Assembly: GCA_964572155.1 (NCBI GenBank) | Contig: CAZNDZ010000001.1 | Coordinates: forward strand, 974,290-1,038,289 | Length of the DNA: 64,000 nt | From: an uncultured Planctomycetales bacterium | Lineage (GTDB): Bacteria; Omnitrophota; Gorgyraeia; Zapsychrales; Fredricksoniimonadaceae | Reading direction: 5' to 3' | Part shown: piece by piece, positions 1 to 64,000 of the stretch | How positions within the stretch are numbered: the stretch's first letter is position 1 | How the letters are laid out: every line of letters begins with the position of its first letter | Notes under the pieces: model-generated | Told to the model about the DNA's origin: nothing | Database searches by the model: none | Seen by the model: only the letters and a program-made list of their open reading frames with translations | Translations under genes and position numbers: made by a program

Positions 1-1
1 T

Positions 2-1078
2 TTGATCAAAGATGCTAAAACGCCTATGGAGAAGACACGCGTCATTGTAGAGTTTGTCCAAAATAATTTCCGTTATGTTGCGCTTAATTTTGGCGACCAT
101 ACCGTTGAGCCACATAATACCGTTGATATTTATCGCAATCGCTACGGCGACTGCAAGGATCTATCGTTATTAACAAAATACATGTTAGAAGTGGCGGGGC
201 TTAGTTCAAGCATTTGTTTGATGAACTCCGAGTATTCCCCATCTCCAGAAAATGTTTTACCAAGTCCAAATATTTTCGAGCACGTGATTTTAGAAGTTCT
301 AATTGACGGAAAGAAGTATTTCTTAGATCCGCAATTAAAAGGTTTTGATGTGGGGCAATACCCAGCTGATTATGACAATGCCAATGTCATGGTCATTGAA
401 GATACAGGGGAATATCGTTTTGAGCAGTTGCCTGTCATGCCAGATGAAGCGCATGTTTTAATCAGCAAGAATGATGTGACGATTAACGCAGATGGTAAGG
501 CAAGTTTTGAAGTTCGTGTCACATTGCCCATTGAAGCATCTCAAGGATTTCGAGCCCAATGGGAGTCTATGAGTGATGATGATAAGAATAAGTTCTATGA
601 GGGAATGCAAAGCAGTTTTGCTCAAGGGGGCAAGATGCTTGCCCATGAGGTGCATGGCATTGAGAATCGTTATGGTCCGCTGGAATTTTATTTAAAGTAT
701 GAATCACCGACGGTATATCCGATCGTTAATGACATGATTTTACTTAAGGAACAACAGCAAAATGATTTGCCAGATTTTGCCCAAGAACAACGTATTTATC
801 CTATATTTTTCCCAACCAATTCCTTGATTAAAACCACTTTTGTTTATCATATAGGTGATGGCTTAAAAGTTGATTTTATCCCCAAGGGGTACAAGCTGTC
901 GTTTGATTTTGTTGATATCAGTATAGAATATTTAACAGAAGGCAATACAGTGACCATGAATGCCCTTTATCGTATCAAGCGTTCAACCATTCCACCACAA
1001 CGCTATAAAGATGTTAAAAATTTCCGTAATGAAATCTATAAGAAAAATGATCAATACATCGTGCTAAAGAGAAAATAA
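2..1078 (+). CDS. transglutaminase-like domain protein (5'-partial, continues upstream of window)
   Basis: Open from window start; motif RYGDCKD (Gly-Asp-Cys catalytic Cys context of transglutaminase-like cysteine protease fold); no start codon in window. Confidence 0.55.
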   Translation: MIKDAKTPMEKTRVIVEFVQNNFRYVALNFGDHTVEPHNTVDIYRNRYGDCKDLSLLTKYMLEVAGLSSSICLMNSEYSPSPENVLPSPNIFEHVILEVLIDGKKYFLDPQLKGFDVGQYPADYDNANVMVIEDTGEYRFEQLPVMPDEAHVLISKNDVTINADGKASFEVRVTLPIEASQGFRAQWESMSDDDKNKFYEGMQSSFAQGGKMLAHEVHGIENRYGPLEFYLKYESPTVYPIVNDMILLKEQQQNDLPDFAQEQRIYPIFFPTNSLIKTTFVYHIGDGLKVDFIPKGYKLSFDFVDISIEYLTEGNTVTMNALYRIKRSTIPPQRYKDVKNFRNEIYKKNDQYIVLKRK

Positions 1079-1079
1079 C

Positions 1080-3047
1080 ATGAAAAGTTTATGGAATAAT
1101 AATGACGCCAACCGCTTCAAAGATGATCCATTAAGTTTACGTGTTTACACGTCACGTTTGTTAGGTAAAGAAACATCCTTGGTCTTGCATGGGGGTGGTA
1201 ATACATCCGTCAAGGCTTTGGTGCGCGATGCCTTTGGTGACATGCAGGAAGTGTTATATATCAAGGGCAGTGGTTGGGATTTAGCGACCATTGAGGCCGC
1301 AGGTTTTGCAGCGGTTAAATTAGAAGCGTTAAAGCGTATGGCTGCATTTGAGAAATTATCCGATACCGACATGGTGTCTTTGCAGCGCGCCAGCATGCTC
1401 AATCCAAATGCCCCAAACCCGTCGGTAGAAGCCATCTTGCATGCGATCATTCCATATAAATATGTCGACCATTCTCACACCGATGCTATTGTTGCTATCA
1501 CCAATACACCAGATGGCAGACGACGCATTGAAGAAGTTTATGGAAATGATGTTTTAATTGTTCCCTATGTCATGCCTGGTTTTATTTTGGCGAAGAAGAT
1601 TTATGACATGACTAAGAACCTTGACTGGAAAAAGTATAAGGGCATGGTCTTACTTAATCACGGCCTTTTTACCTTTGCCGATAGCGCCAAAGAAAGTTAT
1701 GAACAGCATATTGCTTTAGTTGATCGTGCGGAGAAATATATCAAAGAACAACGCATCAAGATTGCCACCAAACGCGCGGAAAATGTTCCACTCGAAGCAT
1801 TAGCGCGCATTCGTCACGCTGTTTCAAAAATACAAAAGGCTGCCGTTGTCTGTCATGTTAAAGACGATTCCTATAGCGTTGGTTTTGCACATTTGTCGAA
1901 TGTGGCAACCATCGGCACACGCGGCACATTAACCCCGGATCATGTGATCCGCACTAAACCCATACCTGTTGTCATCCAAAGTGAACCAGAAAATGACGTC
2001 GATCGATATGCGAAGAGTTACCAAGAATATTTTGATCGATATAACACTGGAAATCTGAAGTGTCTAGATTTAGCGCCACGCTGGGCGATTTGGCCTAAGG
2101 TTGGTTTATTAAGCTTTGGACGTTCTTATAATGATGCGCTAATCTCGTCGGACATCATTGATCATACCATCATCGCCATTCAAAATGCTCAAGGCATGGG
2201 TGGGTGGAAGGTCATATCTCAAAAAGATATTTTCGAGATGGAGTACTGGGAATTAGAGCAAGCCAAGTTAGCTAAAGGGGACAAGCCCAAATCGTTACAA
2301 GGTAAAATCGCTTTAGTGACGGGAAGTTTTAGCGGTATCGGCAAAGCAGCGGTTGAATATTTAGCCGCGCAGGGCGCCCACGTTGCTGCTCTGGATATTA
2401 ATAAAGAAGTTTTAAGGACATTTAATTCCAAAAATATTCTGCCCATCGTATGCGATGTGACCAAGGATAAAGATATCAAGCAAGCCGTAGAAAAAACAGT
2501 GCGTCATTTTGGTGGTTTAGATATAGTCGTGAGCAATGCCGGTATTTTTCCATCGAGCAGTAATATAGTGGATATGGATCCAAAGGTGTGGGATAAGAGT
2601 GTTGCGATCAATTTAACCAGCCATCAACGCTTGATGACCCAAGCAGCAAGATATTTAAAATACGGCATCGATCCAACCATTATTATCGTTGGATCTAAGA
2701 ATGTTCCAGCGCCAGGTCCCGGAGCGTCTGCCTATTCTGTTGCAAAGGCTGGTTTAACTCAATTAGCCAGAGTTGCTGCCTTAGAAATGGGCGCACACGG
2801 GATCAGGGTTAACGTGCTTCATCCCAATCAAGTCTTTGACACCGCCATATGGACCAAGGAAGTCTTACAAAAACGCGCAAAGAGTTATGGATTAAGTGTG
2901 GAAGAGTACAAGACGAACAATATTTTAAAGACAGAAATCACCTCAAAACATGTCGCTGAATTAATTGTGACACTCGCAGGTCCTGCATTTAACAAAACCA
3001 CAGGCGCACAAATCCCCATTGATGGCGGCAACGACAGAGTAATCTAG
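1080..3047 (+). CDS. bifunctional class II aldolase (rhamnulose-1-phosphate aldolase-like) / short-chain dehydrogenase
   Basis: 655 aa; N-terminal class II aldolase/adducin-like region; C-terminal SDR with GSFSGIG Rossmann motif and YSVAK (YxxxK) catalytic motif. Confidence 0.7.
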   Translation: MKSLWNNNDANRFKDDPLSLRVYTSRLLGKETSLVLHGGGNTSVKALVRDAFGDMQEVLYIKGSGWDLATIEAAGFAAVKLEALKRMAAFEKLSDTDMVSLQRASMLNPNAPNPSVEAILHAIIPYKYVDHSHTDAIVAITNTPDGRRRIEEVYGNDVLIVPYVMPGFILAKKIYDMTKNLDWKKYKGMVLLNHGLFTFADSAKESYEQHIALVDRAEKYIKEQRIKIATKRAENVPLEALARIRHAVSKIQKAAVVCHVKDDSYSVGFAHLSNVATIGTRGTLTPDHVIRTKPIPVVIQSEPENDVDRYAKSYQEYFDRYNTGNLKCLDLAPRWAIWPKVGLLSFGRSYNDALISSDIIDHTIIAIQNAQGMGGWKVISQKDIFEMEYWELEQAKLAKGDKPKSLQGKIALVTGSFSGIGKAAVEYLAAQGAHVAALDINKEVLRTFNSKNILPIVCDVTKDKDIKQAVEKTVRHFGGLDIVVSNAGIFPSSSNIVDMDPKVWDKSVAINLTSHQRLMTQAARYLKYGIDPTIIIVGSKNVPAPGPGASAYSVAKAGLTQLARVAALEMGAHGIRVNVLHPNQVFDTAIWTKEVLQKRAKSYGLSVEEYKTNNILKTEITSKHVAELIVTLAGPAFNKTTGAQIPIDGGNDRVI

Positions 3048-3053
3048 ATTTAA

Positions 3054-4325
3054 TTATCTACGTCGACCACGTCCACGAGAGAATTTGTTGGAGCTAAACA
3101 CCACTTGTGGTTTTTGGAAGTTGGCTAACTTTACCGTCGGATGTGATTCCGCGACAGGTAATTTGTAACGCATGACGCGTTCAATGTTAGCCACATCCGC
3201 CCGTTGGTCAGGGGATGCAAAAGAGATCGCGTGACCAGCATGTCCGGCACGACCTGTACGGCCAATGCGGTGAACATAATTGTCAGGATCATCAGGAAGA
3301 TCATAATTGATAACAACTTCAATACCCTTAACGTCAATACCGCGTGCGGCAATATCGGTTGCAACTAAGATGCGGTAACGTCCAGATTTAAAACCTTCTA
3401 AAGCTTCTTTGCGTTGACCTAAAGAACGGTCAGAGTGAATTTCCGCAGCCTTGTGGTTTAAAGAACGGATGGCCTTGGTTAATTTGGTAGCACCATGTTT
3501 GGTTCTAGAGAAGACTAAGATTGGGCCATGGTATTGAGCGAGTACGCTTGCTAACAAATCATGTTTTGATTCACGGGCAACGACGAATAGTTCTTGAGTA
3601 ATTTTATCAGCTGTGGTTCCAGCTTGAGCGATTTCAATTTGAGTCGGAAGCTTCATATAGGAATTAGCGATCGACAAGATTTCTTTAGGCATGGTCGCCG
3701 AGAATAACATCGTTTGGCGTTCTGCGGGTACTTGACGCAAAATATCTTTGATATGAGGTGCAAAGCCCATGTCGAGCATGCGATCAGCTTCGTCTAAGAC
3801 AACGATATGCACATCTTTTAAATGAACCGTTTTTTGTTGCATATGATCCATCAAACGGCCAGGGGTCGCGATGATGATGCGAGGGTTCATGCGCAAAGCA
3901 CTTAATTGCTTGCCCATAGGGTCGCCACCGATCAAGACAGCGGTTTTAATACCGATGGCAGGGGTGATCTTGCGTAAGCTCTCATCAACTTGGATGGCGA
4001 GTTCACGAGTAGGCACAATAACTAAGCCGCGGCCTTTGATTTGAGCAAGGCGTTGGATCATGGGAATACCAAAGGCCAAGGTTTTACCTGTGCCGGTTTG
4101 GGCAATACCCATGACGTCTTTACCTTCAATACCAATGGGAATGGCTTGTAATTGAATTTTTGTTGGGACCGTAAACTTGTTGCGGTCTAGGATACTTAAG
4201 ATGCTTGGGGCAATCCCCAAGTTGTAAAATGAGTTTTCGTTTGAGTTCATGGGGTATACCATAACACTATTCAGATAAATATGCAAACTTTCTTCTTTTT
4301 CGACGACTCCTGTACTAAAATGCAA
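3054..4325 (-). CDS. DEAD-box ATP-dependent RNA helicase
   Basis: Motifs AQTGTGKT (Walker A), VLDEADRMLDMGF (DEAD box), SAT, HRIGRTGR; Arg/Gly-rich C-terminal tail. True start probably an internal ATG (MVYP.. or MNSN..) since the track start is TTG. Confidence 0.85.
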   Translation of the reverse strand: MHFSTGVVEKEESLHIYLNSVMVYPMNSNENSFYNLGIAPSILSILDRNKFTVPTKIQLQAIPIGIEGKDVMGIAQTGTGKTLAFGIPMIQRLAQIKGRGLVIVPTRELAIQVDESLRKITPAIGIKTAVLIGGDPMGKQLSALRMNPRIIIATPGRLMDHMQQKTVHLKDVHIVVLDEADRMLDMGFAPHIKDILRQVPAERQTMLFSATMPKEILSIANSYMKLPTQIEIAQAGTTADKITQELFVVARESKHDLLASVLAQYHGPILVFSRTKHGATKLTKAIRSLNHKAAEIHSDRSLGQRKEALEGFKSGRYRILVATDIAARGIDVKGIEVVINYDLPDDPDNYVHRIGRTGRAGHAGHAISFASPDQRADVANIERVMRYKLPVAESHPTVKLANFQKPQVVFSSNKFSRGRGRRR

Positions 4326-4327
4326 AT

Positions 4328-6034
4328 ATGACGGATCAAAATATTATTATTTTTTTAATTCAATTGTTTTTACTGCTTGGATTGTCACGCGTCCTTGGGG
4401 AAGTGCTGAATCATTATCGCCAACCCGCTTTAACCGCAGAAATCATTGTTGGTGTTCTCCTGGGGCCAACCATTCTTGGCCGTTTGTTTCCACATGTGCA
4501 AGATTATTTATTCCCACAAGATTTAGTTCAGCAAACCATGTTTCAAACTGTGGCATGGCTTGGTGCATTTTTCTTTTTGCTCGAGGCTGGTTTGTCCATT
4601 GACTTTTCAAGTGCGTGGCGCCAGAAGTCCGAAGCATTAACGATTGCCATCACCGATATTGTTGTGCCTATGGTCATTGGTTTTACGTTGGCGTGGTTTT
4701 TGCCTGATGCCTATTTGGTTTCAACAGATCGACGCATTGAATTCTCAGTTTTCTTTGCCACCATTCTAACAGTATCGGCAATGCCTATCACCGTGCGTAT
4801 TTTACATGACTTAAAATTGTCAAAAACAGACCTTGGTTTCTTAATTTTGACCGCGCTTTCGGTTAACGATATTTTAGGTTGGTTGCTCTTTACCGTGGTA
4901 TTTGGTTTCTTTATGCAAAACACGGTTACGCTGCCAAGCATGATAACCACGTTCTTAGAAGCAGGTTTTTTTGTGGTGTTTTGTCTGACGTGGGGCCGAC
5001 AATTAAGCAATTGGATCGTCAATAAAATGAAGGCCTATCATTTACCCGAACCTGCGGCATCGTTAACATTCATTTTCTTATTAGGGCTTTGGTCAGGAGC
5101 AATTGCTCAAAAAGTGGGCTTGCATGCCTTGTTTGGTTTCTTCTTAGCTGGAGTTATGGCAGGGGAAGCCAAGGCATTATCTGAGAAAACACGTCACACC
5201 ATTAGCCGCATCGTTTATGCCTTGTTTGTTCCTTTGTTCTTTGCAGGCATTGGTTTAAAGATGGATTTCTTGAAGTATTTTGATGTGTTTCTTATTTTGT
5301 TTGTGGCCGTTGTGGGGATTGGTATACGATTTTTAGGGGCTTGGCTTGGGGTCACCATGACCCAATTGCCTAAAGAGAATCGCACGGCGATTGCTATTGC
5401 ACATACGCCAGGCGGGATGATGGAAATTGTCATGGGTTTGGTGGCGCTTGAAAATCATTTGATCACACCGACGGTGTTTGTGTCCATCGTTCTTGGTGCC
5501 TTGTTGACAGCGGTTGTGGTGGGGCCTTGGTTTAGTTGGGCCCTCAGGCAACGCAAGCATGTCAGTGTTTTTGAATTCTTTACCCGAAGCGGCATCGACG
5601 CTGCGTTAAAAGCCCAAAGCAAAGAGCAGGCCATCATGCAACTGTCCGACATTGCGTTTCATGAAACAGGCATTGATTTAAATGACATCACAACCGCCGT
5701 ATTAGAGCGAGAAGCTTTGGTTGGGACGGGCTTGGAACATGGCGTTGCGATCCCGCATGCGCGGTTGGTTGGTTTATCGAAACCAATCGTCATTTTTGCT
5801 AAGACTGTGCATGGCATTGAATGGGATTCTCCTGATGGGAGCAAATCGCAATATATTTTCTTAGTCTTAACGCCTAAAGACGATGATGTTATCCCGGTTC
5901 AAATCTTGCAAGCTATCGCCAAGGTCATGCATGACCCGCACACATTGGCCACATTAAATGCTCAACATGATAATGCGCAAATTTGGAGTGTATTTCAGCA
6001 TGCTTTTGATAAGCTATATGTCGAGCGAAGATAA
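4328..6034 (+). CDS. CPA2-family cation/proton antiporter fused to C-terminal PTS EIIA (type-2, PtsN/fructose-like) domain
   Basis: 568 aa; ~12 hydrophobic helices typical of Kef/NhaP-type CPA2; C-terminal ~150 aa with AIPHARL motif (phosphorylatable His context of EIIA-2 fold). Confidence 0.65.
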   Translation: MTDQNIIIFLIQLFLLLGLSRVLGEVLNHYRQPALTAEIIVGVLLGPTILGRLFPHVQDYLFPQDLVQQTMFQTVAWLGAFFFLLEAGLSIDFSSAWRQKSEALTIAITDIVVPMVIGFTLAWFLPDAYLVSTDRRIEFSVFFATILTVSAMPITVRILHDLKLSKTDLGFLILTALSVNDILGWLLFTVVFGFFMQNTVTLPSMITTFLEAGFFVVFCLTWGRQLSNWIVNKMKAYHLPEPAASLTFIFLLGLWSGAIAQKVGLHALFGFFLAGVMAGEAKALSEKTRHTISRIVYALFVPLFFAGIGLKMDFLKYFDVFLILFVAVVGIGIRFLGAWLGVTMTQLPKENRTAIAIAHTPGGMMEIVMGLVALENHLITPTVFVSIVLGALLTAVVVGPWFSWALRQRKHVSVFEFFTRSGIDAALKAQSKEQAIMQLSDIAFHETGIDLNDITTAVLEREALVGTGLEHGVAIPHARLVGLSKPIVIFAKTVHGIEWDSPDGSKSQYIFLVLTPKDDDVIPVQILQAIAKVMHDPHTLATLNAQHDNAQIWSVFQHAFDKLYVERR

Positions 6035-6036
6035 AT

Positions 6037-6855
6037 ATGATATCCAATGAACAATTAAAAGAATTTGGTTTTGAAAATATTGAGAAATTCCCGAGGCTGC
6101 TAAACAGCCACGATGTGAGCATCAGCTTGCCATCTGCGATTGCTAATGGGGTAGCTGCCGTTAATGTCACGATAGATCGAGGCATTGCGATTCCAGTCCA
6201 AATCCCAGGCGTGCCTAACGGCATGATCATCCGTTATAACGGCACCATGGTGTATGTTGCACATCGTATCCCCGAAGATCCAGCATCTAATTTACAAGCC
6301 ACATTTACAGACGACATCTCCTATGATATCCGTTTGGAGTCTTTTAATATTATGCGCCGTGCCGTCGAGGTTGATCCTGACTTAAGGCCAGTATGGGAAG
6401 AAATTCAAGGGCATTGGATGCATTGGTATCCACCATTTCTTAAAGAGATCAACCGTCAAAGTTCTGGTCAGTACAAGTCGATTGCCGGTGCTGTTAAAGT
6501 GATGGAATTCTTATTAGCGAAATTCATCACCGACGTAAAAAACCAAACCCCGCAAGCCGCTGCGATACCGCTGCGCATCATCGTACAGACCTTAGAAGAA
6601 ATGCGCAAAGGCTGGCAAGGGGAGGAATTCATCGCTGACCAAACCACCGTTGGTCAAATCATGCTCACGGGTTTAGACAATTACGCCCAAGAACATTTGC
6701 GAGGCAAACTAAGAAAAGCTTTAAAAAACCCCGTATTTTGTTCCGACGCATCATTCGAAGTCTTTTACGAACCTCGCGCTATCCCAGCCATAAAAATAGT
6801 CATCGATAACCCAGCCGCATCCGACGATTTTTCACAAGGCATTGATTTAGTGTAG
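6037..6855 (+). CDS. hypothetical cytoplasmic protein
   Basis: 272-aa ORF starting 3 nt after the antiporter stop, likely co-transcribed; no recognisable motif. Confidence 0.4.
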   Translation: MISNEQLKEFGFENIEKFPRLLNSHDVSISLPSAIANGVAAVNVTIDRGIAIPVQIPGVPNGMIIRYNGTMVYVAHRIPEDPASNLQATFTDDISYDIRLESFNIMRRAVEVDPDLRPVWEEIQGHWMHWYPPFLKEINRQSSGQYKSIAGAVKVMEFLLAKFITDVKNQTPQAAAIPLRIIVQTLEEMRKGWQGEEFIADQTTVGQIMLTGLDNYAQEHLRGKLRKALKNPVFCSDASFEVFYEPRAIPAIKIVIDNPAASDDFSQGIDLV

Positions 6856-6911
6856 ACAGGGCAAAATTCTTCTGATATATTATCGCGTTCTTTTTAGCAA
6901 AAATTTTTTCA

Positions 6912-6987
6912 GGGCCATTAGCTCATCCGGTAGAGCATCTGACTCTTAATCAGAGGGTGGCAGGTTCGAGTCCTGCATGGCCCACCA
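6912..6987 (+). tRNA. tRNA-Lys (anticodon CTT)
   Basis: Cloverleaf GGGCCAT..ATGGCCC acceptor, anticodon loop CTCTTAA, GGTTCGAGTCC T-arm, ends ACCA. Confidence 0.85.
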
Positions 6988-7064
6988 TTATATTCAGTGG
7001 GGCATTGAGTTTTTCTAAATGCCGTTGTTAAAGATCCCCATTCTAAAACGAAGGGGGATCTTTA

Positions 7065-7508
7065 ATGACTTATGAGATAGACCAGTCGGGTAAGGTTGAA
7101 GACACTAATAAATTAACCGTAGTAGCGTACGCGAATGGTAAAATAAAGAGTGTAAAGATTGGCAGCGTTGAGAAACGAAAATTGCTAGCTGCCATGCGGA
7201 CACTGGATTATCCAAAACACAATTACGTCTATAAAATCTTTGCCGCATTGATTTATTTCTTACTTGAAGATGAGAGAGTTGATGCAGTAGTAATTGATTA
7301 CGAGTACACCGGTCATGAAGAAAGTGTCATAGGTATTCTTAGGTACTTGTTAAATAAAAATAAAAGAAATATTCCAACTATTCGGTTTGGTTTTGTTGGA
7401 AAATCAAGTCCGGCTCATAAAGCAGCGGTAGAGGTTTTTAGAGGAAATAAAGAAGCAGATTTGGTTGTTGGAGCAAAGGAAGTTTTAAGATTGTTGTACA
7501 ACAGGTAA
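7065..7508 (+). CDS. hypothetical protein (tRNA-adjacent orphan, atypical codon usage)
   Basis: 147 aa; preceded by perfect 10-bp hairpin AAAGATCCCC/GGGGATCTTT enclosing the RBS; codon usage (AGG/AGA/GTA-rich) differs from neighbours. Confidence 0.4.
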   Translation: MTYEIDQSGKVEDTNKLTVVAYANGKIKSVKIGSVEKRKLLAAMRTLDYPKHNYVYKIFAALIYFLLEDERVDAVVIDYEYTGHEESVIGILRYLLNKNKRNIPTIRFGFVGKSSPAHKAAVEVFRGNKEADLVVGAKEVLRLLYNR

Positions 7509-7678
7509 TAAAAAAGAGTTGGAGATCTTCCTCTAGGGAAGATAACCCTTAGCTAAGGACCGTCCATTACGATCGGTAGTCACTAAGGCGTCCAACCTGA
7601 TTTAAATATATCTGATAGGTTGGTTCCTGTCAAGGTAAACGGTAATCTCAATTAACGCTTAACAAAAGACAATACAAC

Positions 7679-8485
7679 ATGGACATTCCGACATTACAGC
7701 AAAAAGCCGTGGTTATGCGCCGCGAGATTTTAGAGACGTTAGAGGTTGCGGGTTCAGGGCATCCGGGTGGTTCTTTATCGGCGGTTGAAATTATGCTTTC
7801 TTTATACGGACATGCCATGAAACATGATCCTAAGAATCCTAAATGGGAAGAACGCGATCGTTTGATCATTTCTAAAGGCCATGTGTCTCCCGTCGTATAT
7901 GTTACGCTCGCAAATTTTGGTTATATCCCTAAAGATGAATTAAAAACATTTCGTAAATTTGGTGCGCGTTTACAAGGTCACGTTGTGACCAAGGTTCCAG
8001 GCATTGAATTTAATACAGGTTCACTTGGCCATGGTTTATCATTTGCCAATGGGATTGCCTTGGGTGCACGCATGCGCAAGAAAACATTTCAAACCTATTG
8101 CATCATGGGCGACGGAGAAATTCAAGAAGGTAGCGTTTGGGAAGCAGCCATGACGGCAGCACATTTTAAGTTGACCAATGTGACGGCCATTGTTGATTAT
8201 AATAAGGTACAAGAAAATGGTTTGGTTAGCGATATCAAAGGGCTTGAACCATTGGGACAAAAATGGGCGGCTTTTGGTTGGCATGTGATTGAAGTCGACG
8301 GTCATAATCTTAAAGATTTAACCACGGCGATGGATGAAATTAAAAATATTAAAGATAAACCAACCGTGATCATTGCACATACCGTCAAGGGTAAGGGTGT
8401 ATCGTTCATGGAAGGTAAGAGCGCGTGGCATGGTAAGGCGCCTAATAAAGAACAATTAGCACAAGCGTTAGCGGAGTTAAAATAA
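7679..8485 (+). CDS. transketolase, N-terminal (TPP-binding) subunit
   Basis: GSGHPGGSLS and GDGE motifs of transketolase PP domain; 268 aa split-type. Confidence 0.85.
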   Translation: MDIPTLQQKAVVMRREILETLEVAGSGHPGGSLSAVEIMLSLYGHAMKHDPKNPKWEERDRLIISKGHVSPVVYVTLANFGYIPKDELKTFRKFGARLQGHVVTKVPGIEFNTGSLGHGLSFANGIALGARMRKKTFQTYCIMGDGEIQEGSVWEAAMTAAHFKLTNVTAIVDYNKVQENGLVSDIKGLEPLGQKWAAFGWHVIEVDGHNLKDLTTAMDEIKNIKDKPTVIIAHTVKGKGVSFMEGKSAWHGKAPNKEQLAQALAELK

Positions 8486-9441
8486 TGACAACGACCGAAT
8501 ATAAACCAACCCCAACACGTGACGGCTTTGGTGAAGAGTTAGTGGCTTTAGGTAAAGTAAACCCGAATATCGTCGTCACCTCCGGTGACTTAGAAGACGC
8601 CACCCGTGCAGAATATTTCAAAAAAGAATTTCCAGATCGATTTTTTAATTTAGGCATCACCGAGCAAGATGTTGTTGGGACCGCGGCAGGTTTGAGCACC
8701 CAAGGTTATGTTGCTTTTGCGACATCCTTTGCCGTGTTTCTAACCAATCGTGCCTATGACATGATCCGCTTAGATGTTTGCTACAACAATTGCAATGTGA
8801 AAGTTGTGTGTTCCCATGGCGGCGTTACCGTTGGTGAAGATGGGGCGAGCGCACAATGCTTGGAAGATTTTGCCATCATGCGTGTGTTGCCAAACATGAA
8901 AGTGGTTGTGCCAGCTGATTATATTGAAGCCAAGAAAGCCACCCGCGCGATTACGGCAGAATTTGGTCCTTTTTATATGCGTACCTCACGCGCGCCATTA
9001 CCAGTATTTTCAAAAGAATCTGATCCTTTTGTCATCGGCAAAGCCAATGTGTTACGTGACGGAAAAGATGCCACGATCATTGCCTGTGGTGTTATGGTTG
9101 CGCAAGCGTTAAGTGCTGCTGAGATATTAAAAAAAGAGAACATCAACGTGCGCGTTATTAATATGCACACGATCAAGCCCATCGATGAAGCGGCGATTTT
9201 AGCGGCTGCCAAAGAAACAGGCGCCATTGTTACGGCAGAAGAACATCAAATGATCGGCGGTTTGGGTTCTGCGGTCGCGGAAGTCCTATCACAAAAACAT
9301 CCAACACCTCTGACCATCATCGGGGTTAAAGATAGTTTTGGTGAAAGTGGCACACCGGATCAATTGCTTGCACATCATGGTTTAAAAGATATTAATATTG
9401 TCGACGCTGTTAAGAAAATCATTAGCCGTAAGAAGTCATAA
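8485..9441 (+). CDS. transketolase, C-terminal (pyrimidine-binding) subunit
   Basis: 318 aa; start overlaps N-subunit stop (ATAATGA); typical split transketolase arrangement. Confidence 0.85.
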   Translation: MTTTEYKPTPTRDGFGEELVALGKVNPNIVVTSGDLEDATRAEYFKKEFPDRFFNLGITEQDVVGTAAGLSTQGYVAFATSFAVFLTNRAYDMIRLDVCYNNCNVKVVCSHGGVTVGEDGASAQCLEDFAIMRVLPNMKVVVPADYIEAKKATRAITAEFGPFYMRTSRAPLPVFSKESDPFVIGKANVLRDGKDATIIACGVMVAQALSAAEILKKENINVRVINMHTIKPIDEAAILAAAKETGAIVTAEEHQMIGGLGSAVAEVLSQKHPTPLTIIGVKDSFGESGTPDQLLAHHGLKDINIVDAVKKIISRKKS

Positions 9442-9449
9442 ATTTAGGA

Positions 9450-10559
9450 GTGTCAACTATGCCTACATCAAAGATGTCAGAAATTGCCAACCTAGGTCAA
9501 AGTTTATGGATTGATAATATCAGCCGTTCCATGATCGAGGGAGGTCAATTAAAGTCTTTGATTGAAAAAGGTTTACGCGGTCAAACATCAAATCCTACCA
9601 TTTTTAAACAAGCCATATCGACGAGCAATGATTATGATGGGCGCATTGTTGAACTAACGCAAAAGGGTAAGAGTATTTTCGAAGTCTATGATGTGCTCAC
9701 GATCAAAGATGTTCAAGATGCCGCAGATTTATTTGCGGGTGTCTATAAAGAAACAAAGGGTTTGGATGGTTATGTGAGTTTAGAAATTAACCCCAAACTT
9801 GCCAATCAATATGAAGCCCAGTTAGCTGAAGGTGTGCGTTTATGGAAGGCCTTGGCTCGTCCCAATGTCATGATCAAGGTGCCTGCGACAAAAAACGGCT
9901 GTAAGGTCGTTGCTGATTTGATAGGGCAAGGCATCAATGTGAATGTAACATTAATTTTCTCCGCTGAGCAATATAGCGACGTTGAAAGAGCATATATCAA
10001 AGGTTTACAAACCTTAGCAGCCAAAAAAGGTGATTTATCAAAAGTAAGATCCGTCGCCAGTGTCTTCGTTAGCCGTTTAGATACAGCTATTGATAAATGG
10101 TTGGATGATAATAAGCAAAGTGCATTACGTGGCAAAGCTGCGGTCGCTAATTGTGAAATCATTTACCATAAATACACCACGGCTTTTTCAAGCGCTGAGT
10201 TTAAAGCATTGCAAGCCAACGGAGCGCATGAGCAACGCGTTCTATGGGCATCGACGGGAACCAAAGATGCGGCGTATAGTGATGTGAAATATATCAATGA
10301 GTTAATTGCTAAGAATACTGTTAATACTGTTCCAGATAAAACTCTAGAAGCATACTGCGATCATGGGACAGTCAAGATCGCTTTACCTGCCAATGTATCT
10401 CAAGCGCAACATCATGTTGAAGCTTTGCGCCAACTCGGCATTGATCCTAACGTTGTTTGTTCGAAGTTGTTAGAAGATGGGTTGATTGCTTTCGAGAAAT
10501 CTTTCGAAGAGTTGATGGCGTCCATCGAAGCTAAATCCCAGACTTTAGCCAAACGCTAA
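9450..10559 (+). CDS. tal: transaldolase
   Basis: GQTSNPTIF motif, Schiff-base Lys region; SD AGGAG upstream; follows tkt genes (pentose phosphate operon). Confidence 0.8.
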   Translation: MSTMPTSKMSEIANLGQSLWIDNISRSMIEGGQLKSLIEKGLRGQTSNPTIFKQAISTSNDYDGRIVELTQKGKSIFEVYDVLTIKDVQDAADLFAGVYKETKGLDGYVSLEINPKLANQYEAQLAEGVRLWKALARPNVMIKVPATKNGCKVVADLIGQGINVNVTLIFSAEQYSDVERAYIKGLQTLAAKKGDLSKVRSVASVFVSRLDTAIDKWLDDNKQSALRGKAAVANCEIIYHKYTTAFSSAEFKALQANGAHEQRVLWASTGTKDAAYSDVKYINELIAKNTVNTVPDKTLEAYCDHGTVKIALPANVSQAQHHVEALRQLGIDPNVVCSKLLEDGLIAFEKSFEELMASIEAKSQTLAKR

Positions 10560-10647
10560 AAAACTCAAAAAATCAATTTTTTTAAACAACCTCACGTTTA
10601 TAATAAAGGTAGTTATTCTTTATACCAACGATAAACGAGGAGGTTTC

Positions 10648-11331
10648 ATGAGTTCATTAGAAATGATTTTGCTTCCACCAACGAAAATACTTTTGGCGCA
10701 GATGACGCAATTTGTAAGTAGTTTGTTGTTGGTAACGATCTTGTTGTTAATTGGTTGGATCATTTCGAACTTCGTTATTAAGAGTGGTATTACAAATTTA
10801 TTGAAAGTGCTTAAAACAGATAAAATCGCCGATCGTTTAGAAATCGATCGCATTTTATCCAAGGGTGGGATCAATATCCCATTATCAGAGTTGGTTGGTA
10901 ACATTTGTTATTGGTTATCCATGTTGATTACCTTTGTTGTGGCGGTCAATGCGGTTGGATTAACGGTCGCAGCACAATTGTTAGAACGCATTGTCTTGTA
11001 CGTTCCAAATATTATCTCAGCTGTGTTTATTTTAGTTATCGGTATCTTTGTTTCAGCGCTCTTAAAGAATGTCGTTAAGACCGCTACAAGCAATGCTGGT
11101 ATTTCGCAATCGAATTTCTTAAGTTCTATTGCTGAAACAGTGGTCATCATCTTTGCTGTTGCGATCGCTATGGAACAATTGCAAATTGGCGCGCGCATTG
11201 TAGAACTTACCATCAGCATTGTTTTGGGATCCATTGGTTTAGGATTTGCTATTGCTTTTGGTTTGGGCTGCAAAGATTTGGTTGGCAAAACCGTTACGCA
11301 ATTCATCGATAAGTTGAAAAAAGAAAAATAA
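10648..11331 (+). CDS. integral membrane protein with repeated conserved TM helices (MscS-associated TM_helix-like)
   Basis: 227 aa, several hydrophobic helices with repeated pattern; SD GAGGAGG upstream. Confidence 0.45.
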   Translation: MSSLEMILLPPTKILLAQMTQFVSSLLLVTILLLIGWIISNFVIKSGITNLLKVLKTDKIADRLEIDRILSKGGINIPLSELVGNICYWLSMLITFVVAVNAVGLTVAAQLLERIVLYVPNIISAVFILVIGIFVSALLKNVVKTATSNAGISQSNFLSSIAETVVIIFAVAIAMEQLQIGARIVELTISIVLGSIGLGFAIAFGLGCKDLVGKTVTQFIDKLKKEK

Positions 11332-11353
11332 TCGACGTACATCATTAAAAAGA

Positions 11354-11383
11354 AGAGGCTCATTTTGTGGGCCTCTTTTTTTT
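11354..11383 (+). terminator. Rho-independent terminator
   Basis: AGAGGC..GCCTCT 6-bp stem followed by T8 run immediately after 10648..11331 gene. Confidence 0.6.
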
Positions 11384-11430
11384 ATCATTCTTTTCTAGAT
11401 AAGAGTAAAGGAGTGTATTAAACTTACAGT

Positions 11431-12912
11431 ATGGATCCTTGGGGCAACATAACTTCTCTAAACTATAGAGAAATCAAACAGTTACAGAATAAAAAGCTGC
11501 ATCATTTTCTAAACACCAACGTATATCCGTTTAGTCCGCATTACCAAAAATTTTTTGATGATCATAAGATTAATCCGAAGAAAATTCATAGCATTGAAGA
11601 TTTAAAAGATCTTCCATTTTCGACAAAAGCTGACTTGATGACAAAGGAAAGCCCTGCCAAGTACAAAGATTTTATCTTGCAGCCGGATCAAGCGAAGATA
11701 AAAAAATATTGGCCGAAAGTCACGTTATTGGATATGGCGGCAGAGTCGTTGATTTATGGGAAACAGCAAGTCGCTGATCGTTTAGGAAGAGAATACCGAC
11801 CGATCTTTATGACTTTTACAACAGGCACCACCAGCTGGCCAGTGGCATTTTTATATAGCCGTTATGATTTAGATAATTTGAACTTGTCGGGTAATCGCAT
11901 GATCAAGTTATTTGATATTAAGCCTGAAGAACGCATCATGAATATTTTTCCTTTTGCGCCGCATTTAGCGTTTTGGCAAGTATTCTTTGGCGCCGTCGAA
12001 GGTAATGTTTTTGCGTTAAGTACCGGTGGTGGCAAAGTGATGGGTACAGATGGAAACTTAACGGCGTTAAGCCGTATACAATCGTCGGTTATTTTAGGCG
12101 TGCCTAGTTACATTTATCATTTGATCCGTTATGCTCAAGACAAGGGGCAAGATCTTTCGTTTTTGAAGAAAATTGTTTTAGGTGCCGGCAAAGTTACTGT
12201 TAATTATAAACAAAAACTTTCTGAGATGTTGGCAAGACAAGGTGCAAAAGATGTGCGCATTTTTGGGACCTATGGGTTTACCGAAGCGCGTAGCGCATGG
12301 GCTGAATGTCCGGCGGAAAATCATTTATCAAGCGGCTATCATTTATATCCAGATAAAGAAATCTTTGAAATCATCGATCCTGATACAGGCAAAGTGAAGG
12401 GTTTAGGGGAAGATGGTGAGATCGTTTATACGTCGATCGATTCCCGTGCCAGTGTTGTGTTGCGTTATCGCACAGGTGACTATGTTAAGGGTGGTCTTGT
12501 CCATGACGTATGTCCTTACTGCAAGCGTTTAACATTGCGTTTATCGAGTGATATTTCACGTTTATCAGATTCCAAAGATTTGCAACTGTCGAAAGTCAAG
12601 GGCACCTTGGTTAACTTAAATCATTTTGGCAATGTTTTAAATGACATTGCAGAAGTTGATGAATGGCAGATTGAAATTCGCAAGCATAACAATGATCCCT
12701 ATGAAGTCGACGAGGTGGTTGTCTATATCACACCTAAGGCAGGCGTTGTTCAAGAAGCTTGTGCGGCCATGATCAAAGACAAAATCATTGGTGCAACTGA
12801 GGTTGCTCCTAATGAAATCAAATTCATCCCTTTAAACGAAATGATTAAGAAGTTAGAACTTGAGACGGCTAATAAAGAAAAACGCATTCTAGATGTTCGA
12901 CCGAAAGGATAA
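11431..12912 (+). CDS. PaaK/F390-synthetase-like adenylate-forming (acyl-CoA) ligase
   Basis: 493 aa; FTTGTTS phosphate-loop-like motif, architecture of phenylacetate-CoA ligase family; first gene of beta-oxidation operon. Confidence 0.5.
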   Translation: MDPWGNITSLNYREIKQLQNKKLHHFLNTNVYPFSPHYQKFFDDHKINPKKIHSIEDLKDLPFSTKADLMTKESPAKYKDFILQPDQAKIKKYWPKVTLLDMAAESLIYGKQQVADRLGREYRPIFMTFTTGTTSWPVAFLYSRYDLDNLNLSGNRMIKLFDIKPEERIMNIFPFAPHLAFWQVFFGAVEGNVFALSTGGGKVMGTDGNLTALSRIQSSVILGVPSYIYHLIRYAQDKGQDLSFLKKIVLGAGKVTVNYKQKLSEMLARQGAKDVRIFGTYGFTEARSAWAECPAENHLSSGYHLYPDKEIFEIIDPDTGKVKGLGEDGEIVYTSIDSRASVVLRYRTGDYVKGGLVHDVCPYCKRLTLRLSSDISRLSDSKDLQLSKVKGTLVNLNHFGNVLNDIAEVDEWQIEIRKHNNDPYEVDEVVVYITPKAGVVQEACAAMIKDKIIGATEVAPNEIKFIPLNEMIKKLELETANKEKRILDVRPKG

Positions 12913-12915
12913 TAT

Positions 12916-14193
12916 ATGAAACGTATAGCCATTGTTGATGGGATCCGCACGCCATTTTGTAAAATGGGCACATCATTTAATTATTTAAGCGCTGTTGATT
13001 TGGGTCGCATTGCCTGCCGTGAATTGATCGAACGCACATCATTGGATGTAAAACAAATTGATGAAGTCATTTTGGGCTGCGTCGGACAACCGGCCGATGC
13101 CGCAAACATTGCGCGTGTGGTTGCTTTGCTTAGTGGTGTTCCAAAAACAGTGCCAGCCTTTACAGTTCATCGCAATTGTGCGTCGGGGATGGAAAGTGTT
13201 ATTGATGCGGCCATTAAGATTCAAGTTGGGGAAGCAGAATGTATTTTAGCCGGTGGTACAGAATCGATGAGCAATATCCCATTCTTTTATAGTAAAGAAA
13301 ACCAAGAGCTTTTTATGGAGCTCGGTCGCGCTAAAACCCCGCTTATGAAAATTCAAACATTATTAAAGTTTCGCCCAAGTAAATTATTAAACCCACGCAT
13401 TGGTCTGCAACTCGGGTTAACCGATCCTGCCTGTGGTTTAAATATGGGTCAAACCGCAGAGGTGTTGGCCAAAGAATTTGGGATCACTCGAGGGGAACAA
13501 GATAATTTTGCATTGCAAAGCCATCTAAAAGCTTTAGCCAGTAAGGCCATTTTGCGTGAAGAAATTGTGCCTGTTATTCCTGGGCCGAAATTTAAAGAAG
13601 CGGTGATCGATGACAATGGCCCACGCGAAGGTCAGACCATTGAAGCATTAACGAAATTAAAACCATTCTTTGAACGCAATACAGGGACAGTCACGGCGGG
13701 AAATTCATCTCAAGTGACCGATGGTGCTTGTGCAGTTTTGGTTATGAGTGAAGAAAAAGCCAGGGCTTTAGGCTATGAACCATTGGGTTATATCCGTTCT
13801 TTTGCCTTTGCCGGTGTGGAACCAAATCGTATGGGCATTGGGCCGGCGCATGCTATGCCCAAGGCACTCAAGAAGGCGGGTTTGAAATTATCAGATATGC
13901 AAGCCGTTGAAATCAACGAAGCCTTTGCTGTGCAAGTCCAAGCGTGTTTGAAAGCCATGGCATCTCCAAGTTTTGCCAAGGATTTTGGTTATGAAGGTAT
14001 TTTAGGCGACATTGATCCAAAGCGATTAAACGTTAACGGTGGTGCGGTTGCTTTAGGTCATCCCGTCGGTACAACAGGCGCGCGCTTGATTGTAACCTTG
14101 TTGAAACATTTAAAACGCAACAATTTAAATATTGGTATTGCTTCCTTGTGTATCGGTGGTGGGCAAGGTGCTGCCATTATTCTTGAAAGATAG
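12916..14193 (+). CDS. acetyl-CoA C-acyltransferase (thiolase)
   Basis: NCASGMES active-site Cys motif, C-terminal CIGGGQG motif. Confidence 0.85.
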   Translation: MKRIAIVDGIRTPFCKMGTSFNYLSAVDLGRIACRELIERTSLDVKQIDEVILGCVGQPADAANIARVVALLSGVPKTVPAFTVHRNCASGMESVIDAAIKIQVGEAECILAGGTESMSNIPFFYSKENQELFMELGRAKTPLMKIQTLLKFRPSKLLNPRIGLQLGLTDPACGLNMGQTAEVLAKEFGITRGEQDNFALQSHLKALASKAILREEIVPVIPGPKFKEAVIDDNGPREGQTIEALTKLKPFFERNTGTVTAGNSSQVTDGACAVLVMSEEKARALGYEPLGYIRSFAFAGVEPNRMGIGPAHAMPKALKKAGLKLSDMQAVEINEAFAVQVQACLKAMASPSFAKDFGYEGILGDIDPKRLNVNGGAVALGHPVGTTGARLIVTLLKHLKRNNLNIGIASLCIGGGQGAAIILER

Positions 14194-14201
14194 GACATTG
14201 C

Positions 14202-15623
14202 ATGCGTTATAAAATCATGTTGATGATGACGGTTGTCTTTATATCGACCCAGTGCCACGCAGGTACTTTAACAAGCACCATTAGTGATCAAGACGCTGTG
14301 GAGGTGACTGTCTATAATAGTAACTTGGGCTTGGTCAAAGACACGCGTCATTTTAAAGTAAACAGCGGAGTTAATGAATTACGTTTTATGGACGTGGCCT
14401 CTTCTATTATGCCTCAGACGGTGCAAATAAAACCTTTAGATAATGTTGATGCATTTTCTGTTTTAGAACAGAATTATGAATATGATCTGATGGATTCTAA
14501 TAAATTAATGGATAAGTACGTCGGGAAAAGCATTAGATTGATGACAAAAAATCCTTACCAAGATAAGACGGATATTGTTGAGGCGACTTTGCTGAGTAAC
14601 AATAACGGCCCGATTTACAAAATTGGCGATGAAATTTATTTGAATTATGGTGGTTCACCTATACTGCCAAAGATTCCTGAGAATTTGGTATCAAAGCCGA
14701 CGCTGACATGGTTATACAAATCTAAAACAGATGCTAAGCAAAATGTGCAAGTTTCCTATTTAACCAATGGCATAGGTTGGAAGGCAGATTATATCCTAGT
14801 GACAAATAAGGAAGATAATGGCGCTGATTTAAGTGGTTGGGTGACATTGGATAATAATAGCGGCGCAGAATATAAAAATGCCAAATTAAAACTTGTTGCT
14901 GGGAATGTAAACCGAGTACAAGACATGCGAGCTAATGTTGGCTATTTGAAAGCTGCCAGAGCGATGGCCATGGAAAGTGATGCGGCAGGAGGGTTTCAAG
15001 AACAATCATTTTTTGAATATCATATTTATGATTTACAACGCAAGACCACCATTAAGAATAATCAAAGTAAGCAAGTAAGTTTGCTAGAAGCTTCAAAGAT
15101 TAAAGTAGAAAAAGAATTTATGGTGCAAGCGGATCAAAATTATTTCTGGGGAAATTATGGTGGGCAAGAATTAAAGCAGCCGGTTAATGTCTACTTGAAG
15201 TTCAAGAACTCAAAAGAAAATCATATGGGGATGCCGTTGCCAGCTGGGACCATGCGTTTGTATAAGGAAGATGGTCAAAAGAGTTTGCAGTTTATTGGTG
15301 AAGACGCTATCAAGCATACACCCAAGGATGAAGATGTTGAGATTAAAGTGGGTGAAGCTTTTGATGTGGTGGCAAAACGTGTCCAAATGAATTTTGTGCA
15401 GCGTTCTAATTATTTTGAGATGACGTGGGAATTAACGGTTCGTAATCACAAAGAAGAAGATATTACGGTTGGCTTTAAGGAGCCCCTTTATGGTGATTGG
15501 AAAATCACCTCCAGCAGTCATTCATATAAAAAGCTTGATGCAAATTCAGCACGTTTTGATGTTGCCGTACCAAAAGATGGTGAAGTCAAGGTAAGTTATA
15601 CCGTTAATATCCGACGCAACTAA
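14202..15623 (+). CDS. secreted hypothetical protein (signal peptide; DUF4139-like)
   Basis: 473 aa; N-terminal MMTVVFISTQCHA signal; embedded between thiolase and FadB genes. Confidence 0.45.
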   Translation: MRYKIMLMMTVVFISTQCHAGTLTSTISDQDAVEVTVYNSNLGLVKDTRHFKVNSGVNELRFMDVASSIMPQTVQIKPLDNVDAFSVLEQNYEYDLMDSNKLMDKYVGKSIRLMTKNPYQDKTDIVEATLLSNNNGPIYKIGDEIYLNYGGSPILPKIPENLVSKPTLTWLYKSKTDAKQNVQVSYLTNGIGWKADYILVTNKEDNGADLSGWVTLDNNSGAEYKNAKLKLVAGNVNRVQDMRANVGYLKAARAMAMESDAAGGFQEQSFFEYHIYDLQRKTTIKNNQSKQVSLLEASKIKVEKEFMVQADQNYFWGNYGGQELKQPVNVYLKFKNSKENHMGMPLPAGTMRLYKEDGQKSLQFIGEDAIKHTPKDEDVEIKVGEAFDVVAKRVQMNFVQRSNYFEMTWELTVRNHKEEDITVGFKEPLYGDWKITSSSHSYKKLDANSARFDVAVPKDGEVKVSYTVNIRRN

Positions 15624-15628
15624 CAGGA

Positions 15629-17752
15629 GTGTCTATGTCTATTCTTTATCGAGAAGAAGCAGGTATTGGTTATATCACATTTGACCAGCCAGACTCTAAA
15701 GTGAATGTCTTAAGTTCAGCTGTCTTAACCGCATTTGAAAAGATCATTGATGAATTTAAGTCTGTGTCAGCGATTAAGGTGTTGGTCATTCAAAGTGCGA
15801 AGAAAGATATTTTTATTGCAGGCGCGGATATTAAAGAAATTGAAACCATGACGGAAGTGGCCGATGCGAAATCAAAGTCTCAAGCGGGTCAGCGCATTTT
15901 AAATAAGTTAGAAGATTTGCCAATCCCGACGGTGGCGGTCATTGATGGTGCTGCGTTGGGTGGTGGTTGTGAATTAGCGCTTGCCTGTACATATCGTGTG
16001 GCAACGTTTAGTGATAAAGTGCGCATTGGTTTGCCAGAAGTTAATTTAGGGTTTGTCCCTGGGTTTGGTGGCACGTACCGTTTACCGCGTTTGGTTGGTC
16101 TGCAAGGTGCGTTAAAGTTAATTTTAGCAGGTGCGCCCATCGACGCGAATGCATCACTCAAGATGGGATTGGTTGACGCGCTTTATCCTCAAACAGGTTT
16201 GAATGTGCGTGTGCGTGAATTTGCCTTAGCCGCAGGTGCAAGTCCTCGTAAATGCATTGTTAAAAGACCCGTTAAACGCGGTTTTGATGCATTCCTCGAC
16301 AACAATGCTTTTGGCCAAGACATTGTTTTTGGTAAATCAAAAGAAGGTGTGCTCAAAGCCACAAAAGGTTTTTATCCAGCACCGTTGAAAGCCTTAGAAG
16401 TTGTTAAACGTACGATTGCCTTAAAACGTCCTTACGCATTAGATATTGAGTCGAGTGCTTTTGCAGAATTAGCGGTTACGCCTATCTCAAAAAATCTGGT
16501 TAAAGTATTTTATCTATCTGAGAAATATAAGAAATTAACAGTGCAAGGTGCTGACAATATAAAGCCACATCCTGTAAAAAAAGGCGCGGTCATTGGTGCT
16601 GGGATTATGGGCGGTGGGATAGCACAGTTGTTATCAAATCGTGGGGTGTGGGTGCGCATCAAGGATATTAACTACGATGCCATTGCCAAGGGTTTGAAGG
16701 CTGCTTTTGATGTTTATAATGGGGCGCTTAAACGTCGCAAGCTAAAGCCTGCGGATATGAATATTAAGATGTCCATGATTAGTGGCACGCTTGATTACAG
16801 TGGTTTTAAAGATGCGGACATCGTCATTGAAGCGGTTGTGGAGAATATGGACATCAAGAAAAAAGTTTTTGGGGAATTGGGTAATTATGTTAATGGCAAT
16901 ACGATTTTGGCAACGAATACATCGTCGCTGTCTGTTAGAGAAATGGCCAGTGTTGCTAAGGATCCGTCTAAGGTTATTGGTTTCCATTTTTTTAATCCCG
17001 TGCATCGCATGCCGTTGATTGAAATCATCACCACACCAAGTACTTCTCAAGAAACCTTGGTATCAACGCTTGAGTTTGCAAAACGTTTAGGGAAAGTGCC
17101 CATTATTGTCAAAGATGGCCCTGGGTTTTTGGTTAATCGCATCTTATTAGCCTATATTAATGAAGCAGGTCGTATCTTAGAAGATGGAGCTAGCATTGAA
17201 ACAGTCGATCGTTTGGCTGTGAAATTTGGCATGCCCATGGGGCCTTTTACTTTGGCCGATGAGGTTGGTCTTGACGTGGGGGTAAAAGTATTGCATATTT
17301 TAGAGGCAGGTTTAGGTGAGAGATTTAAGGCAGTGTCTATCTTTGATAAAGTTCTTGAGAAGAAGTTGCTTGGCAAGAAATCTGGTAAAGGTTTTTATAT
17401 TCATGGCAAAGAGCGTGTGATTAACCCTGAAGTAAATGGGTTGGTGCGCAGTGGATCAGGGGTAGGTGAGCAAGACGCGATTGACCGCATGATGTATATC
17501 ATGATCAATGAAGCCGCGATGATCATTGAAGAAGGCATTGTTGACAGTGCCGATACCGTCGATGTTGGTATGATCATGGGCACAGGGTTTCCACCATTTC
17601 GAGGTGGTTTGTTACGGTATGCCGATAGCATTGGCATAGAGACATTGGTTAAGAATATGGAAGCCTTTGAAGCGCATTTTAAAGACGGGCGTTTTAAACC
17701 ATGTGGGTATTTACAAATTTTAAGAAGAGAAGGAAAGAATTTCTATAATTAA
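15629..17752 (+). CDS. fatty acid oxidation complex alpha subunit (enoyl-CoA hydratase / 3-hydroxyacyl-CoA dehydrogenase)
   Basis: 707 aa; N-terminal crotonase fold (AGADIKE), central GAGIMGGGIA NAD-binding motif of 3-HCDH. Confidence 0.85.
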   Translation: MSMSILYREEAGIGYITFDQPDSKVNVLSSAVLTAFEKIIDEFKSVSAIKVLVIQSAKKDIFIAGADIKEIETMTEVADAKSKSQAGQRILNKLEDLPIPTVAVIDGAALGGGCELALACTYRVATFSDKVRIGLPEVNLGFVPGFGGTYRLPRLVGLQGALKLILAGAPIDANASLKMGLVDALYPQTGLNVRVREFALAAGASPRKCIVKRPVKRGFDAFLDNNAFGQDIVFGKSKEGVLKATKGFYPAPLKALEVVKRTIALKRPYALDIESSAFAELAVTPISKNLVKVFYLSEKYKKLTVQGADNIKPHPVKKGAVIGAGIMGGGIAQLLSNRGVWVRIKDINYDAIAKGLKAAFDVYNGALKRRKLKPADMNIKMSMISGTLDYSGFKDADIVIEAVVENMDIKKKVFGELGNYVNGNTILATNTSSLSVREMASVAKDPSKVIGFHFFNPVHRMPLIEIITTPSTSQETLVSTLEFAKRLGKVPIIVKDGPGFLVNRILLAYINEAGRILEDGASIETVDRLAVKFGMPMGPFTLADEVGLDVGVKVLHILEAGLGERFKAVSIFDKVLEKKLLGKKSGKGFYIHGKERVINPEVNGLVRSGSGVGEQDAIDRMMYIMINEAAMIIEEGIVDSADTVDVGMIMGTGFPPFRGGLLRYADSIGIETLVKNMEAFEAHFKDGRFKPCGYLQILRREGKNFYN

Positions 17753-17753
17753 C

Positions 17754-18314
17754 ATGGACGCAGAATTAAAACGTAAAATCTTGTTTTGGATTGCCACCAG
17801 TTTAGGGGTTATTCTTATTGGTTTGATATTCTGGTATTTATCTAATATTGGGCAATATCATCGTTACCGTGATGATATGTATAAGTTTAGCATCAGCTTT
17901 CCTAAACGTTGGTCCTACAAGATTCATCCAGAGCCAGGTGGGGCAATTTTATTTGTAGCGCCACAAGAACGCGTCGATGAAACCTTTACGGCGACGATCA
18001 ATGTTGCTGTCCAAGTGTTGCCGTCGAATATCGCTTCATTAAGAGATCTAACAGAGACGGTTACAAAGCAAATGAAGGGTGTGTTTAATAATCTAACTGT
18101 TGAGAAATCTGTCCCTGTTCAAATGGGCGATCGTAAAGCGTGGATGATGGTTTTTGCTGCAGAAAAGCCGGAGCCAATCAAGATATTAACCGTCTGGACA
18201 ATTCGCGACGCTGAAAAAGCTTACATCTTAACCTACTTGACCAAAACACCAACTTACCCAAAGTATTTGCCTTACGTTGAGTACATGATGAAAAGTTTTA
18301 AGACGTTTAAATAA
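17754..18314 (+). CDS. membrane-anchored hypothetical protein
   Basis: 186 aa; one N-terminal TM helix then soluble domain. Confidence 0.4.
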   Translation: MDAELKRKILFWIATSLGVILIGLIFWYLSNIGQYHRYRDDMYKFSISFPKRWSYKIHPEPGGAILFVAPQERVDETFTATINVAVQVLPSNIASLRDLTETVTKQMKGVFNNLTVEKSVPVQMGDRKAWMMVFAAEKPEPIKILTVWTIRDAEKAYILTYLTKTPTYPKYLPYVEYMMKSFKTFK

Positions 18315-18318
18315 TCTA

Positions 18319-18990
18319 CTATTTAATAAATATCCGTAGCAATCTAAGAACAATTATAAATACGACGAGGATGATGATGGGTGGCGCGCTGCCTGCCCAC
18401 ATGGCAGGGCATATTTGCCCAGTAAAGAGGCGGTACCAAAGAATATAAATAACAACAGCGCTGATGCCAGCAATGATCATGTGTTGGATGTTTAAGTCTT
18501 TGGGTGGTGTTGAGCGTTCTGTCTTACTAGGGCAACCAATCTGTTGAGCAATTTTATCCGCCGTCGGTTTAAGGTCTGCAGCATTCTTTGACGCTTTATG
18601 CATCAAATATGTAGTATTATCTTTTGTGCGTAGTTGTAAATGAAATGCTGTAGGTGATGGTTCGTCCTCGCTGTACATTTCATATTCAATGATCTCAATG
18701 GATTGGATATGATCAAAGGGAATAATGGTATCGTTGTTAGTAAAGCGCGTTTGTTTGGTTATTTTAATATTTTTCGAATTTGGATTAATGGTGATGGTTT
18801 GTTTAAAGTTAGAGATGACACTATAAACCCATCCACCTAAGAATAGCATCCCTATCCATAAAAGGATGGGGGGTGTTGTTAAAAATAACCCAGCTAAAGT
18901 CATGCCAAGGCCAAATAAGCCAATAAATAATGTAGCGAGTTCGTCTTTTTTAACATCGCCTTCAATGGTCATGATTTCTAAGTTGTTCAT
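18319..18990 (-). CDS. hypothetical membrane protein
   Basis: 223 aa; three hydrophobic segments. Confidence 0.4.
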   Translation of the reverse strand: MNNLEIMTIEGDVKKDELATLFIGLFGLGMTLAGLFLTTPPILLWIGMLFLGGWVYSVISNFKQTITINPNSKNIKITKQTRFTNNDTIIPFDHIQSIEIIEYEMYSEDEPSPTAFHLQLRTKDNTTYLMHKASKNAADLKPTADKIAQQIGCPSKTERSTPPKDLNIQHMIIAGISAVVIYILWYRLFTGQICPAMWAGSAPPIIILVVFIIVLRLLRIFIK

Positions 18991-18999
18991 AGCAAATTT

Positions 19000-19644
19000 T
19001 TATAAGCCCATACGGTCGGTTAAGAATTCTTGCATGGATCGGCTGTTTAAATAGTGATTGGTGCGCAGTTGGTGGCCGATTGTATCCGTCGGGGTGGGGC
19101 CGTAGTTATGGCCGGGATAAACGATGGTCTCGGGGGGTAGTTTGGCAATCACGGTCGATAGGCTTTTGTACATGACTTTCGCGTCGCCCCCAGGTAGGTC
19201 GCATCGGCCGCATCCGTCGATAAATAAGGTGTCTCCGCTAATCAATTTGCCTTGAGCTAAGAATACTTGGCAACCTGGGGTGTGGCCAGGGGTGTGAAGG
19301 ACGTCGAAAACAATATTGCCAACAGTTAAGTTTGCTTTGTCGTCAATCGGGACTAAGTTCTTTAAGTTTTTGGTTAAGAAGGGGGCTTCATGTTTCGAAA
19401 TATACACAGGCATGTCTTTAAATGCTAATGCCTGAGGCAGGCCATTAACATGATCAGGATGAGCGTGGGTTAAAAAAACGCTTGTGATGTTATATTCGAG
19501 GCGTTTGGCTTCACTTAATAGAAAAGGCACGTCCCATGCTGGGTCCACCATTGTCATTTCCTTAGTCGATGGATCGCCTAAGAGATAAAGAAAGTTATTG
19601 AGTGGTCCGATTTCGTATTGCGCAATGAACAGTTGATTTTTCAT
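19000..19644 (-). CDS. MBL-fold metallo-hydrolase (glyoxalase II-like)
   Basis: THAHPDH motif (HxHxDH), downstream His/Asp ligands. Confidence 0.75.
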   Translation of the reverse strand: MKNQLFIAQYEIGPLNNFLYLLGDPSTKEMTMVDPAWDVPFLLSEAKRLEYNITSVFLTHAHPDHVNGLPQALAFKDMPVYISKHEAPFLTKNLKNLVPIDDKANLTVGNIVFDVLHTPGHTPGCQVFLAQGKLISGDTLFIDGCGRCDLPGGDAKVMYKSLSTVIAKLPPETIVYPGHNYGPTPTDTIGHQLRTNHYLNSRSMQEFLTDRMGL

Positions 19645-19706
19645 ATGGTTTATTTATACTTGGGGTTGTTGATTTAATCAAGTGTTATATAAAAGAAAGG
19701 GAGTAT

Positions 19707-20258
19707 ATGGCTTTATTAGAGTCGATCAAGATCCCGCTAGGTACTGTGATCCCATCATTTGAATTAAAAGATGCGTTAGGAAAATCGTACACCTCAGATG
19801 CCATATTTGGTGAACGTGGCCTTTTGGTTGTTTTTACCTGCAATCATTGCCCATACGCGTTAGCCGTATGGCCAAGGGTGGTGCGTTTGGCAAATTATGG
19901 TAAAGGCATGCGCGTTAATACTGTTGCCATTAATCCAAATATTAATCCTAATTTTCCCGACGATGCTCCAGATAAAATGGTGATCAAGGTCAAAGAATTG
20001 GGCATTGAATTTCCTTACCTTGTTGATGCAACACAAAAGGTGGCTAATGATTTTAAAGCCCAATGTACGCCAGATATTTACTTGTTCGATAAGAGCAAAA
20101 AGTTGGTTTACCACGGTCGTATTGATGATAATTGGAAAGATGAAAACGCGGTGACCCGTGAAGAATTAAAAGAAGCGATGAATAATATGGCGGCTGGCCG
20201 TGCCATTGATCCAAAACAAAATCCTTCCATGGGATGTTCGATTAAATGGAATGATTAG
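19707..20258 (+). CDS. thioredoxin-fold redoxin (AhpC/TSA-redoxin family, CxxC)
   Basis: FTCNHCPYA CxxC motif; 183 aa. Confidence 0.6.
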   Translation: MALLESIKIPLGTVIPSFELKDALGKSYTSDAIFGERGLLVVFTCNHCPYALAVWPRVVRLANYGKGMRVNTVAINPNINPNFPDDAPDKMVIKVKELGIEFPYLVDATQKVANDFKAQCTPDIYLFDKSKKLVYHGRIDDNWKDENAVTREELKEAMNNMAAGRAIDPKQNPSMGCSIKWND

Positions 20259-20274
20259 TTTTATTTCCTAAAGT

Positions 20275-20300
20275 AACCCTGTAAAAAGGGTTGCTTTTTT
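20275..20300 (+). terminator. Rho-independent terminator
   Basis: AACCCT-GTAAAA-AGGGTT hairpin followed by GCTTTTTT after redoxin gene. Confidence 0.6.
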
Positions 20301-20326
20301 ATTTATTAAATGATACAGTGTCTCAT

Positions 20327-20776
20327 ATGCCATCAACCACTGTGACCAGAGAGCAGCAGCGCTATGAACAGTATTTGCTTAAAGCCGGGTTAAAGTTTAG
20401 CCGCGGGCGGGTTGGTGTGTTTAAGGAAGCTATGGTAGCGCACGGTCATTTTACAGCAGAAGACATTGTGAAAGTATGTGGTTTGCATAAACCTAAGATT
20501 TCGCGAGCAACCGTGTATCGTACACTGCATGAAATGTTGGAAACAGGTGTTATTCGAGGAACAGCGTTTGGCGAAAAGCATCAAATTTTTGAGCATGTGT
20601 ATGATGAAAAACCGCACCATCATGCACGATGTATTCACTGCCATGAGCTCATAGAATTCAAAGATTTAGGCGAAGACAAACGATATCATCCCATTCTAGA
20701 GAACCAGGGTTTTAAAATATTAGGACATGAAATGCATTTTTATGGTGTATGTAAAAAGTGTCAGGAGGGACAATGA
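20327..20776 (+). CDS. Fur-family metal-responsive transcriptional regulator
   Basis: [15 protein letters not shown] and CKKC metal-binding motifs; start moved to the ATG at 20327 because the track start overlaps the upstream terminator; stop overlaps mntH start. Confidence 0.75.
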
Positions 20777-22104
20777 GAAAAGCTTGGCGTCAAGATGTGG
20801 GCCATCCAAGTCTAAGAGAGGTTTACGCTTCAGTGCCTATTGCATTAACAGCTAGCCCTTGGCGTAAAATGTTGGCATTTTTTGGTCCGGGTTTGATGGT
20901 GGCGGTTGGTTACATGGACCCGGGTAATTGGGCAACGGATTTAGCGGGTGGGGCACAATTTGGTTATGCGTTGCTATCTGTCATCTTGATTTCAAATTTC
21001 ATGGCCATCTTGTTGCAACATTTGTCCTTAAAACTTGGTATTGTAACTGGCCGTGATTTGGCTCAAGCTTGTCGAGATCATTATAGTCGTCCTGTGGCGT
21101 TTGTTTTATGGATATTATGTGAGATTGCGATTGCTGCCTGCGATTTGGCAGAAGTGATAGGTTCTGCGATTGCATTAAATCTTTTGTTTGGTATCCCGTT
21201 AGTTGTTGGTGTTGTGATAACGGCGTTAGATGTTTTTATTATTTTGTATTTACAAAATAAAGGCTTTAGGGTGCTTGAATGTATTGTAGGAGCTTTGATT
21301 TTTATCATTGGTGGGTGTTTTGCCTATGAAATGATTGTTTCTCATCCGTCGATGGCGGGCATCATGTCAGGATTAATCCCTCAAACGCAGATTATTACAA
21401 ATCCGGCTATGTTGTACATTGCCATTGGTATTTTAGGCGCAACGGTCATGCCACATAATTTGTACTTACACTCAAGTATTGTGCAAACCCGTGCATTTGA
21501 ACGCAACGATGATGGTAAGAAAATGGCTATTAAGTTTGCAACGATCGACTCTACGGTCGCGTTGTTGTGTGCTTTCTTTATCAATGCAGCAATTCTAATT
21601 CTAAGTGCTGCAGCCTTTCATGGGACAGAACATGCAGGGGTGGCAGATATCAATGATGCGTATAAATTATTAACACCGGTTCTAGGTGCGGGTTTAGCGA
21701 GTACATTATTTGCGGTGGCTTTATTGGCGTCAGGTCAGAACTCGACGCTGACAGGGACATTGGCAGGGCAAATTGTTATGGAGGGATTTTTAAATATACG
21801 CCTGCGTCCATGGATGCGCCGATTATTAACCCGATTAGTTGCCATTGTCCCAGCGGTCATTGTGGCGGCCATGTATGGTGAAAAAGGGGTGGGAAGTCTG
21901 CTTGTCTTAAGTCAGGTTATATTATCATTACAATTGAGTTTTGCGGTTATCCCGCTGGTTATGTTTACAAGCGATAAATTAAAGATGGGACAATTTGTAA
22001 ACCCGCGTTGGTTGCAATTGACGGCGTGGACGATTACCGTTATTATTGTTGGATTGAATTTGTATTTACTTTTTCAAACCTTTAAAGGGTGGCTTGGTCT
22101 TTAA
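20758..22104 (+). CDS. mntH: Nramp-family divalent metal (Mn2+/Fe2+) transporter
   Basis: [18 protein letters not shown] consensus Nramp motif; 11-12 TM helices. Confidence 0.85.
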
Positions 22105-22546
22105 TATGTATAAAAAAATTTTAATCCCATTAGATAATTCATCGACTGACAAAGTTATTTTAGAGCACATTGTTCCTTTGGTTAAATTGACAGGTGCTCA
22201 AGTTATCTTGACGCATGTTGCCGATGGTTTTGGTGCGCGTCTTCAAGATCAGTTAAACTTGGCTGATTCACAAGAAATCAACGACGATCAAAAATATCTA
22301 AATGCTGTAAGTGAGCAAATGAATGCAAATCATATTCAGGCAAAAGCTGTGCTGTTACAAGGCAAAGAGCCAGCGGAGGCGATTCAATCGCTTGCAGAAC
22401 AAGAACATTGTGATTTGATTGCCATGGCCACCCATGGCCATGGTTTTGTAAAAGATGTTATTTTAGGGAGTGTTGCGGATCAATTGCGGCATAATACCAA
22501 TATTCCCATTTTAATGATTAAGGATCCAAATAATGAACATTCCTGA
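22094..22546 (+). CDS. universal stress protein (UspA family)
   Basis: 150 aa, C-terminal ATP-binding glycine-rich motif region (MATHGHG..GSVA). Confidence 0.7.
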
Positions 22547-23375
22547 GTATTTGCCGCGCATGTTGGATTTTGCCAAGAAGGCAGGGGAAATTGCCTTGCG
22601 GTATCGTGATGACAGTGCTCCAGGGTTAAAGCCAGACCAAACCATCATTACAAAAGCAGATAAAGAAATTTCAGCGTTGTGTAAGATGATGTTTGCCGAT
22701 GTGATCGATGGCAAAGAGCATATCATGATCGACGAAGAAGATCCGCAAGTCGCAAGTTATTTAGATCAAAACACATTGAATAAGGCCACGTATGTGTGGT
22801 CTGTTGATCCGATTGATGGAACGCGTTTGTATGCCAATAAAATGCCAACCTTTGGCATTTCTTTGGGGGTATTAAAAGATCTAAAGCCGTGGCTTGGGGT
22901 TGTCTATTTTCCAGTCCTAAATGAATTGTTTGTGTCCGACGGTCAATATGCCTATTTTGTAACCCAGCCATTTACAGATCAAGAGAAGCGTCAATTGATT
23001 GTGCCGATCGATGAACAATTGTCGCCGCAGTCATTATTCTTTTGTAATGATACATTCTTCCGTAAATTTAATTGGGCTGATAAGGATTTTCATATCATGA
23101 TTCATGCTTGCGCGGTGGTTAATTTGTGTTGGCCAGCGATTGGACGTGGGGTCGGATGTTTTCTAAAATCTAGCCTTTGGGATTTTGCGGGGAGTTGGCC
23201 TATTATGAAGGCGGCGGGGATGGATTTTCGTCGTGTATCAGATGGAAAATTAATCGAACGTATTGAGGTGGGAATTTTTGCAGGGGGTAAGAAGCATTGG
23301 GAGCTTAATGATTATTACCTGATTTCATCAAAACGAAATTTTGACATCATCAAATCAAAGATAACGGGTCTATGA
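22533..23375 (+). CDS. inositol monophosphatase family protein
   Basis: WSVDPIDGT motif. Confidence 0.75.
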   Translation: MNIPEYLPRMLDFAKKAGEIALRYRDDSAPGLKPDQTIITKADKEISALCKMMFADVIDGKEHIMIDEEDPQVASYLDQNTLNKATYVWSVDPIDGTRLYANKMPTFGISLGVLKDLKPWLGVVYFPVLNELFVSDGQYAYFVTQPFTDQEKRQLIVPIDEQLSPQSLFFCNDTFFRKFNWADKDFHIMIHACAVVNLCWPAIGRGVGCFLKSSLWDFAGSWPIMKAAGMDFRRVSDGKLIERIEVGIFAGGKKHWELNDYYLISSKRNFDIIKSKITGL

Positions 23376-24130
23376 TACTCACCATTGATATTGGAAATAC
23401 CACAATTGCGCTTGCGCTCATGGATAAAATGCGGGTGAAATTTATGACCCGTTTGGATACAGGTTTGTCCAACCATCGATTAAAAACAGCTCTCGTTGAT
23501 GTGTTAAGTAAGATTAACCGTAAGCATGATTCCATTAAAGGGGTTGTTATATCCAGTGTTGTTCCAAATAAAACCAAGATAGTGGAGCAAGAATCTAGGA
23601 AAGTCTTAAAATTGAAACCAAAAGTGGTTGGTTTTGACTTATCCGTTCCTATGGTAAATCGATATAAGAATCCAAAGCAGGTGGGTCAAGATCGTTTGGT
23701 TGGCGCATATGCAGCCATGAAGCTTTATGGCAATCCTGTGATTGTCATTGATTTAGGGACGGCCATTACCTTTGATGTTGTCTCGCCAAAAAAGGAATAT
23801 TTAGGTGGGGTGATTGTCCCAGGGATTCGATTATCGGCGGAATCATTGTTTTTAAAGACCGCGATGTTGCCGAAAATTGATATCAAGGCTCCTAAGACGG
23901 TGATTGGCCGCACGACGGAAGAAAGCATTTTAAGTGGTTTATTTTATGGGTACGGATCATTATGCCAAGGCTTTATTGAGCTTATTGCTAAGCAAATTGG
24001 TGGGCATCCAAAGGTGGTTATGACCGGCGGGCACACCCACTTGATGAAGAAGTTTGTTGCCTCGAAAATCCGCATCATCGACGACCACCTTGTTCATAAG
24101 GGAATGGCACTGTTAGCCCTTGAGTGCTAA
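23372..24130 (+). CDS. coaX: type III pantothenate kinase
   Basis: LTIDIGNTTIALAL N-terminal ASKHA motif; 252 aa. Confidence 0.85.
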   Translation: MILTIDIGNTTIALALMDKMRVKFMTRLDTGLSNHRLKTALVDVLSKINRKHDSIKGVVISSVVPNKTKIVEQESRKVLKLKPKVVGFDLSVPMVNRYKNPKQVGQDRLVGAYAAMKLYGNPVIVIDLGTAITFDVVSPKKEYLGGVIVPGIRLSAESLFLKTAMLPKIDIKAPKTVIGRTTEESILSGLFYGYGSLCQGFIELIAKQIGGHPKVVMTGGHTHLMKKFVASKIRIIDDHLVHKGMALLALEC

Positions 24131-24138
24131 AAATTTTC

Positions 24139-24166
24139 TTGACAAAAAAATAAGCTTTGTTATATT
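24139..24166 (+). promoter_or_regulatory. sigma70-type promoter of groES-groEL
   Basis: TTGACA -16 nt- TATATT. Confidence 0.6.
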
Positions 24167-24191
24167 AGCACTCTGTAAATTGCTCTGCTAA
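24165..24191 (+). promoter_or_regulatory. CIRCE-like HrcA operator (degenerate right half)
   Basis: TTAGCACTC-N9-CTCTGCTAA overlapping the -10; a perfect GAGTGCTAA half-site also lies at 24122..24130 in the coaX stop codon. Confidence 0.45.
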
Positions 24192-24245
24192 ATTTTTAAA
24201 TCAGATTTTTCGTGTAACAACCATATAAATTCAAAGGAGAAGCAT

Positions 24246-24536
24246 ATGGCAATTCAACCGTTAGGCGACCGCATTGTGGTCAAAGTACTCGAAGCAAAAG
24301 AAGTCACCAAGGGTGGGATCTTACTTCCTGAAACTGCAAAAGAAAAGCCTCAAGAAGCCAAGGTTATCGCTGTTGGCAAAGGCCGTGTTAAAGAAAATGG
24401 CCAATTGATCCCCTTAGAAGTTAAGGTTGGCGATCGCGTGCTTTATGGTAAATACAGCGGCACCGAAATTACCTCCAGCGAAGGTGAAGAGCTTTTGATC
24501 ATGAAAGAAGAAGACATTTTAGCGATTGTAAAATAA
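24246..24536 (+). CDS. groES: co-chaperonin GroES
   Basis: 96 aa, canonical GroES sequence; SD AAGGAGAAG. Confidence 0.95.
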
Positions 24537-24546
24537 TTCTAAATAG

Positions 24547-26211
<1,665 letters not shown>

Positions 26212-26214
26212 TAA

Positions 26215-26235
26215 AAAGGTGTCTGTCACCTTTTT
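26215..26235 (+). terminator. Rho-independent terminator (first of tandem pair)
   Basis: AAAGGTG-TCTGT-CACCTTT + TT. Confidence 0.6.
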
Positions 26236-26241
26236 AATTCA

Positions 26242-26270
26242 AGAGGGTGCTTTACAGCACCCTCTTTTGT
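26242..26270 (+). terminator. Rho-independent terminator (second of tandem pair)
   Basis: AGAGGGTGC-TTTACA-GCACCCTCT + TTTGTTTG. Confidence 0.65.
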
Positions 26271-26286
26271 TTGTATAATACCGTCG

Positions 26287-26967
26287 ATGAAAAAACTTTA
26301 TATTGTCCTCATAGTTATTGTTATCACCATTGTTGGATTAAGCTTCGTAAAAAATTTCTTAATCAAATCAACCGTTGAATTTGGAGCCACTCAAGTTCTA
26401 GGAGCCCCTGTTCATATTGGAAGCATGTCAGTCGGTCTTTTTAGTCAGACCGCTGATATCAAAGCATTAACTGTTCAAAATCCAGCGGGTTTTCCCGATG
26501 GTGAATTATTAAATATCACCCATGTTCGTGTTGACTATGATTTAGCACAGGTGCTTAAAGGCAATATTCATCTGCGCGCATTGGTGCTTAATTTAAAAGA
26601 AATGAATTTGATCAAAGATAAGAATGGTAAGTTGAATGTCAATGCGTTAAAGATTGCGGAGAACAAAGACCCCAATGCTAAGGTGCCACCATTTACCATT
26701 GATACGCTGGTCTTAGATTTAGGTAAAGTGCATTATTGGGATTATAGCTTTGTTCCGCCAGGTCATCATGAGTATGATATCAATATCCATGATAAAACAT
26801 ATCATGATATCAAAAGCGCAGAGAAATTTGCAGCGCTGGTCATGATGGAATCATTGACACCGACGAAGGTTAAAAGTTTGGTCAATTTTGGATTTAATAC
26901 GGTCGACAAAGTCTTTGGTACGGTCAAAGACGCCGGTTCATTAATTAAGGGTTTAATTAAACCATGA
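26287..26967 (+). CDS. membrane-anchored hypothetical protein
   Basis: 226 aa; N-terminal TM helix. Confidence 0.4.
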   Translation: MKKLYIVLIVIVITIVGLSFVKNFLIKSTVEFGATQVLGAPVHIGSMSVGLFSQTADIKALTVQNPAGFPDGELLNITHVRVDYDLAQVLKGNIHLRALVLNLKEMNLIKDKNGKLNVNALKIAENKDPNAKVPPFTIDTLVLDLGKVHYWDYSFVPPGHHEYDINIHDKTYHDIKSAEKFAALVMMESLTPTKVKSLVNFGFNTVDKVFGTVKDAGSLIKGLIKP

Positions 26968-27524
26968 TGATAGAAGAGAGTAGCGACATGACAGAACATA
27001 AGATTAGAACATTTTTTGCAGCCATCGTTTGTGCCTTTACCATTTTGGGGGTTTCTAGTTGCGCATTATTTCCCTTAAGTTCAAAACCAGAAGCAAAAAA
27101 AGCCGACGTGCCTGCAGCTGTAGTAAAAAAGGAAGAAGCGCCCGCACCTGCTGCGGTTGCTAAAGTTGAGGCACCAAAGAAGGAAGAAGTAAAAGAAGCA
27201 GCTGCGCCTCTTGTGGCTGAAGTTAAAGAGGATAAAGAAGAAGTAGCTAAATCTGATGATGCAACAGTGTTGAATAATAGCGCTAATGCCGTTTGGTTAG
27301 CTTCTTTAAAAGCAATTAAACAAATCGGATTGATTAGCAAACAAGAATTATTAGCCCGTCATATTCAAGCACGTGTGCGTGGTGCAGATGTACATATCAC
27401 AATTGAGAAACTTGGAGCCCAAAGTGTCCGTTTAACCGTTAAAGCCACCCGTGAATCCGGCAATGACGCGGACCTAAGTGCTGAAATATTTAATAAAATT
27501 AAGGACTTAGCCAAGGTTTTCTAG
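26964..27524 (+). CDS. hypothetical exported protein with Ala/Lys/Glu/Pro low-complexity linker
   Basis: 186 aa; N-terminal hydrophobic segment with ...GVSSC lipobox-like cysteine; AKKEEAP-type repeats. Confidence 0.4.
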   Translation: MMIEESSDMTEHKIRTFFAAIVCAFTILGVSSCALFPLSSKPEAKKADVPAAVVKKEEAPAPAAVAKVEAPKKEEVKEAAAPLVAEVKEDKEEVAKSDDATVLNNSANAVWLASLKAIKQIGLISKQELLARHIQARVRGADVHITIEKLGAQSVRLTVKATRESGNDADLSAEIFNKIKDLAKVF

Positions 27525-27527
27525 GGT

Positions 27528-29195
<1,668 letters not shown>

Positions 29196-29202
29196 TTTGG
29201 AC

Positions 29203-29292
29203 GGAGAGGTGGCCGAGTGGTTGAAGGCGCACGCCTGGAAAGCGTGTGGACGTGAAAGCGTCTCGAGAGTTCGAATCTCTCCTTCTCCGCCA
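29203..29292 (+). tRNA. tRNA-Ser (anticodon GGA)
   Basis: GGAGAGG..CTTCTCC acceptor, long variable arm, anticodon loop CTGGAAA, GTTCGAATC T-loop, GCCA end; 7 nt after ABC-F stop. Confidence 0.85.
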
Positions 29293-29303
29293 GATTTTTC
29301 TCT

Positions 29304-29398
29304 AAGCGTTAGTTCACCAACCTGAAGGAGGGGAACTAACGCAATACTAGAGAAAAATCAAGGATGCCTGTGAGCCAACAGGCGAGTAGGCGCCGCCA
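29304..29398 (+). ncRNA. conserved structured element (copy 1): hairpin + conserved 3' module ending GGCGCCGCCA
   Basis: ~85% identical to 57674..57769 in the 3' 60 nt; 5' hairpin GCGTTAGTTC/GAACTAACGC covaries with the GCGATGAACTTTT/AAAAGTTTATCGC stem in copy 2. Confidence 0.45.
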
Positions 29399-29420
29399 GT
29401 CCCCGCACAGAGCATGGACA

Positions 29421-29438
29421 GACGAGTCGGCGCCGCCA
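29421..29438 (+). repeat. partial tandem reiteration of the element 3' motif (GACGAGTCGGCGCCGCCA)
   Basis: Near-duplicate of GGCGAGTAGGCGCCGCCA 23 nt downstream of copy 1. Confidence 0.4.
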
Positions 29439-29599
29439 GCCACGGATTAAGTCCCGCGCAAATACATTCATCATTTTTCCCTCTTAATAAATCATCTCCA
29501 ATTCTTTTACACACATCTATACTTTCTTAAAAAGTTAGTTATAGTAATAAATGGTATGGTTTTCATAAGATCAAAGATTTTAAGAAATAATAGAAAATT

Positions 29600-31672
29600 A
29601 TGACAAAACATTTTTGGCCCAAGCGATTTATGACTTGGCGGGATTTGATTATTACACCCGCAATTGAAGGGCTACTTTTTTTTATTTCTATCAAAGCTGG
29701 GCTTTATACCTATCGACAACGTCCTGATTTGTTTTTGGCTTTTATTGTTTCGTATGCAACGTTAATTTTCGGGACTGTCGTGGTATTGATAATTCTTCGC
29801 AGAATCGCTCCCGTGCGTGAAGGAAAATTTTCTCGTGAAGAGGAGCCGGGACGATTTTATGTTTGGAAACTGCATCAGTTTCTATCGCTGATTAATCTGT
29901 ACATTCACTATCAAAATAGTCTCTTACCGCCGCCAATTCGAAAATTTTTTAGCCGTCTTTTGGGAGCTAAAATGGGAAAAGGTTTGATTTCCATTGGTGG
30001 GCTGATGATAGATCCTTACCTTATTGAAGTTCAAGAAAATGCCATGATAGGGCGTGATGTTCTGATTTTGCCTTCAATATTAGATCAAAAAGAGCTCACG
30101 TTACGCCGCATTGTAGTTAAATCCGGGGCTGTTATAGGAGCGCGGTCCGTGCTTTTGCCAGGGGTCACGGTAGGAAAAAGTGCAATGGTAAAAGCAATGT
30201 CGTTAGTACCTGAGGGAACTGTCATTGGAGATTACGAAATTTGGGGAGGCATTCCAGCCCAAAAGATGGGTGAAATTCCAAGACCAGAAACTCCTGCAGA
30301 GCCAAGATTTGGGGCATGGCGGGACATGGTGATTAGTCCTTTGGTTGAACTGTTTTTATTAACGCTTTCAGGCTGGGGAGCATGGTGTGTGGTTAGTAAG
30401 TACGGTGGAGGACTTTTTGTAGCCATGCTTGCAGGGTATATATTCTTGGTAGCATCGACGATCATTTTTATTCGGATTTTGCAGGCAATTTATCCTTTTC
30501 GATCAGGAACCTTTTCTTTTGAAAAGCAACCTGAAGTTTGTTATTTATGGAATTTAAAAGAATTCTTATGCATTATGAATCTCTTTATCCATTACCAAAA
30601 TGGTCTTGTACCGTCTTCACTACAAAAGTTGTTTATGTGGCTTTTAGGAATGCCCTGGAAAACAAGAAACGGCTTACTCTCAGCGAGTGGGGTCATTACT
30701 GATCCGAGTCTTGTTGAATTAGAAGAGGGAGTTATTCTTCATCATGACGCTTTTCTTTTACCTCATGCGGTAGCAGTAGATTCCTTGGTGTTAAAAAAAA
30801 TTAGCATTAAACGCGGCGCTTTAATTGGTGCCCGTGCTATGATCATGCCTGGAGTGACGGTGGGTGAATACGCCCAGGTGTTACCGATGTCATTGGTTAC
30901 GATGGACAAAACGATTCCTTCTTACGAAATATGGGGCGGAGTTCCTGCCCGCAAAGTGGGAGAAGTTCCTCGGATGTCCAGAGAAGTCGAAGGATCCTAT
31001 AGTACAACAAATATTTGGGATCGGGTGATAACAATCGGCGTCGAAATCTTTTTAGGATTTCTGGCATGGCAGGGTATGAAGATTGTGGAAAAATTTCTTA
31101 CTCTTGACCTCTTTGGAAAAATATTAGTTCTTTATCTTCTTTTTAGTTTGGCAACTATTGTTGTACTGATGTTTATTCGAACCATTTTTCCTTTTTGGCA
31201 AGGAGTTTATCGACAAAAGGAATATCCTGCTATTTTTACAATATGGCGTTTGCACGCCTTCTTGTGTATAACCAACTTGTTTTTGTTTTATCAAAATGGG
31301 CTTTTGCCGCCTCCCTTGCGGAAATTTTTCATTATGCTCCTTGGAGCTCGGGTTAGGTTAAACGATGTGTTATCTATCGGAGGCATCGTCGCAGATCCTT
31401 ATTTCTTCTCGATTGACGACAATGCTATGATCTTAACCGATGTTTTGATTATGCCGGTTTGCATAGGTCAAGGTGAAATCCGATTGAAGAAAATTGAGTT
31501 ACGAGAAAGAGCTATTGTTTGTGAACGCGTTATACTCATGCCAGGGGTCAGGGTAGGGGAAGGGGCATATGTTATGCCAATGTCCTGGGTCCAGGAAGAT
31601 ACCAAAATTGGCCCTGGCGAAATTTGGGCAGGAATTCCCGCCCAAAAGGTTGGTATGGTTAATGAAAGCTAG
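29600..31672 (+). CDS. triplicated transmembrane hexapeptide-repeat (left-handed beta-helix) transferase-like protein; resembles the tandem C-terminal domains of Pls-type NRPS-like polymerases
   Basis: 690 aa made of three ~230-aa homologous units, each with 2 TM helices, an NL(Y/F)IHYQN(G/S)L(L/V)PxxxxK(F/L)F..LLG block, a GAR..PGV.VG hexapeptide block and a terminal EIWGG(I/V)PA(Q/R)K(V/M)G motif. Confidence 0.6.
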   Translation: MTKHFWPKRFMTWRDLIITPAIEGLLFFISIKAGLYTYRQRPDLFLAFIVSYATLIFGTVVVLIILRRIAPVREGKFSREEEPGRFYVWKLHQFLSLINLYIHYQNSLLPPPIRKFFSRLLGAKMGKGLISIGGLMIDPYLIEVQENAMIGRDVLILPSILDQKELTLRRIVVKSGAVIGARSVLLPGVTVGKSAMVKAMSLVPEGTVIGDYEIWGGIPAQKMGEIPRPETPAEPRFGAWRDMVISPLVELFLLTLSGWGAWCVVSKYGGGLFVAMLAGYIFLVASTIIFIRILQAIYPFRSGTFSFEKQPEVCYLWNLKEFLCIMNLFIHYQNGLVPSSLQKLFMWLLGMPWKTRNGLLSASGVITDPSLVELEEGVILHHDAFLLPHAVAVDSLVLKKISIKRGALIGARAMIMPGVTVGEYAQVLPMSLVTMDKTIPSYEIWGGVPARKVGEVPRMSREVEGSYSTTNIWDRVITIGVEIFLGFLAWQGMKIVEKFLTLDLFGKILVLYLLFSLATIVVLMFIRTIFPFWQGVYRQKEYPAIFTIWRLHAFLCITNLFLFYQNGLLPPPLRKFFIMLLGARVRLNDVLSIGGIVADPYFFSIDDNAMILTDVLIMPVCIGQGEIRLKKIELRERAIVCERVILMPGVRVGEGAYVMPMSWVQEDTKIGPGEIWAGIPAQKVGMVNES

Positions 31673-31683
31673 TTATATAATTC

Positions 31684-32910
31684 ATGACTCGAAAAAAACG
31701 CATATTATTTATTGGTGAAGGTGGCAGTCTGGCGCATATTGTGAGGCCTTTGGTTTTGGCTAAGCTTTTGGATCCAGAGCGGTTTGAAATTTCTTTTGCC
31801 TGCGCCCTGTGGTATAAATGGTTGCTAGATCATAGTGGCTTTCAATATTTTCCTTTGCCAACAATGACGCGAGATGACTTTCGTGATCATTTGAGTGCAG
31901 GACAGCCGCTCTATAATCGTGCGACATTAGAAGAGTATGTTGCGGCAGAATTAGATTTATTTAAAAAACTTTCGCCGGACTTAATTGTTGGTGATTTTCG
32001 AATTTCTCTTGGGGTATCAACCCAGTTAACCAAAATACCATACGCGGCTATTTCGAATGCGTTTTGGAGTCCTAATTCGACGTTAAAGAAGATTGTACCA
32101 GATTTAGGTTTTCTGAAATTTACAGGCAGAGAACTTGGACAACTTATTTTTGATCTGGCATATCCAATTGCAGCAACAACAACTCATAGCCATGGTTTTA
32201 ATGCGGTACGCAAATCATATGGGCTTGAACCCTTTAAAAGGCTGGAAGAAATATATACATTCGCGGATTGGACGCTATATACCGATATCCCAAGTTTGGC
32301 TCCAACTAAGGTTTTAGGAGAAGGCGAGCAGTACATGGGGCCGATCTTGGATATGCCTCAAATTGAGCAGCCGACATGGTGGCAACAGTGGCCTAAAGAC
32401 AAACCCATTGTTTATGTTGGTTTAGGATCAACTGGAAATATTACGCTCATGGAGAATATCATTGAAGCGTTATCGCAAATGGACGTAACTGTTTTATTAG
32501 CCACGGCGCAGCGGGTGAATCGCAAAGAATGGCCCAGTAATTTTTTTGTAGCTCCTTATATCTCAGGGCTTGAAGCATCAGCACAATCACAACTTATTTT
32601 ATATAACGGTGGCTCAGGGAGTGTTTATCAGGCTTTGTCCTGTGGGCGTCCTGTTTTAGGCTTTCCGACGAATATGGACCAATTTTTATGTATGTCCTTG
32701 ATTGAAACAAAAATGGCTGGTAAGAAAATTATTGGCACTTCAGCCAATGTGAATAACATTAAAGCCAATGTTGCAGAAATTTTATCTAATCCAGGGTATA
32801 GTCAAGGTGCGCAAGCTTTAGCGCAGGAAATAAAGCAATATAAAGTGGAAGAAAATTTCCCCAAGTTTATTGATGCTTGGGATAAAGGCATTCTCAAACG
32901 GAGATCCTAA
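31684..32910 (+). CDS. MGT-family (UDP-glycosyltransferase/macrolide-GT-like, GT1) glycosyltransferase
   Basis: 408 aa; N-terminal ILFIGEGGSLAHIVRPL acceptor-domain start, C-terminal LILYNGGSGSVYQALSCGRP..G.P donor-binding signature. Confidence 0.75.
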   Translation: MTRKKRILFIGEGGSLAHIVRPLVLAKLLDPERFEISFACALWYKWLLDHSGFQYFPLPTMTRDDFRDHLSAGQPLYNRATLEEYVAAELDLFKKLSPDLIVGDFRISLGVSTQLTKIPYAAISNAFWSPNSTLKKIVPDLGFLKFTGRELGQLIFDLAYPIAATTTHSHGFNAVRKSYGLEPFKRLEEIYTFADWTLYTDIPSLAPTKVLGEGEQYMGPILDMPQIEQPTWWQQWPKDKPIVYVGLGSTGNITLMENIIEALSQMDVTVLLATAQRVNRKEWPSNFFVAPYISGLEASAQSQLILYNGGSGSVYQALSCGRPVLGFPTNMDQFLCMSLIETKMAGKKIIGTSANVNNIKANVAEILSNPGYSQGAQALAQEIKQYKVEENFPKFIDAWDKGILKRRS

Positions 32911-32911
32911 T

Positions 32912-34531
32912 ATGGATGAAAATATAATATCAACAGAGTGGGATTATATCATTGTCGGTACAGGCATGGGCGGCGCAACAATTGGCTATGCTTTGGCAAA
33001 AGCAGGAAAGAAGGTTTTGTTTTTAGAAAAGGGGCAGGACTATCAAAATAATCCCAAAGCTTTAAAAGGAAATTTTTTAGAAGAGTTTATTTCAAAAGAA
33101 GATGTTCAAGGTACTGCGGGTGATTATTGTAATGCTGGTCGGGCAAATATGGAAATCTGGGATGCTGCCAATGGCAAAACCTTAAAACCTCTCTTGGGTT
33201 CTGGTAGCGGTGGATCAACGGCACTTTTTGGGATGGTCATGGAGCGACTATGGCCCCAAGATTTTGAACCAAAAAAATATCATCCCAATGCGGACAAGGA
33301 CTGTTCGCTTCCAGAACGGTGGCCTATTACCTTTGCAGAGATAGAGCCATATTATCGTCAAGCAGAATGGTTGTATGGCGTGACCAGTACATGGCCAGAT
33401 CCAATGCGCGCAGATCAAACTTTTAGTTATAGGCCTGGGCCAGAACCAATGCCTAAAACATTACGTTTAATGAATGCCCTCAAGAAGCGCGGTTATCATC
33501 CATATTTATCGCCCTTGGCGTTGGATTGGGTTCCTGATTGTAAGTTCTGTCAAAGCTACTTATGTGAAAAAAATTGTAAGAATGACGCGGCAAAGATTTG
33601 CCTTAACCCTTCACAAAAGAAATTTGGAGCTACGTTATTAACAAATTGTGAGGTCTTGCGTTTAGATGCGGATGAGCATCGTGTTCGCTCTGTGCAAGCG
33701 CGTTATCAAGGCAAGGAAATTACATTAAAGGGGCGGTATGTGATTTTAGCGACGGGTGCGCTATCAACGCCGCTGTTGTTATTGCAGTCGAGCTCCAATA
33801 TTTGGCCCAATGGTTTAGCCAATCGCTCCGGTCTTGTTGGGAAAAATCTGATGCGTCATTACATTGATATTTTGGCATTGTTCTCGCGTACGCCATTCCC
33901 AAAAAACTCGACACTTAAGGAGATCGCTTTAAGTGATTTTTATTGTGTTAAAGGGGAAAAGTTTGGCATCATAGGATCTTTTGGACATATGCCACCTACA
34001 ATGATGGTCTTAAATGATATAGAAAATGATATGCGAAGTCATGGTTCTAAATTTGCATCGCTTTTTCATGCCATGCGTCCTCTAACGGGTTGGTTCTTAT
34101 CTAGATTATTAGATCAGGCGGGTTATGCATCTTTGATATTAGAAGATCTTCCTTATCCGGATAATACCGTATCGTTGCGTAAAGACGGGAATGGCTCACA
34201 AATGGCTGTCAATTATCGCATTCGTCCATCGGAATGGGAACGCATTAAGCGTTTTCGCACCATGGCCCAGAAAGCATTTGCACCAAATCCGATGATGCTA
34301 ATGCCTCAGGCTGATAACTTAAAGTTTTTAGCGCATGCTTGTGGAACGTGTCGTTTTGGAGATGATCCTGCTTCGAATGTTCTAAATAAATTTAATCGCA
34401 CGCATGATGTAGAAAATTTATATATTATTGATGCATCATTTTTCCCCTCAAGTGGTGGATCAAATCCAGGGTTGACCATTGCCGCCAATGCCTTGCGAGT
34501 GGCGGATCATTTGATTGCTAAGGATGTTTAA
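32912..34531 (+). CDS. GMC-family FAD-dependent oxidoreductase
   Basis: IIVGTGMGGATIGYALAKAGKKVLFLEKG FAD-binding fold; C-terminal GMC signature; start taken as the ATG 2 nt after the GT stop. Confidence 0.75.
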   Translation: MDENIISTEWDYIIVGTGMGGATIGYALAKAGKKVLFLEKGQDYQNNPKALKGNFLEEFISKEDVQGTAGDYCNAGRANMEIWDAANGKTLKPLLGSGSGGSTALFGMVMERLWPQDFEPKKYHPNADKDCSLPERWPITFAEIEPYYRQAEWLYGVTSTWPDPMRADQTFSYRPGPEPMPKTLRLMNALKKRGYHPYLSPLALDWVPDCKFCQSYLCEKNCKNDAAKICLNPSQKKFGATLLTNCEVLRLDADEHRVRSVQARYQGKEITLKGRYVILATGALSTPLLLLQSSSNIWPNGLANRSGLVGKNLMRHYIDILALFSRTPFPKNSTLKEIALSDFYCVKGEKFGIIGSFGHMPPTMMVLNDIENDMRSHGSKFASLFHAMRPLTGWFLSRLLDQAGYASLILEDLPYPDNTVSLRKDGNGSQMAVNYRIRPSEWERIKRFRTMAQKAFAPNPMMLMPQADNLKFLAHACGTCRFGDDPASNVLNKFNRTHDVENLYIIDASFFPSSGGSNPGLTIAANALRVADHLIAKDV

Positions 34532-35370
34532 TGAGTGTTGTGCGCAGACAACTTGATGTAACACAATTAAAAGGGGATTGGGCTTTAGTTACCGGAGCTT
34601 CAGCTGGTATAGGTAAGGAATTCTGTATTCAACTGGCTCAACATGGCATGAATGTTATCATGGTGGCCAGACGTCAACATCTTTTAGATGCCTTGGCACA
34701 TCAGCTTGAAGATGATTTTAAGATCAGATGTTTGCCCATTGCATTAAGTTTAGATGACCCTCAATCAATTACGAAGATTAGAAAAGTTGTTAATGCTGAA
34801 AAAATCAAGATCCGATTGCTCGTTAATAATGCTGGTATAAATTATTATGGACGATTTGAATCGATGGATGCTGGACAGAATATTCAAATGATGTATTTGA
34901 ATATAGTTGCTGTCTCATTATTGTGTAGAGAATTTTTAAATGATCTTAAGGATTTTCCGACGAGTGCTATAGTCAATATTTCATCTCAAGCTGCTCTTAA
35001 TCCAATTCCAGGGGCAGCCTTATATGCAGCGACCAAAGCATTTGTGCATAGTTTGAGTTTGTCTTTGTATGAAGAACTTAAACGTACAAGTGTCATCGTG
35101 CAAACGGTAATTCCATGTCCTACAGAAACGGAATCTTCACGCAGCACAGATGTAAGATTTGGGAAGATAAAGGGCTGGCGAAGTGTAACAGAAGTTGTTA
35201 AGATTTCATTAGATCATTTAAAAATAGATGAGCCTGTTACCGCAATTGCCGAAAATCTTTTTATACAAAAACTTTTTGTCAATTTAATGTCAGAGAAAGT
35301 AGTTTTAGCCAAAATGGGCTCAATCTTTTTAGACAGAAATGTATTTAATAAAGATAAGGAGATGGAATGA
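34531..35370 (+). CDS. short-chain dehydrogenase/reductase
   Basis: [11 protein letters not shown] and YAATKAF (YxxxK). Confidence 0.75.
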
Positions 35371-36233
35371 AAGGTATTATCTTAGCGGGAGGCAGGGCAA
35401 CAAGGCTTTATCCAATTACCAAAGGGGTCTGCAAACAGCTTTTGCCAATTTACGATAAGCCGATGGTTTATTATCCGTTGTCAGTACTCATGCTTGCTGG
35501 CATTAAAGATATTCTGATCATATCCACGCCTGATGATTTACCTAAGTTTGAAAATCTTTTTGGGGATGGAAAGTGGCTCGGGGTAAAGATTTCTTATGCC
35601 GTTCAGCATCAACCAAAAGGTATTGCGCAGGCCTTTCTCGTGGCTGAGGAATTCATTGATAATAAACCAGTGTGTTTGGTTTTGGGTGATAATATCTTTT
35701 ACGGCGGCAATTTACCAAAATATCTAAAGCAAGCAGTGAGCATTAAACAAGGCGCCACTGTCTTTGGTTATAATGTCACCGATCCACAGCGCTATGGTGT
35801 GGTCTCATTTAATAAGAATATGAAAGCAGAATCTATCGTTGAAAAACCAGTAAATCCTAAATCTAGTTGGGCAGTGACGGGGTTATATTTTTATGATAAT
35901 CAAGTCGTTAAGATTGCCAAAGCATTAAAGCCGTCTGCACGAGGTGAGTTAGAAATTACGGATGTCAATAAAGTGTATTTGGCTAAAAAGAAATTAAATG
36001 TGCAATTGATGGGGCGTGGGTACGCGTGGCTCGATACTGGTACATATCAATCATTAATTGATGCGTCGGTGTTTATTAAAACTATAGAAGAACGTCAGAA
36101 TTTGAAGATCGGTTGTATTGAAGAAATTGCGTATAAACAAGGTTGGATCAATAAGTCCCAATTATTAGCCTTAGCCAAAGGAATTCCGACAAGCTATGGT
36201 GAATATCTAAAAAGGATTGCGATAAATGAATAA
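35367..36233 (+). CDS. rfbA: glucose-1-phosphate thymidylyltransferase
   Basis: [33 protein letters not shown]-terminal signature; 288 aa. Confidence 0.9.
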
Positions 36234-37059
36234 AGATATCTTAATTATAGGTGATGGTTATATCGGTCGTAAATTATCAAAGGCGCTTAATGCACGCTTA
36301 TCGGCCAAACGTGTTCGTTTTTATGAAGACGTTGAAGGATTGGTTAAGAAATATCGTCCTAAGATTTTGATCAATACAATCGGCCATGTGGGTAAATCTA
36401 ACGTTGATGATTGCGAAAAGGCAGTGGATAAGACCCTTAATGCAAATACCTTTGTGCCTATTCTCATGGCGGAAGTGGCTTTGCGTTACAATATTAAGTT
36501 AGTCCATATTAGCAGTGGATGTATCTATCATTACAAATATGGCCATCAGAAACCTATTCTAGAAAGTCGCAATCCAGATTATTACGATTTATTTTATAGC
36601 CGTACAAAAATTTATACAGAAGATGCGTTACTGCGTTTGTCACGCAAAAAAAACATGGTTAATATTTTGATCGTGCGCATTCGCGTGCCTTTAGACAATG
36701 TGCCAAATCCCAAGAACTTACTGACCAAGTTAATCAAGTATGGTAAGGTGATTGATGCGCCTAATTCAGTGACGTATATTCCAGATTTTATTGAGGCTCT
36801 AAAGCATTTGATTCGCAAAGACGCTAAGGGTTTATATAATGTTATGGCGGATGGGGCTTTGTATTATCCAGACTTGATGAAGCTTTATCAAAAATATGAT
36901 CCTAAGTTCAAATTCGAGATCATCAAGCTTAAGAATTTGTCATTAAAACGTACCAGTCTAATCATGTCGACGACAAAATTACAAAAAAGTGGTTTTAAAG
37001 TAAGACCTATCAAGGAGATAATAAAAGAATGCGTGGAAAATTACACACAATCCTCGTAA
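36226..37059 (+). CDS. dTDP-4-dehydro-6-deoxyhexose reductase (RfbD-like NAD(P)-dependent reductase)
   Basis: 277 aa; [13 protein letters not shown] nucleotide-binding start, YSRTK (YxxxK); positioned between rfbA and rfbB. Confidence 0.6.
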
Positions 37060-38036
37060 CGGGGGCAGCAGGTTTTATTGGTAGTGAATTTGTTAGGCAG
37101 AAAGTTAAAGACGCAAATGTTAAAATCATTGCGGTTGATAAGCTAACCTATGCGGGTGATGTTAAGCGATTTGCAGAGGTCAAAAATAAATTTAAATTCT
37201 ATAAAGCTGATATTTCTAATCGTGTTCAATTGGAGCGTGTTTTTAAAGCCCATCGTCCTGATACCATTATCCATTTTGCCGCTGAAACGCACGTTGATAG
37301 AAGCATCCGTGATGTCTGGCCGTTTATATCAACGAACGTAAATGGCACACAAAATTTGATTGATTTGGTTCGAAAATATAAAACCCCCAAAATGGTGCAT
37401 ATTTCAACCGATGAGGTTTATGGTGATAGCCATAAAGGATGGTTTAAAGAAACCGATCAAATTAAAGCTAACAATCCATATTCTGCAACGAAAGCCGCCG
37501 CTGAACATTTGATTAGAGCTGCGATACGCACATATCAATTTCCAGCCATCATTATACGCCCGTCGAATAATTATGGGTATTGGCAATATCCTGAGAAATT
37601 AATCCCCGTGGTCATTTTAAAGGCTTTGAATAATGAACGGGTTCCAGTTTATGGGAAGGGTAAGCAGGTTAGAGAATGGCTTCATGTTAGCGATTGCGCT
37701 AGAGCTGTGGATACGATTTATAAAAAAGGTAAAATTGGAGAGACCTACAATATAGGTACGTATTATGAACAAGAAAATATTAAGACCGTTGAAATGATTT
37801 TAAAACGTATGAATAAACCAAAGAGTTTAATTCAGTTTGTTCCAGATCGTCTAGGTCATGATTTCCGCTATTCTGTCGATTGTTCGAAACTTGAAAAGTT
37901 GGGTTGGAAGCCAAAGGTTGATTTCACATCTGGTCTTGATCATACCGTGACGTGGTTTTTAGATAACTTGCCATGGGTTGAACAAAAACGAAAAGTGATT
38001 AAATCGTTTTGGGACAAGGTTTATAAAATGAAATAG
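37029..38036 (+). CDS. rfbB: dTDP-glucose 4,6-dehydratase
   Basis: [25 protein letters not shown] motifs; 335 aa. Confidence 0.9.
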   Translation: MRGKLHTILVTGAAGFIGSEFVRQKVKDANVKIIAVDKLTYAGDVKRFAEVKNKFKFYKADISNRVQLERVFKAHRPDTIIHFAAETHVDRSIRDVWPFISTNVNGTQNLIDLVRKYKTPKMVHISTDEVYGDSHKGWFKETDQIKANNPYSATKAAAEHLIRAAIRTYQFPAIIIRPSNNYGYWQYPEKLIPVVILKALNNERVPVYGKGKQVREWLHVSDCARAVDTIYKKGKIGETYNIGTYYEQENIKTVEMILKRMNKPKSLIQFVPDRLGHDFRYSVDCSKLEKLGWKPKVDFTSGLDHTVTWFLDNLPWVEQKRKVIKSFWDKVYKMK

Positions 38037-38136
38037 CCTTGTTTGGTAATAAAAATGATTAATAACATGCTATTTATGATATAGTACCCATTCGTTGTTT
38101 TTTGGTATTTTACTTTAGGAAATACAAATTTCACTA

Positions 38137-41100
38137 ATGGCTAATGCTGTTAGGGTTTTTTTATCGCAAAGGATTGTAATGCCGATTGTTAAGGACGATA
38201 AGAGCTTAGAGCGTGTCGCGGGTGAGGTGGCTTTTCAGCGGGGGATGAGTTATTACCGAAAAGGTGCGGTTAAGACCGTTGCACGTAAGGGTAATTATTT
38301 AGAAGGTTTGGTCCAAGGATCAGATACCGATCCGTTTCATGTGCGGATTTTGATCAAGGGCTTAGATAATTTTCGTTTAGCAGAATGCACGTGTCCCTTC
38401 AAATTGGGAAGCATGTGCAAGCATGCCGTTGCTGTTTTGTTGCATTGGAATCATTATGTGGCGATCAACCATACCGTTGATTTAAGCAAAATGATTTTCT
38501 TAGACGAGAAGCAGCTGCGTTTAAATGCGCAGCAGAAACCAGTGGTTAAGGCAGTTACCGAATCGTCGACAAAATCAGAAGCAAAGCCTAAGCCAAAGAG
38601 GCCAAGTTATCTTCTACCTGCTTATGAATATAGGTCCCCACAAAAGCCGCGTATCCAAATTGCCTTTGCCTTAAATGGCTTCAATGGTAATGGCTTAAGA
38701 AGCATACCGTTTAAAATCTTTATCATTCACAGCGACATAAAACTTTCCGTCACAAATTTACGTGTCTTAATCAATCAAAATAATGCGCGGGATTCAAAAC
38801 AATTTAAGTTTTCAACGTTAAGCGCGTCTCAGCAACATGTCTTGCATTTGCTCAATGAGTTTTCCGTCATGGATGGAAGTCGAGACAATGGTTTTGCAGT
38901 GCCGCAATTTAAAATGAAGCGCATGCAATGGGCCATCTGTTTAGGCGTTATGGCCAAGTGTGAAGATCTTGAATTTGTCGATATTAAAACCAATCAAGCC
39001 ATAACTGTAAATGCACTAGACAAGTTAATACTGAGCATCCATATCCGTCAGATGGAGCAAGGGCAATGGGGCGTTACGGCAACATTCAAAGATCCTAATA
39101 ATGCTACGCGTGATTTTAGTCATGTGCATATTCAAGAAGGTCAGCCGGTATGGTTATATGATGAGGCCATTCCAAGTTTTCAAATGATGCATGAGTCGAT
39201 AAGTCATGCATTTTTAGTCGATTTTCTTAATAATGAACGCGTCCTTGATTTACCTCAAATCCCATATTTTATGACCAGTGTCCTTGATTCATTACGATCA
39301 TCGTGTGAGATCATAGGAGATGTCGACGCAATTCAAAAAGCCACCTTTATCAAGCCAACATTAAAGTCTCGTTTAGATTTAAACTATGTGAAGAATGCAG
39401 TCCGCGCTAAGTTGTCATTTATTTATGATAACGGCACGGCATATGCCTATGAAGGGGATATGAGTTTAGAGCGCTATGCCATGGTGGGAGATGATAAAGC
39501 CATGCAATGGGTTGTGCGTGATCTCGATGAGGAAAATGCCAAGGTGTCTTTTCTTCTCAAAGATTGTGGTTTTGAATGGGGTAAGAATTCTAAAACCTTT
39601 TCATTAACAGGTTCTGATGAGATCCTAGGATTTGTTTATCAAAAGTTGCCAATGTTGCGACGATCCATGGAAGTTCATTGTTCTAAAGATTTTGAAGCAA
39701 AATTATTAAACAACAATTTCTTTGAGCCTGTGGTACGACTGACAGGAAGTGGTATTGACTGGTTTGAGTTTGATGCGGTTTACAAAGTTAAAGGTTTAGA
39801 TGAAACCATCACGCACGAGAAAATAAAGCGGTTAATCGCAGAAGGGCAGAACTTTATTCGATTAAAGAAGGGTGAGATTTTACCCATCCCGCTTGAATTT
39901 TACGAACGCATTGAGCAGTTAAACGAAGAGTTAGACACTAAGAAGATCCATTTATCCCAAATCCCATTTGTGATGGATGAGTTAAAGCGCCAAGGTTTAA
40001 CTTCAGACGTTGATCAAAATTTATCCACGTTATATCGAGATTTGAAAAACTTTCAATCCATCGAGCCGGCAACCGTCCCTGATTCAGTTAAGGAAGTCCT
40101 GCGTGATTATCAACATAAGGGTGTGGATTGGTTATCGTTTTTAAAGCGTTTTAAGTTTGGTGGTATTCTGGCTGATGAAATGGGTCTTGGTAAAACGTTG
40201 CAGGCATTGACCATGGTTCAGTTGGAAATAGAAGCAGGAAATGCCATGCCATCCTTAGTCGTGTGCCCAACAACGTTAGTTTGGAATTGGCATGAAGAAA
40301 TAAAGAAGTTCTTACCTAATGCCCGCGTATTAATTCTAAATGGAAATCATCGTCGTGATTTATTTGATCAAATCAAAGATGCGCATGTGGTCATCACATC
40401 ATATCCATTATTGCGTCGTGATATTGAGCTTTATAAGAAATTTTCTTTTAATTATGTCATTTTAGACGAAGCTCAAAATATTAAGAATCGTCATACACAA
40501 AATGCACAAGTAGCCAAGTCATTAAAAGCCACGTATCGTCTTGCCATGACGGGTACGCCCATTGAGAACAGCATCATGGATTTGTGGTCGATCTTTGATT
40601 TCTTAATGCCTGGCTTTTTAGGTAATGCGAATAACTTCAAGAAGCGTTATGAAATACCTATCACTAAGTTTCAAGATAAAGATCAGTTAACCAAACTTTC
40701 AAGCCGTATCTTGCCGTTTGTCTTAAGACGTCTTAAGAAAGACGTTATTAAAGATTTGCCGGATAAGATCGAACAGATTTCATATTGTGAGTTGGAACCA
40801 ACACAGGCTAAGATTTATACGAAGATGATTGAGTCGGCACGTGACATTGCAACCAAGAGCGTGGCCACCCAAGGTTTTGAAAAAAGCCGTATGGTGATCT
40901 TAACGTTGATCTTGCGGCTACGCCAAATTTGTTGTCACCCCATCATCGCACAAGTCGATCTTGGGCATCGCAATGTTTCAGGTAAGATGGAATTGCTTAA
41001 AGAGACATTAGCAGAGTTATTATCTGGTGGGCACAAGGTTTTGATCTTTAGCCAATTTGTTTCGATGCTTAACTTTATGGAAGATTATTTGAAACGTGAA

Positions 41101-41490
41101 GATATTGCCTATGCATATCTTGATGGGTCGAGCAAAGACCGTCAAGGCGAGGTCGAGCGTTTTAATCAAGATCCTAACCTAAAAGTTTTCTTATTAAGTT
41201 TAAAAGTAGGTGGTGTAGGTTTAAATTTAACGTCTGCAGATACGGTCATCATCTACGAACCATGGTGGAATCCCGCTGTTGAAAACCAAGCCATCGACCG
41301 TGTTCACCGCATCGGCCAAAATAATTCTGTCTTAGCCTATCGTTTAATCACCAAAGGCACCATCGAAGAAAAAATGCTAGAACTCCAAAACCGCAAACGC
41401 TTTCTCATGGATTCTCTAGTTTTATCTGAAGACAGCATCGGCAAAAAGCTTGATTGGGAAGATATTAAGTTCCTGTTGGATATGAAATAG
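38137..41490 (+). CDS. SNF2-family DNA-dependent ATPase/helicase with N-terminal SWIM zinc finger
   Basis: CxC..CxH SWIM (ECTCPFKLGSMCKHAVAVLLHW); DEMGLGKT, DEAQNIKN, helicase-C (LKVGGVGLNLTSADTV..E..WNPA...QA.DR.HRIGQ). Confidence 0.8.
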   Translation: MANAVRVFLSQRIVMPIVKDDKSLERVAGEVAFQRGMSYYRKGAVKTVARKGNYLEGLVQGSDTDPFHVRILIKGLDNFRLAECTCPFKLGSMCKHAVAVLLHWNHYVAINHTVDLSKMIFLDEKQLRLNAQQKPVVKAVTESSTKSEAKPKPKRPSYLLPAYEYRSPQKPRIQIAFALNGFNGNGLRSIPFKIFIIHSDIKLSVTNLRVLINQNNARDSKQFKFSTLSASQQHVLHLLNEFSVMDGSRDNGFAVPQFKMKRMQWAICLGVMAKCEDLEFVDIKTNQAITVNALDKLILSIHIRQMEQGQWGVTATFKDPNNATRDFSHVHIQEGQPVWLYDEAIPSFQMMHESISHAFLVDFLNNERVLDLPQIPYFMTSVLDSLRSSCEIIGDVDAIQKATFIKPTLKSRLDLNYVKNAVRAKLSFIYDNGTAYAYEGDMSLERYAMVGDDKAMQWVVRDLDEENAKVSFLLKDCGFEWGKNSKTFSLTGSDEILGFVYQKLPMLRRSMEVHCSKDFEAKLLNNNFFEPVVRLTGSGIDWFEFDAVYKVKGLDETITHEKIKRLIAEGQNFIRLKKGEILPIPLEFYERIEQLNEELDTKKIHLSQIPFVMDELKRQGLTSDVDQNLSTLYRDLKNFQSIEPATVPDSVKEVLRDYQHKGVDWLSFLKRFKFGGILADEMGLGKTLQALTMVQLEIEAGNAMPSLVVCPTTLVWNWHEEIKKFLPNARVLILNGNHRRDLFDQIKDAHVVITSYPLLRRDIELYKKFSFNYVILDEAQNIKNRHTQNAQVAKSLKATYRLAMTGTPIENSIMDLWSIFDFLMPGFLGNANNFKKRYEIPITKFQDKDQLTKLSSRILPFVLRRLKKDVIKDLPDKIEQISYCELEPTQAKIYTKMIESARDIATKSVATQGFEKSRMVILTLILRLRQICCHPIIAQVDLGHRNVSGKMELLKETLAELLSGGHKVLIFSQFVSMLNFMEDYLKREDIAYAYLDGSSKDRQGEVERFNQDPNLKVFLLSLKVGGVGLNLTSADTVIIYEPWWNPAVENQAIDRVHRIGQNNSVLAYRLITKGTIEEKMLELQNRKRFLMDSLVLSEDSIGKKLDWEDIKFLLDMK

Positions 41491-41606
41491 TTGACTTTGC
41501 CTTACAAATATGCAAAATGTTTTAAAGAAGCCCTTCGTCCGTTTTACTCCTGCCGCTTCTGAAGTTAATTAATCGTTATAGTCTAAAACCTATCAGGAGG
41601 GCTTCC

Positions 41607-42638
41607 ATGCTACCTAAAAGCTACGGCGTTTTTCTATCTGATTTAAAAAAACGTATTGTACAAGAGCGTTTAAAAGTCGTTTTGTCCACCAATGCTGCAT
41701 TAGTAATGATGTATTGGGATATAGGTCAAGCAATCTTAAATAAACAAAAAGAAGAAGGTTGGGGCACAAAAGTCATTGATAGATTGTCGTTAGACTTAAG
41801 TAAGTCTTTTCCTGACATGAGTGGTTTCTCACCAAGAAATTTGAAATATATGCGTGCGTTTGCTGAAGCGTGGAAAAATAGATCAATTGTGCAGCGGGCC
41901 GTTGCACAATTGCCTTGGAGGAGTAATATTGCATTATTAGATAAGTTAGAAACAATTCAAACAAGGTTATGGTATGCACAAAAAACAATTGAGTGTGGAT
42001 GGAGTAAAGATATTTTATGTGTTCAGATTGAAAATCAATTACATTTACGACATGGGAATATAACACATAATTTTGTAGAATCTTTGCCACCAACAGAATC
42101 TGATATGGCTCAACAGATATTTAAAGATCCATATCTCTTTGATTTCTTAGGAACAGGTGATCCAAGAAGAGAAGCTGAATTAGAACAAGGCTTAATGGAT
42201 CATATACAGAAGTTTCTTTTAGAGTTAGGGGCTGGTTTTGCCTTTGTTGGTCGTCAAGTTCGTCTTGAATTAGGTGGTGATGAGTTCTTTATTGATTTGT
42301 TATTTTATCATCTAAAACTTCGTTGTTACGTTGTTATTGAGTTAAAAGCTGTGGCATTTGATTCTGGGCATATTGGTCAATTAAATATGTATTTAAACGT
42401 AGTTGATGATATATTCCGTCATCCAGATGATAAGCCAACTATAGGTCTGCTTTTAGTTAAACATAAGAATAAGATGGTTGCTGAATATGCATTGCGTGGA
42501 TTTAAAAAGCCGATTGGCGTTGCTCAATGGGAAACAGAGATAACACGTTCATTGCCAAAGAAACTTAAAACAAGTTTGCCAACCATTGAAGAGCTTGAAA
42601 CAGAATTGAGTAAAGATGTATCCAGTAAGGGTAAATGA
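41607..42638 (+). CDS. YhcG-like PD-(D/E)XK nuclease family protein (DUF1016)
   Basis: 343 aa; C-terminal GFAFVGRQ..DLLFYH..YVVIELK PD-(D/E)XK core. Confidence 0.6.
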   Translation: MLPKSYGVFLSDLKKRIVQERLKVVLSTNAALVMMYWDIGQAILNKQKEEGWGTKVIDRLSLDLSKSFPDMSGFSPRNLKYMRAFAEAWKNRSIVQRAVAQLPWRSNIALLDKLETIQTRLWYAQKTIECGWSKDILCVQIENQLHLRHGNITHNFVESLPPTESDMAQQIFKDPYLFDFLGTGDPRREAELEQGLMDHIQKFLLELGAGFAFVGRQVRLELGGDEFFIDLLFYHLKLRCYVVIELKAVAFDSGHIGQLNMYLNVVDDIFRHPDDKPTIGLLLVKHKNKMVAEYALRGFKKPIGVAQWETEITRSLPKKLKTSLPTIEELETELSKDVSSKGK

Positions 42639-42679
42639 TGGTAAGATTTCTGCATCAAAAATTTATTTAAGGAAATAAA

Positions 42680-44479
42680 ATGTCACAAATTCTCGAACAC
42701 AAACTAGATATTTTAAAATCGGTTTTTGGTTATCAATCGTTTCGGCCGTTGCAGGAGGCGTGTATTGATGCGGTTTTAAATAAGCAGGATACATTGTTGC
42801 TCATGCCAACGGGTGGGGGTAAGTCGATTTGTTATCAGATTCCTGCGTTGATGTTTGATGGGTTGACTGTTGTTATCTCGCCGCTGATTTCGCTCATGAA
42901 GGATCAGGTGAGCCAATTAAAAGCGTTGGGTGTTGAGGCGGAGTTATTAAATAGTTCATTGACGTGGGAAGAATATGCGTATAACAAAGATCGTATTGTA
43001 TCTGGTGTAACCAAGCTGTTGTTCTGCGCGCCTGAGACATTATTTAAAGAAGAGATTTTAGATATGCTCGGGTCCTTAAAGATTGATTGTATCACGATCG
43101 ATGAAGCACATTGTATTTCGGAGTGGGGGCATGATTTTAGGCCAGAATATCGTCGGATAAAAGATATACGCCATTTATTTCCGGATGCAGTCTATTTAGC
43201 AGTGACCGCAACAGCTACACCTCAAGTGCGCCAAGACATCATTGTAAATTTAAACCTTAAGAAACCCTTACAACTGGTTGCTAGTTTTAACCGTGATAAT
43301 TTATTCTATGAGGTAACCCCGCGTAATCGTGGCACGGATCAAGTGGTGGAATTCTTAGAGAGATTTCGTGGCTTAAGCGGCATCATTTATTGTTTTTCGC
43401 GCAAGCAAGTCGACCAATTAACCAAGGATTTAAAACATTTTGGATTCAAAGCATTGCCGTATCATGCAGGTTTAAGCGACGACGTGCGTCATAAAAATCA
43501 AGAAGCGTTTATCCGCGACGATGTGCCCATCATGGTTGCAACCATTGCCTTTGGGATGGGGATTAACAAGCCAAACGTTCGTTTTGTCATTCATCATGAT
43601 TTGCCCAAAAATATTGAGTCTTATTATCAAGAGACGGGTCGTGCAGGGCGCGATGGTTTGCCGTCGCATTGTTTGTTGTTATTTTCTGCAGGTGATGGTG
43701 CGAAAATCCGTTATTTTATTGATCAAAAACCAGACATCGCCCAGAAACGCGTCGCGACCAATCATTTAAACACCATGATGGCCTATGCCCAAGCACACAC
43801 ATGCCGACGCATCCCATTGATCACATATTTCGGGGAAGACTACAAAATAGAAAATTGCGGGCAATGCGATAATTGTGTCAACGGTCATGCAGCGCCTGAG
43901 AATATTACGGTTGAAGCCATCAAATTTTTGCAATGTGTAAGCGAGACGGAAGAACGCTTTGGCGCGGTTTATGTCATTAACATTTTACGTGGTAGTCAGA
44001 TTGAGAAAGTTTTGCAAAACAATCATGATACCTGTGCGACCTTTGGTGCAGGCAAGCATTTAACTGTCTTGCAATGGCAACATTTGGTGTCACAATTCTT
44101 AGCTCAAGATTTGATTAGTAAGAGTGAGGATTATGGTGTCATTAGTCTTAATCAAAACGCTTATGAGGTTCTAAGCGGCAGGCGTTTGGTTTCAGGGTAT
44201 CATTTAGAAGAAGCTAAAAGTTCTAAGAAGACAACCCGACGTGTGGAAGGCCTTGGTGATACTGACCCCGAAGCCGCTTTATTTGAACGTTTGCGCGTTT
44301 TACGTAAACGATTAGCCGATGAAAAAAGTGTACCGCCCTACATTATTTTTTCTGATAAGACCTTACTTGATATGTGCAAACGCAAACCTAAAACCAAGGC
44401 ACAATTTGCGCAAGTTTATGGGGTGGGGGATCAAAAGTTACAAATGTATTGCGATGTTTTTATTTCTGCAATAGGATAA
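42680..44479 (+). CDS. recQ: ATP-dependent DNA helicase RecQ
   Basis: MPTGGGKS, DEAHC, zinc-binding CxxC..C..C RQC region, C-terminal HRDC; 599 aa. Confidence 0.9.
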   Translation: MSQILEHKLDILKSVFGYQSFRPLQEACIDAVLNKQDTLLLMPTGGGKSICYQIPALMFDGLTVVISPLISLMKDQVSQLKALGVEAELLNSSLTWEEYAYNKDRIVSGVTKLLFCAPETLFKEEILDMLGSLKIDCITIDEAHCISEWGHDFRPEYRRIKDIRHLFPDAVYLAVTATATPQVRQDIIVNLNLKKPLQLVASFNRDNLFYEVTPRNRGTDQVVEFLERFRGLSGIIYCFSRKQVDQLTKDLKHFGFKALPYHAGLSDDVRHKNQEAFIRDDVPIMVATIAFGMGINKPNVRFVIHHDLPKNIESYYQETGRAGRDGLPSHCLLLFSAGDGAKIRYFIDQKPDIAQKRVATNHLNTMMAYAQAHTCRRIPLITYFGEDYKIENCGQCDNCVNGHAAPENITVEAIKFLQCVSETEERFGAVYVINILRGSQIEKVLQNNHDTCATFGAGKHLTVLQWQHLVSQFLAQDLISKSEDYGVISLNQNAYEVLSGRRLVSGYHLEEAKSSKKTTRRVEGLGDTDPEAALFERLRVLRKRLADEKSVPPYIIFSDKTLLDMCKRKPKTKAQFAQVYGVGDQKLQMYCDVFISAIG

Positions 44480-44487
44480 TTTTAATT

Positions 44488-44841
44488 ATGCGTCAATTTG
44501 TCTGCACCTTAACTCTGCTCTTATTCTTTATTTGGATTCTTCCTTTAGGGTTTTTTATTAAGCCTTCTCAGGAAAAACAGGTTTGTGGTGGTCAACGCGC
44601 TATCTGTTTGTGTCATGTTGCTACAGCAAAACCACAAGATAGGCCATTGGAAGGTGTTTCTTTAAAAGGTAGTACGGATCATAATGCGAAGAGATCTCCT
44701 GCAAATGGGGGCATTAATTATTTTACTCTTGCTCAATCAATTAGTTTAAAGGGTGTTATTTTAACTTCGCATGTAGAAAGTAATCTTCTCTGCTACAAAA
44801 GTCCTTATCTAGTTAAGCTTGATCACGTCCCAAAAGTCTAA
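44488..44841 (+). CDS. hypothetical membrane-anchored Cys-containing protein
   Basis: ATG at 44488 just after recQ stop; N-terminal TM helix; track start overlaps recQ. Confidence 0.35.
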   Translation: MRQFVCTLTLLLFFIWILPLGFFIKPSQEKQVCGGQRAICLCHVATAKPQDRPLEGVSLKGSTDHNAKRSPANGGINYFTLAQSISLKGVILTSHVESNLLCYKSPYLVKLDHVPKV

Positions 44842-44957
44842 TTTTTTCTTCATAGTTTAGATATCTGATGAATAAGTAGTTTTTATGCTTATTTCATTTC
44901 GTCCTATTTTTAGTCATTCTGAGTCAAAATTCAAGGATGTATAGAAAGAGGTGAATC

Positions 44958-45194
44958 ATGGTAGGTGCGAAAATAGTCTTGGTGAGTGGCATATTGATGG
45001 CGGGAGCTGTTCCACTTCAACAGACTTATATAAATACAAAATTTAATGAAAGAATTCCATTTGTTTCTAAAGGTAGTCATATAAAAGAAGAAGTAGTTTT
45101 TAATAATGGAAATTTAAAGATATTTAGAACATTCGATGAAAACGGTAAGCAAATATTAAATCAAGATGATGGGAATGAATGTGTGGATTTATAA
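44958..45194 (+). CDS. MORN-repeat protein (short/fragmentary)
   Basis: 78 aa, signal-like N-term, one MORN-variant repeat. Confidence 0.4.
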   Translation: MVGAKIVLVSGILMAGAVPLQQTYINTKFNERIPFVSKGSHIKEEVVFNNGNLKIFRTFDENGKQILNQDDGNECVDL

Positions 45195-45224
45195 TAAATC
45201 ATTTAAATAACGGGAGAAACTACA

Positions 45225-45686
45225 ATGAATGAATTTAATGCTATTGTAATGACAACTCTTTTATTATGCCCTGTACATGCAGAAACAAATCGCCCAGCGC
45301 TTAATCAAGTACAAAAAGGGAGCAATGCAAACGATTTGGTTCAGATAGAACAGCAGGATAAAGGCGGTAAGTTAAACGGTTATATTCGCGAGTATTACCC
45401 AAATGGTAATTTAGCATTTGTGCAACAGATGAAAAATGGAAAAATTAATGGTGAAGTTAAGTCTTATTATGAATCAGGAAGTATTAAGGGAGCTGTTCGT
45501 TATATCAATAATTTACAAGAAGGTATATCTAGAGAATATTTTAAGAATGGCGCAATCAAGGAAGAGGTTGTTTATCTTGATGGGCAGATGATGAGTTTAA
45601 AGAAGTTTGATGAGCAGGGAAAGCTTGTGTTTAATCAAATAGGGAAGTTTGATTTTGGATGCGCTGTTAATAGTAATAATGAATAG
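45225..45686 (+). CDS. MORN-variant repeat protein (YwqK-like)
   Basis: Repeated Y(Y/F)xNG.(I/L)K.E motifs x4; signal peptide. Confidence 0.6.
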   Translation: MNEFNAIVMTTLLLCPVHAETNRPALNQVQKGSNANDLVQIEQQDKGGKLNGYIREYYPNGNLAFVQQMKNGKINGEVKSYYESGSIKGAVRYINNLQEGISREYFKNGAIKEEVVYLDGQMMSLKKFDEQGKLVFNQIGKFDFGCAVNSNNE

Positions 45687-46041
45687 TCTAAGAATTTTAC
45701 TCTTGCTATATATGGTCTTTTTCTTTGGTCTTCAACGTGGAATGGCGGAGACTCACATTGAAGACCAAGGAAGAAAGGTTTATTTGACCTATGGATGTGC
45801 TTTATGCCATGGAAAGAATGGTGATGGTCGTGGGATAAATGCTAGAAACTTTGATCCAGAGCCGACTGATTTCCGAGATCCTAAATATTATCGTCATGGT
45901 AGCAATAAAGAAAGCATTCGTCGATCTATAAAGTATGGGATACAGGAACAGGCAAGTGTGATGCCCGCATTTGAGCATCTTACGAAAGAAGAGCTGGATG
46001 AATTAACGGCTTTTATTTTCTCGATGCAAATTAAAAATTAA
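45679..46041 (+). CDS. class I c-type cytochrome
   Basis: CALCH heme-binding motif, downstream Met ligand region; signal peptide from the ATG at 45679. Confidence 0.7.
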   Translation: MNSLRILLLLYMVFFFGLQRGMAETHIEDQGRKVYLTYGCALCHGKNGDGRGINARNFDPEPTDFRDPKYYRHGSNKESIRRSIKYGIQEQASVMPAFEHLTKEELDELTAFIFSMQIKN

Positions 46042-46056
46042 TATAAAGGGGATAAT

Positions 46057-46569
46057 ATGAAAATATTAAAGGCATTTCTAGCAATTATATTTGTATTAAG
46101 TGTGGGGGTGGTAGCTGCCCACGAGGAACATAAAGATACGGTGCTAGAGGATGAATCTATTGTGGTTTTTAATGCTTGGGTAAGGATGATGCCATCATCG
46201 CAGAAGATAACTGCGGCTTATATGGTTATTGAGAATAATCTGGATCATGAAATTATTTTAGAATCAGCTACATCAGCAAATGCGGAAGTTGTAGAGATCC
46301 ATCAAATGACAACAGAAAATGGCCAAATGGTAATGAATATGGTAAATGCGCTCTCAATACCAGCTAAGGGTGAAGTTGTTTTAAGTGAAGGGGGTTATCA
46401 TTTAATGTTGATTAATTTAAAGAAAGCAACGAAGGTGGATGATTTGATACCTATAACGCTTCATATTAAAGGACAAGATGATGTTATGATAAATGCAAAA
46501 GTCAGCGATAAGATGCCATTTAATGAAAAATTTTGTTCTTGTTGTTCTATGCCAAAGAAAAGTAAATAA
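46057..46569 (+). CDS. PCu(A)C-type periplasmic copper chaperone (DUF461)
   Basis: Signal peptide; His/Met-rich HxM..MxxM copper-binding pattern; between cytochrome c and SCO1. Confidence 0.55.
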   Translation: MKILKAFLAIIFVLSVGVVAAHEEHKDTVLEDESIVVFNAWVRMMPSSQKITAAYMVIENNLDHEIILESATSANAEVVEIHQMTTENGQMVMNMVNALSIPAKGEVVLSEGGYHLMLINLKKATKVDDLIPITLHIKGQDDVMINAKVSDKMPFNEKFCSCCSMPKKSK

Positions 46570-46571
46570 CG

Positions 46572-47153
46572 ATGTATAAAAAGTTATTAATAATCTTGGT
46601 TTGCATTGCTACTTCGGTCGGATGTGGACAATCCGAGAATAATGAGAAGCTAAATTTTAGCTATTTGAATCCAAGTAGAGATTTTACCTTGGTCAATCAA
46701 GAAGGTCATCCTTTTCAATTAAAAGATCATCGCAATAAAGTGGTTTTATTATTCTTTGGATATTTAACATGTCCAGATGTTTGTCCTACAATGTTATCTA
46801 AACTAACAAGAGTATATAAACTGCTAAATCAATCCAACATAGGAAATGTTTTAACAGTTTTTGTTTCTGTTGATCCAGAACGAGATACGTCTCCAAAGTT
46901 AAAGGAGTATTTGGAGTATTTTGATATTAATGCTGTTGGTTTGACTGGCACCAAACAAGAGATTGATGTTATTGTAGATGCTTACAAAGCAAATTACGAA
47001 AAAGTACAAGTTAATTCAGCTGTTGGGTATTTGTATAATCATTCAGATTACTTATATTTAATAAATAAGCAGGGCGAAGTTTGTCATTTATTTCGCAGGG
47101 AGGATAGTGTTGATAAGATCGTAGAGATTATTAAAATGTTTAGTAAAAAATAG
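46572..47153 (+). CDS. SCO1/SenC copper chaperone (thioredoxin fold)
   Basis: CPDVCP (CxxxCP) motif, lipoprotein-type N-term (SVGC). Confidence 0.8.
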   Translation: MYKKLLIILVCIATSVGCGQSENNEKLNFSYLNPSRDFTLVNQEGHPFQLKDHRNKVVLLFFGYLTCPDVCPTMLSKLTRVYKLLNQSNIGNVLTVFVSVDPERDTSPKLKEYLEYFDINAVGLTGTKQEIDVIVDAYKANYEKVQVNSAVGYLYNHSDYLYLINKQGEVCHLFRREDSVDKIVEIIKMFSKK

Positions 47154-47208
47154 ACAAATATTTTTAACTGATTTTTAATTTCTTTGTGATATATTACCCA
47201 ACAATATC

Positions 47209-47643
47209 ATGATAAAAAATATTAAAATTTTCCTCATATTTTTGATTTTTGTTCTAGCCGCAGGGTTTACGTTTTATAAAGTTTCTGCATGGCAAAAGCA
47301 TCAGCAGCAGCTTGATTTAGGGCGGGAATTGCGCAAGGCTATTTCGGCGACCATGCTTGATTTAAGCCAAGCTAAGAGTGGTTCTATTCAAGGTGTTCCG
47401 CCAGATGGGCAGTGGCATCATGCGGCGAGTTTTAATACCTATGAGTATGGTCAAATTAGCTATACATTTAAAGATCGTCAGCTGATTCGCCAAGATCCTA
47501 AAGGCCAACAAGTCATAGCGAATCATGTGCATGAATTTAATCTACGACGAACCCCCAGTGACCCTATGATTGTTGATGTAAAGGTCGTTTTAAAGGATGG
47601 AATTTTAATACCACAAAATTTTAGAGTGCGTTTACGGGAGTAA
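47209..47643 (+). CDS. membrane-anchored hypothetical protein
   Basis: 144 aa; N-terminal TM helix. Confidence 0.35.
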   Translation: MIKNIKIFLIFLIFVLAAGFTFYKVSAWQKHQQQLDLGRELRKAISATMLDLSQAKSGSIQGVPPDGQWHHAASFNTYEYGQISYTFKDRQLIRQDPKGQQVIANHVHEFNLRRTPSDPMIVDVKVVLKDGILIPQNFRVRLRE

Positions 47644-47644
47644 A

Positions 47645-48175
47645 ATGGATTTTCAAGACGCATGGGGCAAAGCGCTCAAAGAAACAGAAATTATCCGCTC
47701 ACGGATCATGGGTTTACACACCTTTGATCAAACCCATGTGCCATATGTGTTGCTAAGTGCATCGAGCATAAATCCAGGTGACACTGTTGTGCGCAGTGGT
47801 GAGGTCTTGGTCGATCGTCCGTCGCTCATTTTGCCGCCCCATATCCCACAATTTGAAGGTTTTTCATTTGATGATTTAAATGGCGGTGAAGATGCTCTGA
47901 TTAACTTTTTATTAGTCCGAGGGGTTTCATTACCGTCGTTAAAGTATAACAATAAGACCAATCAGCTAGATGTCTTTGAAGGTAAGGTCGACCAAGCCAT
48001 TGCTCATTTTGGTAATCGTTTGCAACGTGAAGAAAATACGTCGACAGGTTTGATTGTCGCACCAGAAGATGTATGGCAATTTTCTTTGCTCATTTTTATT
48101 TGTTCCCAAATTTCACGCAGTTCGGCATCTGATATTCGCCGCCTACTAGAAGACTTTCGCCGACGCAATGCGTAG
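47645..48175 (+). CDS. hypothetical protein
   Basis: 176 aa; starts 1 nt after previous stop. Confidence 0.35.
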   Translation: MDFQDAWGKALKETEIIRSRIMGLHTFDQTHVPYVLLSASSINPGDTVVRSGEVLVDRPSLILPPHIPQFEGFSFDDLNGGEDALINFLLVRGVSLPSLKYNNKTNQLDVFEGKVDQAIAHFGNRLQREENTSTGLIVAPEDVWQFSLLIFICSQISRSSASDIRRLLEDFRRRNA

Positions 48176-50753
48176 ATTAATCCCCATATTAACAGTACTA
48201 TTGTTGTTATTTAATCCTGCCCGATCTTTTGCAAGTCCTGAAATTCACAAATCTGTTTTAGACAATGGTTTAACGGTGCTGGTCACACCCATGCCATCAA
48301 GCGAAGTGGTGTCTATTTATATGTATGTCAAAACCGGTGCTGCTACTGAAGGTCGATTTACGGGGGCTGGGATTTCGCATTTTATCGAACACATGCTTTT
48401 TAAAGGCACGCAACGCAGAGCAGTTGGTGCCATTGCTAAAGAAGTGAAATCATTGGGGGGTAATATCAATGCCTCAACGGATTTAGATTACACCATATAT
48501 ACGCTTGATTTACCCAAAGATAAATTGAAACAAGGTGTTGATATCATTGCTGATATGTTGCGCAATTCTGTGTTTGATAAAGAAGAAGTTGAAAAGGAAC
48601 GTAAGGTGATTCACGGAGAGATGCGTCTATACTATGACCGTCCAATCCGTCGATTAAGCGTTGATGTCTTTAAAAATGTTTTTAAACATCATCCGTATCA
48701 ACATACAACGATCGGCTATGAAAGTTTGTTCGACGGAATTTCTCGCGATGATCTTTATGGCTACTATCAAAGAAACTATATTCCAAACAATATGATTCTA
48801 TCTTTAGCAGGTGGGTTAGATGCGGATGAAGGACTTAAATTAGCTCAAGAATTTTTTGGTACTTTCAAACCAAAGCCATACCCACAACATAATATTGTTC
48901 CTGAGCCTCCACAAATTTCTGAGCGTTATTATGAAGAATATTATGACACACCGCTGTTTTGGTTTTCATTGGCGTTTCAAGGCATGGCATTAAATGATCC
49001 TGATGTATATGCCATGGATTTACTGAGCATGGTGCTTGGCGGTGGTCAAGGATCTAGGTTTTATAAAGATATTTATCAGAATAAAAAACTTGTCGCTCAA
49101 ATCTCTTGCATAAATTATACGCCTCATCATAAAGGGGTCTTTGAGATTGAAGGGACAATGGATAAAGACAACTTAGCTAAAGTGCGCGAATCTGTTTTAG
49201 CGATTGTCGATGATGTTAAACGTAGAGGGATTACTACGGAAGAATTAGCAAAGATCAAGGTTAAGGCTAGTGCAAGTTTGATATATGACAATCAAACATC
49301 TTCTAGTATTGCGTATAAAGCGGCAACGGATGAGGCCATGACAGGCGATTATCGATTCTCAGAGCATTATGTGGCAATGATAAAGAAAGTCACGAATGAC
49401 GATATTAAGCGCGTGGCGAATCGGTATTTAAATACGTCCTCACTGAGTGTAACAGTTGTTAAGCCATTGGCAGCTAAACCGAAACCATCGTCTAAAAGCC
49501 AGCAGAAAGATAGTGGCAAGATCGAGAAAATTGTCTTGGATAATGGGTTAACACTGTTACTCAAAGAAGATCATACAGCAGCGTTGGTTTCTTTGCAGGC
49601 GGTGCTTCATGGAGGGTTACGTTCAGAGAACAAAGATAATAATGGGATTGCCAATCTCTTTACGTCAGTTTGGACAAAAGCAACCAAGCGCCAATCAGAA
49701 GCGCAAATGATTAAGGATCTTGAGGGTAGGGCGGCATCGTGTGGGGCATATTCTGGTTATAATGCATTGGGCATCACCATGAACTTTTTATCTACAGACA
49801 TCGATTATGGACTAAATCTATTTGCCGATGTGATTAAGAATCCAGTTTTTGAAGACAGTATCATTGAACGACAACGTGATGCCATTTTAGTTGCGATCAA
49901 ATCTAGAGATGATGATATCCGTGCGATGACATTCCGTCGAGCCATGGCTGTTCTATATGAAAAACATCCTAATCACATGGATATTTTAGGAACAAATGAG
50001 ACGATTACTAAAATCACAAGGAAAGATTTAGAAACGTATTATGCCCGTTTTGTTGAGCCTTCAAATTTGGTAATTTCTGTTTTTGGTGATATTGATGCTG
50101 CAAAGGTTAAGGCATCTCTAATAAAATCGTTAGGGGGTCTAAAACGCCGTGATGTTGACATTCCTGTAGTTTTAGAACCAGAACTGAAATCACCTCGCAT
50201 GGAAACAATTAAGACTAAGAAATCACAGGCTGTTTTGGCAATGACATTTTTAGCACCTGCGTTTGCAGACAAAGATCGATTTGCTATGGAGGTGATTAAT
50301 ACGACGTTGGGCGCAGGTTTAAGCGGACGGTTATTTGTAAAAGTACGGGATCAGTTGGGCAAGGCTTACACGGTTGGTTCGTCGTATACACCAGGGTTTG
50401 ATACGGGTAATATTACGCTTTTTTGTTTGACGACCAATGCAAAAGTTGATAGTGTCAAAGAAATCATGGCTAAAGAAATCGCTGATTTAAAAGAGCAGTT
50501 CATGTCGGATGAGGAGTTAAATAGCGTCAAAGCATATATGAAGGGCTCGCATCAAATGGGCTTAAATACCGTAGGGGCCCAAGCTGCACACAGCGCCTTT
50601 AATACCCTCTATGGACTTGGCTATGATTATGATGAACATTTTAATAAGTTCGTCGATGCGGTAAGTAAAGAAGATGTGAAGGCTGCGGCAAACAAATATT
50701 TAAATTCAAATCAGGCAGTTACGATCACCACATTAGGGGAAGACAAATCGTGA
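48168..50753 (+). CDS. secreted tandem (two-unit) M16-family zinc peptidase
   Basis: Signal peptide; HFIEHMLFKGT (HxxEH inverted zincin) in unit 1; unit 2 homologous but lacks HxxEH. Confidence 0.8.
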   Translation: MRRLIPILTVLLLLFNPARSFASPEIHKSVLDNGLTVLVTPMPSSEVVSIYMYVKTGAATEGRFTGAGISHFIEHMLFKGTQRRAVGAIAKEVKSLGGNINASTDLDYTIYTLDLPKDKLKQGVDIIADMLRNSVFDKEEVEKERKVIHGEMRLYYDRPIRRLSVDVFKNVFKHHPYQHTTIGYESLFDGISRDDLYGYYQRNYIPNNMILSLAGGLDADEGLKLAQEFFGTFKPKPYPQHNIVPEPPQISERYYEEYYDTPLFWFSLAFQGMALNDPDVYAMDLLSMVLGGGQGSRFYKDIYQNKKLVAQISCINYTPHHKGVFEIEGTMDKDNLAKVRESVLAIVDDVKRRGITTEELAKIKVKASASLIYDNQTSSSIAYKAATDEAMTGDYRFSEHYVAMIKKVTNDDIKRVANRYLNTSSLSVTVVKPLAAKPKPSSKSQQKDSGKIEKIVLDNGLTLLLKEDHTAALVSLQAVLHGGLRSENKDNNGIANLFTSVWTKATKRQSEAQMIKDLEGRAASCGAYSGYNALGITMNFLSTDIDYGLNLFADVIKNPVFEDSIIERQRDAILVAIKSRDDDIRAMTFRRAMAVLYEKHPNHMDILGTNETITKITRKDLETYYARFVEPSNLVISVFGDIDAAKVKASLIKSLGGLKRRDVDIPVVLEPELKSPRMETIKTKKSQAVLAMTFLAPAFADKDRFAMEVINTTLGAGLSGRLFVKVRDQLGKAYTVGSSYTPGFDTGNITLFCLTTNAKVDSVKEIMAKEIADLKEQFMSDEELNSVKAYMKGSHQMGLNTVGAQAAHSAFNTLYGLGYDYDEHFNKFVDAVSKEDVKAAANKYLNSNQAVTITTLGEDKS

Positions 50754-52102
50754 GTTCCAAGAGTCAAATATTAGCGCTGGAAACGATGATCTTAGAGCGG
50801 GTAAAAGGCCGCATGAAGATCATTCACGACCAAGACGAGCGCATTGAGCTTGCCGCTAAAGTCTTAGACGAGATTTTATTGCACCATGAGAACTTTCGCC
50901 CGCTTTTTAAAGATGATCATGAGAAAAGTAAATTCTTAAATGACTTCTTATCGTATGGGATTCTTGAGGATTTATTGTGTGATGCCAATGTCGAGGACAT
51001 CGTCATCAATGCCTTAAAGCCCATTTATATCCACCATTCCCAAAAAGGTTTTATCCCGACACGACATCAGTTTAAAAATCATGCGGAGTTAAATATTTTT
51101 ATCGATAAGCTTCTGATTTTTTCTGGACGTACCGGCTATAAAAAGATCGCAAACTTAGAACTAATGAATTTAGCAGGTCGTGTGAATATTGTTGATTCAC
51201 CCCTTGGGCCTCAGGTGACGATTACTAAAGCTAAGCTTGATCCATTAAGCATTATCGATTTGATTAAGAGTGGCAGCTTAACCTATGAGGTGGCAGGGCA
51301 GTTATGGCTTTATATGGAAGGTTTATCTGTTCGACCTGCAAACATCATCATTGCCGGTGGTCCGGGGACGGGTAAAACAACATTACTTAATGCGCTTTTG
51401 AGTTTTATCCCTGCCAAAGATCGTCTGGTTGTGATTGAAGATACGTTAGAATTAAATACATTTTTAGAAGATAGCTGCTCTCGTCTAGAAACAGATGATG
51501 AGATCAGTTTAGCAGATTTGGTCAAGAATAGTTTACGCATGCGCCCTGAACGCATCATCGTTGGTGAAGTTCGTGGGGAAGAAGCGCGGGATATGATCAC
51601 GGCTGTTAATGTCGGGAAATACTGCATGGGCACCATCCATGCCTTAACATCTCGAGAAGCGATCTTGCGTCTGCAAAATGAGCCGATGAATGTGCCGGAG
51701 TCGCTGATCAATATGATCGATGTTTTTATCATTTTAAAGCGTTATCACGTTGACGGGCGTATTTTTCGTGTGGTCGATGAGGTTTCAGAAACAAGCGGCA
51801 TGGAAAATCTTAAGGTCTTATTAACACAAGTATTCAAATATAATTTTGAACAAAAGCGCATTTTACCGGTTGCATCTAGTACTGTTTATCGTGATCGTTT
51901 GGCCATGGAGTCAGGTCAAACGCCGCGTGATGTGATCAATGAAACATGGATTCGAGCTGTTGTATTAAAGGCGTTGGTGGATAAGGGTGTGCATACCGTT
52001 AAAGAAGTATCAACGTTTTGCCGTTTTTATGCCAAGTCTCCGGTTGAAGCCATGGTTAGCATCGGCCTTGACCGCGACAAACTGCTCAAAGAAATCCAAT
52101 AA
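50750..52102 (+). CDS. CpaF/TadA/FlaI-family secretion ATPase (VirB11-like)
   Basis: GGPGTGKTT Walker A, VVIEDTLEL, MRPERIIVGEVRGEEA (FlaI/CpaF signature); GTGA start/stop overlap with M16 gene. Confidence 0.7.
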   Translation: MSSKSQILALETMILERVKGRMKIIHDQDERIELAAKVLDEILLHHENFRPLFKDDHEKSKFLNDFLSYGILEDLLCDANVEDIVINALKPIYIHHSQKGFIPTRHQFKNHAELNIFIDKLLIFSGRTGYKKIANLELMNLAGRVNIVDSPLGPQVTITKAKLDPLSIIDLIKSGSLTYEVAGQLWLYMEGLSVRPANIIIAGGPGTGKTTLLNALLSFIPAKDRLVVIEDTLELNTFLEDSCSRLETDDEISLADLVKNSLRMRPERIIVGEVRGEEARDMITAVNVGKYCMGTIHALTSREAILRLQNEPMNVPESLINMIDVFIILKRYHVDGRIFRVVDEVSETSGMENLKVLLTQVFKYNFEQKRILPVASSTVYRDRLAMESGQTPRDVINETWIRAVVLKALVDKGVHTVKEVSTFCRFYAKSPVEAMVSIGLDRDKLLKEIQ

Positions 52103-52251
52103 TTGATAAAAGACGTGTCCCTAAAAAATCGGTATACATTTGTCATTTTTATTGTATAATTTGGACTCTTAAAAGAAGCCTTTTTGCGCCTGTCCTACTT
52201 CGCTCCAAAACTTTCGTTTGGGAGCTTCGAAGGACTAAGACAAGTTATCTT

Positions 52252-52328
52252 GCGCCTGTAGCTCAATTGGATAGAGCATCAGTCTACGGAACTGAGGGTT
52301 AGAGGTTCGATCCCTCTCAGGCGCGCCA
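52252..52328 (+). tRNA. tRNA-Arg (anticodon ACG)
   Basis: GCGCCTG..CAGGCGC acceptor, anticodon loop CTACGGA, GGTTCGATCC T-arm, GCCA end. Confidence 0.8.
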
Positions 52329-52331
52329 TTT

Positions 52332-53063
52332 ATGTTATCCAAGATCAATAAAAAATCCTCAGTCTCATTCGATGTTCTCTATGGCCTTGGTCAAGAACTC
52401 CATGCGCCCTTGCAATCCTTGGTTAAAAGTACCTCGACATTAATAGCTCAAAATAAAGCCAAAGATTTCGAATACATCACATACAAAGATTTTAAGAAAA
52501 CCATGGCGACCTTAGAACAAATGAACCGCCAGTTGGAACGTTGTGCCCAAACAACAGAGCGTATGATTCAGTTGCATCAAATTAAGAATAAGGCAGCAAC
52601 AGATAATTGTAAAATTAATGATGTGGTTGCAGATGTCTTGGATTTGTTATCCCAACAATTAAAGAATGCAAAAATAACAGTAACACCTAAGCTGGTTAAG
52701 TATTTACCCAAAGCAGCCATTAGCAATGTGGCACTTCAACAAGTGGTTTATAATATTTTGCTCAATGCCATACAAGCCATGCCAGCAGGTGGGAAAATTC
52801 GCATTCGCACCGGTTGGAATGGTGCAAAAGCGACGGTGGGTTTAGTGATCGAAGATGAAGGTGTTGGTATTCCTCCAGAATATTTAACCAAAGTCTTTGA
52901 ACCTTTTTTCACCACCAAAGAACGCGGCATTGAAAAGAATTCTGGTTTAGGTTTATCCATCGTTCATTCCATTGTTACCGCGGCACATGGCAGCATTGCT
53001 ATTCAAAGTTCATTAAGGCAGGGCACTGTTGTTACAATCGACATTCCTGTATCTCTAAAATAA
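52332..53063 (+). CDS. histidine kinase catalytic core (DHp + HATPase_c) lacking sensor/TM region; possibly 5'-truncated
   Basis: H-box LGQELHAPLQSL near N-terminus, N-box/G-box (GLGLSIVHSIV); ORF begins 3 nt after tRNA-Arg. Confidence 0.55.
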   Translation: MLSKINKKSSVSFDVLYGLGQELHAPLQSLVKSTSTLIAQNKAKDFEYITYKDFKKTMATLEQMNRQLERCAQTTERMIQLHQIKNKAATDNCKINDVVADVLDLLSQQLKNAKITVTPKLVKYLPKAAISNVALQQVVYNILLNAIQAMPAGGKIRIRTGWNGAKATVGLVIEDEGVGIPPEYLTKVFEPFFTTKERGIEKNSGLGLSIVHSIVTAAHGSIAIQSSLRQGTVVTIDIPVSLK

Positions 53064-53067
53064 TCCC

Positions 53068-53532
53068 ATGATCAAGTTAGACGAAATCTTTATGCAAGAA
53101 GCCCTGCGCGAAGCCAAGCGTGCGTATGAGGCTGACGAAGTTCCTATCGGTGCCGTCGTTGTTTTTGAAAACAAAATCATTGCCAAAGCGCATAACCAGA
53201 TTGAAATGCTCAAAGATCCCACCGCCCATGCCGAGATGATTGCCATCACCGCAGCAACAAATTATCTTGGATCTAAATGGTTAAATGAATGTCAGATGTA
53301 TGTAACCGTTGAGCCGTGTTCCATGTGTGCCGGTGCGCTTGTATTAGCCCGTCTTAAACGCCTATGTTTCGGTGCGCATGAACCAAAGACAGGTGCTTGT
53401 GGTTCGCTGCTAAATATCGCATCACATGAGAAATTGAATCATCGGGTTGATATTGAGTTTGGCGTTTTAGCTCCTGCATGCGGGGGTATATTAACGGATT
53501 TCTTTAAAAAGAAACGTCGTGTTTCCATTTAA
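53068..53532 (+). CDS. tadA: tRNA-specific adenosine deaminase
   Basis: HAEMIAI and PCSMCAGAL zinc-binding motifs. Confidence 0.85.
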   Translation: MIKLDEIFMQEALREAKRAYEADEVPIGAVVVFENKIIAKAHNQIEMLKDPTAHAEMIAITAATNYLGSKWLNECQMYVTVEPCSMCAGALVLARLKRLCFGAHEPKTGACGSLLNIASHEKLNHRVDIEFGVLAPACGGILTDFFKKKRRVSI

Positions 53533-54091
53533 AACTGATCCAAATCGTTTTTGTGATGATCCTGACGTGGTAGATATGCTGCGCGTCAAGTCAGGAGAGT
53601 CGCCCGCTTTTGAGAAAATTTTAGAACGCAATTTCCAAAAAATGTTTCAATTTGCCTACCGTTATTTAAATGGTCAGCGAGAATTAGCTGAAGATGTAAC
53701 CCAAGATGTATTTATTAAGTTGTATGAGATGGCCCCAAGGTATGAGCCTAAAGCTAAAGTATCAACGCTATTATTTCAAATGACCCGCAATGCATGTTTG
53801 AATCAACTGCGTCAGAAAACGCCTGTGTCATTAGATGCAGTGGTTGATGTTTCGGATGGGAAAATACAGCATGATCAGAGCATGCTTCAAGATGAACAAG
53901 CACAAGCGGTACGTGAGGCTATTGACCGTCTTCCAGAAAATCAGCGAACAGCTATACTTCTGAGACAATATGAAAACTTAAGCTATGAAGAAATTGCCGC
54001 AAGTTTAGGCGTTAGTGATAAGGCTGTTAAATCATTGCTCAATAGGGCCAAAGAGAATCTAGCCATTGATTTAAAGAAATATATTCTTTAA
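53519..54091 (+). CDS. ECF-type RNA polymerase sigma factor
   Basis: Sigma-70 region 2 (EDVTQDVFIKLYE) and region 4 (LSYEEIAASLGVSDKAVKSLLNRA); alternative start at the ATG at 53576. Confidence 0.75.
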   Translation: MFPFKTDPNRFCDDPDVVDMLRVKSGESPAFEKILERNFQKMFQFAYRYLNGQRELAEDVTQDVFIKLYEMAPRYEPKAKVSTLLFQMTRNACLNQLRQKTPVSLDAVVDVSDGKIQHDQSMLQDEQAQAVREAIDRLPENQRTAILLRQYENLSYEEIAASLGVSDKAVKSLLNRAKENLAIDLKKYIL

Positions 54092-54136
54092 TAAAAACGG
54101 AACTTTTTAGGTATTGATGTGTTTAAACAGTAGGAT

Positions 54137-54502
54137 GTGTATATGGATAAAAATCAAGAAGATAAGATTAGTGAATTATTGAGTACCTATCAAGCGCCTT
54201 CGCCGCGCGCTGATTATAAGGAAAGATTTTGGGTTAAGTTGGTTGGACAACATAAGCCAAAGTCAAATCCTCTTTTTATGTTTAAATGGGGCGTGGCGTT
54301 GAGTTGTGTCGCGATGTTTATTTTTGGGGTTGGTATATTTGAGAAAATACGTCTAGATGGGCAATTATCGAAGCTCAGTACTGATCAGGTTCAAATGATT
54401 GCACAAGTTGAAGTGGTAGAAAATTTGGATGTTTTACAAGACTTTATAACGATAAAAAACATTGAAGAGATTGAATTGATTGAAGATTCGGAGATGGTTT
54501 GA
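54137..54502 (+). CDS. putative anti-sigma factor (single-pass membrane)
   Basis: 121 aa, cytoplasmic N-term then TM helix (WGVALSCVAMFIFGVGIF); immediately downstream of ECF sigma. Confidence 0.5.
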   Translation: MYMDKNQEDKISELLSTYQAPSPRADYKERFWVKLVGQHKPKSNPLFMFKWGVALSCVAMFIFGVGIFEKIRLDGQLSKLSTDQVQMIAQVEVVENLDVLQDFITIKNIEEIELIEDSEMV

Positions 54503-54690
54503 TGCGTTCAAGAGTTTTTCTTATATCGACGTTGTTTACCATGACTGTTTGGTTAAATCCCGTAAGTGCTAATGAGCAGATTTATAAGGAAGATGAAGAA
54601 ATTATTGCTCATTTAGAAATGTTAGAAAAGATGGAAATTTTAAAAGATGATAGTTTTGATATCGTAGAACAAGAAGAGGTCAATCAATGA
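54499..54690 (+). CDS. small secreted acidic protein
   Basis: 63 aa, signal peptide, translationally coupled (ATGA overlaps). Confidence 0.35.
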   Translation: MMRSRVFLISTLFTMTVWLNPVSANEQIYKEDEEIIAHLEMLEKMEILKDDSFDIVEQEEVNQ

Positions 54691-55187
54691 AAAAAATGAT
54701 CATGATATTAATGCTTATGTGTTGGGTGACCATGGGTTATGCCAATGAGGCAGTTGTTGTTACGCAGTCTCAAAAAGAGCGTTGGCAGCAGTTAACCGAT
54801 GATGAAAAACAAGCATTACGCCAAAAGTGGAATGAATATCAGCAAATGGATCCGAAGGCCCGTGCACAGGTACAAAAACGCTACAAACGCTTTATGGAAA
54901 TGCCACCGGAAAAGCAGGAGCGATTGCGTCGCAATTGGCAAGCGTTAAAGAATATGACCCCAGAGCAGCGTCAACGTGTAAAAGAACGTTATCAAGAGCT
55001 CAAGCGTATGAGTCCGGAAGATAGAAAGCGTTTTATTGAGAATAGCAATAGATTCCAGAGTCTCACGCCTGATCAGCAAGAACGTTTACGTCAGCGGGCT
55101 AATCGTCTTGAGCAAATGCCGCAGGAAAGAAGAAAGGCTATAAAGCAAAGGATTGAGAAAAGAATGGAAAAAAAACGGAACTTTTAG
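54687..55187 (+). CDS. periplasmic LTXXQ-motif repeat protein (DUF3106 / Spy-CpxP-like)
   Basis: Signal peptide; 4-5 repeats of L(T/S)P(D/E)Q(Q/R)..R..(Y/R) e.g. MTPEQRQRVKERYQELKRMSPEDRKRF. Confidence 0.55.
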   Translation: MKKMIMILMLMCWVTMGYANEAVVVTQSQKERWQQLTDDEKQALRQKWNEYQQMDPKARAQVQKRYKRFMEMPPEKQERLRRNWQALKNMTPEQRQRVKERYQELKRMSPEDRKRFIENSNRFQSLTPDQQERLRQRANRLEQMPQERRKAIKQRIEKRMEKKRNF

Positions 55188-55243
55188 GTGTGTGCTGTGT
55201 TTAAAAGTGTAGAGAGTAGCGGCATACATAAAAAGGAGAGTAT

Positions 55244-55786
55244 ATGAAAACACAGGTAATGGTAGGGTTAGTCGCAGTCTTAGTGGTGGGGAGTTTTATA
55301 GTCAAAGCTGGTGCAGAAGAAACTACTGGTAAGGAAGCTTGGGGTCAAATACGTGAGGAAGGTAAAGCCGCGCGTGCAGAAGAAATGGCATTACGTCAAC
55401 AAGCAAGAGAAGCATATCAATCTGGGGATATAGAGAAAGCAAAAGCCTTAAGGGCTCAATTGAAAGAAACACATCAAGCTAATATGAAGGAGTTCAAGGA
55501 AAAACGTGGTGAACTTCGAGAAAAAAGACGTGAAATGATGGATAAGCGAGAAGATCGTTTTGATCGACGTGAAGATGTTCGTGATCGTCGTGAAGATGTT
55601 AGAGATCGTTTAGAAGATAAATATGACGCCACTCATGATGGTGGTCGCTTAGATAAAATCGAAGATCGCAGGGATCGTCGTGAGGATGTGCGTGATCACC
55701 GTGAAGATGTCCGTGATCACAGCGAAGATCGTCGTGAAAGACGTCGTGAAGCCGGTGCTGCGCATGGGGGTAAAAAGAGAAAATAG
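55244..55786 (+). CDS. secreted highly charged repeat protein (REDVRD(R/H) heptad repeats)
   Basis: Signal peptide; C-terminal tandem REDVRDR repeats encoded by 21-nt DNA repeats. Confidence 0.45.
   Translation: MKTQVMVGLVAVLVVGSFIVKAGAEETTGKEAWGQIREEGKAARAEEMALRQQAREAYQSGDIEKAKALRAQLKETHQANMKEFKEKRGELREKRREMMDKREDRFDRREDVRDRREDVRDRLEDKYDATHDGGRLDKIEDRRDRREDVRDHREDVRDHSEDRRERRREAGAAHGGKKRK
55557..55745 (+). repeat. 21-nt in-frame tandem repeats (CGTGAAGATGTTCGTGATCGT-like)
   Basis: Imperfect direct repeats coding R-E-D-V-R-D-R. Confidence 0.6.
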
Positions 55787-55871
55787 ATTATCCTCAAATT
55801 AAAACAGATGCTTTACACAGAACGTTAAATCTGTTATAAAAGACTTCTCTTCGGGCAAGATTTCTAAACCC

Positions 55872-55893
55872 TTCTCGGAGAGAATCTTTTTTT
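55872..55893 (+). terminator. weak Rho-independent terminator
   Basis: TTCTC-GGA-GAGAA + TCTTTTTTT. Confidence 0.35.
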
Positions 55894-55988
55894 GGAGAGG
55901 TGGCCAGCAAAGCTAGAAATAACACTGTGGAAGCTTGCACTACTTCACCAGTTTTTCTAGAATTTGATATAGTAATTTAGTTGTAACT

Positions 55989-56080
55989 GGAGAGGTGGCA
56001 GAGTGGCTGAATGCAATTGCCTGCTAAGCAATTGACCTGGGTAACTGGGTCCTCGGGTTCGAATCCCGACCTCTCCGCCA
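55989..56080 (+). tRNA. tRNA-Ser (anticodon GCT)
   Basis: GGAGAGG..CCTCTCC acceptor, anticodon loop CTGCTAA, long variable arm, GTTCGAATCC, GCCA. Confidence 0.85.
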
Positions 56081-56163
56081 TTTTATTAGGTGAACCGTCC
56101 GTCGAGGAGTGGGGCGGAAATCGCCCATACTAATTGTGGACGCGAACCCTGAGGAAAAAGATT

Positions 56164-56523
56164 ATGGCAGTAAAATTTAAAAAGCTTACACCGAATTTAA
56201 TTGTTTCTGAATTGGATGAACTGATTTCACCCGAACTGGTATTTACCAATCATCTCGGCCAAATTATGTCGAAGCAGGATGACCTTAGTGCGCACCGTTC
56301 CGGTTTTATAAAGAGCAGATCCATTGAACAGGCTGAGCAACAAGTTTTGTGTAAGGGGGACATTGCAATTGTTTCAGTCCTGTCACATATCGTTGGAGAG
56401 ATAGACGGTGTACGGTCTGATGCCGCTTTGCGTTATACGCGTATCTGGCGAAAAAGAAAGTTCGGGATATGGCAGGTCGTTGTTGCACATTCAATCTTGG
56501 TTAACAAAGGAAACTTATGCTGA
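56164..56523 (+). CDS. NTF2-like/SnoaL-like (DUF4440-type) small protein
   Basis: 119 aa from the ATG with SD GAGGAAAAAG; C-terminal YTRIWRKRKFGIWQVVVAHS pattern; elevated GC and CTG/CCG codons. Confidence 0.45.
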   Translation: MAVKFKKLTPNLIVSELDELISPELVFTNHLGQIMSKQDDLSAHRSGFIKSRSIEQAEQQVLCKGDIAIVSVLSHIVGEIDGVRSDAALRYTRIWRKRKFGIWQVVVAHSILVNKGNLC

Positions 56524-57446
56524 AAATATTTTGTTTGGCAGGCATATTTTTCCTGTTTGTTGCGCATGCGGCCTTGGCGCAAGGAGAATTAAAGGCGAAA
56601 ATTGAACGAATTATTTCTCCAGTGAAGGCGAAAGTTGGTGTTTCCATCCTGGCGATAGAAGATAAAGTGACCGTAAACGTTAATGGCGGAAAGCAATTCC
56701 CTATGCAGAGTGTTTTTAAATTTCCTATCGCCCTGGCTGTTCTGGGCGAAGTGGACAAAGGACGGTTTTCTCTGGAACAGGAGATCAATATACGTAAAAA
56801 CGATCTTCTGCCGGATACCTGGAGCCCAATTCGTGAGAAATATCCGGACGGTGTAAAAATGTCTTTGGCCGAGGTGATTAAATATACCGTGGCGGAAAGC
56901 GATAATAACGGATGTGATATTCTCTTGCGACTTCTTGGAGGTCCATCAACAGTTAATAATTATATACACAGCCTTGGCATCAAGGGGTTCTCTGTCCAGT
57001 TCAACGAAAAAGAAATGCATGAGAAATGGAGTGCCCAGTTTTCCAATTTGACAAATCCTGCGGCCGCCGCCGAATTGCTTAGGACTTTTTATGTAGGAAG
57101 CATTTTATCCCGGAAAAATTTTGATTTTCTTTGGAATGTTATGACGGAAACAAAGACAGGGAAGAACAGGATCAAAGGCCAGTTGCCAGAGGGGACTTCG
57201 GTTGCACATAAAACAGGGACGTCCGACACGAATGAGGAAGGCCTGACGGCTGCCGTCAACGATGTGGGCATCGTGACCTTGCCTGATGGTAAACATTTTG
57301 CCATTGCCGTATTTGTTTCAAATTCGAGAGAGGATATCATCACGAATGAAAAAGTTATAGCGGACGTTTCCCGGGCTGCATGGGATTATTTCGTGGAACG
57401 GAAGAATAACGGTTCGCTTTCGCTTCAAAATAGCGTGAATAAATAA
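56517..57446 (+). CDS. Ambler class A beta-lactamase, Bacteroidetes CepA/CblA/CfxA-like (subclass A2)
   Basis: SVFK (SxxK), SDN (AESDNNGCD), KTG (HKTGTSD), LPDGKHFAIAVFV; signal peptide; higher GC and codon usage unlike flanks. Confidence 0.9.
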   Translation: MLKIFCLAGIFFLFVAHAALAQGELKAKIERIISPVKAKVGVSILAIEDKVTVNVNGGKQFPMQSVFKFPIALAVLGEVDKGRFSLEQEINIRKNDLLPDTWSPIREKYPDGVKMSLAEVIKYTVAESDNNGCDILLRLLGGPSTVNNYIHSLGIKGFSVQFNEKEMHEKWSAQFSNLTNPAAAAELLRTFYVGSILSRKNFDFLWNVMTETKTGKNRIKGQLPEGTSVAHKTGTSDTNEEGLTAAVNDVGIVTLPDGKHFAIAVFVSNSREDIITNEKVIADVSRAAWDYFVERKNNGSLSLQNSVNK

Positions 57447-57673
57447 AAAGCATGGAGGGTTTTGAATTAAGCCGTTTTTGCAGGGATTCTTATAGAATTT
57501 AACCGTTTTTGTGATAAAACACCTTTTATATACGGTCGGGTATTGTCGATTGGCCCTCCTAAGGATATCAGTGCTCCCATACTACGTTTACGGTAGAGTT
57601 TTATAAGTAGCGGTATCTCAAGGGGTTGTAGGGTTCGCCTACCGTCTACAATTACCCGCCAGTTTCTTTCCAA

Positions 57674-57769
57674 AAGCGATGAACTTTTAACCCGAAGGGA
57701 AAAGTTTATCGCAATACTAGATGAAGAAACCAGGATGCCTACGAGCCAACAGGCGAGTAGGCGCCGCCA
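57674..57769 (+). ncRNA. conserved structured element (copy 2)
   Basis: See copy 1; hairpin GCGATGAACTTTT/AAAAGTTTATCGC then CAATACTAGA..AGGATGCCTACGAGCCAACAGGCGAGTAGGCGCCGCCA. Confidence 0.45.
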
Positions 57770-57773
57770 TCAT

Positions 57774-57822
57774 GGATCTAATCGCAAGTCATTGTAGGGT
57801 AATGGCTTGCGATTTTGTGTTT
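57774..57822 (+). repeat. direct-repeat element A (GGATCTAATCGCAAGTCA core + 8-bp hairpin + T-run)
   Basis: 18-nt core identical to 58601..58618; ATCGCAAG/CTTGCGAT stem followed by TTTGTGTTTG. Confidence 0.55.
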
Positions 57823-57930
57823 GTATTTGAAATTAATTGGTGCCCAAATGATTATTCTTCATTGTTGGAAATTTGATTAAAAGGATTTTTGTTGGTTCGG
57901 GTAATTAGAAAATGATATACTAAATAACTT

Positions 57931-58401
57931 ATGAAAGTTCCTCGCATCTACATTGATACATCTGTCATCGGTGGTTGTTTTGACGCTGAGTTTGCGAAGT
58001 GGTCTAATGGTTTGATGAAAGATTTTAGATTGGGGCATTTTAAACCGATCGTCTCAGATATTGTTACTGTTGAGTTGATTAAAGCGCCGGAACAAGTCAG
58101 AAAGAAATATGCTGAATTAATTGAAAACGGTGCTGAGAGAATTGAAGAAAATGAGAAGGTTGATCGACTTGTGCAAGTTTATAGTAAACGAAAGATTCTA
58201 AGTGAGAAGTTTACTAATGACATGATTCATATTGCATTGGCAACCGTATATGATGTTGATTTGGTGGTTAGTTGGAATTTTAAGCACATCGTGCATTTTG
58301 ACAAGATTAGACAGTTTAATGCAGTTAATAAGGAATTAGGACATAAACTTATCCAGATTCTTTCTCCTCGGGAGGTTACGAATTATGAAGAAGAAATTTG
58401 A
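57931..58401 (+). CDS. PIN-domain protein (putative toxin/RNase)
   Basis: N-terminal IYIDTSVIGG (PIN Asp motif), conserved acidic residues downstream; 156 aa. Confidence 0.6.
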   Translation: MKVPRIYIDTSVIGGCFDAEFAKWSNGLMKDFRLGHFKPIVSDIVTVELIKAPEQVRKKYAELIENGAERIEENEKVDRLVQVYSKRKILSEKFTNDMIHIALATVYDVDLVVSWNFKHIVHFDKIRQFNAVNKELGHKLIQILSPREVTNYEEEI

Positions 58402-58552
58402 TGCCGTTCAAATGGTAAGAGAAATACGTGATAATTTGTATAAGGAAACTAAACGGATGACCGGTAAAGAGCGTATTAATTTTTATCGTCAAAAAGCCAA
58501 AGAATTTTATGTAGAATTGGGTCTTAAAGAACCTGTAGCTAAGACTCGTTAA
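58385..58552 (+). CDS. small ORF (55 aa) overlapping PIN gene stop; putative cognate partner/antitoxin
   Basis: Not in ORF track (<60 aa); ATG at 58385 overlaps PIN stop by 17 nt in +1 frame; basic helical peptide MKKKFDAVQMVREIRDNLYKE.. Confidence 0.4.
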   Translation: MKKKFDAVQMVREIRDNLYKETKRMTGKERINFYRQKAKEFYVELGLKEPVAKTR

Positions 58553-58600
58553 TCGGTGCCCAAAAGGTGCCAATCTCAATCACAAACATCGGATTTTATC

Positions 58601-58652
58601 GGATCTAATCGCAAGTCAATCGTATATATTGGTTTGCGATTTTTCTTTTTTT
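58601..58652 (+). repeat. direct-repeat element B (GGATCTAATCGCAAGTCA core + hairpin + T-run)
   Basis: Matches element A; ATCGCAA/TTGCGAT stem + TTTTTCTTTTTTT. Confidence 0.55.
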
Positions 58653-58689
58653 GTTAGAATGGTTTTGTGCTTAAAGGGGGCCCAATATT

Positions 58690-58992
58690 ATGATAGACGT
58701 TGACACAAAAATTCAAATGTTTGCCGTGATCGCGGAGGCTCGCAGGGTGTTTCCTTTTAATGTGCCTGTTGCTTGCCATTGTGAAGGGCGATGTGATGAG
58801 TGTTTGTTTAAATTGCTTGAGTTGTTGGAGATTGATTTAGATAATTGGAATGATAGGTTAAAACGTGGTGAAATTCCTCGTTCGATAGATATTCAAGTTT
58901 TAGAGGGTTATTGTCGGGATGTTACTGAAGTCTTGATCAAGGATGGGTATCAGCTGTTGTCGTCAGGTTGGGTAAAGGGAGCTAATGTTTAA
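58690..58992 (+). CDS. small Cys-rich hypothetical protein (CxCx3Cx2C)
   Basis: 100 aa; CHCEGRCDEC cluster; stop overlaps class D beta-lactamase start. Confidence 0.35.
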   Translation: MIDVDTKIQMFAVIAEARRVFPFNVPVACHCEGRCDECLFKLLELLEIDLDNWNDRLKRGEIPRSIDIQVLEGYCRDVTEVLIKDGYQLLSSGWVKGANV

Positions 58993-59782
58993 ACGCCTAA
59001 CATTTATAACGGTATTGTTTATATACACATTCCTACCCATATCTTTGAAAGCTGAGGCCATAGATGCATCATTATTTCAGCCGTATCACGCGGCCATGGT
59101 TATTTATAATCGCACTTCTGGTGAGATGGTAGATATTAATCCTGAACTTGGACAGCGAAAATTAGCCCCGTGCTCAACGTTCAAAATTTATAATACTTTA
59201 ATTGGGCTTGAATTAGGGTTGCTTAAAGGGCCTGATGATCCTTGGTATACATGGGACGGAGTTGTTCGTGATATTGAGGGGTGGAATAAAGATTTAACGT
59301 TGCGTGAAGCATTTGCGGTTTCTGCGGTTCCAGCTTATCAGAATTTAGCACGGCAAATTGGCGAAACCCGAATGAAAGATTATATCAATCTCCTTAATTA
59401 TGGTTCACGGGACACTTCTTCCGGGATTGATGTTTTCTGGTTGCCACGTCCAAATACCATGCCGATTACTATTAGCGCACAAGAACAGGTGAGTTTGCTA
59501 AATCAACTGCTTGATCTGAAATTACCTTTTCATCAAGAAAATATTGCTATCTTAAAAGATGTGATGAAAGTGATGAGTACAGAAAAGGGAACCCTTTATG
59601 GTAAAACCGGGTCGGGAATGAATGCGGATGGAAAATGGAATTTGGGGTGGTTTGTTGGGTTTCTTGAAAGTGGCGGCACAACGTATGTTTTTGCATGTAA
59701 TATTACCAAGGGTAAAGAGCCATCAGGGAAGGTTGCCCGCGAAATTGTTAAAAATGTTTTTAAATCACAAGGTCTTTTATGA
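58985..59782 (+). CDS. class D (OXA-type) beta-lactamase
   Basis: Signal peptide; STFK, SAV, YGS(YGN-like), KTG, WFVG (WxxG) motifs in canonical order; 265 aa. Confidence 0.8.
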   Translation: MFKRLTFITVLFIYTFLPISLKAEAIDASLFQPYHAAMVIYNRTSGEMVDINPELGQRKLAPCSTFKIYNTLIGLELGLLKGPDDPWYTWDGVVRDIEGWNKDLTLREAFAVSAVPAYQNLARQIGETRMKDYINLLNYGSRDTSSGIDVFWLPRPNTMPITISAQEQVSLLNQLLDLKLPFHQENIAILKDVMKVMSTEKGTLYGKTGSGMNADGKWNLGWFVGFLESGGTTYVFACNITKGKEPSGKVAREIVKNVFKSQGLL

Positions 59783-60444
59783 TGAGGAATGGTTTGTTGC
59801 GATACATAATTTTTATATTGGTATCTGTTATAGGTTTAGTTTTGTTTGGAAGGCTTGGTTTAACTGAAAGTAAAGCGCCAACTTCATTTAAGCACGTTCC
59901 GTTACAATATATCGTTGCATTGGGTGACCCGTCCACAAGTTCAGGGGTAGGTGCAGAAACGTGGGGGTTGTGGAATGAGGATCCGGGGCCTCGAGGTTGT
60001 CGGTTGGAGCATTATGATACGTTAAAAGCGGCAGGTGGTATCGCGCCGGCACAATGGAAATTTGATGATCAAGATTGGTGGTTGGAAGAGCATGGCGTGA
60101 TGATGGAAAAGCCTATCTTTCCTTTACCAGCTGGAAAGTATGTAGTCACAGGTGGTCGAGAAGTGACAACGGTGTTGACGATCTTTCCTAAAGATAAGGA
60201 AGGGGTGGTCCGTTGGTCATTAGAGAATGGCGCCAAACTTTATGATGTAACTCATTTGCCATGCCATGCAGCACGCTATACTCCGTTAAAACAAAATGTC
60301 CCATGTTCTCCTAAAATGGCGCCAAATGCAATTTTTCCCGTTGCGCCAGGTGTTCCTATGCCATCCATTGATGGATGCAATAAACAAGAATACGCGGTAC
60401 TTTTTGTTATTGGCGTTGAGGTTAAAAACAAGGAGGCTCAATGA
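59779..60444 (+). CDS. membrane-anchored hypothetical protein
   Basis: 221 aa; N-terminal TM; ATGA overlap with upstream gene. Confidence 0.4.
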   Translation: MMRNGLLRYIIFILVSVIGLVLFGRLGLTESKAPTSFKHVPLQYIVALGDPSTSSGVGAETWGLWNEDPGPRGCRLEHYDTLKAAGGIAPAQWKFDDQDWWLEEHGVMMEKPIFPLPAGKYVVTGGREVTTVLTIFPKDKEGVVRWSLENGAKLYDVTHLPCHAARYTPLKQNVPCSPKMAPNAIFPVAPGVPMPSIDGCNKQEYAVLFVIGVEVKNKEAQ

Positions 60445-61046
60445 GAGTAAAATTATTTTTTGTCATGTTGATGACAGCTTTGGTCGTACCCCAATTGGTT
60501 TTTGCCGATGTTAATTTAAGGCCTAAAACACCAGCAGAGTGGCAAGAATATTTGCGTTATCGTCGTAATCAAACCTTAGAAGATTTATATAAAGTAAGGC
60601 CTGAGGCGCGTTGGGAAATTGCAAAAGCTAAAGGGTATGCAACGTTTACAAGTTTGAATGTAAATCTGTTGTTAGCTAGCATGTCGGGTGGTCGAGGGAT
60701 TTTGCATGAAAATGGTGTGATTGGTAAAGACACTTTCATGCGCATGGCTCAAGGCGGGCTCGGTTTAGGTTTGGGGGTAAAAGATTTTCGCGCGGTTTTT
60801 ATTTTTGATAATAAAGAAGTAATGAATCGGTTTTTAAATAGTGGCTGGTCGTTTGGTGGTGAGGCAGATGCGGCCATCAAAGGTGGTGGTGAGGGTGCAT
60901 CGACCAGCGGGGCGATCACGATCGCGCCAGGATTAAGGGTGTATCAGTTAACAGAGAATGGTTTGGCATTACAAGCAACAGTGCATGGGACGAAGTATTG
61001 GCGTGATGCATATGTTAACGGCGATAAAGGCGCTAAAGACAAATAA
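60441..61046 (+). CDS. secreted SYLF-like (DUF500/Ysc84-like) Gly-rich protein
   Basis: Signal peptide; GGLGLGLG and FGGEADAAIKGGGEG glycine-rich blocks. Confidence 0.45.
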   Translation: MRVKLFFVMLMTALVVPQLVFADVNLRPKTPAEWQEYLRYRRNQTLEDLYKVRPEARWEIAKAKGYATFTSLNVNLLLASMSGGRGILHENGVIGKDTFMRMAQGGLGLGLGVKDFRAVFIFDNKEVMNRFLNSGWSFGGEADAAIKGGGEGASTSGAITIAPGLRVYQLTENGLALQATVHGTKYWRDAYVNGDKGAKDK

Positions 61047-61137
61047 GAGTTATTTATTTTTTTGTTTGCCTAAGTTTACTTGAAAGAGCTACAATACAAG
61101 GTGGTGTTCTTTAAAAATCCTAGTGGGAGGCAAAGCA

Positions 61138-61572
61138 ATGTCCAATGTCAGTGAAATCCTTAAAGTCAAAGGCAATACCATTTGGTCTGTGAGCCCTCAA
61201 ACTACAGTTAGCGATACCATCAAGCTCATGGCCGAGAAAAATATCGGCGCATTGTTAGTGCTTGAGAATGATAAGATTGTTGGGATTTTTTCTGAACGTG
61301 ATTTTGCTCGCCATTCAGCTAAACGTGATTTACGCCTTGAAGGCACCTTGGTCAAGGATGTAATGACCAGCCGTATCCTCTTTGTTAACCCATCGGTTAC
61401 GACGGAAGAATGTATGTCCTTAATGACAACCAAACGCATCCGCCATTTACCTGTTTTAGATAATGATAAACTCGTTGGACTGATAAGCATCGGTGATGTT
61501 GTCATTAAAATCATCGAAGATCAAAAATTCTCGATCACACAATTAGAAAGATATGTGACGGGAGGAGTTTGA
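61138..61572 (+). CDS. CBS-pair domain protein
   Basis: Two CBS motifs; start at the ATG preceded by GGGAGG SD. Confidence 0.75.
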   Translation: MSNVSEILKVKGNTIWSVSPQTTVSDTIKLMAEKNIGALLVLENDKIVGIFSERDFARHSAKRDLRLEGTLVKDVMTSRILFVNPSVTTEECMSLMTTKRIRHLPVLDNDKLVGLISIGDVVIKIIEDQKFSITQLERYVTGGV

Positions 61573-61575
61573 TGT

Positions 61576-61989
61576 ATGCATGTTTTTGTCAGTAAACCTT
61601 ATGTGTTGGGTTTGGTGATATGTTTTTTGGGTGGTTGTGCGGCATCCAAGGATCTTCACCAAGAATATCAACAGGTTGATTTTACTGACGGTATTTCCCA
61701 AGAAGAAGCTATCATTATCGCACAAAACAAGTTGTCGCATTCGCCAGGATATATTTATAAAGAAGTAGATTTTTATAGTCCCACCGTTGAAAATATCAAT
61801 TGGGAAGACCCAAAAAATATCTTAATGAGAGAAAATATCATTGGGTATTATCAGAAGTTTCAAGAAAATTGGTCCGTCCGTTTTGCGCCGCAGTTTCATG
61901 GCAATGTAAACAAGCAGGTTGGATGTCAGGTTTGGGTTAATAAAAAATCTGGTGAAACGCAGGTCAGTTGTTCGAGGGTAAATCTGTAG
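61576..61989 (+). CDS. lipoprotein, hypothetical
   Basis: LGGC lipobox after hydrophobic N-term. Confidence 0.45.
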   Translation: MHVFVSKPYVLGLVICFLGGCAASKDLHQEYQQVDFTDGISQEEAIIIAQNKLSHSPGYIYKEVDFYSPTVENINWEDPKNILMRENIIGYYQKFQENWSVRFAPQFHGNVNKQVGCQVWVNKKSGETQVSCSRVNL

Positions 61990-62632
61990 TAGTTGTTTCT
62001 TGCCGTTTTTTAACTTCTTCCAAAAGTCTTTTGACAAGCTCGGGGTCTTTGGCAATTTCTAAGACCTTGGGATTTTTCATGAGTCCGATATAGTCTTTTT
62101 CTTGGGCCATCTTCCTGATTTCTGGATCATTCGCAATGTCTTGGATGCGCGGGTCTTTGACCAATGTTTCTAACGTCACAGGCTTTGTGTTGTTGTCGGG
62201 TTTCGGTTTAAATTTATCGATGATCGGTTTCATGATCACAGATTGATGGATGTCTTTGGTGATGGGTTGTTGTGATGCAAAAAAGTTTGGCAAGATGGTA
62301 AAGACATAAATCAAGGGGATGAAAATTAACGCGCCCCAAACCACCGTGATGATGCTTCCCAATATCCTACTAATAATAGAAGGCTGCTGTTGATCTTCTG
62401 GGCTTCTTATCAACATCCCGATGCATTTGAATAATAAATATAAGATGATGGGTCCGGCAATCGCAATCAATAAAGCGATCGCGGCGTTATGCATTGTTTT
62501 GTAATGGTAATATGCGGCACCAAGTGACAATGCTGTTGCCAGTGGATGCAAGAGGGAGGCCCAAAAACCACGGATGGCGCCCTTCATGATGAAGATTAAA
62601 ATGACTAGAAAAATGGCAATATCAGTAATCAT
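61964..62632 (-). CDS. CvpA-family membrane protein with C-terminal soluble extension
   Basis: N-terminal 4-TM region typical of colicin V production protein family. Confidence 0.6.
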   Translation of the reverse strand: MITDIAIFLVILIFIMKGAIRGFWASLLHPLATALSLGAAYYHYKTMHNAAIALLIAIAGPIILYLLFKCIGMLIRSPEDQQQPSIISRILGSIITVVWGALIFIPLIYVFTILPNFFASQQPITKDIHQSVIMKPIIDKFKPKPDNNTKPVTLETLVKDPRIQDIANDPEIRKMAQEKDYIGLMKNPKVLEIAKDPELVKRLLEEVKKRQETTTTDLPSNN

Positions 62633-62840
62633 TAATTTTTAGTATACCATTTTTTCTAAACATAAAAACATCAGTTTTTCGACTATTTTTAACCCCATTG
62701 TTTGTAATGGTTTACGCAATGTACATGTCATTTTGTCGGCGAGGTGGTGTATTTATAATATTTGATAACAATATATAGACATGATATTATTTATATAGAA
62801 GTAAACCGTGCAACCTTAAGAAGATAAAGAAAGAGTTTGG

Positions 62841-64000
62841 ATGAAATTTGCCACAAAGCTAGTGCTTTGGGTAGTTCTTGTAGCGTTCTTCGTGACCACT
62901 GTCAATCCTACGACAGCTCGCGCTGACCTTGCTTTTTTACCAGCGCCAGGCACCATGGTTTCTTTAACCCCAGCGTATGCACCGCCACTTGTTCGTGGTA
63001 TCAAAGTATATAAAGACAATCCTTTCAAATTTGATTTCATTGTGGATGCAGGTGACAGCAAGTATGGTCCCAATGATCCTGCATTTAAAGAATCTGGTAA
63101 AAAATTAATTGCATATTTCTTAGCTTCGTTGACCACACCAGAAAAAGACATGTGGGTGAATTTAAGCCCATATGAAAAAGACCGCATCATCCCGCAAAAT
63201 TTTGGTGACACGCAAATGGGTAATGAATTATTAGCCCAAGATTATTTGCTCAAACAAGTCACCTCATCATTGATGTATCCAGAAGGCGAAACTGGTCGCG
63301 AGTTTTGGAAAAAGATTTACATGGAATCGCTCAAACGTTTTGGAAGTTTGAACATTGTGGTCAACACTTTAAACAAAGTATGGATTGTCCCAGACCGCGC
63401 GGTTGTTTATGAGAATCCAAAAGACAATACGGTTGTTTTAGTTGAAAGCCGTTTGAAGGTTATGTTGGAAGAAGACTACCTTGCTTTAACTAAACAAAAA
63501 GTTGAAGTGGCCGCAGCTAATCAACAAATGTCTAATGACATCATCCGCGAAGTGGTGGTGCCTGCTTTAGAAAAAGAAGTTAACGAAGGCAGAAATTTCG
63601 CCTCCTTGCGCCAAGTCTATCATTCGCTCATTTTAGCTACGTGGTATAAAAACAATTTAAAGAAGAGCATTTTAAGCAGAGGGTATGTTGATCGCAATAA
63701 GACCAATGGTATTGATATTGAAAACAAAAATTTGAATCAATTGATTTACGAGCAATACCTCAAGTCCTACCGCAAGGGTGTTTACAATTATATTAAAGAA
63801 GAAGTTGATCCTGCAACCAACACTGTTGTGCCTAAGAAACATTTTTCGGGTGGGTTTACGGCGCTGGGCTTAAATTCCAAAATTCAGAACGAAGCTGCAC
63901 AGAACCCAGATGCAGCCAAGAAGGTCTTAACACTGCGCAATGTCTTTTTATTTACAGCGGGATTAACAGCCTTTGCTGGTATTAATAATGATTCTAATTC
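62841..64000 (+). CDS. secreted hypothetical protein (3'-partial, runs off window)
   Basis: ATG at 62841, signal peptide MKFATKLVLWVVLVAFFVTTVNPTTARA, no stop through 64000; absent from ORF track; overlaps weaker antisense ORF 62816..63211. Confidence 0.5.
   Translation, partial: MKFATKLVLWVVLVAFFVTTVNPTTARADLAFLPAPGTMVSLTPAYAPPLVRGIKVYKDNPFKFDFIVDAGDSKYGPNDPAFKESGKKLIAYFLASLTTPEKDMWVNLSPYEKDRIIPQNFGDTQMGNELLAQDYLLKQVTSSLMYPEGETGREFWKKIYMESLKRFGSLNIVVNTLNKVWIVPDRAVVYENPKDNTVVLVESRLKVMLEEDYLALTKQKVEVAAANQQMSNDIIREVVVPALEKEVNEGRNFASLRQVYHSLILATWYKNNLKKSILSRGYVDRNKTNGIDIENKNLNQLIYEQYLKSYRKGVYNYIKEEVDPATNTVVPKKHFSGGFTALGLNSKIQNEAAQNPDAAKKVLTLRNVFLFTAGLTAFAGINNDSN

Follow-up and report, generated by a model that had tools for sequence, protein, structure and literature searches.

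The hairpin-rich units that lie behind both tRNA-Ser genes of the window (the whole stretch of 64,000 nucleotides analysed here, from an uncultivated bacterium of the Omnitrophota) are best explained, at a probability we put at roughly 0.45, as cargo-less mini-cassettes or relics of a system that inserts DNA at tRNA 3' ends and whose right end regenerates the target. Two of them, U1 (29293-29398) and U3 (57662-57769), measure ∼105 bases and stand one after each tRNA-Ser gene, repeated in direct orientation at a distance of 28,371 nt. The third, U2 (29399-29438, 40 nt), reiterates the 3' hairpin of U1 and U3. The units have sharp boundaries, a junction in common with a mobile beta-lactamase cassette, a conserved structure and a tandem arrangement. 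Their features, together with the tRNA gene ahead of U1, are as follows (a bar within a motif marks a junction):

29203..29292, + strand: tRNA-Ser(GGA), discriminator G 29289, encoded CCA 29290-29292 (ARAGORN; RF00005, 58.4 bits)
29293..29398, + strand: full unit U1 (fold, alignment; model R2, 128.9 bits)
29293-29304/29348-29359, + strand: outer stem of U1, GATTTTTCTCTA/TAGAGAAAAATC
29306-29315/29333-29342, + strand: inner hairpin of U1 with purine-rich loop, GCGTTAGTTC/GAACTAACGC
29343-29347, + strand: conserved AATAC of U1 (sequence)
29362-29394, + strand: 3' hairpin of U1, GGAUGCCUGU...GUAGGCGCC, then G 29395 and CCA 29396-29398
29399..29438, + strand: U2, 3' hairpin module only, ends GGCGCCG|CCA (sequence, fold)
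57659..57769, + strand: full unit U3 with leading CCA 57659-57661 (fold, alignment; model R2, 134 bits)
57662-57669/57723-57730, + strand: outer stem of U3, GTTTCTTT/GAAGAAAC
57676-57688/57700-57712, + strand: inner hairpin of U3, GCGATGAACTTTT/AAAAGTTTATCGC
57733-57765, + strand: 3' hairpin of U3, then G 57766 and CCA 57767-57769

Alignment of 29290-29398 with 57659-57769 (MAFFT) gives 80 identical columns out of 111. The core GAGCCAACAGGCGAGTAGGCGCCGCCA (27 nt) is identical at 29372-29398 and 57743-57769 and occurs exactly twice, while its expected count is 0 (100 shuffles); the 3' motif CGAGTMGGCGCCGCCA is met a third time at 29423-29438. In the arms of U2 the change TAGG to TCGG is matched by CCT to CCG on the opposite side, as read from the sequence. 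An earlier note on this DNA had described a repeat in two copies with a partial reiteration of the 3' motif after the first. The two copies are where it had put them, although they extend further 5', and the reiteration is U2. The hairpins it had proposed, GCGTTAGTTC/GAACTAACGC and GCGATGAACTTTT/AAAAGTTTATCGC, are likewise found, at 29306-15/29333-42 and 57676-88/57700-12. The outer stem had been overlooked; it places the start of the element at the base following the CCA of tRNA-Ser(GGA), and not 12 nt further as had been claimed for copy 1.

U1, U2 and U3 each start at CCA and end ...CCG|CCA, like the 3' end of tRNA-Ser, so that CCGCCA, the terminal motif of these tRNAs, bounds both full copies and the partial third on each side. 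To the left, similarity between U1 and U3 stops at the tRNA end (U1) or the cassette end (U3). To the right it stops at CCA: the flank alignment scores 26, which 10 of 500 shuffles equal, and a homology extending past CCA was dropped on this ground. The suffix that units and tRNA have in common is CCGCCA plus G or T, 6-7 nt, and in the CCA-less contexts (L012, L014 and L015) CCG only.

Both full units fold (RNAfold) into a nested double hairpin followed by a 3' hairpin, with energies of –49.5 kcal/mol for U1 and –43.2 kcal/mol for U3 (z = –7.8 and –7.1; 0 of 200 shuffles are as good). Folds of the – strand are weaker (z = –5.8 and –4.0 respectively), and in the 3' hairpin of U1 the G-U pairs can form only in the tRNA sense. 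A covariance model built from U1 and U3 alone, with noise elsewhere in the window of at most 15 bits, detected a diverged third homolog in another assembly (L015 1581-1689; 36.8 bits, E about 1e–7). It begins at the first base past the right end of the bla cassette described below and keeps both hairpins, the inner one flanked by A6 and T6 and resembling a bidirectional terminator; it has no CCGCCA end. In the alignment of U1, U3 and L015, 87% of cells are paired versus 44–55% when partners are slid, and 15 of 37 pairs show two-sided changes versus 1–5 in slid controls, with 0 of 500 shuffles reaching 15; as these statistics come from three sequences, they speak of a kept structure and are not a formal covariation test.

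The compensatory stem changes noted previously are thus real, both stems of the 5' module being kept across many two-sided changes. The conclusion drawn from them, a functional RNA and not an att-type repeat, holds in part. The kept structure, the third homolog and the strand-specific G-U pairs favour a functional RNA, but the exclusion of an att-type repeat fails, because CCGCCA bounds the units, homology ends there and the same site is the breakpoint of the mobile bla cassette. The rule that covariation means an RNA gene is unsafe here: such a signature can also come from modules of recombination sites or from cassettes that are read through.

The second tRNA-Ser gene and the signals around it are these:

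55944..55973, + strand: promoter-like site, TTCACC, 18 nt, TATAGT, with TG (consensus scan only)
55989..56080, + strand: tRNA-Ser(GCT), discriminator G 56077, CCA 56078-56080 (ARAGORN; Rfam)
57780..57814, + strand: intrinsic terminator, 16-bp stem and T-run (terminator scan)

By the consensus scan, the site at 55944..55973, upstream of tRNA-Ser(GCT), is the sole promoter-like one ahead of the cassette genes. The terminator at 57780-57814 lies 10 nt beyond U3, is the only strong one in 55800-58000 and is probably the original one of the tRNA-Ser(GCT) transcription unit. At the other locus, tRNA-Ser(GGA) starts 7 nt past the ABC-F stop codon and no terminator-like site was seen in 29000-29700. 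Between either tRNA-Ser gene and the unit ends we found no sigma-70-like promoter or terminator, and the U1 and U3 hairpins, with no T-run following, do not qualify as Rho-independent terminators. Lacking a promoter of their own and placed between tRNA and terminator, the units would be read through from the tRNA promoter.

The insertion that parts U3 from its tRNA gene is itself a mobile unit, composed as follows:

56078..57658, + strand: DUF4440 and class A beta-lactamase cassette, CCATTTTATT...CAATTACCCG (comparison with L011-L020; Pfam)
56078-56163, + strand: left-end hairpin module of the cassette (fold)
56164-56523, + strand: DUF4440 gene (Pfam)
56517-57446, + strand: bla gene, class A beta-lactamase (Pfam)
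about 57536-57658, + strand: right-end region of the cassette, terminal helix GGGTATTGT/ACAATTACCC (fold)

A class A beta-lactamase gene indeed lies between tRNA-Ser(GCT) and copy 2, as the earlier note had said. The whole of 56078-57658 recurs at 99–100% identity in L011-L020, from other assemblies, with five different left and six different right flanks and always broken at the same bases, 56075-56078 and 57658. Sequencing runs with the cassette are SRR10036056, SRR10036058, SRR10036059, SRR10036065, SRR14932522, SRR14932594, SRR14932604, SRR17347195, SRR31828881, SRR32119645, ERR13584093, SRR12901020 and ERZ27247100. Every left flank is a tRNA 3' end or, in L017, the right end of a related cassette, and the junctions are CCG|CCA, CCG|TTT and CCG|TAT. 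The sequence past the cassette in L018 is homologous to the native tRNA-Ser(GGA) 3' flank of L021 at the same offset (score 32 versus 16.9 ± 3.0; 1 of 1000 shuffles), which means that insertion took place exactly between G73 and what comes next. From this match and the cassette breakpoints it follows that U3 adjoined tRNA-Ser(GCT) before bla was inserted. In L017 the cassette is directly preceded by a sequence that matches its own right end at 14/17 positions, indicating a tandem array in which right ends are used as new targets. The L013 cassette differs only in the left-end 48 nt, by 14 substitutions that keep the hairpin, and the ends are therefore separable, structure-conserving modules. 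No match to the bla protein was obtained in JGI metagenomes, and the plasmid search returned distant TLA/VEB-type bla similarity only. Comparison of U with the interior or left end of the cassette gave scores within the shuffle range; an AACCC-GAGG-ATG resemblance and an "ATACTA" motif common to both were not significant.

Searches for known families and further copies were mostly negative. The Rfam/Infernal scan proposed earlier returned, for the whole window at gathering threshold, four tRNAs only (Rfam 15), and at E ≤ 10 over both regions gave chance or tRNA-driven matches far below threshold (sX4, 33 versus 70 bits; miRNA models). ARAGORN (default, -ps and -ps80) and RF00005 at E ≤ 10 reported no tRNA-like element in the units, and ARAGORN was negative for the bla right end, whose fold is not significant (z = –1.7); by eye, both the 3' module of U and the right end of bla show a helix followed by G-CCA. 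A derivation of U from a tRNA of the window (Arg, Ser) was rejected, since U1, U2, U3 and the 3' modules score z ≤ 2.0 against the four tRNAs and have only CCGCCA in common with them.

No further U copy was found with the core, as exact 20-mer or degenerate, in one genome per species, a set from which the source species is evidently absent. Its five matches fall in unrelated organisms (Acidobacteriota, Propionibacteriaceae, Salinisphaera, others), and only L003, with 4 mismatches, is within five substitutions of the 27-nt core, so we take them as chance. IMG/VR, JGI metagenomes (DNA), phages and plasmids gave no match to U, and two covariance models run with filters off found no extra copy in the window or the compared loci. 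The compared loci also hold no empty-site or circle junctions and no presence/absence polymorphism of U. At tRNA-Ser(GGA) of other Omnitrophota, U is absent in 3 of 3 loci (L021, L022 and L023), which counts for little because they have little other gene order in common with the window; further contigs stop at or just before the tRNA (L030, L031) or have no tRNA there (L032, L033). For tRNA-Ser(GCT), the 180-aa neighbour gene has no close orthologs, and a look-up through the ECF sigma gene gave one contig, ending just short of the tRNA. The gene after U1 matched the same genome only. Pfam detected no Phage_integrase, Resolvase, Recombinase or transposase in 63 ORFs of the window (almost every one of ≥110 aa that is not nested in a longer one), and no TnpA or Y1 transposase in the window. 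In the literature that we searched, no such system is described for Omnitrophota.

The reading we prefer would work as follows. A system would insert DNA exactly past the discriminator base of tRNA-Ser genes (...CCG|CCA), and the units would be short non-coding insertions, cargo-less or the collapsed ends of larger cassettes. Such a unit would start with CCA and a T-rich stretch, continue with a left hairpin module, free in sequence and kept in pairing, and finish with the right hairpin and a G, recreating a tRNA-like 'helix-G|CCA'. The recreated site would let the next unit insert behind it, so that arrays build up; those present are tRNA-Ser(GGA)|U1|U2 and tRNA-Ser(GCT)|bla cassette|U3. The two tRNA-Ser genes are ancient paralogs, and a 27-nt identical core in their flanks requires copying between loci, not vertical descent. 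The hairpins probably act in the transcript too, as processing or stabilising structures. We infer that U itself moved; the enzyme that would act on it, and the form in which its sites would be read, folded single strand or duplex DNA, are likewise inferred. Predicted empty sites are tRNA-Ser...CCG|CCAGCCACGG and ...CCG|CCATCATGG, as well as CTCTCCG|CCAGTTTCTTT, CTTCTCCG|CCAGCCACGG and CTCTCCG|CCATCATGG; circle or tandem junctions would read ACCCG|CCATTTTATT, GGCGCCG|CCAGATTTTT and GGCGCCG|CCAGTTTCTT.

Several observations weigh against insertion units. The scanned ORFs contain no recombinase, and the searched sets contain no U polymorphism or further copies. Only CCG is common to the 3' module of U and the right end of bla, so a single enzyme would need to read shape, while the bla right-end fold is not significant and the L015 homolog does not end CCGCCA. 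A 105-bp duplex circle is mechanically implausible, and U, instead of moving alone, may have been brought in. The tRNA-sense bias of pairing also fits a pure RNA role.

That role belongs to the main rival, which we consider possible though on balance rather unlikely: U would be a functional structured RNA from the tRNA-Ser 3' trailer, its place beside the cassette junction incidental. Transcribed together with the tRNA, it would be freed at the CCA of the tRNA and would close with its own acceptor-stem-like hairpin plus GCCA. Its task would lie in processing or stability, in mimicry of a tRNA end or, as a small RNA, in the binding of a protein. Of its two GGA motifs, one stands in the apical loop and one at the base of the 3' hairpin; they may resemble CsrA sites. 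The strong, strand-biased fold argues for it, as do the 15 compensatory pairs over three homologs, the perfectly conserved 27-nt loop/stem beside a module free in sequence and kept in structure, the lack of a terminator between tRNA and U, and the retention of both hairpins in L015. A native trailer, however, leaves unexplained the homology edge at the second CCGCCA, the 40-nt U2 and the occurrence at two non-orthologous tRNA-Ser genes; moreover, Rfam has no match even at E = 10, U is missing behind tRNA-Ser(GGA) in L021-L023 and from the other searched collections, and L015 has lost the CCGCCA end. If this rival were true, U would define a new tRNA-trailer RNA family with a tRNA-end mimic.

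We regard it as improbable that U1-U3 are decayed scars (attR-side arms and core) of classical integrase islands with leftover terminators for hairpins and no role. Like att scars, the units lie at a tRNA 3' end, in the same orientation and with tandem core repeats, and the inner hairpin of L015 is terminator-like (A6-stem-T6). A relative (L029) carries an island right behind tRNA-Ser(GGA), with a large serine recombinase, DUF2924, an HTH_17 protein, a SNF2 helicase and a methylase. Tandem elements split by partial tRNAs, and degenerate remnants, are known for tRNA-targeting elements (bioRxiv 10.1101/2020.12.28.424599). Here, though, the repeat in common with the tRNA has only 6-7 nt, far from the tens of bases of a partial tRNA, and the 3' module is unlike all four window tRNAs. 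Two independent decays to one 105-nt remnant are unlikely, and in neutral scars neither 26–37 pairs maintained by compensatory change nor an identical 27-nt core next to a scrambled module would be expected. The scanned ORFs include no integrase fragment, and the T-run expected of a terminator is missing behind the U1 and U3 hairpins. Two further readings are barely credible. One, raised in the earlier note, has U1 and U3 as attL and attR of a single old 28-kb tRNA-Ser island, in line with their being direct repeats. We reject it: each copy is attached to its own, different tRNA-Ser, for U3 already before bla insertion, and the interval has uniform GC (0.36–0.43), no recombinase among the scanned ORFs and ordinary, housekeeping-type genes (sugar-nucleotide enzymes, SNF2, RecQ, cytochrome c, M16 peptidase, tRNA-Arg, TadA-like deaminase, ECF sigma factor). 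The other takes the 3' module to encode a small peptide, MP(V/T)SQQASRRR..., from an ATG within GGATGCC, and an ATG-initiated frame does run through the core in both copies. These frames end differently just past CCA (29 versus 20 aa), the purine stretch AAGGA/CAGGA abuts the ATG and leaves no usable spacing, the sole substitutions (GT to AC) alter the encoded residue yet improve base pairing, and the L015 homolog has no ATG there.

Insertion units at tRNA ends also admit a bolder version, which we hold to be doubtful: some Omnitrophota and neighbouring bacteria would use tRNA genes as the platform of an integron-like cassette system. Cassettes without promoters would insert right past the discriminator base of a tRNA-Ser-type acceptor end and be expressed from the tRNA promoter; the tRNA-acceptor-like end of each would recreate the site, recognised by its folded single-strand shape and not by sequence. 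U1 and U3 would then be the minimal cargo-less cassette (left plus right hairpin) and DUF4440-bla a cargo-bearing one. Were the reading as insertion units true, the tRNA gene ends of an uncultivated phylum would be docking and expression sites for tiny recombinase-less units, one of which carries a class A beta-lactamase and occurs, the same in every base, after different tRNA genes of samples that are unrelated. It would give resistance genes a route of movement outside known integron and transposon schemes. With only 3-7 bases common to the sites, the mechanistic question becomes which enzyme cuts exactly past the discriminator base.

Among known systems, the 3'ETS of leuZ in E. coli and mascRNA represent trailer RNAs and minihelices. 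Like them, U directly follows a tRNA, with which it would share a transcript, and forms a stable helix followed by an N-CCA 3' end. Unlike them, it is not tRNA-like by ARAGORN or RF00005, and it occurs at two non-orthologous tRNA genes with sharp CCGCCA edges and a tandem partial copy. A different parallel is offered by the IS200/IS605 derivatives called PATEs, which have no terminal inverted repeats, make no target duplication and carry subterminal hairpins at both ends; their left end abuts a short fixed motif outside the element, the right end finishes with a like motif, and tiny cargo-less copies exist. The form here is similar, with hairpins and with CCG just before the left end and again at the right one. 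However, a 3-nt CCG cannot explain why all five left flanks of the bla cassette are tRNA ends or a cassette right end (L017), neither TnpA nor TnpB was seen, and Rfam models of the associated RNAs found no match.

Akin, too, are tRNA/tmRNA-targeting elements with tandem accretion and their integrase-less derivatives, such as cis-mobilizable elements (CIMEs), the tycheposons of Prochlorococcus (bioRxiv 10.1101/2020.12.28.424599) and the ssrA islands of Dehalococcoides (PMC3146451). There as here, the 3' end of a tRNA gene receives units in a single orientation, older ones are displaced outward by each new arrival, a tRNA-end repeat stands between neighbours, and cargo units without recombinase and short remnants occur. 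The repeat of tRNA-targeting elements is a partial tRNA of about 40 nt (bioRxiv 10.1101/2020.12.28.424599), or of about 20–40 nt, whereas the core here is CCG(CCA), 3-7 nt. Our units also differ in a breakpoint exactly past the discriminator base with no integrase found, in their size (40-108 nt, bla 1.58 kb) and in hairpin ends that keep pairing, not sequence.

With integron cassettes and attC sites the units have in common a promoterless state behind one external promoter, beta-lactamase cargo and cassettes that lack ORFs. Site structure is kept in both while sequence varies (here 87% of cells paired, 15 two-sided changes and the retained left-end hairpin of L013), and the crossover needs almost no sequence identity. 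Unlike attC, our units have no RYYYAAC/GTTRRRY core sites in the right arrangement and no IntI; the inner palindrome of U1 carries GTTAG in its 5' arm and CTAAC in its 3' arm, the reverse of attC, and U3 has neither. The boundary falls in G|TT in integrons and at CCG|CCA, CCG|TTT or CCG|TAT here. Finally, the platform is the end of a tRNA gene instead of attI, and the units stand at two tRNA genes instead of in one array.

The repeat that the earlier note had described downstream of both tRNA-Ser genes is real. A 27-nt core (GAGCCAACAGGCGAGTAGGCGCCGCCA) lies at 29372-29398 and 57743-57769 and at no other place, with 0 occurrences expected from shuffles, and 80 of the 111 columns in a full-length alignment of the two copies, U1 and U3, are identical. 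The last 16 nt of the core occur a third time at 29423-29438, within a partial unit, U2.

Features of the two tRNA-Ser loci (window positions)
29203-29292, tRNA-Ser(GGA), one of four tRNA genes in the window
29293-29398, U1, with three helices (outer stem, inner hairpin, 3' hairpin)
29399-29438, U2, 40 nt, a diverged second copy with the 3' hairpin alone
55944-55973, promoter-like site, the only one preceding tRNA-Ser(GCT) in a consensus scan
55989-56080, tRNA-Ser(GCT)
56501-56530, promoter-like site (9/12), the only one within the beta-lactamase (bla) cassette, at the end of DUF4440 and just before the bla start
57662-57769, U3, with the same three helices as U1
57780-57814, first strong terminator, 10 nt past U3

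In U1 and U3 the outer stem, overlooked by the earlier note, pairs a T-rich arm on its 5' side with an A-rich arm on its 3' side, the inner hairpin carries a purine-rich loop, and the 3' hairpin reads GGAUGCCU(GU/AC)-GA-GCC-AACA-GGC-GA-(GU)AGGCGCC, after which come G and CCA. Read from the sequence, the U2 arm change TAGG-to-TCGG is paired with CCT to CCG on the opposite arm. All three units start at CCA and end in ...GGCGCCG before a CCA, and similarity between the U1 and U3 loci halts on both sides at CCA or CCGCCA motifs.

Folding in the tRNA sense is far stronger than that of shuffles (z = -7.8 for U1 and -7.1 for U3) and weaker on the opposite strand (-5.8 and -4.0); where U1 and U3 differ by GT/AC in their 3' hairpins, the pairs G-U/U-G versus A-U/C-G are valid in the tRNA sense only. 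A covariance model built from U1 and U3 (R2), run with filters off over the loci examined, found one additional full-length match, at 1581-1689 of L015, a contig from another assembly that carries the bla cassette (36.8 bits, E ~1e-7; best noise over the 64-kb window <=15 bits). Plain alignment of U3 with this flank gave z = 4.6, and 0 of 500 shuffles were as good. For U1, U3 and the L015 homolog RNAalifold predicted 37 pairs, 15 of them with two-sided changes (1-5 in controls with partners slid by 1-3 columns), and 87% of cells pair as against 44-55% in the slid controls, values matched by 0 of 500 shuffles; this is evidence from three sequences and not a formal covariation test. Even so, the claim of compensatory stem changes stands for both 5' stems; the 3' hairpin differs by G-U only.

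Against Rfam, the check proposed with the functional RNA reading, the U1 and U3 regions gave 0 family matches at the gathering threshold or at E <= 10. ARAGORN at relaxed thresholds called no tRNA-like gene in the units, and past CCGCCA the 3' module shows no similarity to the four tRNAs of the window (z <= 2). A search of one genome per species with an exact degenerate 20-mer returned 5 matches, taken as chance, so that no copy was accepted, and there were none in JGI metagenomes, IMG/VR or phage records. No T-run follows the hairpins of U1 or U3. A small peptide reading of the units was rejected.

Between tRNA-Ser(GCT) and U3 Pfam identifies genes for a DUF4440 protein and a class A beta-lactamase, the latter only distantly related to plasmid TLA/VEB genes (62-74% over parts). 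This cassette (56078-57658, 1.58 kb), which contains no recombinase, recurs at 99-100% identity in contigs of many independent samples (L011-L020), with differing flanks and with breakpoints at identical bases each time. On the left it follows four differing tRNA 3' ends, each continued by CCA and the cassette.

Left flanks of the bla cassette (L numbers are contigs from other assemblies)
window, ...GACCTCTCCG
L016, ...CCTCCCTCTCCG
L013, ...CTGCCTCTCCG
L014, ...GTCCACCCCG
L017 (1-17), CCGTCCACGACTACCCG, matching the right end of the cassette itself, CCGTCTACAATTACCCG, at 14 of 17 positions

The available flank is 125 nt in L015 and 14 nt in L017; the likeness of the latter to the cassette right end implies that the L017 cassette sits behind a related one in tandem. 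The right end is always ...CAATTACCCG, followed by six unrelated sequences. The three bases past it are not CCA in L012, L013, L014 and L015; CCA stands there only in the window and in L018. The right flank in L018 is a homolog, with equal offset, of the native sequence 3' of tRNA-Ser(GGA) in the Omnitrophota locus L021 (score 32 versus 16.9 +/- 3.0; 1/1000 shuffles). Comparison of the flanks on both sides shows that the cassette always inserts immediately behind the discriminator G of a tRNA-Ser-type end, ahead of whichever base follows; it brings its own CCA at the left and has only CCG in common with its targets, plus CCA where this is encoded. At L013 24-71 (window 56081-56128) the 48 nt of the left end carry 14 substitutions while the rest of the cassette is that of the window, and the left-end hairpin is preserved (CCTTCC/GGAAGG versus CCGTCC/GGGCGG), which suggests that cassette ends are exchangeable, structure-conserving modules.

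In L014 the cassette is followed (1612-1775) by a GC-rich non-coding unit of ~165 nt that has the inverted repeat AGAGGGATTTG/CAAATCCCTC at its boundaries and ends in a 20-nt partial tRNA-Ser 3' end, AAATCCCTCCCTCTCCGCCA, equal to the tRNA end of L016. A minus-strand ORF of 62-99 aa (window 57467-57673) lies over the cassette right end and crosses the junction; it is a gene call in several assemblies (L011, L013, L016, L017), but its N-terminus varies with the flank, so the call is probably spurious. The consensus scan found no promoter-like site between tRNA-Ser(GCT) and the DUF4440 start and, given the single site upstream and the terminator after U3, the tRNA gene, cassette and U3 look like one transcription unit.

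The window belongs to a Candidatus Omnitrophota genome, and the closest named homologs of the ABC-F protein adjoining U1 are from this phylum. ABC-F followed by tRNA-Ser(GGA), with a gap of 4 to ~180 nt, is found in the window (27564-29292), L021, L022, L023 and L031, counting every locus with sequence reaching that far; the neighbours beyond are all different. In the window this tRNA gene starts 7 nt past the ABC-F stop codon and so may be transcribed from a promoter within ABC-F or ahead of it. On the contig that also bears L021, from an Omnitrophota genome with an ABC-F 92% identical to that of the window, tRNA-Ser(GGA) is directly followed by an island (L029, 11664-21632) encoding an FRG-domain protein, a large serine recombinase, DUF2924, HTH_17, a SNF2-type helicase and an N6/N4 DNA methylase; this tRNA is therefore an integration hotspot in a relative. 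Other Omnitrophota contigs (L023 4640-4808, L031 4676-4740, L034 3686-3700) have partial tRNA 5'-end copies (GGAGAGGTG...) ahead of their tRNA-Ser genes, in L023 accompanied by promoter-like stretches that recur, as though the 5' side had been duplicated or targeted too. Most assemblies break at tRNA-Ser genes. Downstream of U3 (57931-59782) are a PIN-domain gene and a candidate 265-aa class D (OXA-like) transpeptidase-fold beta-lactamase; counting a metallo-beta-lactamase-fold protein at 19000-19644, the 64 kb contain three beta-lactamase-type folds. Nearly all long ORFs of the window (1-64000) are on the plus strand, GC skew is positive throughout and cumulative skew climbs steadily, so the whole window lies within one replichore with strong gene-strand bias.

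Before the bla insertion tRNA-Ser(GCT) was directly abutted by U3, as tRNA-Ser(GGA) is by U1. The two tRNA genes are ancient paralogs and, with a 27-nt identical core behind both, the common flank must have been copied between loci and not inherited. In L015 the U-like sequence begins at the first base past the cassette right end. We favour, at a probability of about 45%, a reading of the U units as the smallest members, free of cargo, or else the collapsed ends, of a family whose insertion point would be just behind the discriminator base in tRNA-Ser genes. At its right end each unit would remake the helix-G/CCA end, and arrays could form: tRNA-U1-U2, tRNA-bla-U3 and, in L017, related right end-bla. 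Pairing kept while sequence is free, as in the left module, would be expected where a site or a transcript element is recognised by its shape; strict conservation, as in the right module, would be expected where a site is recognised by its sequence. Our estimate is held down because no recombinase was found in the window, no empty site or circle junction for U was seen in the loci examined, the U right module and bla right end have only CCG in common, the bla right-end fold is not significant and the L015 homolog does not finish with CCGCCA.

That U is a co-transcribed structured RNA, a reading we consider rather less likely, agrees with the invariant core, the compensatory changes and pairing that favours one strand; it leaves without explanation the CCGCCA-bounded edges, U2 and the sharing between non-orthologous tRNAs. 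No U copy lies behind tRNA-Ser(GGA) in L021, L022 or L023, which is weak evidence, because these loci have only the ABC-F-tRNA-Ser adjacency in common with the window. The insertion-unit and RNA readings are compatible if transcription covers the units and the hairpins function in the RNA. Ordinary decayed att scars would suit the island at the same tRNA in a relative, with its large serine recombinase, and the described behaviour of tRNA-targeting elements (bioRxiv 10.1101/2020.12.28.424599), but a repeat of just 6-7 nt, conserved structure and an identical remnant at two loci make them quite improbable. The alternative once offered for the pair, ends of one 28-kb island, is rejected: between the copies lie ordinary genes and a tRNA-Arg, with no recombinase, and GC content there is even.

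Among known systems, tRNA-targeting integrative elements, with their tandem accretion and integrase-less derivatives, are closest in behaviour to the proposed insertion family, which differs by its near-zero shared core, exact discriminator-base breakpoint and hairpin ends. Integron cassettes are similar in that units without promoters stand behind a single one, sites conserve structure and crossover identity is minimal, although the attC core-site test failed and no IntI was found. End geometry is like that of miniature IS200/IS605 derivatives, but tRNA specificity of the kind observed cannot come from a 3-nt motif, and TnpA was not seen. Because of these differences we place the U and bla units in none of the compared families, and within site-specific insertion at tRNA gene ends.

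Follow-up and report, generated by a model that had tools for sequence, protein, structure and literature searches.

A three-unit membrane-anchored hexapeptide protein encoded at the head of a glycosyltransferase operon, a candidate acyltransferase related to the Pls terminal domain

Introduction

What might a protein do that consists of three tandem copies of a membrane hairpin joined to a hexapeptide beta-helix, and whose gene stands ahead of genes for a glycosyltransferase and for nucleotide-sugar synthesis? The question is raised by a reading frame of an uncultured bacterium assigned to the Omnitrophota (contig CAZNDZ010000001.1). The window, i.e. the whole stretch of DNA that was analysed, is 64,000 nucleotides long. 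A first-pass annotation made from the letters described the protein as a polymerase module of the Pls C-terminal type, devoid of adenylation (A) and thiolation (T) domains.

Soluble hexapeptide acyltransferases are homotrimers with their active sites at the subunit interfaces. In the epsilon-poly-L-lysine and delta-poly-L-ornithine synthetases, the domains C1 to C3 carry out an iterative joining into polymer. We know of no established ancestry for the Pls polymerising domain.

Results

Three diverged copies of one unit in a single chain

The reading frame and its parts are as follows.

29600..31672, + strand: three-unit reading frame of 690 aa; each unit comprises a predicted two-helix membrane hairpin, a helical block and a hexapeptide beta-helix
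29600..30283, + strand: unit 1, residues 1–228, with Ser159 at the catalytic-His position and 39 invariant positions
30284..30970, + strand: unit 2, residues 229–457, bearing the family-invariant "LLPHA" motif
30764..30766, + strand: codon of His389 (unit 2), candidate catalytic base, in the His column of the family alignment
30971..31669, + strand: unit 3, residues 458–690, with Val at the His position

This reading frame had been proposed in the first-pass annotation; it is real, and its translation is 690 aa long. We place the start at 29600 because residues 1–10 (MTKHFWPKRF) are kept in P0002, a protein 70% identical that has no Met at position 11; the NCBI call for the same gene (P0001) starts at Met11 and is 680 aa long. 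The three units, which had been said to form an internal triplication, indeed align end to end, with 38–42% identity in MAFFT; in the unit comparison that also included the relatives, their identity to each other is 37–38%. In unit-against-unit BLASTP they find each other with E values of 1.4e-62, 8.6e-58 and 3.0e-48 (146–182 bits), the top score among 300 shuffles being 25 bits. Two motifs recur. That described as NL(Y/F)IHYQN occurs at its three sites (residues 99, 327 and 559) in the broader form NL(Y/F)(I/L)(H/F)YQN, unit 3 reading NLFLFYQN, without IHYQN. The terminal motif of the EIWGG(I/V)PA type is found in all units, at residues 213, 443 and 674, as EIW(G/A)G(I/V)PA.

Pfam Hexapep matches the protein with 56.8 bits (gathering score 27), and the hexapeptide repeats together with the beta-helix fold place it in the hexapeptide acyltransferase superfamily. 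Conservation is strong in all three beta-helix regions, with 63–75 of the 228 columns at 80% or more. Within the family, conservation is highest in unit 1, which accounts for the 39 invariant positions given above, and lowest in unit 3.

Predicted architecture

The AlphaFold2 model (mean pLDDT 83.2, pTM 0.84) gives a helix pair and a beta-helix in each of the three units, as anticipated in the first-pass annotation. The long helix pairs lie at residues 13–40/44–69, 240–268/272–297 and 472–499/504–529, and each leads, through one strand and two or three short helices, into the beta-helix. Hydrophobicity is strong in the second helix of a pair (Kyte-Doolittle 19-residue maximum of 2.45–2.92) but only moderate in the first (1.40–1.67). 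The first helix also carries a Glu in every unit, which all family members share in unit 1 (E23) and most of them in units 2 and 3.

In the published AlphaFold model of PosA (PMC10522769), each of the three repeats runs from a helix pair through a strand and two core helices to a left-handed beta-helix of five turns, and the beta-helices are arranged with three-fold symmetry. By analogy with that model, and given the pTM of ours, a trimer-like packing of the three beta-helices is suggested, in which His389 would lie at a unit interface. A simple charge count (4 K/R at the N-terminus versus one K/R in the inter-helix turn) suggests that the beta-helices face the cytoplasm; the segment past helix 2 holds 5 K/R, yet also 4 D/E.

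A single candidate catalytic histidine

From a reading of the motif, we take the position of His389 to be that of the catalytic His of maltose/galactoside O-acetyltransferases. At this position the three-unit protein has a His in unit 2, a Ser in unit 1 and a Val in unit 3, and the pair H389-A390 is invariant in alignment A1 of the family. Across the family the column holds His in 22 of 23 unit-2 sequences, 5 of 23 unit-1 sequences and 2 of 21 unit-3 sequences; in the single-unit relatives described below, it does so in 76 of 82 (93%). The sequences thus point to one active site per chain, with His389 of unit 2 as its putative base.

Unit 1 lacks the His yet is the most conserved of the three, which is compatible with a role in substrate binding.

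Relation to the terminal domain of Pls and PosA

Among NCBIfam models the best match is TIGR02353, the Pls/PosA terminal domain, with 180.4 bits (E 5.4e-53) over three stretches. The curated cut-off of this model is 423.1 bits, which rules out membership of the TIGR02353 family. The profile searches that had been expected to return Hexapep and the terminal-domain family thus returned both, Hexapep above its gathering score and TIGR02353 below its cut-off. The qualification as Pls-C-terminal-like stands as far as homology and predicted architecture, which is that of PosA, are concerned; it does not stand for family membership, and the nearest relatives are not Pls.

The resemblance is nevertheless extensive. 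Both the three-unit protein and the C1-C2-C3 region of Pls/PosA (six TM helices) are built from a TM helix pair and a beta-helix repeated three times in tandem, with a C-terminal W-G-x-PA motif and a catalytic-type His in one unit only. They differ in size and content: in Pls/PosA the C domain is C-terminal to A and T in about 1300 aa, whereas the three-unit protein has 690 aa and lacks both. No AMP-binding or PP-binding domain was detected by Pfam or NCBIfam in the 690-aa reading frame, in which unit 1 starts at about residue 10. They also differ in that the genomic partners of the three-unit family are GT1, SDR and fatty-acid ligases rather than amino-acid activation genes. Our structure and literature searches found no solved structure of a Pls C-domain.

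At the level of single units the identity to Pls units is 21–25%. All three units score best against Pls C1, and the identity matrix (0.21–0.25) has no diagonal; in neither the unit-level HMM cross-scores nor the identities does unit 1 correspond to C1, unit 2 to C2 and unit 3 to C3. In 44 of the 48 Pls-like proteins sampled, the conserved His and the QTHLFEDR motif are in the third unit, an empirical criterion rather than a published one; QTHLFEDR, the motif of Pls C3, is absent from the three-unit protein. Since the units have no one-to-one match with those of Pls and the His is in unit 2 rather than in C3, the protein looks, from its sequence, like the result of a parallel and independent triplication of a common ancestral unit and not like a Pls module stripped of A and T. 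This reading is based on the HMM cross-score and identity matrices and not on the neighbour-joining tree (306 unit sequences, 100 bootstraps), whose distances are saturated and whose support is at most 6/100. The three-unit matches of 400–1000 aa were considered as possible standalone Pls-type proteins, but most of them are fragments whose first residue falls within an A or T domain or is not Met; a few start with Met at unit 1 but come from short contigs.

Single-unit relatives and family size

The standalone three-unit family is rare: we found 7 of its clusters (50% identity) in 1.84 billion representatives and some 22 member proteins in 5.8 billion. A scan of genome contigs recovered one relative, L001. 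An exhaustive search with a profile ranks about 80 clusters of single-unit proteins, with two TM helices and a beta-helix, above every Pls-like NRPS. They are the closest relatives at the unit level, with 32–34% identity to the units of the three-unit protein. These proteins of about 220–260 aa, annotated "acyltransferase" or "hypothetical" (e.g. P0028 / MBL1319662.1, from a Methylophaga MAG), score 135–270 bits per unit against a unit model derived from the family and cover its positions ~5–226 of 228, membrane hairpin included; 62 of 67 have at least two hydrophobic stretches ahead of the beta-helix. For them too TIGR02353 is the best match, below threshold (52–83 bits).

With one unit per polypeptide, the single-unit proteins are presumably homotrimers with three equivalent sites, whereas in the three-unit protein the copies have diverged within one chain and a single His is left. 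Conservation of the NLFxHYQN block is also much lower in the single-unit proteins. Our literature search found no paper on either the standalone three-unit or the single-unit 2TM hexapeptide proteins.

The operon at 29600–38036

The three-unit gene is the first of a run of seven genes from 29600 to 38036, with intergenic gaps of +11 to -41 nt. The six others are as follows.

31684..32910, + strand: GT1 glycosyltransferase (EryCIII-like C-terminal domain, MGT-like); Pfam PF06722, weak NCBIfam MGT match
32870..34531, + strand: GMC-family FAD oxidoreductase of the sugar-dehydrogenase type; Pfam GMC_oxred_N/C
34531..35370, + strand: short-chain dehydrogenase/reductase (SDR); Pfam adh_short
35367..36233, + strand: RmlA, glucose-1-phosphate thymidylyltransferase; TIGR01207, 463.6 bits (cut-off 360.65)
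36226..37059, + strand: NDP-4-keto-6-deoxyglucose 3,5-epimerase/4-reductase-like protein, from its solved relatives; weakly RmlD-like (39 bits)
37029..38036, + strand: RmlB, dTDP-glucose 4,6-dehydratase, last gene of the operon; TIGR01181, 402.1 bits (cut-off 365.1)

The description of the gene as heading a sugar-nucleotide and glycosyltransferase cluster is thus borne out. The GT1 gene begins 11 nt past the stop of the three-unit gene; its PDB relatives are CalG1 and OleI, and a rhamnosyltransferase is a marginal one (E 2e-4). The true start of the GMC gene is probably the ATG at 32912, and the closest solved relatives of its product are the FAD glucose dehydrogenase 6a2u/8hdd (E 3e-28) and the large subunit of fructose dehydrogenase. 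The best NCBIfam match of the SDR is mycolate reductase (137 bits, under the cut-off). The epimerase/reductase has as best solved relatives the bifunctional 4qqr (E 6e-29) and the UDP-L-rhamnose synthase 7jid (E 4e-19); a bifunctional 3,5-epimerase/4-reductase would account for the missing rmlC. A gap of 100 nt separates rmlB from the next gene, which encodes an SNF2 helicase. A promoter and terminator scan of positions 29100–38400 gave background levels (31 versus 26.7 expected, and 9 versus 9.1, respectively).

The operon contains no aminotransferase gene that could provide an amino-sugar acceptor, no acyl-activating or carrier-protein gene and no A or T gene. The claim that neither domain occurs in the reading frame or nearby holds, the sole AMP-binding gene of the window being 17 kb upstream. 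This gene (11431–12912) was considered as a specific donor in trans and rejected because it belongs, at that distance, to a thiolase/FadB beta-oxidation cluster.

Gene neighbourhoods of the relatives

A GT1 homologue is present in 25 of the 90 related loci: in 24 of them no more than 5 kb separates it from the beta-helix gene (phmmer E down to 4.5e-90), and in sixteen the two are directly adjacent (<300 nt). The GT1 neighbour is common to the single-unit and three-unit forms, and in most related loci it occurs without rml genes. Other genes of the operon also recur. In P0009 an N-terminal SDR domain that matches the operon SDR (E 3.5e-96) is fused to the three-unit protein. An SDR reading frame is directly upstream of the three-unit gene in L007 (E 3.4e-36) and about 650 nt upstream in L008 (E 8.4e-86), past a divergent GDSL lipase gene; L008 has RmlA, epimerase/reductase and RmlB genes downstream of the three-unit gene as well. 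Next to a single-unit gene in L030, a close relative of the GMC gene (E 3.9e-140) shares 8 nt with a GT1 gene.

Acyl-activating genes are found with some homologues. In L010 the genes of a fatty acyl-AMP ligase (352 bits), of a 99-aa PP-binding carrier protein and of the three-unit protein follow one another with gaps of 1 and 11 nt, and L007, L002 and L010 contain fusions of a fatty-acid ligase with GT1. No amino-acid A domain was found among the adenylating partners of the homologues, all of which are of fatty-acid ligase types. Envelope and lipid genes also lie near relatives: FtsX/MacB permeases, LolA-like, DUF1302, MMPL, a small EamA pair and an MFS-PlsC-AMP-binding protein.

Other clades have different contexts: the locus of the closest homologue (L001, 70% identity) has no GT, SDR or rml neighbours, L004, L006, L091 and L093 have methyltransferase genes, L009 and L011 are in the dcw cluster and L005 has no obvious gene context. 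The acceptor may therefore vary by clade, or the linkage in the window may be partly incidental.

Discussion

The reading we favour, to which we give an even chance of being right, is that the three-unit protein is a single-chain, pseudo-trimeric, membrane-anchored acyltransferase acting on a membrane glycoconjugate. Three diverged subunits, each of two TM helices and a left-handed beta-helix, would be fused into a pseudo-trimer on a six-helix membrane base, with one canonical catalytic site left, that of His389 in unit 2. The beta-helices, presumably cytoplasmic, would be charged in trans by a thioester, either acyl-CoA or acyl-carrier protein, and would acylate an acceptor associated with the membrane. 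The most likely acceptor is a glycoside of a deoxyhexose (rhamnose-type) or a lipid-linked sugar made by the co-transcribed GT1. RmlA, RmlB and the epimerase/reductase would supply the NDP-sugar for GT1, and the GMC oxidoreductase and the SDR would serve as tailoring enzymes for the acceptor. The triplication, the fold class, the homology to Pls and to the single-unit proteins, the uneven retention of His, the tight operon and the recurrent GT1 and SDR are observations; the orientation, the single active site, the nature of donor and acceptor, and an acylated glycolipid or glycoconjugate as the product are inferred. Of the products initially envisaged, the acylated glycoconjugate, with a donor in trans, is the best fit; the polymerase role finds no support, the adenylating partners of the homologues being fatty-acid ligases.

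A Pls-like polymerase would take aminoacyl or bifunctional acyl thioesters from an adenylating enzyme and a carrier encoded elsewhere, and join them iteratively into an oligomer or polymer extruded at the membrane. The rank and E value of the TIGR02353 match and the architecture shared with PosA agree with this, as do the consecutive adenylating enzyme, carrier protein and three-unit genes of L010, equivalent to a split A-T-C1C2C3. It seems very unlikely nevertheless, in view of a score of 180 bits for a cut-off of 423, the low unit identity without positional correspondence, the His in a different unit and the missing QTHLFEDR. Moreover, the operon is without an A or T gene, the adenylating partners of the homologues are fatty acyl-AMP/CoA ligase types and the conserved partner is a glycosyltransferase. 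A function that is mainly non-catalytic, i.e. a membrane scaffold or a component for glycoconjugate export or flipping with a largely degenerate beta-helix trimer, would explain why His is lost from two of the three units; the Glu within the first helix and the recurrence of transporter genes near relatives point the same way. It is difficult to reconcile with the one His kept across the family and in 93% of the single-unit relatives and with beta-helices strongly conserved in all three units, and we regard it as the least probable of the alternatives.

The protein might instead modify a nucleotide sugar, O-acylating dTDP-rhamnose or an intermediate before transfer by GT1, the helices being a mere tether. 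Many of its closest solved structures are dTDP-sugar N-acyltransferases (AntD, QdtC, FdtD and VioB), and rml genes are co-transcribed both here and in L008. However, no aminotransferase is there to make an amino-sugar acceptor, and most related loci have GT1 without rml genes. Furthermore, single-unit proteins, three-unit proteins and Pls all retain the helix pair together with the helical block, which favours a functional membrane element over a passive tether. We consider this possibility unlikely, and retain the acyltransferase acting on a membrane glycoconjugate.

Comparison with characterised hexapeptide enzymes is consistent with such an acceptor. The second-best NCBIfam match is heptaprenylglyceryl phosphate O-acetyltransferase (NF058585; 84 bits versus a cut-off of 300). 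This enzyme and LpxA/LpxD are, like the three-unit protein, of the hexapeptide acyltransferase kind and act on lipid or lipid-precursor acceptors; unlike it, they are soluble or peripheral and not triplicated. LpxA and LpxD take carrier-protein thioesters as donors, which resembles the donor route suggested for L010. Maltose/galactoside O-acetyltransferase, NeuO and VCA0836 are soluble homotrimers of about 180–220 aa without TM hairpin, helical block or internal triplication.

Seen alongside the three-unit family and the ~80 single-unit clusters, the Pls domain is a branch of a larger, uncharacterised group of hexapeptide acyltransferases with a membrane anchor, whose genes are linked to those of GT1 glycosyltransferases, lipid activation and lipid export. 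The retention of His in unit 2 here, in unit 3 in Pls-like proteins and in 93% of the single-unit proteins offers a handle on the catalytic interface in pseudo-trimers. The product would probably be an acylated deoxyhexose glycolipid of uncultured phyla, and its chemistry would be new.

A wider proposal, which we hold to be doubtful, is that the protein is a free-standing, membrane-embedded acyl-transfer/ligation machine for building or exporting rhamnose-type glycolipids of a new class, acylated and possibly oligomeric. The Pls domain would in that case derive from GT1-coupled 2TM-beta-helix lipid acyltransferases, a family of wide occurrence, triplicated at least two times independently, each time with a single active site. 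Such a machine would use CoA- or carrier-protein-bound acyl groups supplied in trans, in poorly studied phyla such as the Omnitrophota and Elusimicrobiota.

Three-unit architecture of the protein

The gene under study encodes a protein (the triple protein) that we split at residues 228/229 and 457/458 into units 1, 2 and 3.

29600-31672 (+), triple gene, translated as a 690-aa ORF

Aligned over their full length the three units are 38–42% identical, and inter-unit BLASTP gave E = 1.4e-62, 8.6e-58 and 3.0e-48 (146–182 bits, versus 25 bits for the top of 300 shuffled controls). The internal triplication described by the first-pass annotation is thus borne out. Both of its motifs are found in all three units, but unit 3 departs from them: the first reads NLYIHYQN, NLFIHYQN and NLFLFYQN (residues 99, 327 and 559) and the second EIWGGIPA, EIWGGVPA and EIWAGIPA (residues 213, 443 and 674).

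Pfam assigns Hexapep (56.8 bits, gathering score 27) and no family beyond the hexapeptide-repeat families. With E 5.4e-53 over three stretches, TIGR02353 is the top NCBIfam match; this family describes Pls/PosA (poly-lysine/poly-ornithine synthetase-type) NRPS terminal domains. The score, 180.4 bits, is far under the curated cut-off of 423.1. These are the two families that had been expected, the second though only below its cut-off.

AlphaFold2, given a family alignment of 17 sequences, yielded a confident model (mean pLDDT 83.2, pTM 0.84). Three times over in this model, a pair of long helices is followed by a short strand, then by two or three short helices and a beta-helix, so that three beta-helices alternate with helix pairs, as had been anticipated. 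Helix 2 of every pair is strongly hydrophobic (Kyte-Doolittle 2.45–2.92) and helix 1 moderately so (1.40–1.67). Six membrane helices are predicted from hydropathy, model and homology. Helix 1 carries a Glu at mid-position (E23, E250 and E482; nt ~29666, ~30347 and ~31043), which is invariant in unit 1 and kept by most family members in units 2 and 3; it is not conserved among the single-unit relatives described below.

Relatives of the triple protein

Among 5.8 billion proteins, a word-indexed search returned only ~22 full-length standalone homologues (the triple family), the fullest annotation among them being “acetyltransferase-like isoleucine patch superfamily enzyme”. Their named sources are an Omnitrophota MAG (locus L001, 70% identity) and Elusimicrobiota MAGs; one homologue, P0009 (960 aa), has an SDR domain at its N-terminus. 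When 1.84 billion representatives were searched exhaustively with a profile, 205 matches fell below 1e-30; seven triple-family clusters ranked above ~80 proteins of 220–260 aa, and these above Pls-like synthetases of ~1300 aa.

The 220–260-aa proteins are complete single units, covering positions ~5–226 of 228 of the unit HMM at 135–270 bits; Pls units score 16–99 bits against the unit-level HMM. Among the 67 short proteins with a match beginning at model position ≤20, 62 have at least two hydrophobic stretches before the beta-helix. TIGR02353 is also the top match of the single-unit proteins (52–83 bits), no curated model covers them, and for the broader 2TM-beta-helix group our searches turned up no curated model and no paper. 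The triple protein is a member of this broader uncharacterised group, and its nearest relatives are the single-unit proteins, not the Pls enzymes.

Two variations occur among the relatives. The Omnitrophota MAG GCA_031386565.1 holds two triple paralogues, at L001 and L092 (70% and 40% identical to the protein of the window), one of them sharing its operon with a FemAB-like gene and a pair of small EamA-type membrane proteins similar to subunits of lipid-linked-sugar flippases. A split relative (P0021 and P0047) consists of a 457-aa protein (units 1 and 2) and a 217-aa protein (unit 3). P0021 and P0047 are probably on one contig, since a longest contig of 13,621 nt is listed for both; the split may be a natural form with two genes or the outcome of a frameshift.

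Origin of the triplication and conserved histidine

Scored as sets against unit HMMs, family units match each other with means of 215–237 bits, the single-unit HMM with 210–245 bits and any Pls unit HMM (C1 to C3) with 60–100 bits, C1 being preferred by all three. Mean identity is 0.37–0.38 between family units, 0.32–0.34 to single-unit proteins and 0.21–0.25 to Pls units, and the unit-by-unit identity matrix of family against Pls shows no diagonal. Because corresponding units are 47–54% identical across triple-family members, the triplication is older than the radiation of the family and its units have not been homogenised.

The conserved His lies in motif LLPHA of unit 2 (His389), at what would be, on our reading of the motif, the catalytic-base position of maltose/galactoside O-acetyltransferases.

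Occurrence of His at this column
Single-unit proteins: 76/82
Family unit 1: 5/23 (mostly Ser)
Family unit 2: 22/23
Family unit 3: 2/21
Pls-like C1: 15/48
Pls-like C2: 1/48
Pls-like C3: 44/48 (motif QTHLFEDRVMK)

On the simplest reading, a homotrimeric single-unit enzyme would have been fused into one chain at least twice, two of the three sites degenerating in each fusion and the His being retained by a different unit each time. One ancient shared triplication is formally conceivable, at the price of very uneven divergence afterwards; a neighbour-joining tree of units gave no resolution.

Genomic setting of the triple gene

The triple gene heads a run of seven genes (gaps +11, -41, -1, -4, -8 and -31 nt), a spacer of ~310 nt separating it from the tRNA gene.

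29203-29292, tRNA-Ser(GGA) gene, upstream of the operon
Gene 2, GT1 glycosyltransferase (EryCIII-like C-terminal domain)
Gene 3, GMC oxidoreductase (nearest solved relatives FAD glucose dehydrogenase and fructose dehydrogenase large subunit)
Gene 4, SDR
Gene 5, RmlA (above equivalog cut-off)
Gene 6, 36226-37059 (+), 277-aa enzyme (Pfam label RmlD-like, weakly)
Gene 7, RmlB (above cut-off)

With GT1, RmlA and RmlB downstream, the gene does head a sugar-nucleotide/glycosyltransferase cluster, and the absence of an A (adenylation) or T (thiolation) domain also holds, the packed operon leaving no room for such a gene. PDB relatives of the GT1 are CalG1, OleI and, at a marginal E of 2e-4, a rhamnosyltransferase. 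The listed start of the GMC gene is a TTG giving a 41-nt overlap with the GT1 gene (window 32870-32912); more likely it starts at the in-frame ATG at 32912, directly ahead of the FAD-binding GxGxxG and 1 nt past the GT1 stop.

The seven-gene operon has no rmlC. The 277-aa enzyme matches the bifunctional NDP-4-keto-6-deoxyglucose 3,5-epimerase/4-reductase 4qqr (plant NRS/ER; E 6e-29) and also the UDP-L-rhamnose synthase 7jid; this bifunctional identity would account for the missing rmlC, and three enzymes may then suffice for this bacterium to make NDP-L-rhamnose. Since RmlA, epimerase/reductase and RmlB are accompanied by a GT1, the operon plausibly makes and transfers an NDP-L-rhamnose-type sugar.

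Three further features of the window were observed.

38137-44479, SNF2/SWIM helicase, YhcG-type PD-(D/E)XK nuclease and RecQ, downstream of the operon
1080-3047 (+), 655-aa protein in which a class II aldolase domain is fused to an SDR domain
26287-27524 (+), short DUF748/AsmA-like protein of 226 aa and a 186-aa protein matching no family, between groEL and an ABC-F gene

G+C falls to 0.37–0.39 over 34–38 kb (~0.41 elsewhere); together with the tRNA-Ser(GGA) and helicase-nuclease-RecQ flanks this may mark an island boundary. The aldolase-SDR architecture is known from rhamnulose-1-phosphate aldolase/dehydrogenase-type proteins, and the fusion may be a second rhamnose-related function.

Partner genes at homologue loci

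We compared 12 triple-family loci (L001-L011 and L091-L093, some redundant) and 79 from a metagenome scan, mostly with single-unit genes. Homologues of the window GT1 (phmmer, E down to 4.5e-90) occur in 25 loci; in 24 of them the beta-helix gene is no more than 5 kb away, and in 16 less than 300 nt; this proximity has an internal control, because the loci reach up to 10 kb either side. An SDR like that of the window forms part of the triple protein itself in P0009 (E 3.5e-96). In L007 the SDR gene (E 3.4e-36) immediately precedes the triple gene, and in L008 the SDR ORF (E 8.4e-86) lies ~650 nt upstream, past a divergent GDSL lipase gene; RmlA, epimerase/reductase and RmlB follow the triple gene of L008. 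Next to a single-unit gene in L030, a GT1 gene and a close GMC homologue (E 3.9e-140) share an 8-nt overlap.

Adenylating enzymes near homologues are of the fatty-acid type. Three genes stand in a row in L010 (8003-12091), spaced by 1 and 11 nt: a fatty acyl-AMP ligase (352 bits), a PP-binding carrier protein of 99 aa (23.8 bits, gathering score 20.8) and the triple gene. In L007 (12111-15144) a FadD11-like ligase runs on at its C-terminus into GT1, to which it appears fused, or into which it is frameshifted. GT1-AMP-binding-ABC1 (UbiB-like kinase) fusions of 1448 and 1509 aa occur in L002 (22774 onward) and L010 (14329-18858).

Further recurrent neighbours point to hydrophobic or envelope products. 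They are FtsX/MacB permeases in pairs together with an ABC ATPase, LolA-like, DUF1302, MMPL and PEP-CTERM proteins, FeeM N-acyl amino acid synthase, a ThiF-nitroreductase fusion, two small EamA proteins adjoining a FemAB-like gene, and an MFS-PlsC-AMP-binding protein. The single-unit loci L018, L020, L030, L040 and L053 share GT1, two FtsX/MacB with ABC ATPase, LolA-like, DUF1302, ThiF-nitroreductase, PEP-CTERM and FeeM genes, a set suggestive of an as yet undescribed cluster for making and exporting envelope lipids. Context differs between triple-family clades: a small methyltransferase is always upstream in one, and another adjoins mraZ-rsmH, after a 318-aa protein without assigned function. 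At L001 none of the GT1, SDR, rml, adenylating or envelope-type neighbours of the other loci was found.

Proposed function

In the published model of the PosA terminal domain six bent helices carry three five-turn left-handed beta-helices with approximate three-fold symmetry, each beta-helix coming after one strand and two core helices (PMC10522769). We found no solved structure of a Pls-type terminal domain, the PDB sequence search returning single beta-helix enzymes only. The triple protein resembles the Pls terminal domain in construction, and in mode of working it would resemble hexapeptide acyltransferases. It falls outside the Pls/PosA family on four counts: its score, its domain context, the lack of unit correspondence and where the conserved His lies. 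The structural intuition of the first-pass annotation was right. Its polymerase framing is unsupported, and we regard a Pls-like polymerase as highly unlikely. The acylated glycoconjugate that it offered as an alternative best fits the evidence.

We give roughly even odds to a single-chain pseudo-trimeric acyltransferase, and part of the remaining probability goes to none of the readings considered here. Its beta-helices would sit as a pseudo-trimer on six membrane helices, and the catalytic domains would probably be cytoplasmic as judged from charge (4 K/R at the N-terminus versus 1 in the inter-helix turn; 5 K/R, but also 4 D/E, past helix 2). One active site, centred on the candidate catalytic His389, would take an acyl thioester delivered in trans and pass the acyl group to a membrane-associated glycoside, the product of the GT1, either on its sugar or on a lipid hydroxyl. 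The acceptor might instead be a soluble NDP-sugar, which we consider unlikely. A mainly structural or transport role seems very improbable.

Follow-up and report, generated by a model that had tools for sequence, protein, structure and literature searches.

A seven-gene cluster of an uncultured Omnitrophota bacterium encodes RfbA and RfbB but no RfbC epimerase. Two questions are raised by such a locus: which dTDP-activated sugar it would make, and to which kind of molecule this sugar would be attached. The original prediction deduced from the missing RfbC that the sugar was a D-configured 6-deoxyhexose, and proposed a glycosylated small molecule or glycolipid rather than an O-antigen. Both points were re-examined here in the 64-kb window, that is, the whole stretch of DNA that was analysed.

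Layout of the Locus

An ORF check of the window confirmed the seven open reading frames, all on the + strand and tightly packed, and the family assignments first given to them hold (the RfbD-like label of the sixth gene is discussed below). The features of the locus are the following:

29203..29292, + strand: tRNA-Ser(GGA) (ARAGORN; Rfam tRNA 58.4 bits)
29450..29599, + strand: AT-rich 5' region (from GC content), presumed promoter/leader of the operon
29600..31672, + strand: LbH3, 690 aa, three tandem units of TM hairpin plus hexapeptide left-handed beta-helix (LbH)
29600-30295, + strand: LbH3 repeat R1
30296-30985, + strand: LbH3 repeat R2
30986-31669, + strand: LbH3 repeat R3
31684..32910, + strand: GT1 (GT-B) glycosyltransferase with EryCIII-like C-terminal domain
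32912..34531 (alternative start 32870), + strand: GMC oxidoreductase, 539 aa from ATG 32912
34531..35370, + strand: classical SDR (adh_short 144 bits)
35367..36233, + strand: RfbA/RmlA, glucose-1-phosphate thymidylyltransferase (TIGR01207 463.6 bits, cutoff 360.65)
36226..37059, + strand: ER, predicted NRS/ER-type dTDP-4-keto-6-deoxyglucose 3,5-epimerase/4-reductase, 277 aa
37029..38036, + strand: RfbB/RmlB, dTDP-glucose 4,6-dehydratase (TIGR01181 402.1 bits, cutoff 365.1)

The first genes are separated by gaps of 11 nt (LbH3/GT1) and 1 nt (GT1/GMC, with the GMC start at ATG 32912). The following ones overlap by 1 nt (GMC/SDR, TAATG), 4 nt (SDR/RfbA, ATGA), 8 nt (RfbA/ER) and 31 nt (ER/RfbB), the last overlap being kept in the related loci L013 and L097. 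Since their stop and start codons overlap or abut, the seven genes, already described as one co-directional unit, most likely form a single co-transcribed operon of two modules. TTG 32870 is an unlikely start for GMC, which probably begins at ATG 32912, as its orthologues (535-538 aa) do. For LbH3, the public annotation starts at Met11 (29630), giving 680 aa. The locus is limited upstream by the tRNA-Ser(GGA) gene, which lies outside the operon. The GC content of the 150 nt upstream of the LbH3 gene is 26%, versus 40.6% for the window; promoter-like hexamers are not in excess there (31, versus 26.3 +/- 5.5 in shuffles), and 29450..29599 has no cis-regulatory match in Rfam.

The Sugar-Supply Trio

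The genes rfbA and rfbB are genuine, as first stated, and their operon-linked products, both above equivalog cutoffs, are orthodox members of the RmlA-RmlB-RmlC-RmlD pathway. The protein encoded between them at 36226-37059 had been called an RfbD-like reductase, but its match to the RmlD family TIGR01214 is weak (39 bits, cutoff 224). Its best sequence matches are PDB 4qqr (E=6e-29), the NRS/ER (UER1) of Arabidopsis, and 7jid (E=4e-19), the UDP-L-rhamnose synthase L780 of Mimivirus, versus only 3e-3 for RmlD. The same order is obtained with ER as a family profile (180 and 139 bits, versus 66 bits for the best RmlD). Both structures have in common with ER the S/T-Y-K reductase triad (Ser97, Tyr124 and Lys128 in ER) and the Cys/Lys epimerisation pair (Cys99, 36520-36522, and Lys168, 36727-36729). 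All five residues are kept in 119-121 of the 121 aligned relatives, whereas canonical RmlDs have D-H/Y and A/T instead at the Cys and Lys positions. Mimivirus L780 accepts dTDP substrates, and mutagenesis identified its Cys108 and Lys175 as key to catalysis (PMC9614988). The assignment of the 277-aa protein as an RmlD was rejected, because of its low TIGR01214 score, the far stronger 4qqr and 7jid matches and the conserved Cys/Lys pair. It is assigned by sequence to the NRS/ER family and predicted to be a bifunctional 3,5-epimerase/4-reductase.

ER is only ~25% identical to the Arabidopsis and Mimivirus proteins, which are longer (289-301 aa). Unlike them, it is bacterial, and its gene is coupled in translation to those of a thymidylyltransferase and of a dTDP-glucose dehydratase, so that its substrate is expected to be dTDP-linked, not UDP-linked. 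As of 2011, four bacterial NRS/ER homologues only were described, all from Verrucomicrobia (PMC3220709).

With an ER of the NRS/ER type, a separate RfbC would be unnecessary and L-rhamnose would be the expected product. RfbA would produce dTDP-glucose, which RfbB would dehydrate into dTDP-4-keto-6-deoxy-D-glucose. ER would then perform, in a single active site, 3,5-epimerisation through Cys99/Lys168 and NAD(P)H-dependent 4-reduction through Ser97/Tyr124/Lys128. The trio rfbA-ER-rfbB (module 1, 35367-38036) thus looks like a complete and self-sufficient three-gene route, most likely to dTDP-L-rhamnose. Its end product is presumably the same as that of the four-enzyme pathway, with one NRS/ER-type SDR in place of RmlC, a cupin epimerase, and RmlD, a reductase. 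The same chemistry could also end in another 6-deoxy-L-hexose, such as 6-deoxy-L-talose, or in partial epimerisation. Among 80 ER loci from metagenomes, ER is immediately preceded by RfbA in 53 of the 58 assessable ones and immediately followed by RfbB in 44/53, and an RmlC-like match was found once in the 80.

Alternatively, ER might be merely a 4-ketoreductase, in which case a D-configured dTDP-6-deoxyhexose (D-quinovose or D-fucose) would be made and transferred by GT1. This is consistent with the absence of RmlC from the window, the weak RmlD_sub_bind/TIGR01214 match of ER and the fact that bacterial members of its family are known from genes alone. It appears very unlikely, however, given that bifunctional epimerase/reductases are the closest characterised relatives by more than 25 orders of magnitude in E-value, that the (near-)invariant epimerase Cys and Lys are foreign to canonical RmlDs, and that GT1 orthologues in other phyla lie beside canonical RmlC/RmlD genes for L-rhamnose. 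If ER is bifunctional, the missing rfbC carries no information on a D-sugar. The original prediction was to fall with an rfbC immediately outside the window; no RmlC match (PF00908, TIGR01221) was found among the ~60 window ORFs scanned, but this is beside the point, none being required.

Linkage of the Two Modules

The four other genes, LbH3, GT1, GMC and SDR (29600-35370), form a second module recurring across phyla. GT1 has 566 relatives in GTDB representative genomes, and co-occurrence was counted in 80 GT1 loci. Of these loci, 35 have a monomeric TM-LbH protein homologous to each of the LbH3 repeats (E down to 1e-31), 18 have GMC and 14 have SDR, each of these 14 also having GMC. All four partners are found together in L025, L034, L046 and L069, as a single co-directional GT1-GMC-SDR-TM-LbH operon in L025 and L069. 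In P0009/L001, the SDR is fused to an LbH3, and a 55%-identical GT1 lies 8.6 kb away from this fusion protein.

Synteny in other genomes, which the original prediction had proposed as a test, was indeed found. Genes 2-7 occur in the same order in L097 (GT1-GMC-SDR-RfbA-ER-RfbB), and genes 2, 3, 5, 6 and 7 recur in L013/L015 (GT1-GMC-RfbA-ER-RfbB in L013), with proteins 76-93% identical to those of the window. Such a recurring order exceeds what chance would give. Pairing of the two modules is nevertheless the exception, not the rule, since GT1, GMC, SDR and LbH3 are all absent from the 80 metagenome ER loci, and most of the 80 GT1 loci have no RfbA match, and no RfbB match of at least 39% identity, within 10 kb of GT1.

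These lone trios and GT1 loci would also fit two modules that are mere neighbours, the trio being a housekeeping rhamnose operon for envelope glycans while GT1-GMC-SDR-LbH3 uses another nucleotide sugar, all the more so as the sequence does not reveal the donor specificity of GT1. We consider this unlikely in view of the ATGA overlap of SDR and RfbA, and of the two-module fusion, which three Omnitrophota genomes share and which occupies two distinct chromosomal positions in them. LbH3 moreover adjoins the trio in L010, where SDR is followed by LbH3-RfbA-ER-RfbB, and GT1 came to lie next to rfb genes independently in Planctomycetales, Myxococcota, Phycisphaerae and Alphaproteobacteria.

The Glycosyltransferase and Its Acceptor

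GT1 passes the PF06722 cutoff (32.3 bits, cutoff 31.7); it scores 59.5 bits with TIGR01426, under the cutoff, and misses every NCBIfam subfamily cutoff. Used as a family profile, it finds CalG1 as best solved relative, with 99 bits and a match limited to the C-terminal donor half. Natural-product GT1s acting on aromatic or lipid acceptors (CalG1, OleD/OleI, SpnG-type NDP-rhamnosyltransferases) share its GT-B fold and C-terminal NDP-sugar-binding half; they show no detectable match to its N-terminal acceptor half, for which no solved relative could be detected. Donor and acceptor specificities are not readable from such a sequence, and the clues come from gene neighbourhoods. In several phyla, rfb genes adjoin GT1 orthologues. 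In L079, GT1-GMC-SDR is followed by RmlC (223 bits, cutoff 155.75), RfbB, RmlD (324 bits, cutoff 224) and RfbA. The order is GT1-RfbB-RfbA-RmlD in L071 (RmlD 311 bits) and GT1-RfbA-RfbB in the Planctomycetales loci L016, L017 and L020. This proximity to canonical rhamnose genes in other phyla points to rhamnose as the donor sugar, and GT1 is predicted to be a rhamnosyltransferase.

As for the acceptor, an OxzB-like ThiF-nitroreductase gene lies directly upstream of the GT1 orthologue in 52/80 GT1 loci, and FeeM-like N-acyl amino acid synthases occur in 26/80. OxzA/OxzB make oxazolone lipids derived from N-acyl-tyrosine, and some oxzB genes adjoin uncharacterised glycosyltransferases. Orthologues of the window GT1 (35-46% identity) are found behind OxzB-like genes, as in OxzA/OxzB and N-acyl-tyrosine lipid clusters (tyzACB of M. 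tuberculosis, stieleriacines, thalassotalic acids), often together with FeeM-like synthases, TM-LbH, GMC and SDR. In contrast, the 64-kb window contains no OxzA, OxzB, ThiF or FeeM relative, and no PEP-CTERM gene. In Proteobacteria and Planctomycetes, GT1 directly follows OxzB-like (oxazolone-synthetase) genes within PEP-CTERM loci, which favours, by analogy, a lipid-like small molecule as acceptor rather than an O-antigen. The preference for a glycosylated small molecule or glycolipid expressed earlier is thereby strengthened, the GT1 family adjoining OxzB-like, N-acyl-amino-acid-synthase and membrane-anchored acyltransferase genes in 80 other genomes.

The target could instead be a protein or a polymer of the envelope, with O-acetylated rhamnose carried, for example, by LPS core, a capsule or secreted proteins of the PEP-CTERM type. 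XrtA/PEP-CTERM markers (PrsT, PEP-CTERM proteins) are indeed present in 56/80 GT1 loci. Hexapeptide O-acetyltransferases are also common in polysaccharide loci, and weak matches of WcaF and NeuD type were obtained here. This target is rather doubtful, since no polymerase or export genes lie in or beside the locus and, as originally reported, Wzx, Wzy and WecA families have no match among the ~60 window ORFs scanned. The acceptors of GT1-family enzymes are characteristically small or lipophilic, natural-product glycosyltransferases are the nearest solved relatives of GT1, and OxzB, the tightest partner of GT1 elsewhere, is a small-molecule enzyme.

The Redox Pair

Both GMC_oxred_N and GMC_oxred_C are recognised above cutoffs in the GMC protein. 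The motif C210-x2-C213-x4-C218-x3-C222 (33539-33577) is invariant in 19/19 aligned orthologues and aligns to the 3Fe-4S site of FAD-glucose dehydrogenase. The nearest solved structures are the catalytic subunits of two membrane-bound enzymes, FAD-glucose dehydrogenase (FAD-GDH alpha, Burkholderia, 6a2u/8hdd, E=3.5e-28) and fructose dehydrogenase (large subunit, Gluconobacter, 7w2j). The window gene differs from them by the lack of an adjacent cytochrome c or small chaperone subunit gene and by its Cys spacing (CxxCxxxxCxxxC versus CCxxxxCxxxC). The SDR, with TGxxxGIG at aa 21 and YxxxK at aa 165, resembles classical enzymes of the FabG / mycolate-reductase type, and no NCBIfam equivalog cutoff is reached.

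The Predicted Triple Acyltransferase

Each LbH3 unit consists of a TM hairpin, two short helices and a left-handed beta-helix, and the three repeats are mutually 38-43% identical. Pfam Hexapep is recognised, and NCBIfam TIGR02353 scores 180 bits over three stretches, under its cutoff of 423. An AlphaFold model (pLDDT 84.5, pTM 0.85) displays six long helices and three beta-helices. By homology to the PosA model, the long helices are predicted to span the membrane and, from the K/R-rich segments flanking the hairpin of repeat 1, the LbH domains would be cytoplasmic. A conserved His is found in repeat 2 only (His389, 30764-30766) and, from its conservation, may be the catalytic base. Near full-length relatives are rare: 22 only (coverage 93-99%; two shorter fragments uncounted) among 5.8 billion clusters. 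LbH3, a rare fused triple, is predicted by analogy to be a membrane-anchored hexapeptide acyltransferase.

The same three units form the pseudo-threefold C-terminal polymerisation domain (TIGR02353) of Pls (epsilon-poly-L-lysine) and PosA (delta-poly-L-ornithine), with homology detectable over whole units, TM hairpin included. Together with the agreement of the AlphaFold model with the published PosA description, this could suggest a membrane-embedded iterative condensing enzyme, building and perhaps exporting an oligomer, instead of a single O-acylation. Such a polymerase seems highly improbable. Unlike Pls/PosA, LbH3 is free-standing, no adenylation or thiolation (carrier) domain being present in the protein or the locus, identity is 21-23% per unit with a score far under the family cutoff, and the His is retained in repeat 2 alone. 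Its nearest relatives have one TM-LbH unit and a GT1, not an NRPS, as partner, and among solved structures the most similar LbH units belong to CoA-dependent sugar acyltransferases, AntD and maltose O-acetyltransferase for instance. The repeats group with GT1-associated monomers and not with Pls units in a rough NJ tree, which suggests that the triplication is independent of Pls.

A Model for the Operon

The earlier interpretation stands as to the co-directional unit, rfbA and rfbB, the absence of Wzx/Wzy/WecA and the preference for a small molecule or glycolipid; the D-sugar drawn from the missing RfbC is to be replaced. After synthesis of the dTDP-sugar by the trio, GT1 would move rhamnose onto a hydrophobic, membrane-associated acceptor that the window does not encode. 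By family-level analogy, oxidation and reduction by the GMC dehydrogenase of Fe-S type and by the SDR would follow, for example to epimerise a hydroxyl by oxidise-then-reduce chemistry or to supply a 3-hydroxyacyl donor. Finally, the pseudo-trimeric membrane-anchored LbH3, its beta-helices on the cytoplasmic side, may O-acylate the glycoside from an acyl-thioester. With a probability of roughly 55%, the operon would make dTDP-L-rhamnose without RfbC and attach it to a probably membrane-bound molecule, which would then be oxidised/reduced and acylated into a glycolipid-like small molecule.

Organization of the Cluster and Its Surroundings

The seven co-directional ORFs of the original prediction were all found in the window exactly where they had been placed. 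The family labels proposed for them agree with Pfam and NCBIfam, the reductase at 36226–37059 giving a weak RmlD-like match (39.2 bits). Homologues with a named source put the organism in Candidatus Omnitrophota. The features are as follows:

29600–31672, + strand: LbH3, 690 aa, triple transferase with three TM-hairpin and hexapeptide beta-helix repeats (three hexapeptide-repeat regions in Pfam and NCBIfam)
31684–32910, + strand: GT1, glycosyltransferase with an EryCIII-like C-terminal domain (Pfam, NCBIfam)
32912–34531, + strand: GMC, oxidoreductase
34531–35370, + strand: SDR, classical type
35367–36233, + strand: RfbA (TIGR01207, 463.6 bits, cutoff 360.65)
36226–37059, + strand: ER, 277 aa (RmlD model TIGR01214, 39.2 bits, cutoff 224)
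37029–38036, + strand: RfbB (TIGR01181, 402.1 bits, cutoff 365.1)

In gene order, the junctions are gaps of 11 and 1 nt, a TAATG, an ATGA, and overlaps of 8 and 31 nt. Since orthologues of GMC measure 535–538 aa, the most probable start of its gene is ATG 32912 and not TTG 32870.

A tRNA-Ser(GGA) gene lies 307 nt upstream of the first gene, and the 150 nt preceding the latter have a GC content of 26%. A promoter and terminator scan gave no excess over shuffled sequences, which neither supports nor opposes the promoter proposed there. An inverted repeat of about 65 nt (29293–29359) is found immediately 3′ of the tRNA, and after it GGCGCCGCCAG occurs twice, at a spacing of about 45 nt; the rest of this spacer (29293–29445) is AT-rich. 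In the Rfam scan of this leader, the tRNA was the sole true match, the inverted repeat yielding only chance miRNA-like matches. The GC content of the cluster (39.8%) is that of the window (40.6%), so that composition gives no sign of foreign origin; a genomic island was ruled out on this ground and since no integrase adjoins the tRNA.

Almost every gene from 1 to 64000 is on the + strand, GC skew is positive in 62 of 64 one-kb windows, and the cumulative skew climbs almost monotonically: the whole window is the leading strand of one replichore. Directly after rfbB, 38137–44479 encodes, co-directionally, a 1117-aa SWIM/SNF2 helicase, a YhcG/DUF1016 PD-(D/E)XK nuclease and RecQ. In two other genomes (loci L013 and L097), the GT1 cassette again has a DUF1016 gene at a distance of a few kb, despite its different chromosomal site. 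Upstream, 11431–17752 resembles a beta-oxidation set, with co-directional genes for a FlxY/PaaK-like CoA ligase, a thiolase, a DUF4139 protein and a FadB-like enoyl-CoA hydratase/3-hydroxyacyl-CoA dehydrogenase. A bifunctional class II aldolase/SDR is encoded at 1080–3047 (NF006196, 908 bits, cutoff 831), akin to the rhamnulose-1-phosphate aldolase/dehydrogenase family (TIGR02632, 446 bits, below cutoff). A part in deoxy-sugar catabolism is possible for this enzyme, whose gene lies 27 kb from those for rhamnose synthesis.

The Predicted Route to dTDP-L-Rhamnose

The cluster shares RmlA (TIGR01207) and RmlB (TIGR01181), both above their curated cutoffs, with the canonical RmlABCD pathway, whereas its 4-reductase fails the RmlD cutoff (39.2 versus 224 bits). 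No cupin 3,5-epimerase RmlC (PF00908/TIGR01221) is present among the approximately 60 window ORFs scanned with Pfam or NCBIfam. A D-configured dTDP-6-deoxyhexose had been deduced from this missing RfbC, a deduction which is not supported once the relationships of ER are considered. Among solved structures, ER matches the Arabidopsis NRS/ER “3,5-epimerase/4-reductase” (4qqr, E = 6e-29) and the Mimivirus UDP-L-rhamnose synthase L780 (7jid, E = 4e-19), an RmlD being reached only at E = 3e-3. With a profile of 30 family members the gap grows, to 180 bits for 4qqr and 139 bits for 7jid as against 65.7 bits for the best RmlD.

Mutagenesis has identified Cys108 and Lys175 as key catalytic residues of L780, an enzyme which takes dTDP- as well as UDP-linked substrate (PMC9614988). 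This epimerization acid/base pair aligns with Cys99 and Lys168 of ER. Neither residue varies across the alignment of the 121 closest relatives, of which 119–121 keep the reductase triad Ser97/Tyr124/Lys128. Genuine RmlDs taken from loci of other phyla (L071 and L079; TIGR01214, 311 and 324 bits) have S-T-D-H/Y where ER has S-S-G-C, and Ala/Thr in place of Lys168. The missing rfbC is thus explained, because ER matches bifunctional epimerase-reductases and retains their Cys/Lys pair. RfbA, RfbB and ER probably form a complete route, the predicted product of which is dTDP-L-rhamnose. The plain reductase implied by the original prediction would fit the weak RmlD-like match and the lack of an RmlC among the window ORFs scanned; in view of the Cys/Lys pair, it appears very unlikely.

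The gene order is itself conserved. In a set of 80 metagenome loci around ER relatives of 54–65% identity, RfbA is directly upstream in 53 of the 58 that could be assessed and RfbB directly downstream in 44 of 53, while a single locus shows an RmlC-like match, 6 kb off and 26% identical. Some JGI records of family members already carry the label “3,5-epimerase/4-reductase”. A survey published in 2011 knew of four bacterial NRS/ER homologues, all from Verrucomicrobia, and speculated that the prokaryotic donor already had both activities merged (PMC3220709). Our literature search found no biochemical characterization of a bacterial member.

A Predicted Tailoring Module Associated with Rhamnose Genes

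GT1 has 566 relatives (one genome per species scanned), the best GTDB-representative match being at 77%; the neighborhood counts below cover the best 80 of these loci, a set distinct from the ER-relative loci. A protein of about 225 aa, made of a TM hairpin and a hexapeptide beta-helix, is encoded in 35 of the 80, usually immediately after GT1. This single-unit TM-LbH protein is homologous to each LbH3 repeat (27–39% identity, E down to 1e-31). A GMC orthologue is found in 18 of the 80 loci and an SDR orthologue in 14, every time together with GMC. GT1, GMC, SDR and TM-LbH are all present in four loci (L025, L034, L046, L069), and form a single co-directional operon in the first and last of these.

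Close Omnitrophota relatives have GT1-GMC-SDR-RfbA-ER-RfbB (L097/L098) or GT1-GMC-RfbA-ER-RfbB (L013–L015), at chromosomal positions which differ from that of the window cluster. In L010, an SDR gene precedes LbH3-RfbA-ER-RfbB, and the homologue P0009 (960 aa) is a fusion of SDR with a triple LbH; in L001, its gene and that of a GT1 of 55% identity are 8.6 kb apart. Fusion, adjacency and co-occurrence are independent links, and all seven genes are therefore tied together. The connection between GT1 and rhamnose is reinforced by the GT1 orthologues that adjoin canonical genes in other phyla: GT1-GMC-SDR is followed by RmlC-RfbB-RmlD-RfbA in L079, and L071 shows GT1-RfbB-RfbA-RmlD. Three Planctomycetales loci (L016, L017, L020) have GT1-RfbA-RfbB. 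In L020, rfbB is followed by ORFs of 177 and 313 aa, which were considered as RmlC and RmlD and rejected, for want of any NCBIfam match at E ≤ 1e-10. That the rfbA-ER-rfbB module and the module of the other four genes are mere neighbors is improbable, given the above links.

The enzymes of the module are of familiar types. GMC exceeds the Pfam cutoffs for both its N-terminal (49.5 versus 23 bits) and C-terminal (71.5 versus 24.6 bits) domains, and the solved structures nearest to it belong to the catalytic subunits of two enzymes, membrane-bound FAD-glucose dehydrogenase and fructose dehydrogenase. Its stretch C210-x2-C213-x4-C218-x3-C222, a predicted site, aligns with the Fe-S cysteines of FAD-glucose dehydrogenase at the 3Fe-4S position, and the CxxCxxxxCxxxC motif is invariant in 19 orthologues. 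This suggests that GMC could be a dehydrogenase of a sugar-like hydroxyl, passing electrons onward via an Fe-S cluster. SDR is of the FabG/mycolate-reductase type and reaches no equivalog cutoff. GT1 misses the MGT cutoff (TIGR01426, 59.5 bits against 260), only the general domain PF06722 passing (32.3 versus 31.7 bits), and its likeness to solved natural-product GT1s, CalG1 being the best, is confined to the donor-binding half.

The Triple Transferase LbH3

The three LbH3 units are mutually 38–43% identical. In the AlphaFold model (pLDDT 84.5, pTM 0.85), each consists of two long helices, a strand, two short helices and a beta-helix. The C-terminal polymerization domain of PosA/Pls, as modeled, has the same fold (PMC10522769), and the three tandem units, each a TM pair with a left-handed beta-helix, are shared according to repeats, hydropathy and AlphaFold. 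The Pls/PosA domain model (TIGR02353) matches LbH3 in three stretches at 180.4 bits (cutoff 423.1), a Streptomyces Pls-family protein is 21–23% identical per unit, and three Pls-like proteins have units 1 and 3 at full length according to a unit HMM. Searches of the PDB revealed no experimental structure of the polymerizing domain. Unlike Pls and PosA, the 690-aa LbH3 and its locus have no AMP-binding (adenylation) or PP-binding (thiolation/carrier) domain. A Pls-like polymerase, which the common architecture would favor, is therefore hardly likely. In a rough neighbor-joining tree with no support values, the LbH3 repeats form position-specific clades beside some single-unit proteins, with the Pls units apart, which suggests that the two triplications may be independent.

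Among solved structures, the units come closest to CoA-dependent sugar acyltransferases, AntD and maltose O-acetyltransferase being examples. The position of His389 (30764–30766) in repeat 2 is a His in 19 of 19 triple-LbH proteins and, at the equivalent position, in 36 of 37 single-unit relatives. It is mostly replaced by Ser/Asn in repeat 1 and by Gly/Val/Leu in repeat 3. This pattern would fit a pseudo-trimer keeping one of three ancestral active sites. The beta-helix of repeat 1 is predicted to be cytoplasmic because of its K/R-rich hairpin flanks and short interhelix loop, repeats 2 and 3 being assumed alike by homology.

LbH3 is rare, with 22 near full-length relatives (coverage 93–99%) and two shorter fragments among 5.8 billion clusters. 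A constant association with sugar genes was ruled out, several homologues of 41–46% identity (L004–L008, L011, L012) lying in housekeeping contexts free of such genes. In one of these, a XerC-like integrase and a 318-aa ORF precede LbH3, mraZ and the dcw cluster; in the other, LbH3 has genes for carbamoyl-phosphate synthase and a methyltransferase on one side and a TraF-like gene on the opposite side. The role of the family is thus not tied to rhamnose everywhere. In L010 (6264–12790), where LbH3 is 46% identical, RfbB is followed by a MacB/FtsX permease, a 347-aa ORF, an Aas-like fusion of MFS, acyltransferase and AMP-binding domains (lysophospholipid transport/reacylation type) and an alpha/beta hydrolase, downstream genes which hint at possible membrane-lipid chemistry.

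Nature of the Acceptor

An OxzB/Rv1355c-type ThiF-nitroreductase is encoded directly before the GT1 orthologue in 52 of the 80 GT1 loci, at a median distance of −3 nt, and FeeM-like N-acyl amino acid synthases occur in 26. XrtA/PEP-CTERM markers (PrsT, 986 bits; TIGR03694) are found in 56 of the 80, these loci holding PrsT, the TIGR03694 acyltransferase, PEP-CTERM proteins and a MacB-type exporter. Examples of GT1 loci, among L016–L094, are L020:8025–11203, L022:3626–11260 and L024:3304–12182. OxzA/OxzB and the mycobacterial tyz genes make N-acyl-tyrosine-derived oxazolones, and the authors of the OxzB work mentioned uncharacterized glycosyltransferases adjoining some oxzB genes. Such neighborhoods point to a lipid-like small molecule as the probable acceptor of the GT1 family. 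In the 64-kb window itself, relatives of OxzA, OxzB, ThiF, FeeM and PEP-CTERM gave no tblastn match, and a literature search found no paper linking exosortase systems and glycosylation with the synthesis of oxazolone or N-acyl-amino-acid lipids.

An envelope polymer or a protein could also be envisaged as target, PEP-CTERM proteins being encoded in many GT1 loci. It seems unlikely: no flippase, polymerase or initiating phosphoglycosyltransferase of a Wzx/Wzy-type O-antigen set was detected among the window ORFs scanned. The earlier view of a compact biosynthetic locus distinct from an O-antigen cluster is consistent with this and is supported.

Functional Implications

We favor, with a probability of roughly 0.55, a cluster which makes and tailors an acylated L-rhamnoside, the acceptor being associated with the membrane. 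The L-rhamnose part by itself is more secure, and quite probable. The enzyme families are familiar, and their combination is cross-phylum and uncharacterized; two parts are unusual, a bacterial NRS/ER lying within an rml operon, and a triple LbH which is Pls-like but free-standing. A wider joint reading, which we hold as speculative and doubtful, takes LbH3 as an independently evolved counterpart of Pls/PosA. LbH3 may then have arisen by fusion of three copies of the usual partner of the GT1 family, the single-unit membrane acyltransferase, and may couple acyl (or aminoacyl) transfer at His389 to the handling or export of a rhamnosylated membrane lipid. GT1-GMC-SDR-LbH would tailor a new class of glycosylated N-acyl-amino-acid/oxazolone-type envelope lipids, tied to PEP-CTERM/exosortase in Proteobacteria. 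In the same reading, eukaryotes and giant viruses could owe their NRS/ER rhamnose pathway to a prokaryotic source represented by the Omnitrophota rfbA-ER-rfbB set.

For annotation, the lesson in this lineage is that rfbA and rfbB with a reductase and no rfbC do not imply a D-sugar, since a predicted bifunctional enzyme of plant/giant-virus type sits in a bacterial rml operon. The bacteria bearing ER could serve to test the idea, put forward in 2011, that the epimerase-reductase gene was merged before eukaryotes inherited it. The fused triple and its single-unit relatives show a way from a homotrimeric membrane enzyme to the Pls/PosA architecture. GT1, the putative Fe-S-type GMC dehydrogenase, SDR and the predicted membrane LbH acyltransferase make up a conserved, uncharacterized set from Omnitrophota to Proteobacteria, which, attached in the latter to oxazolone-lipid and PEP-CTERM loci, provides a handle on envelope or signaling glycolipids.
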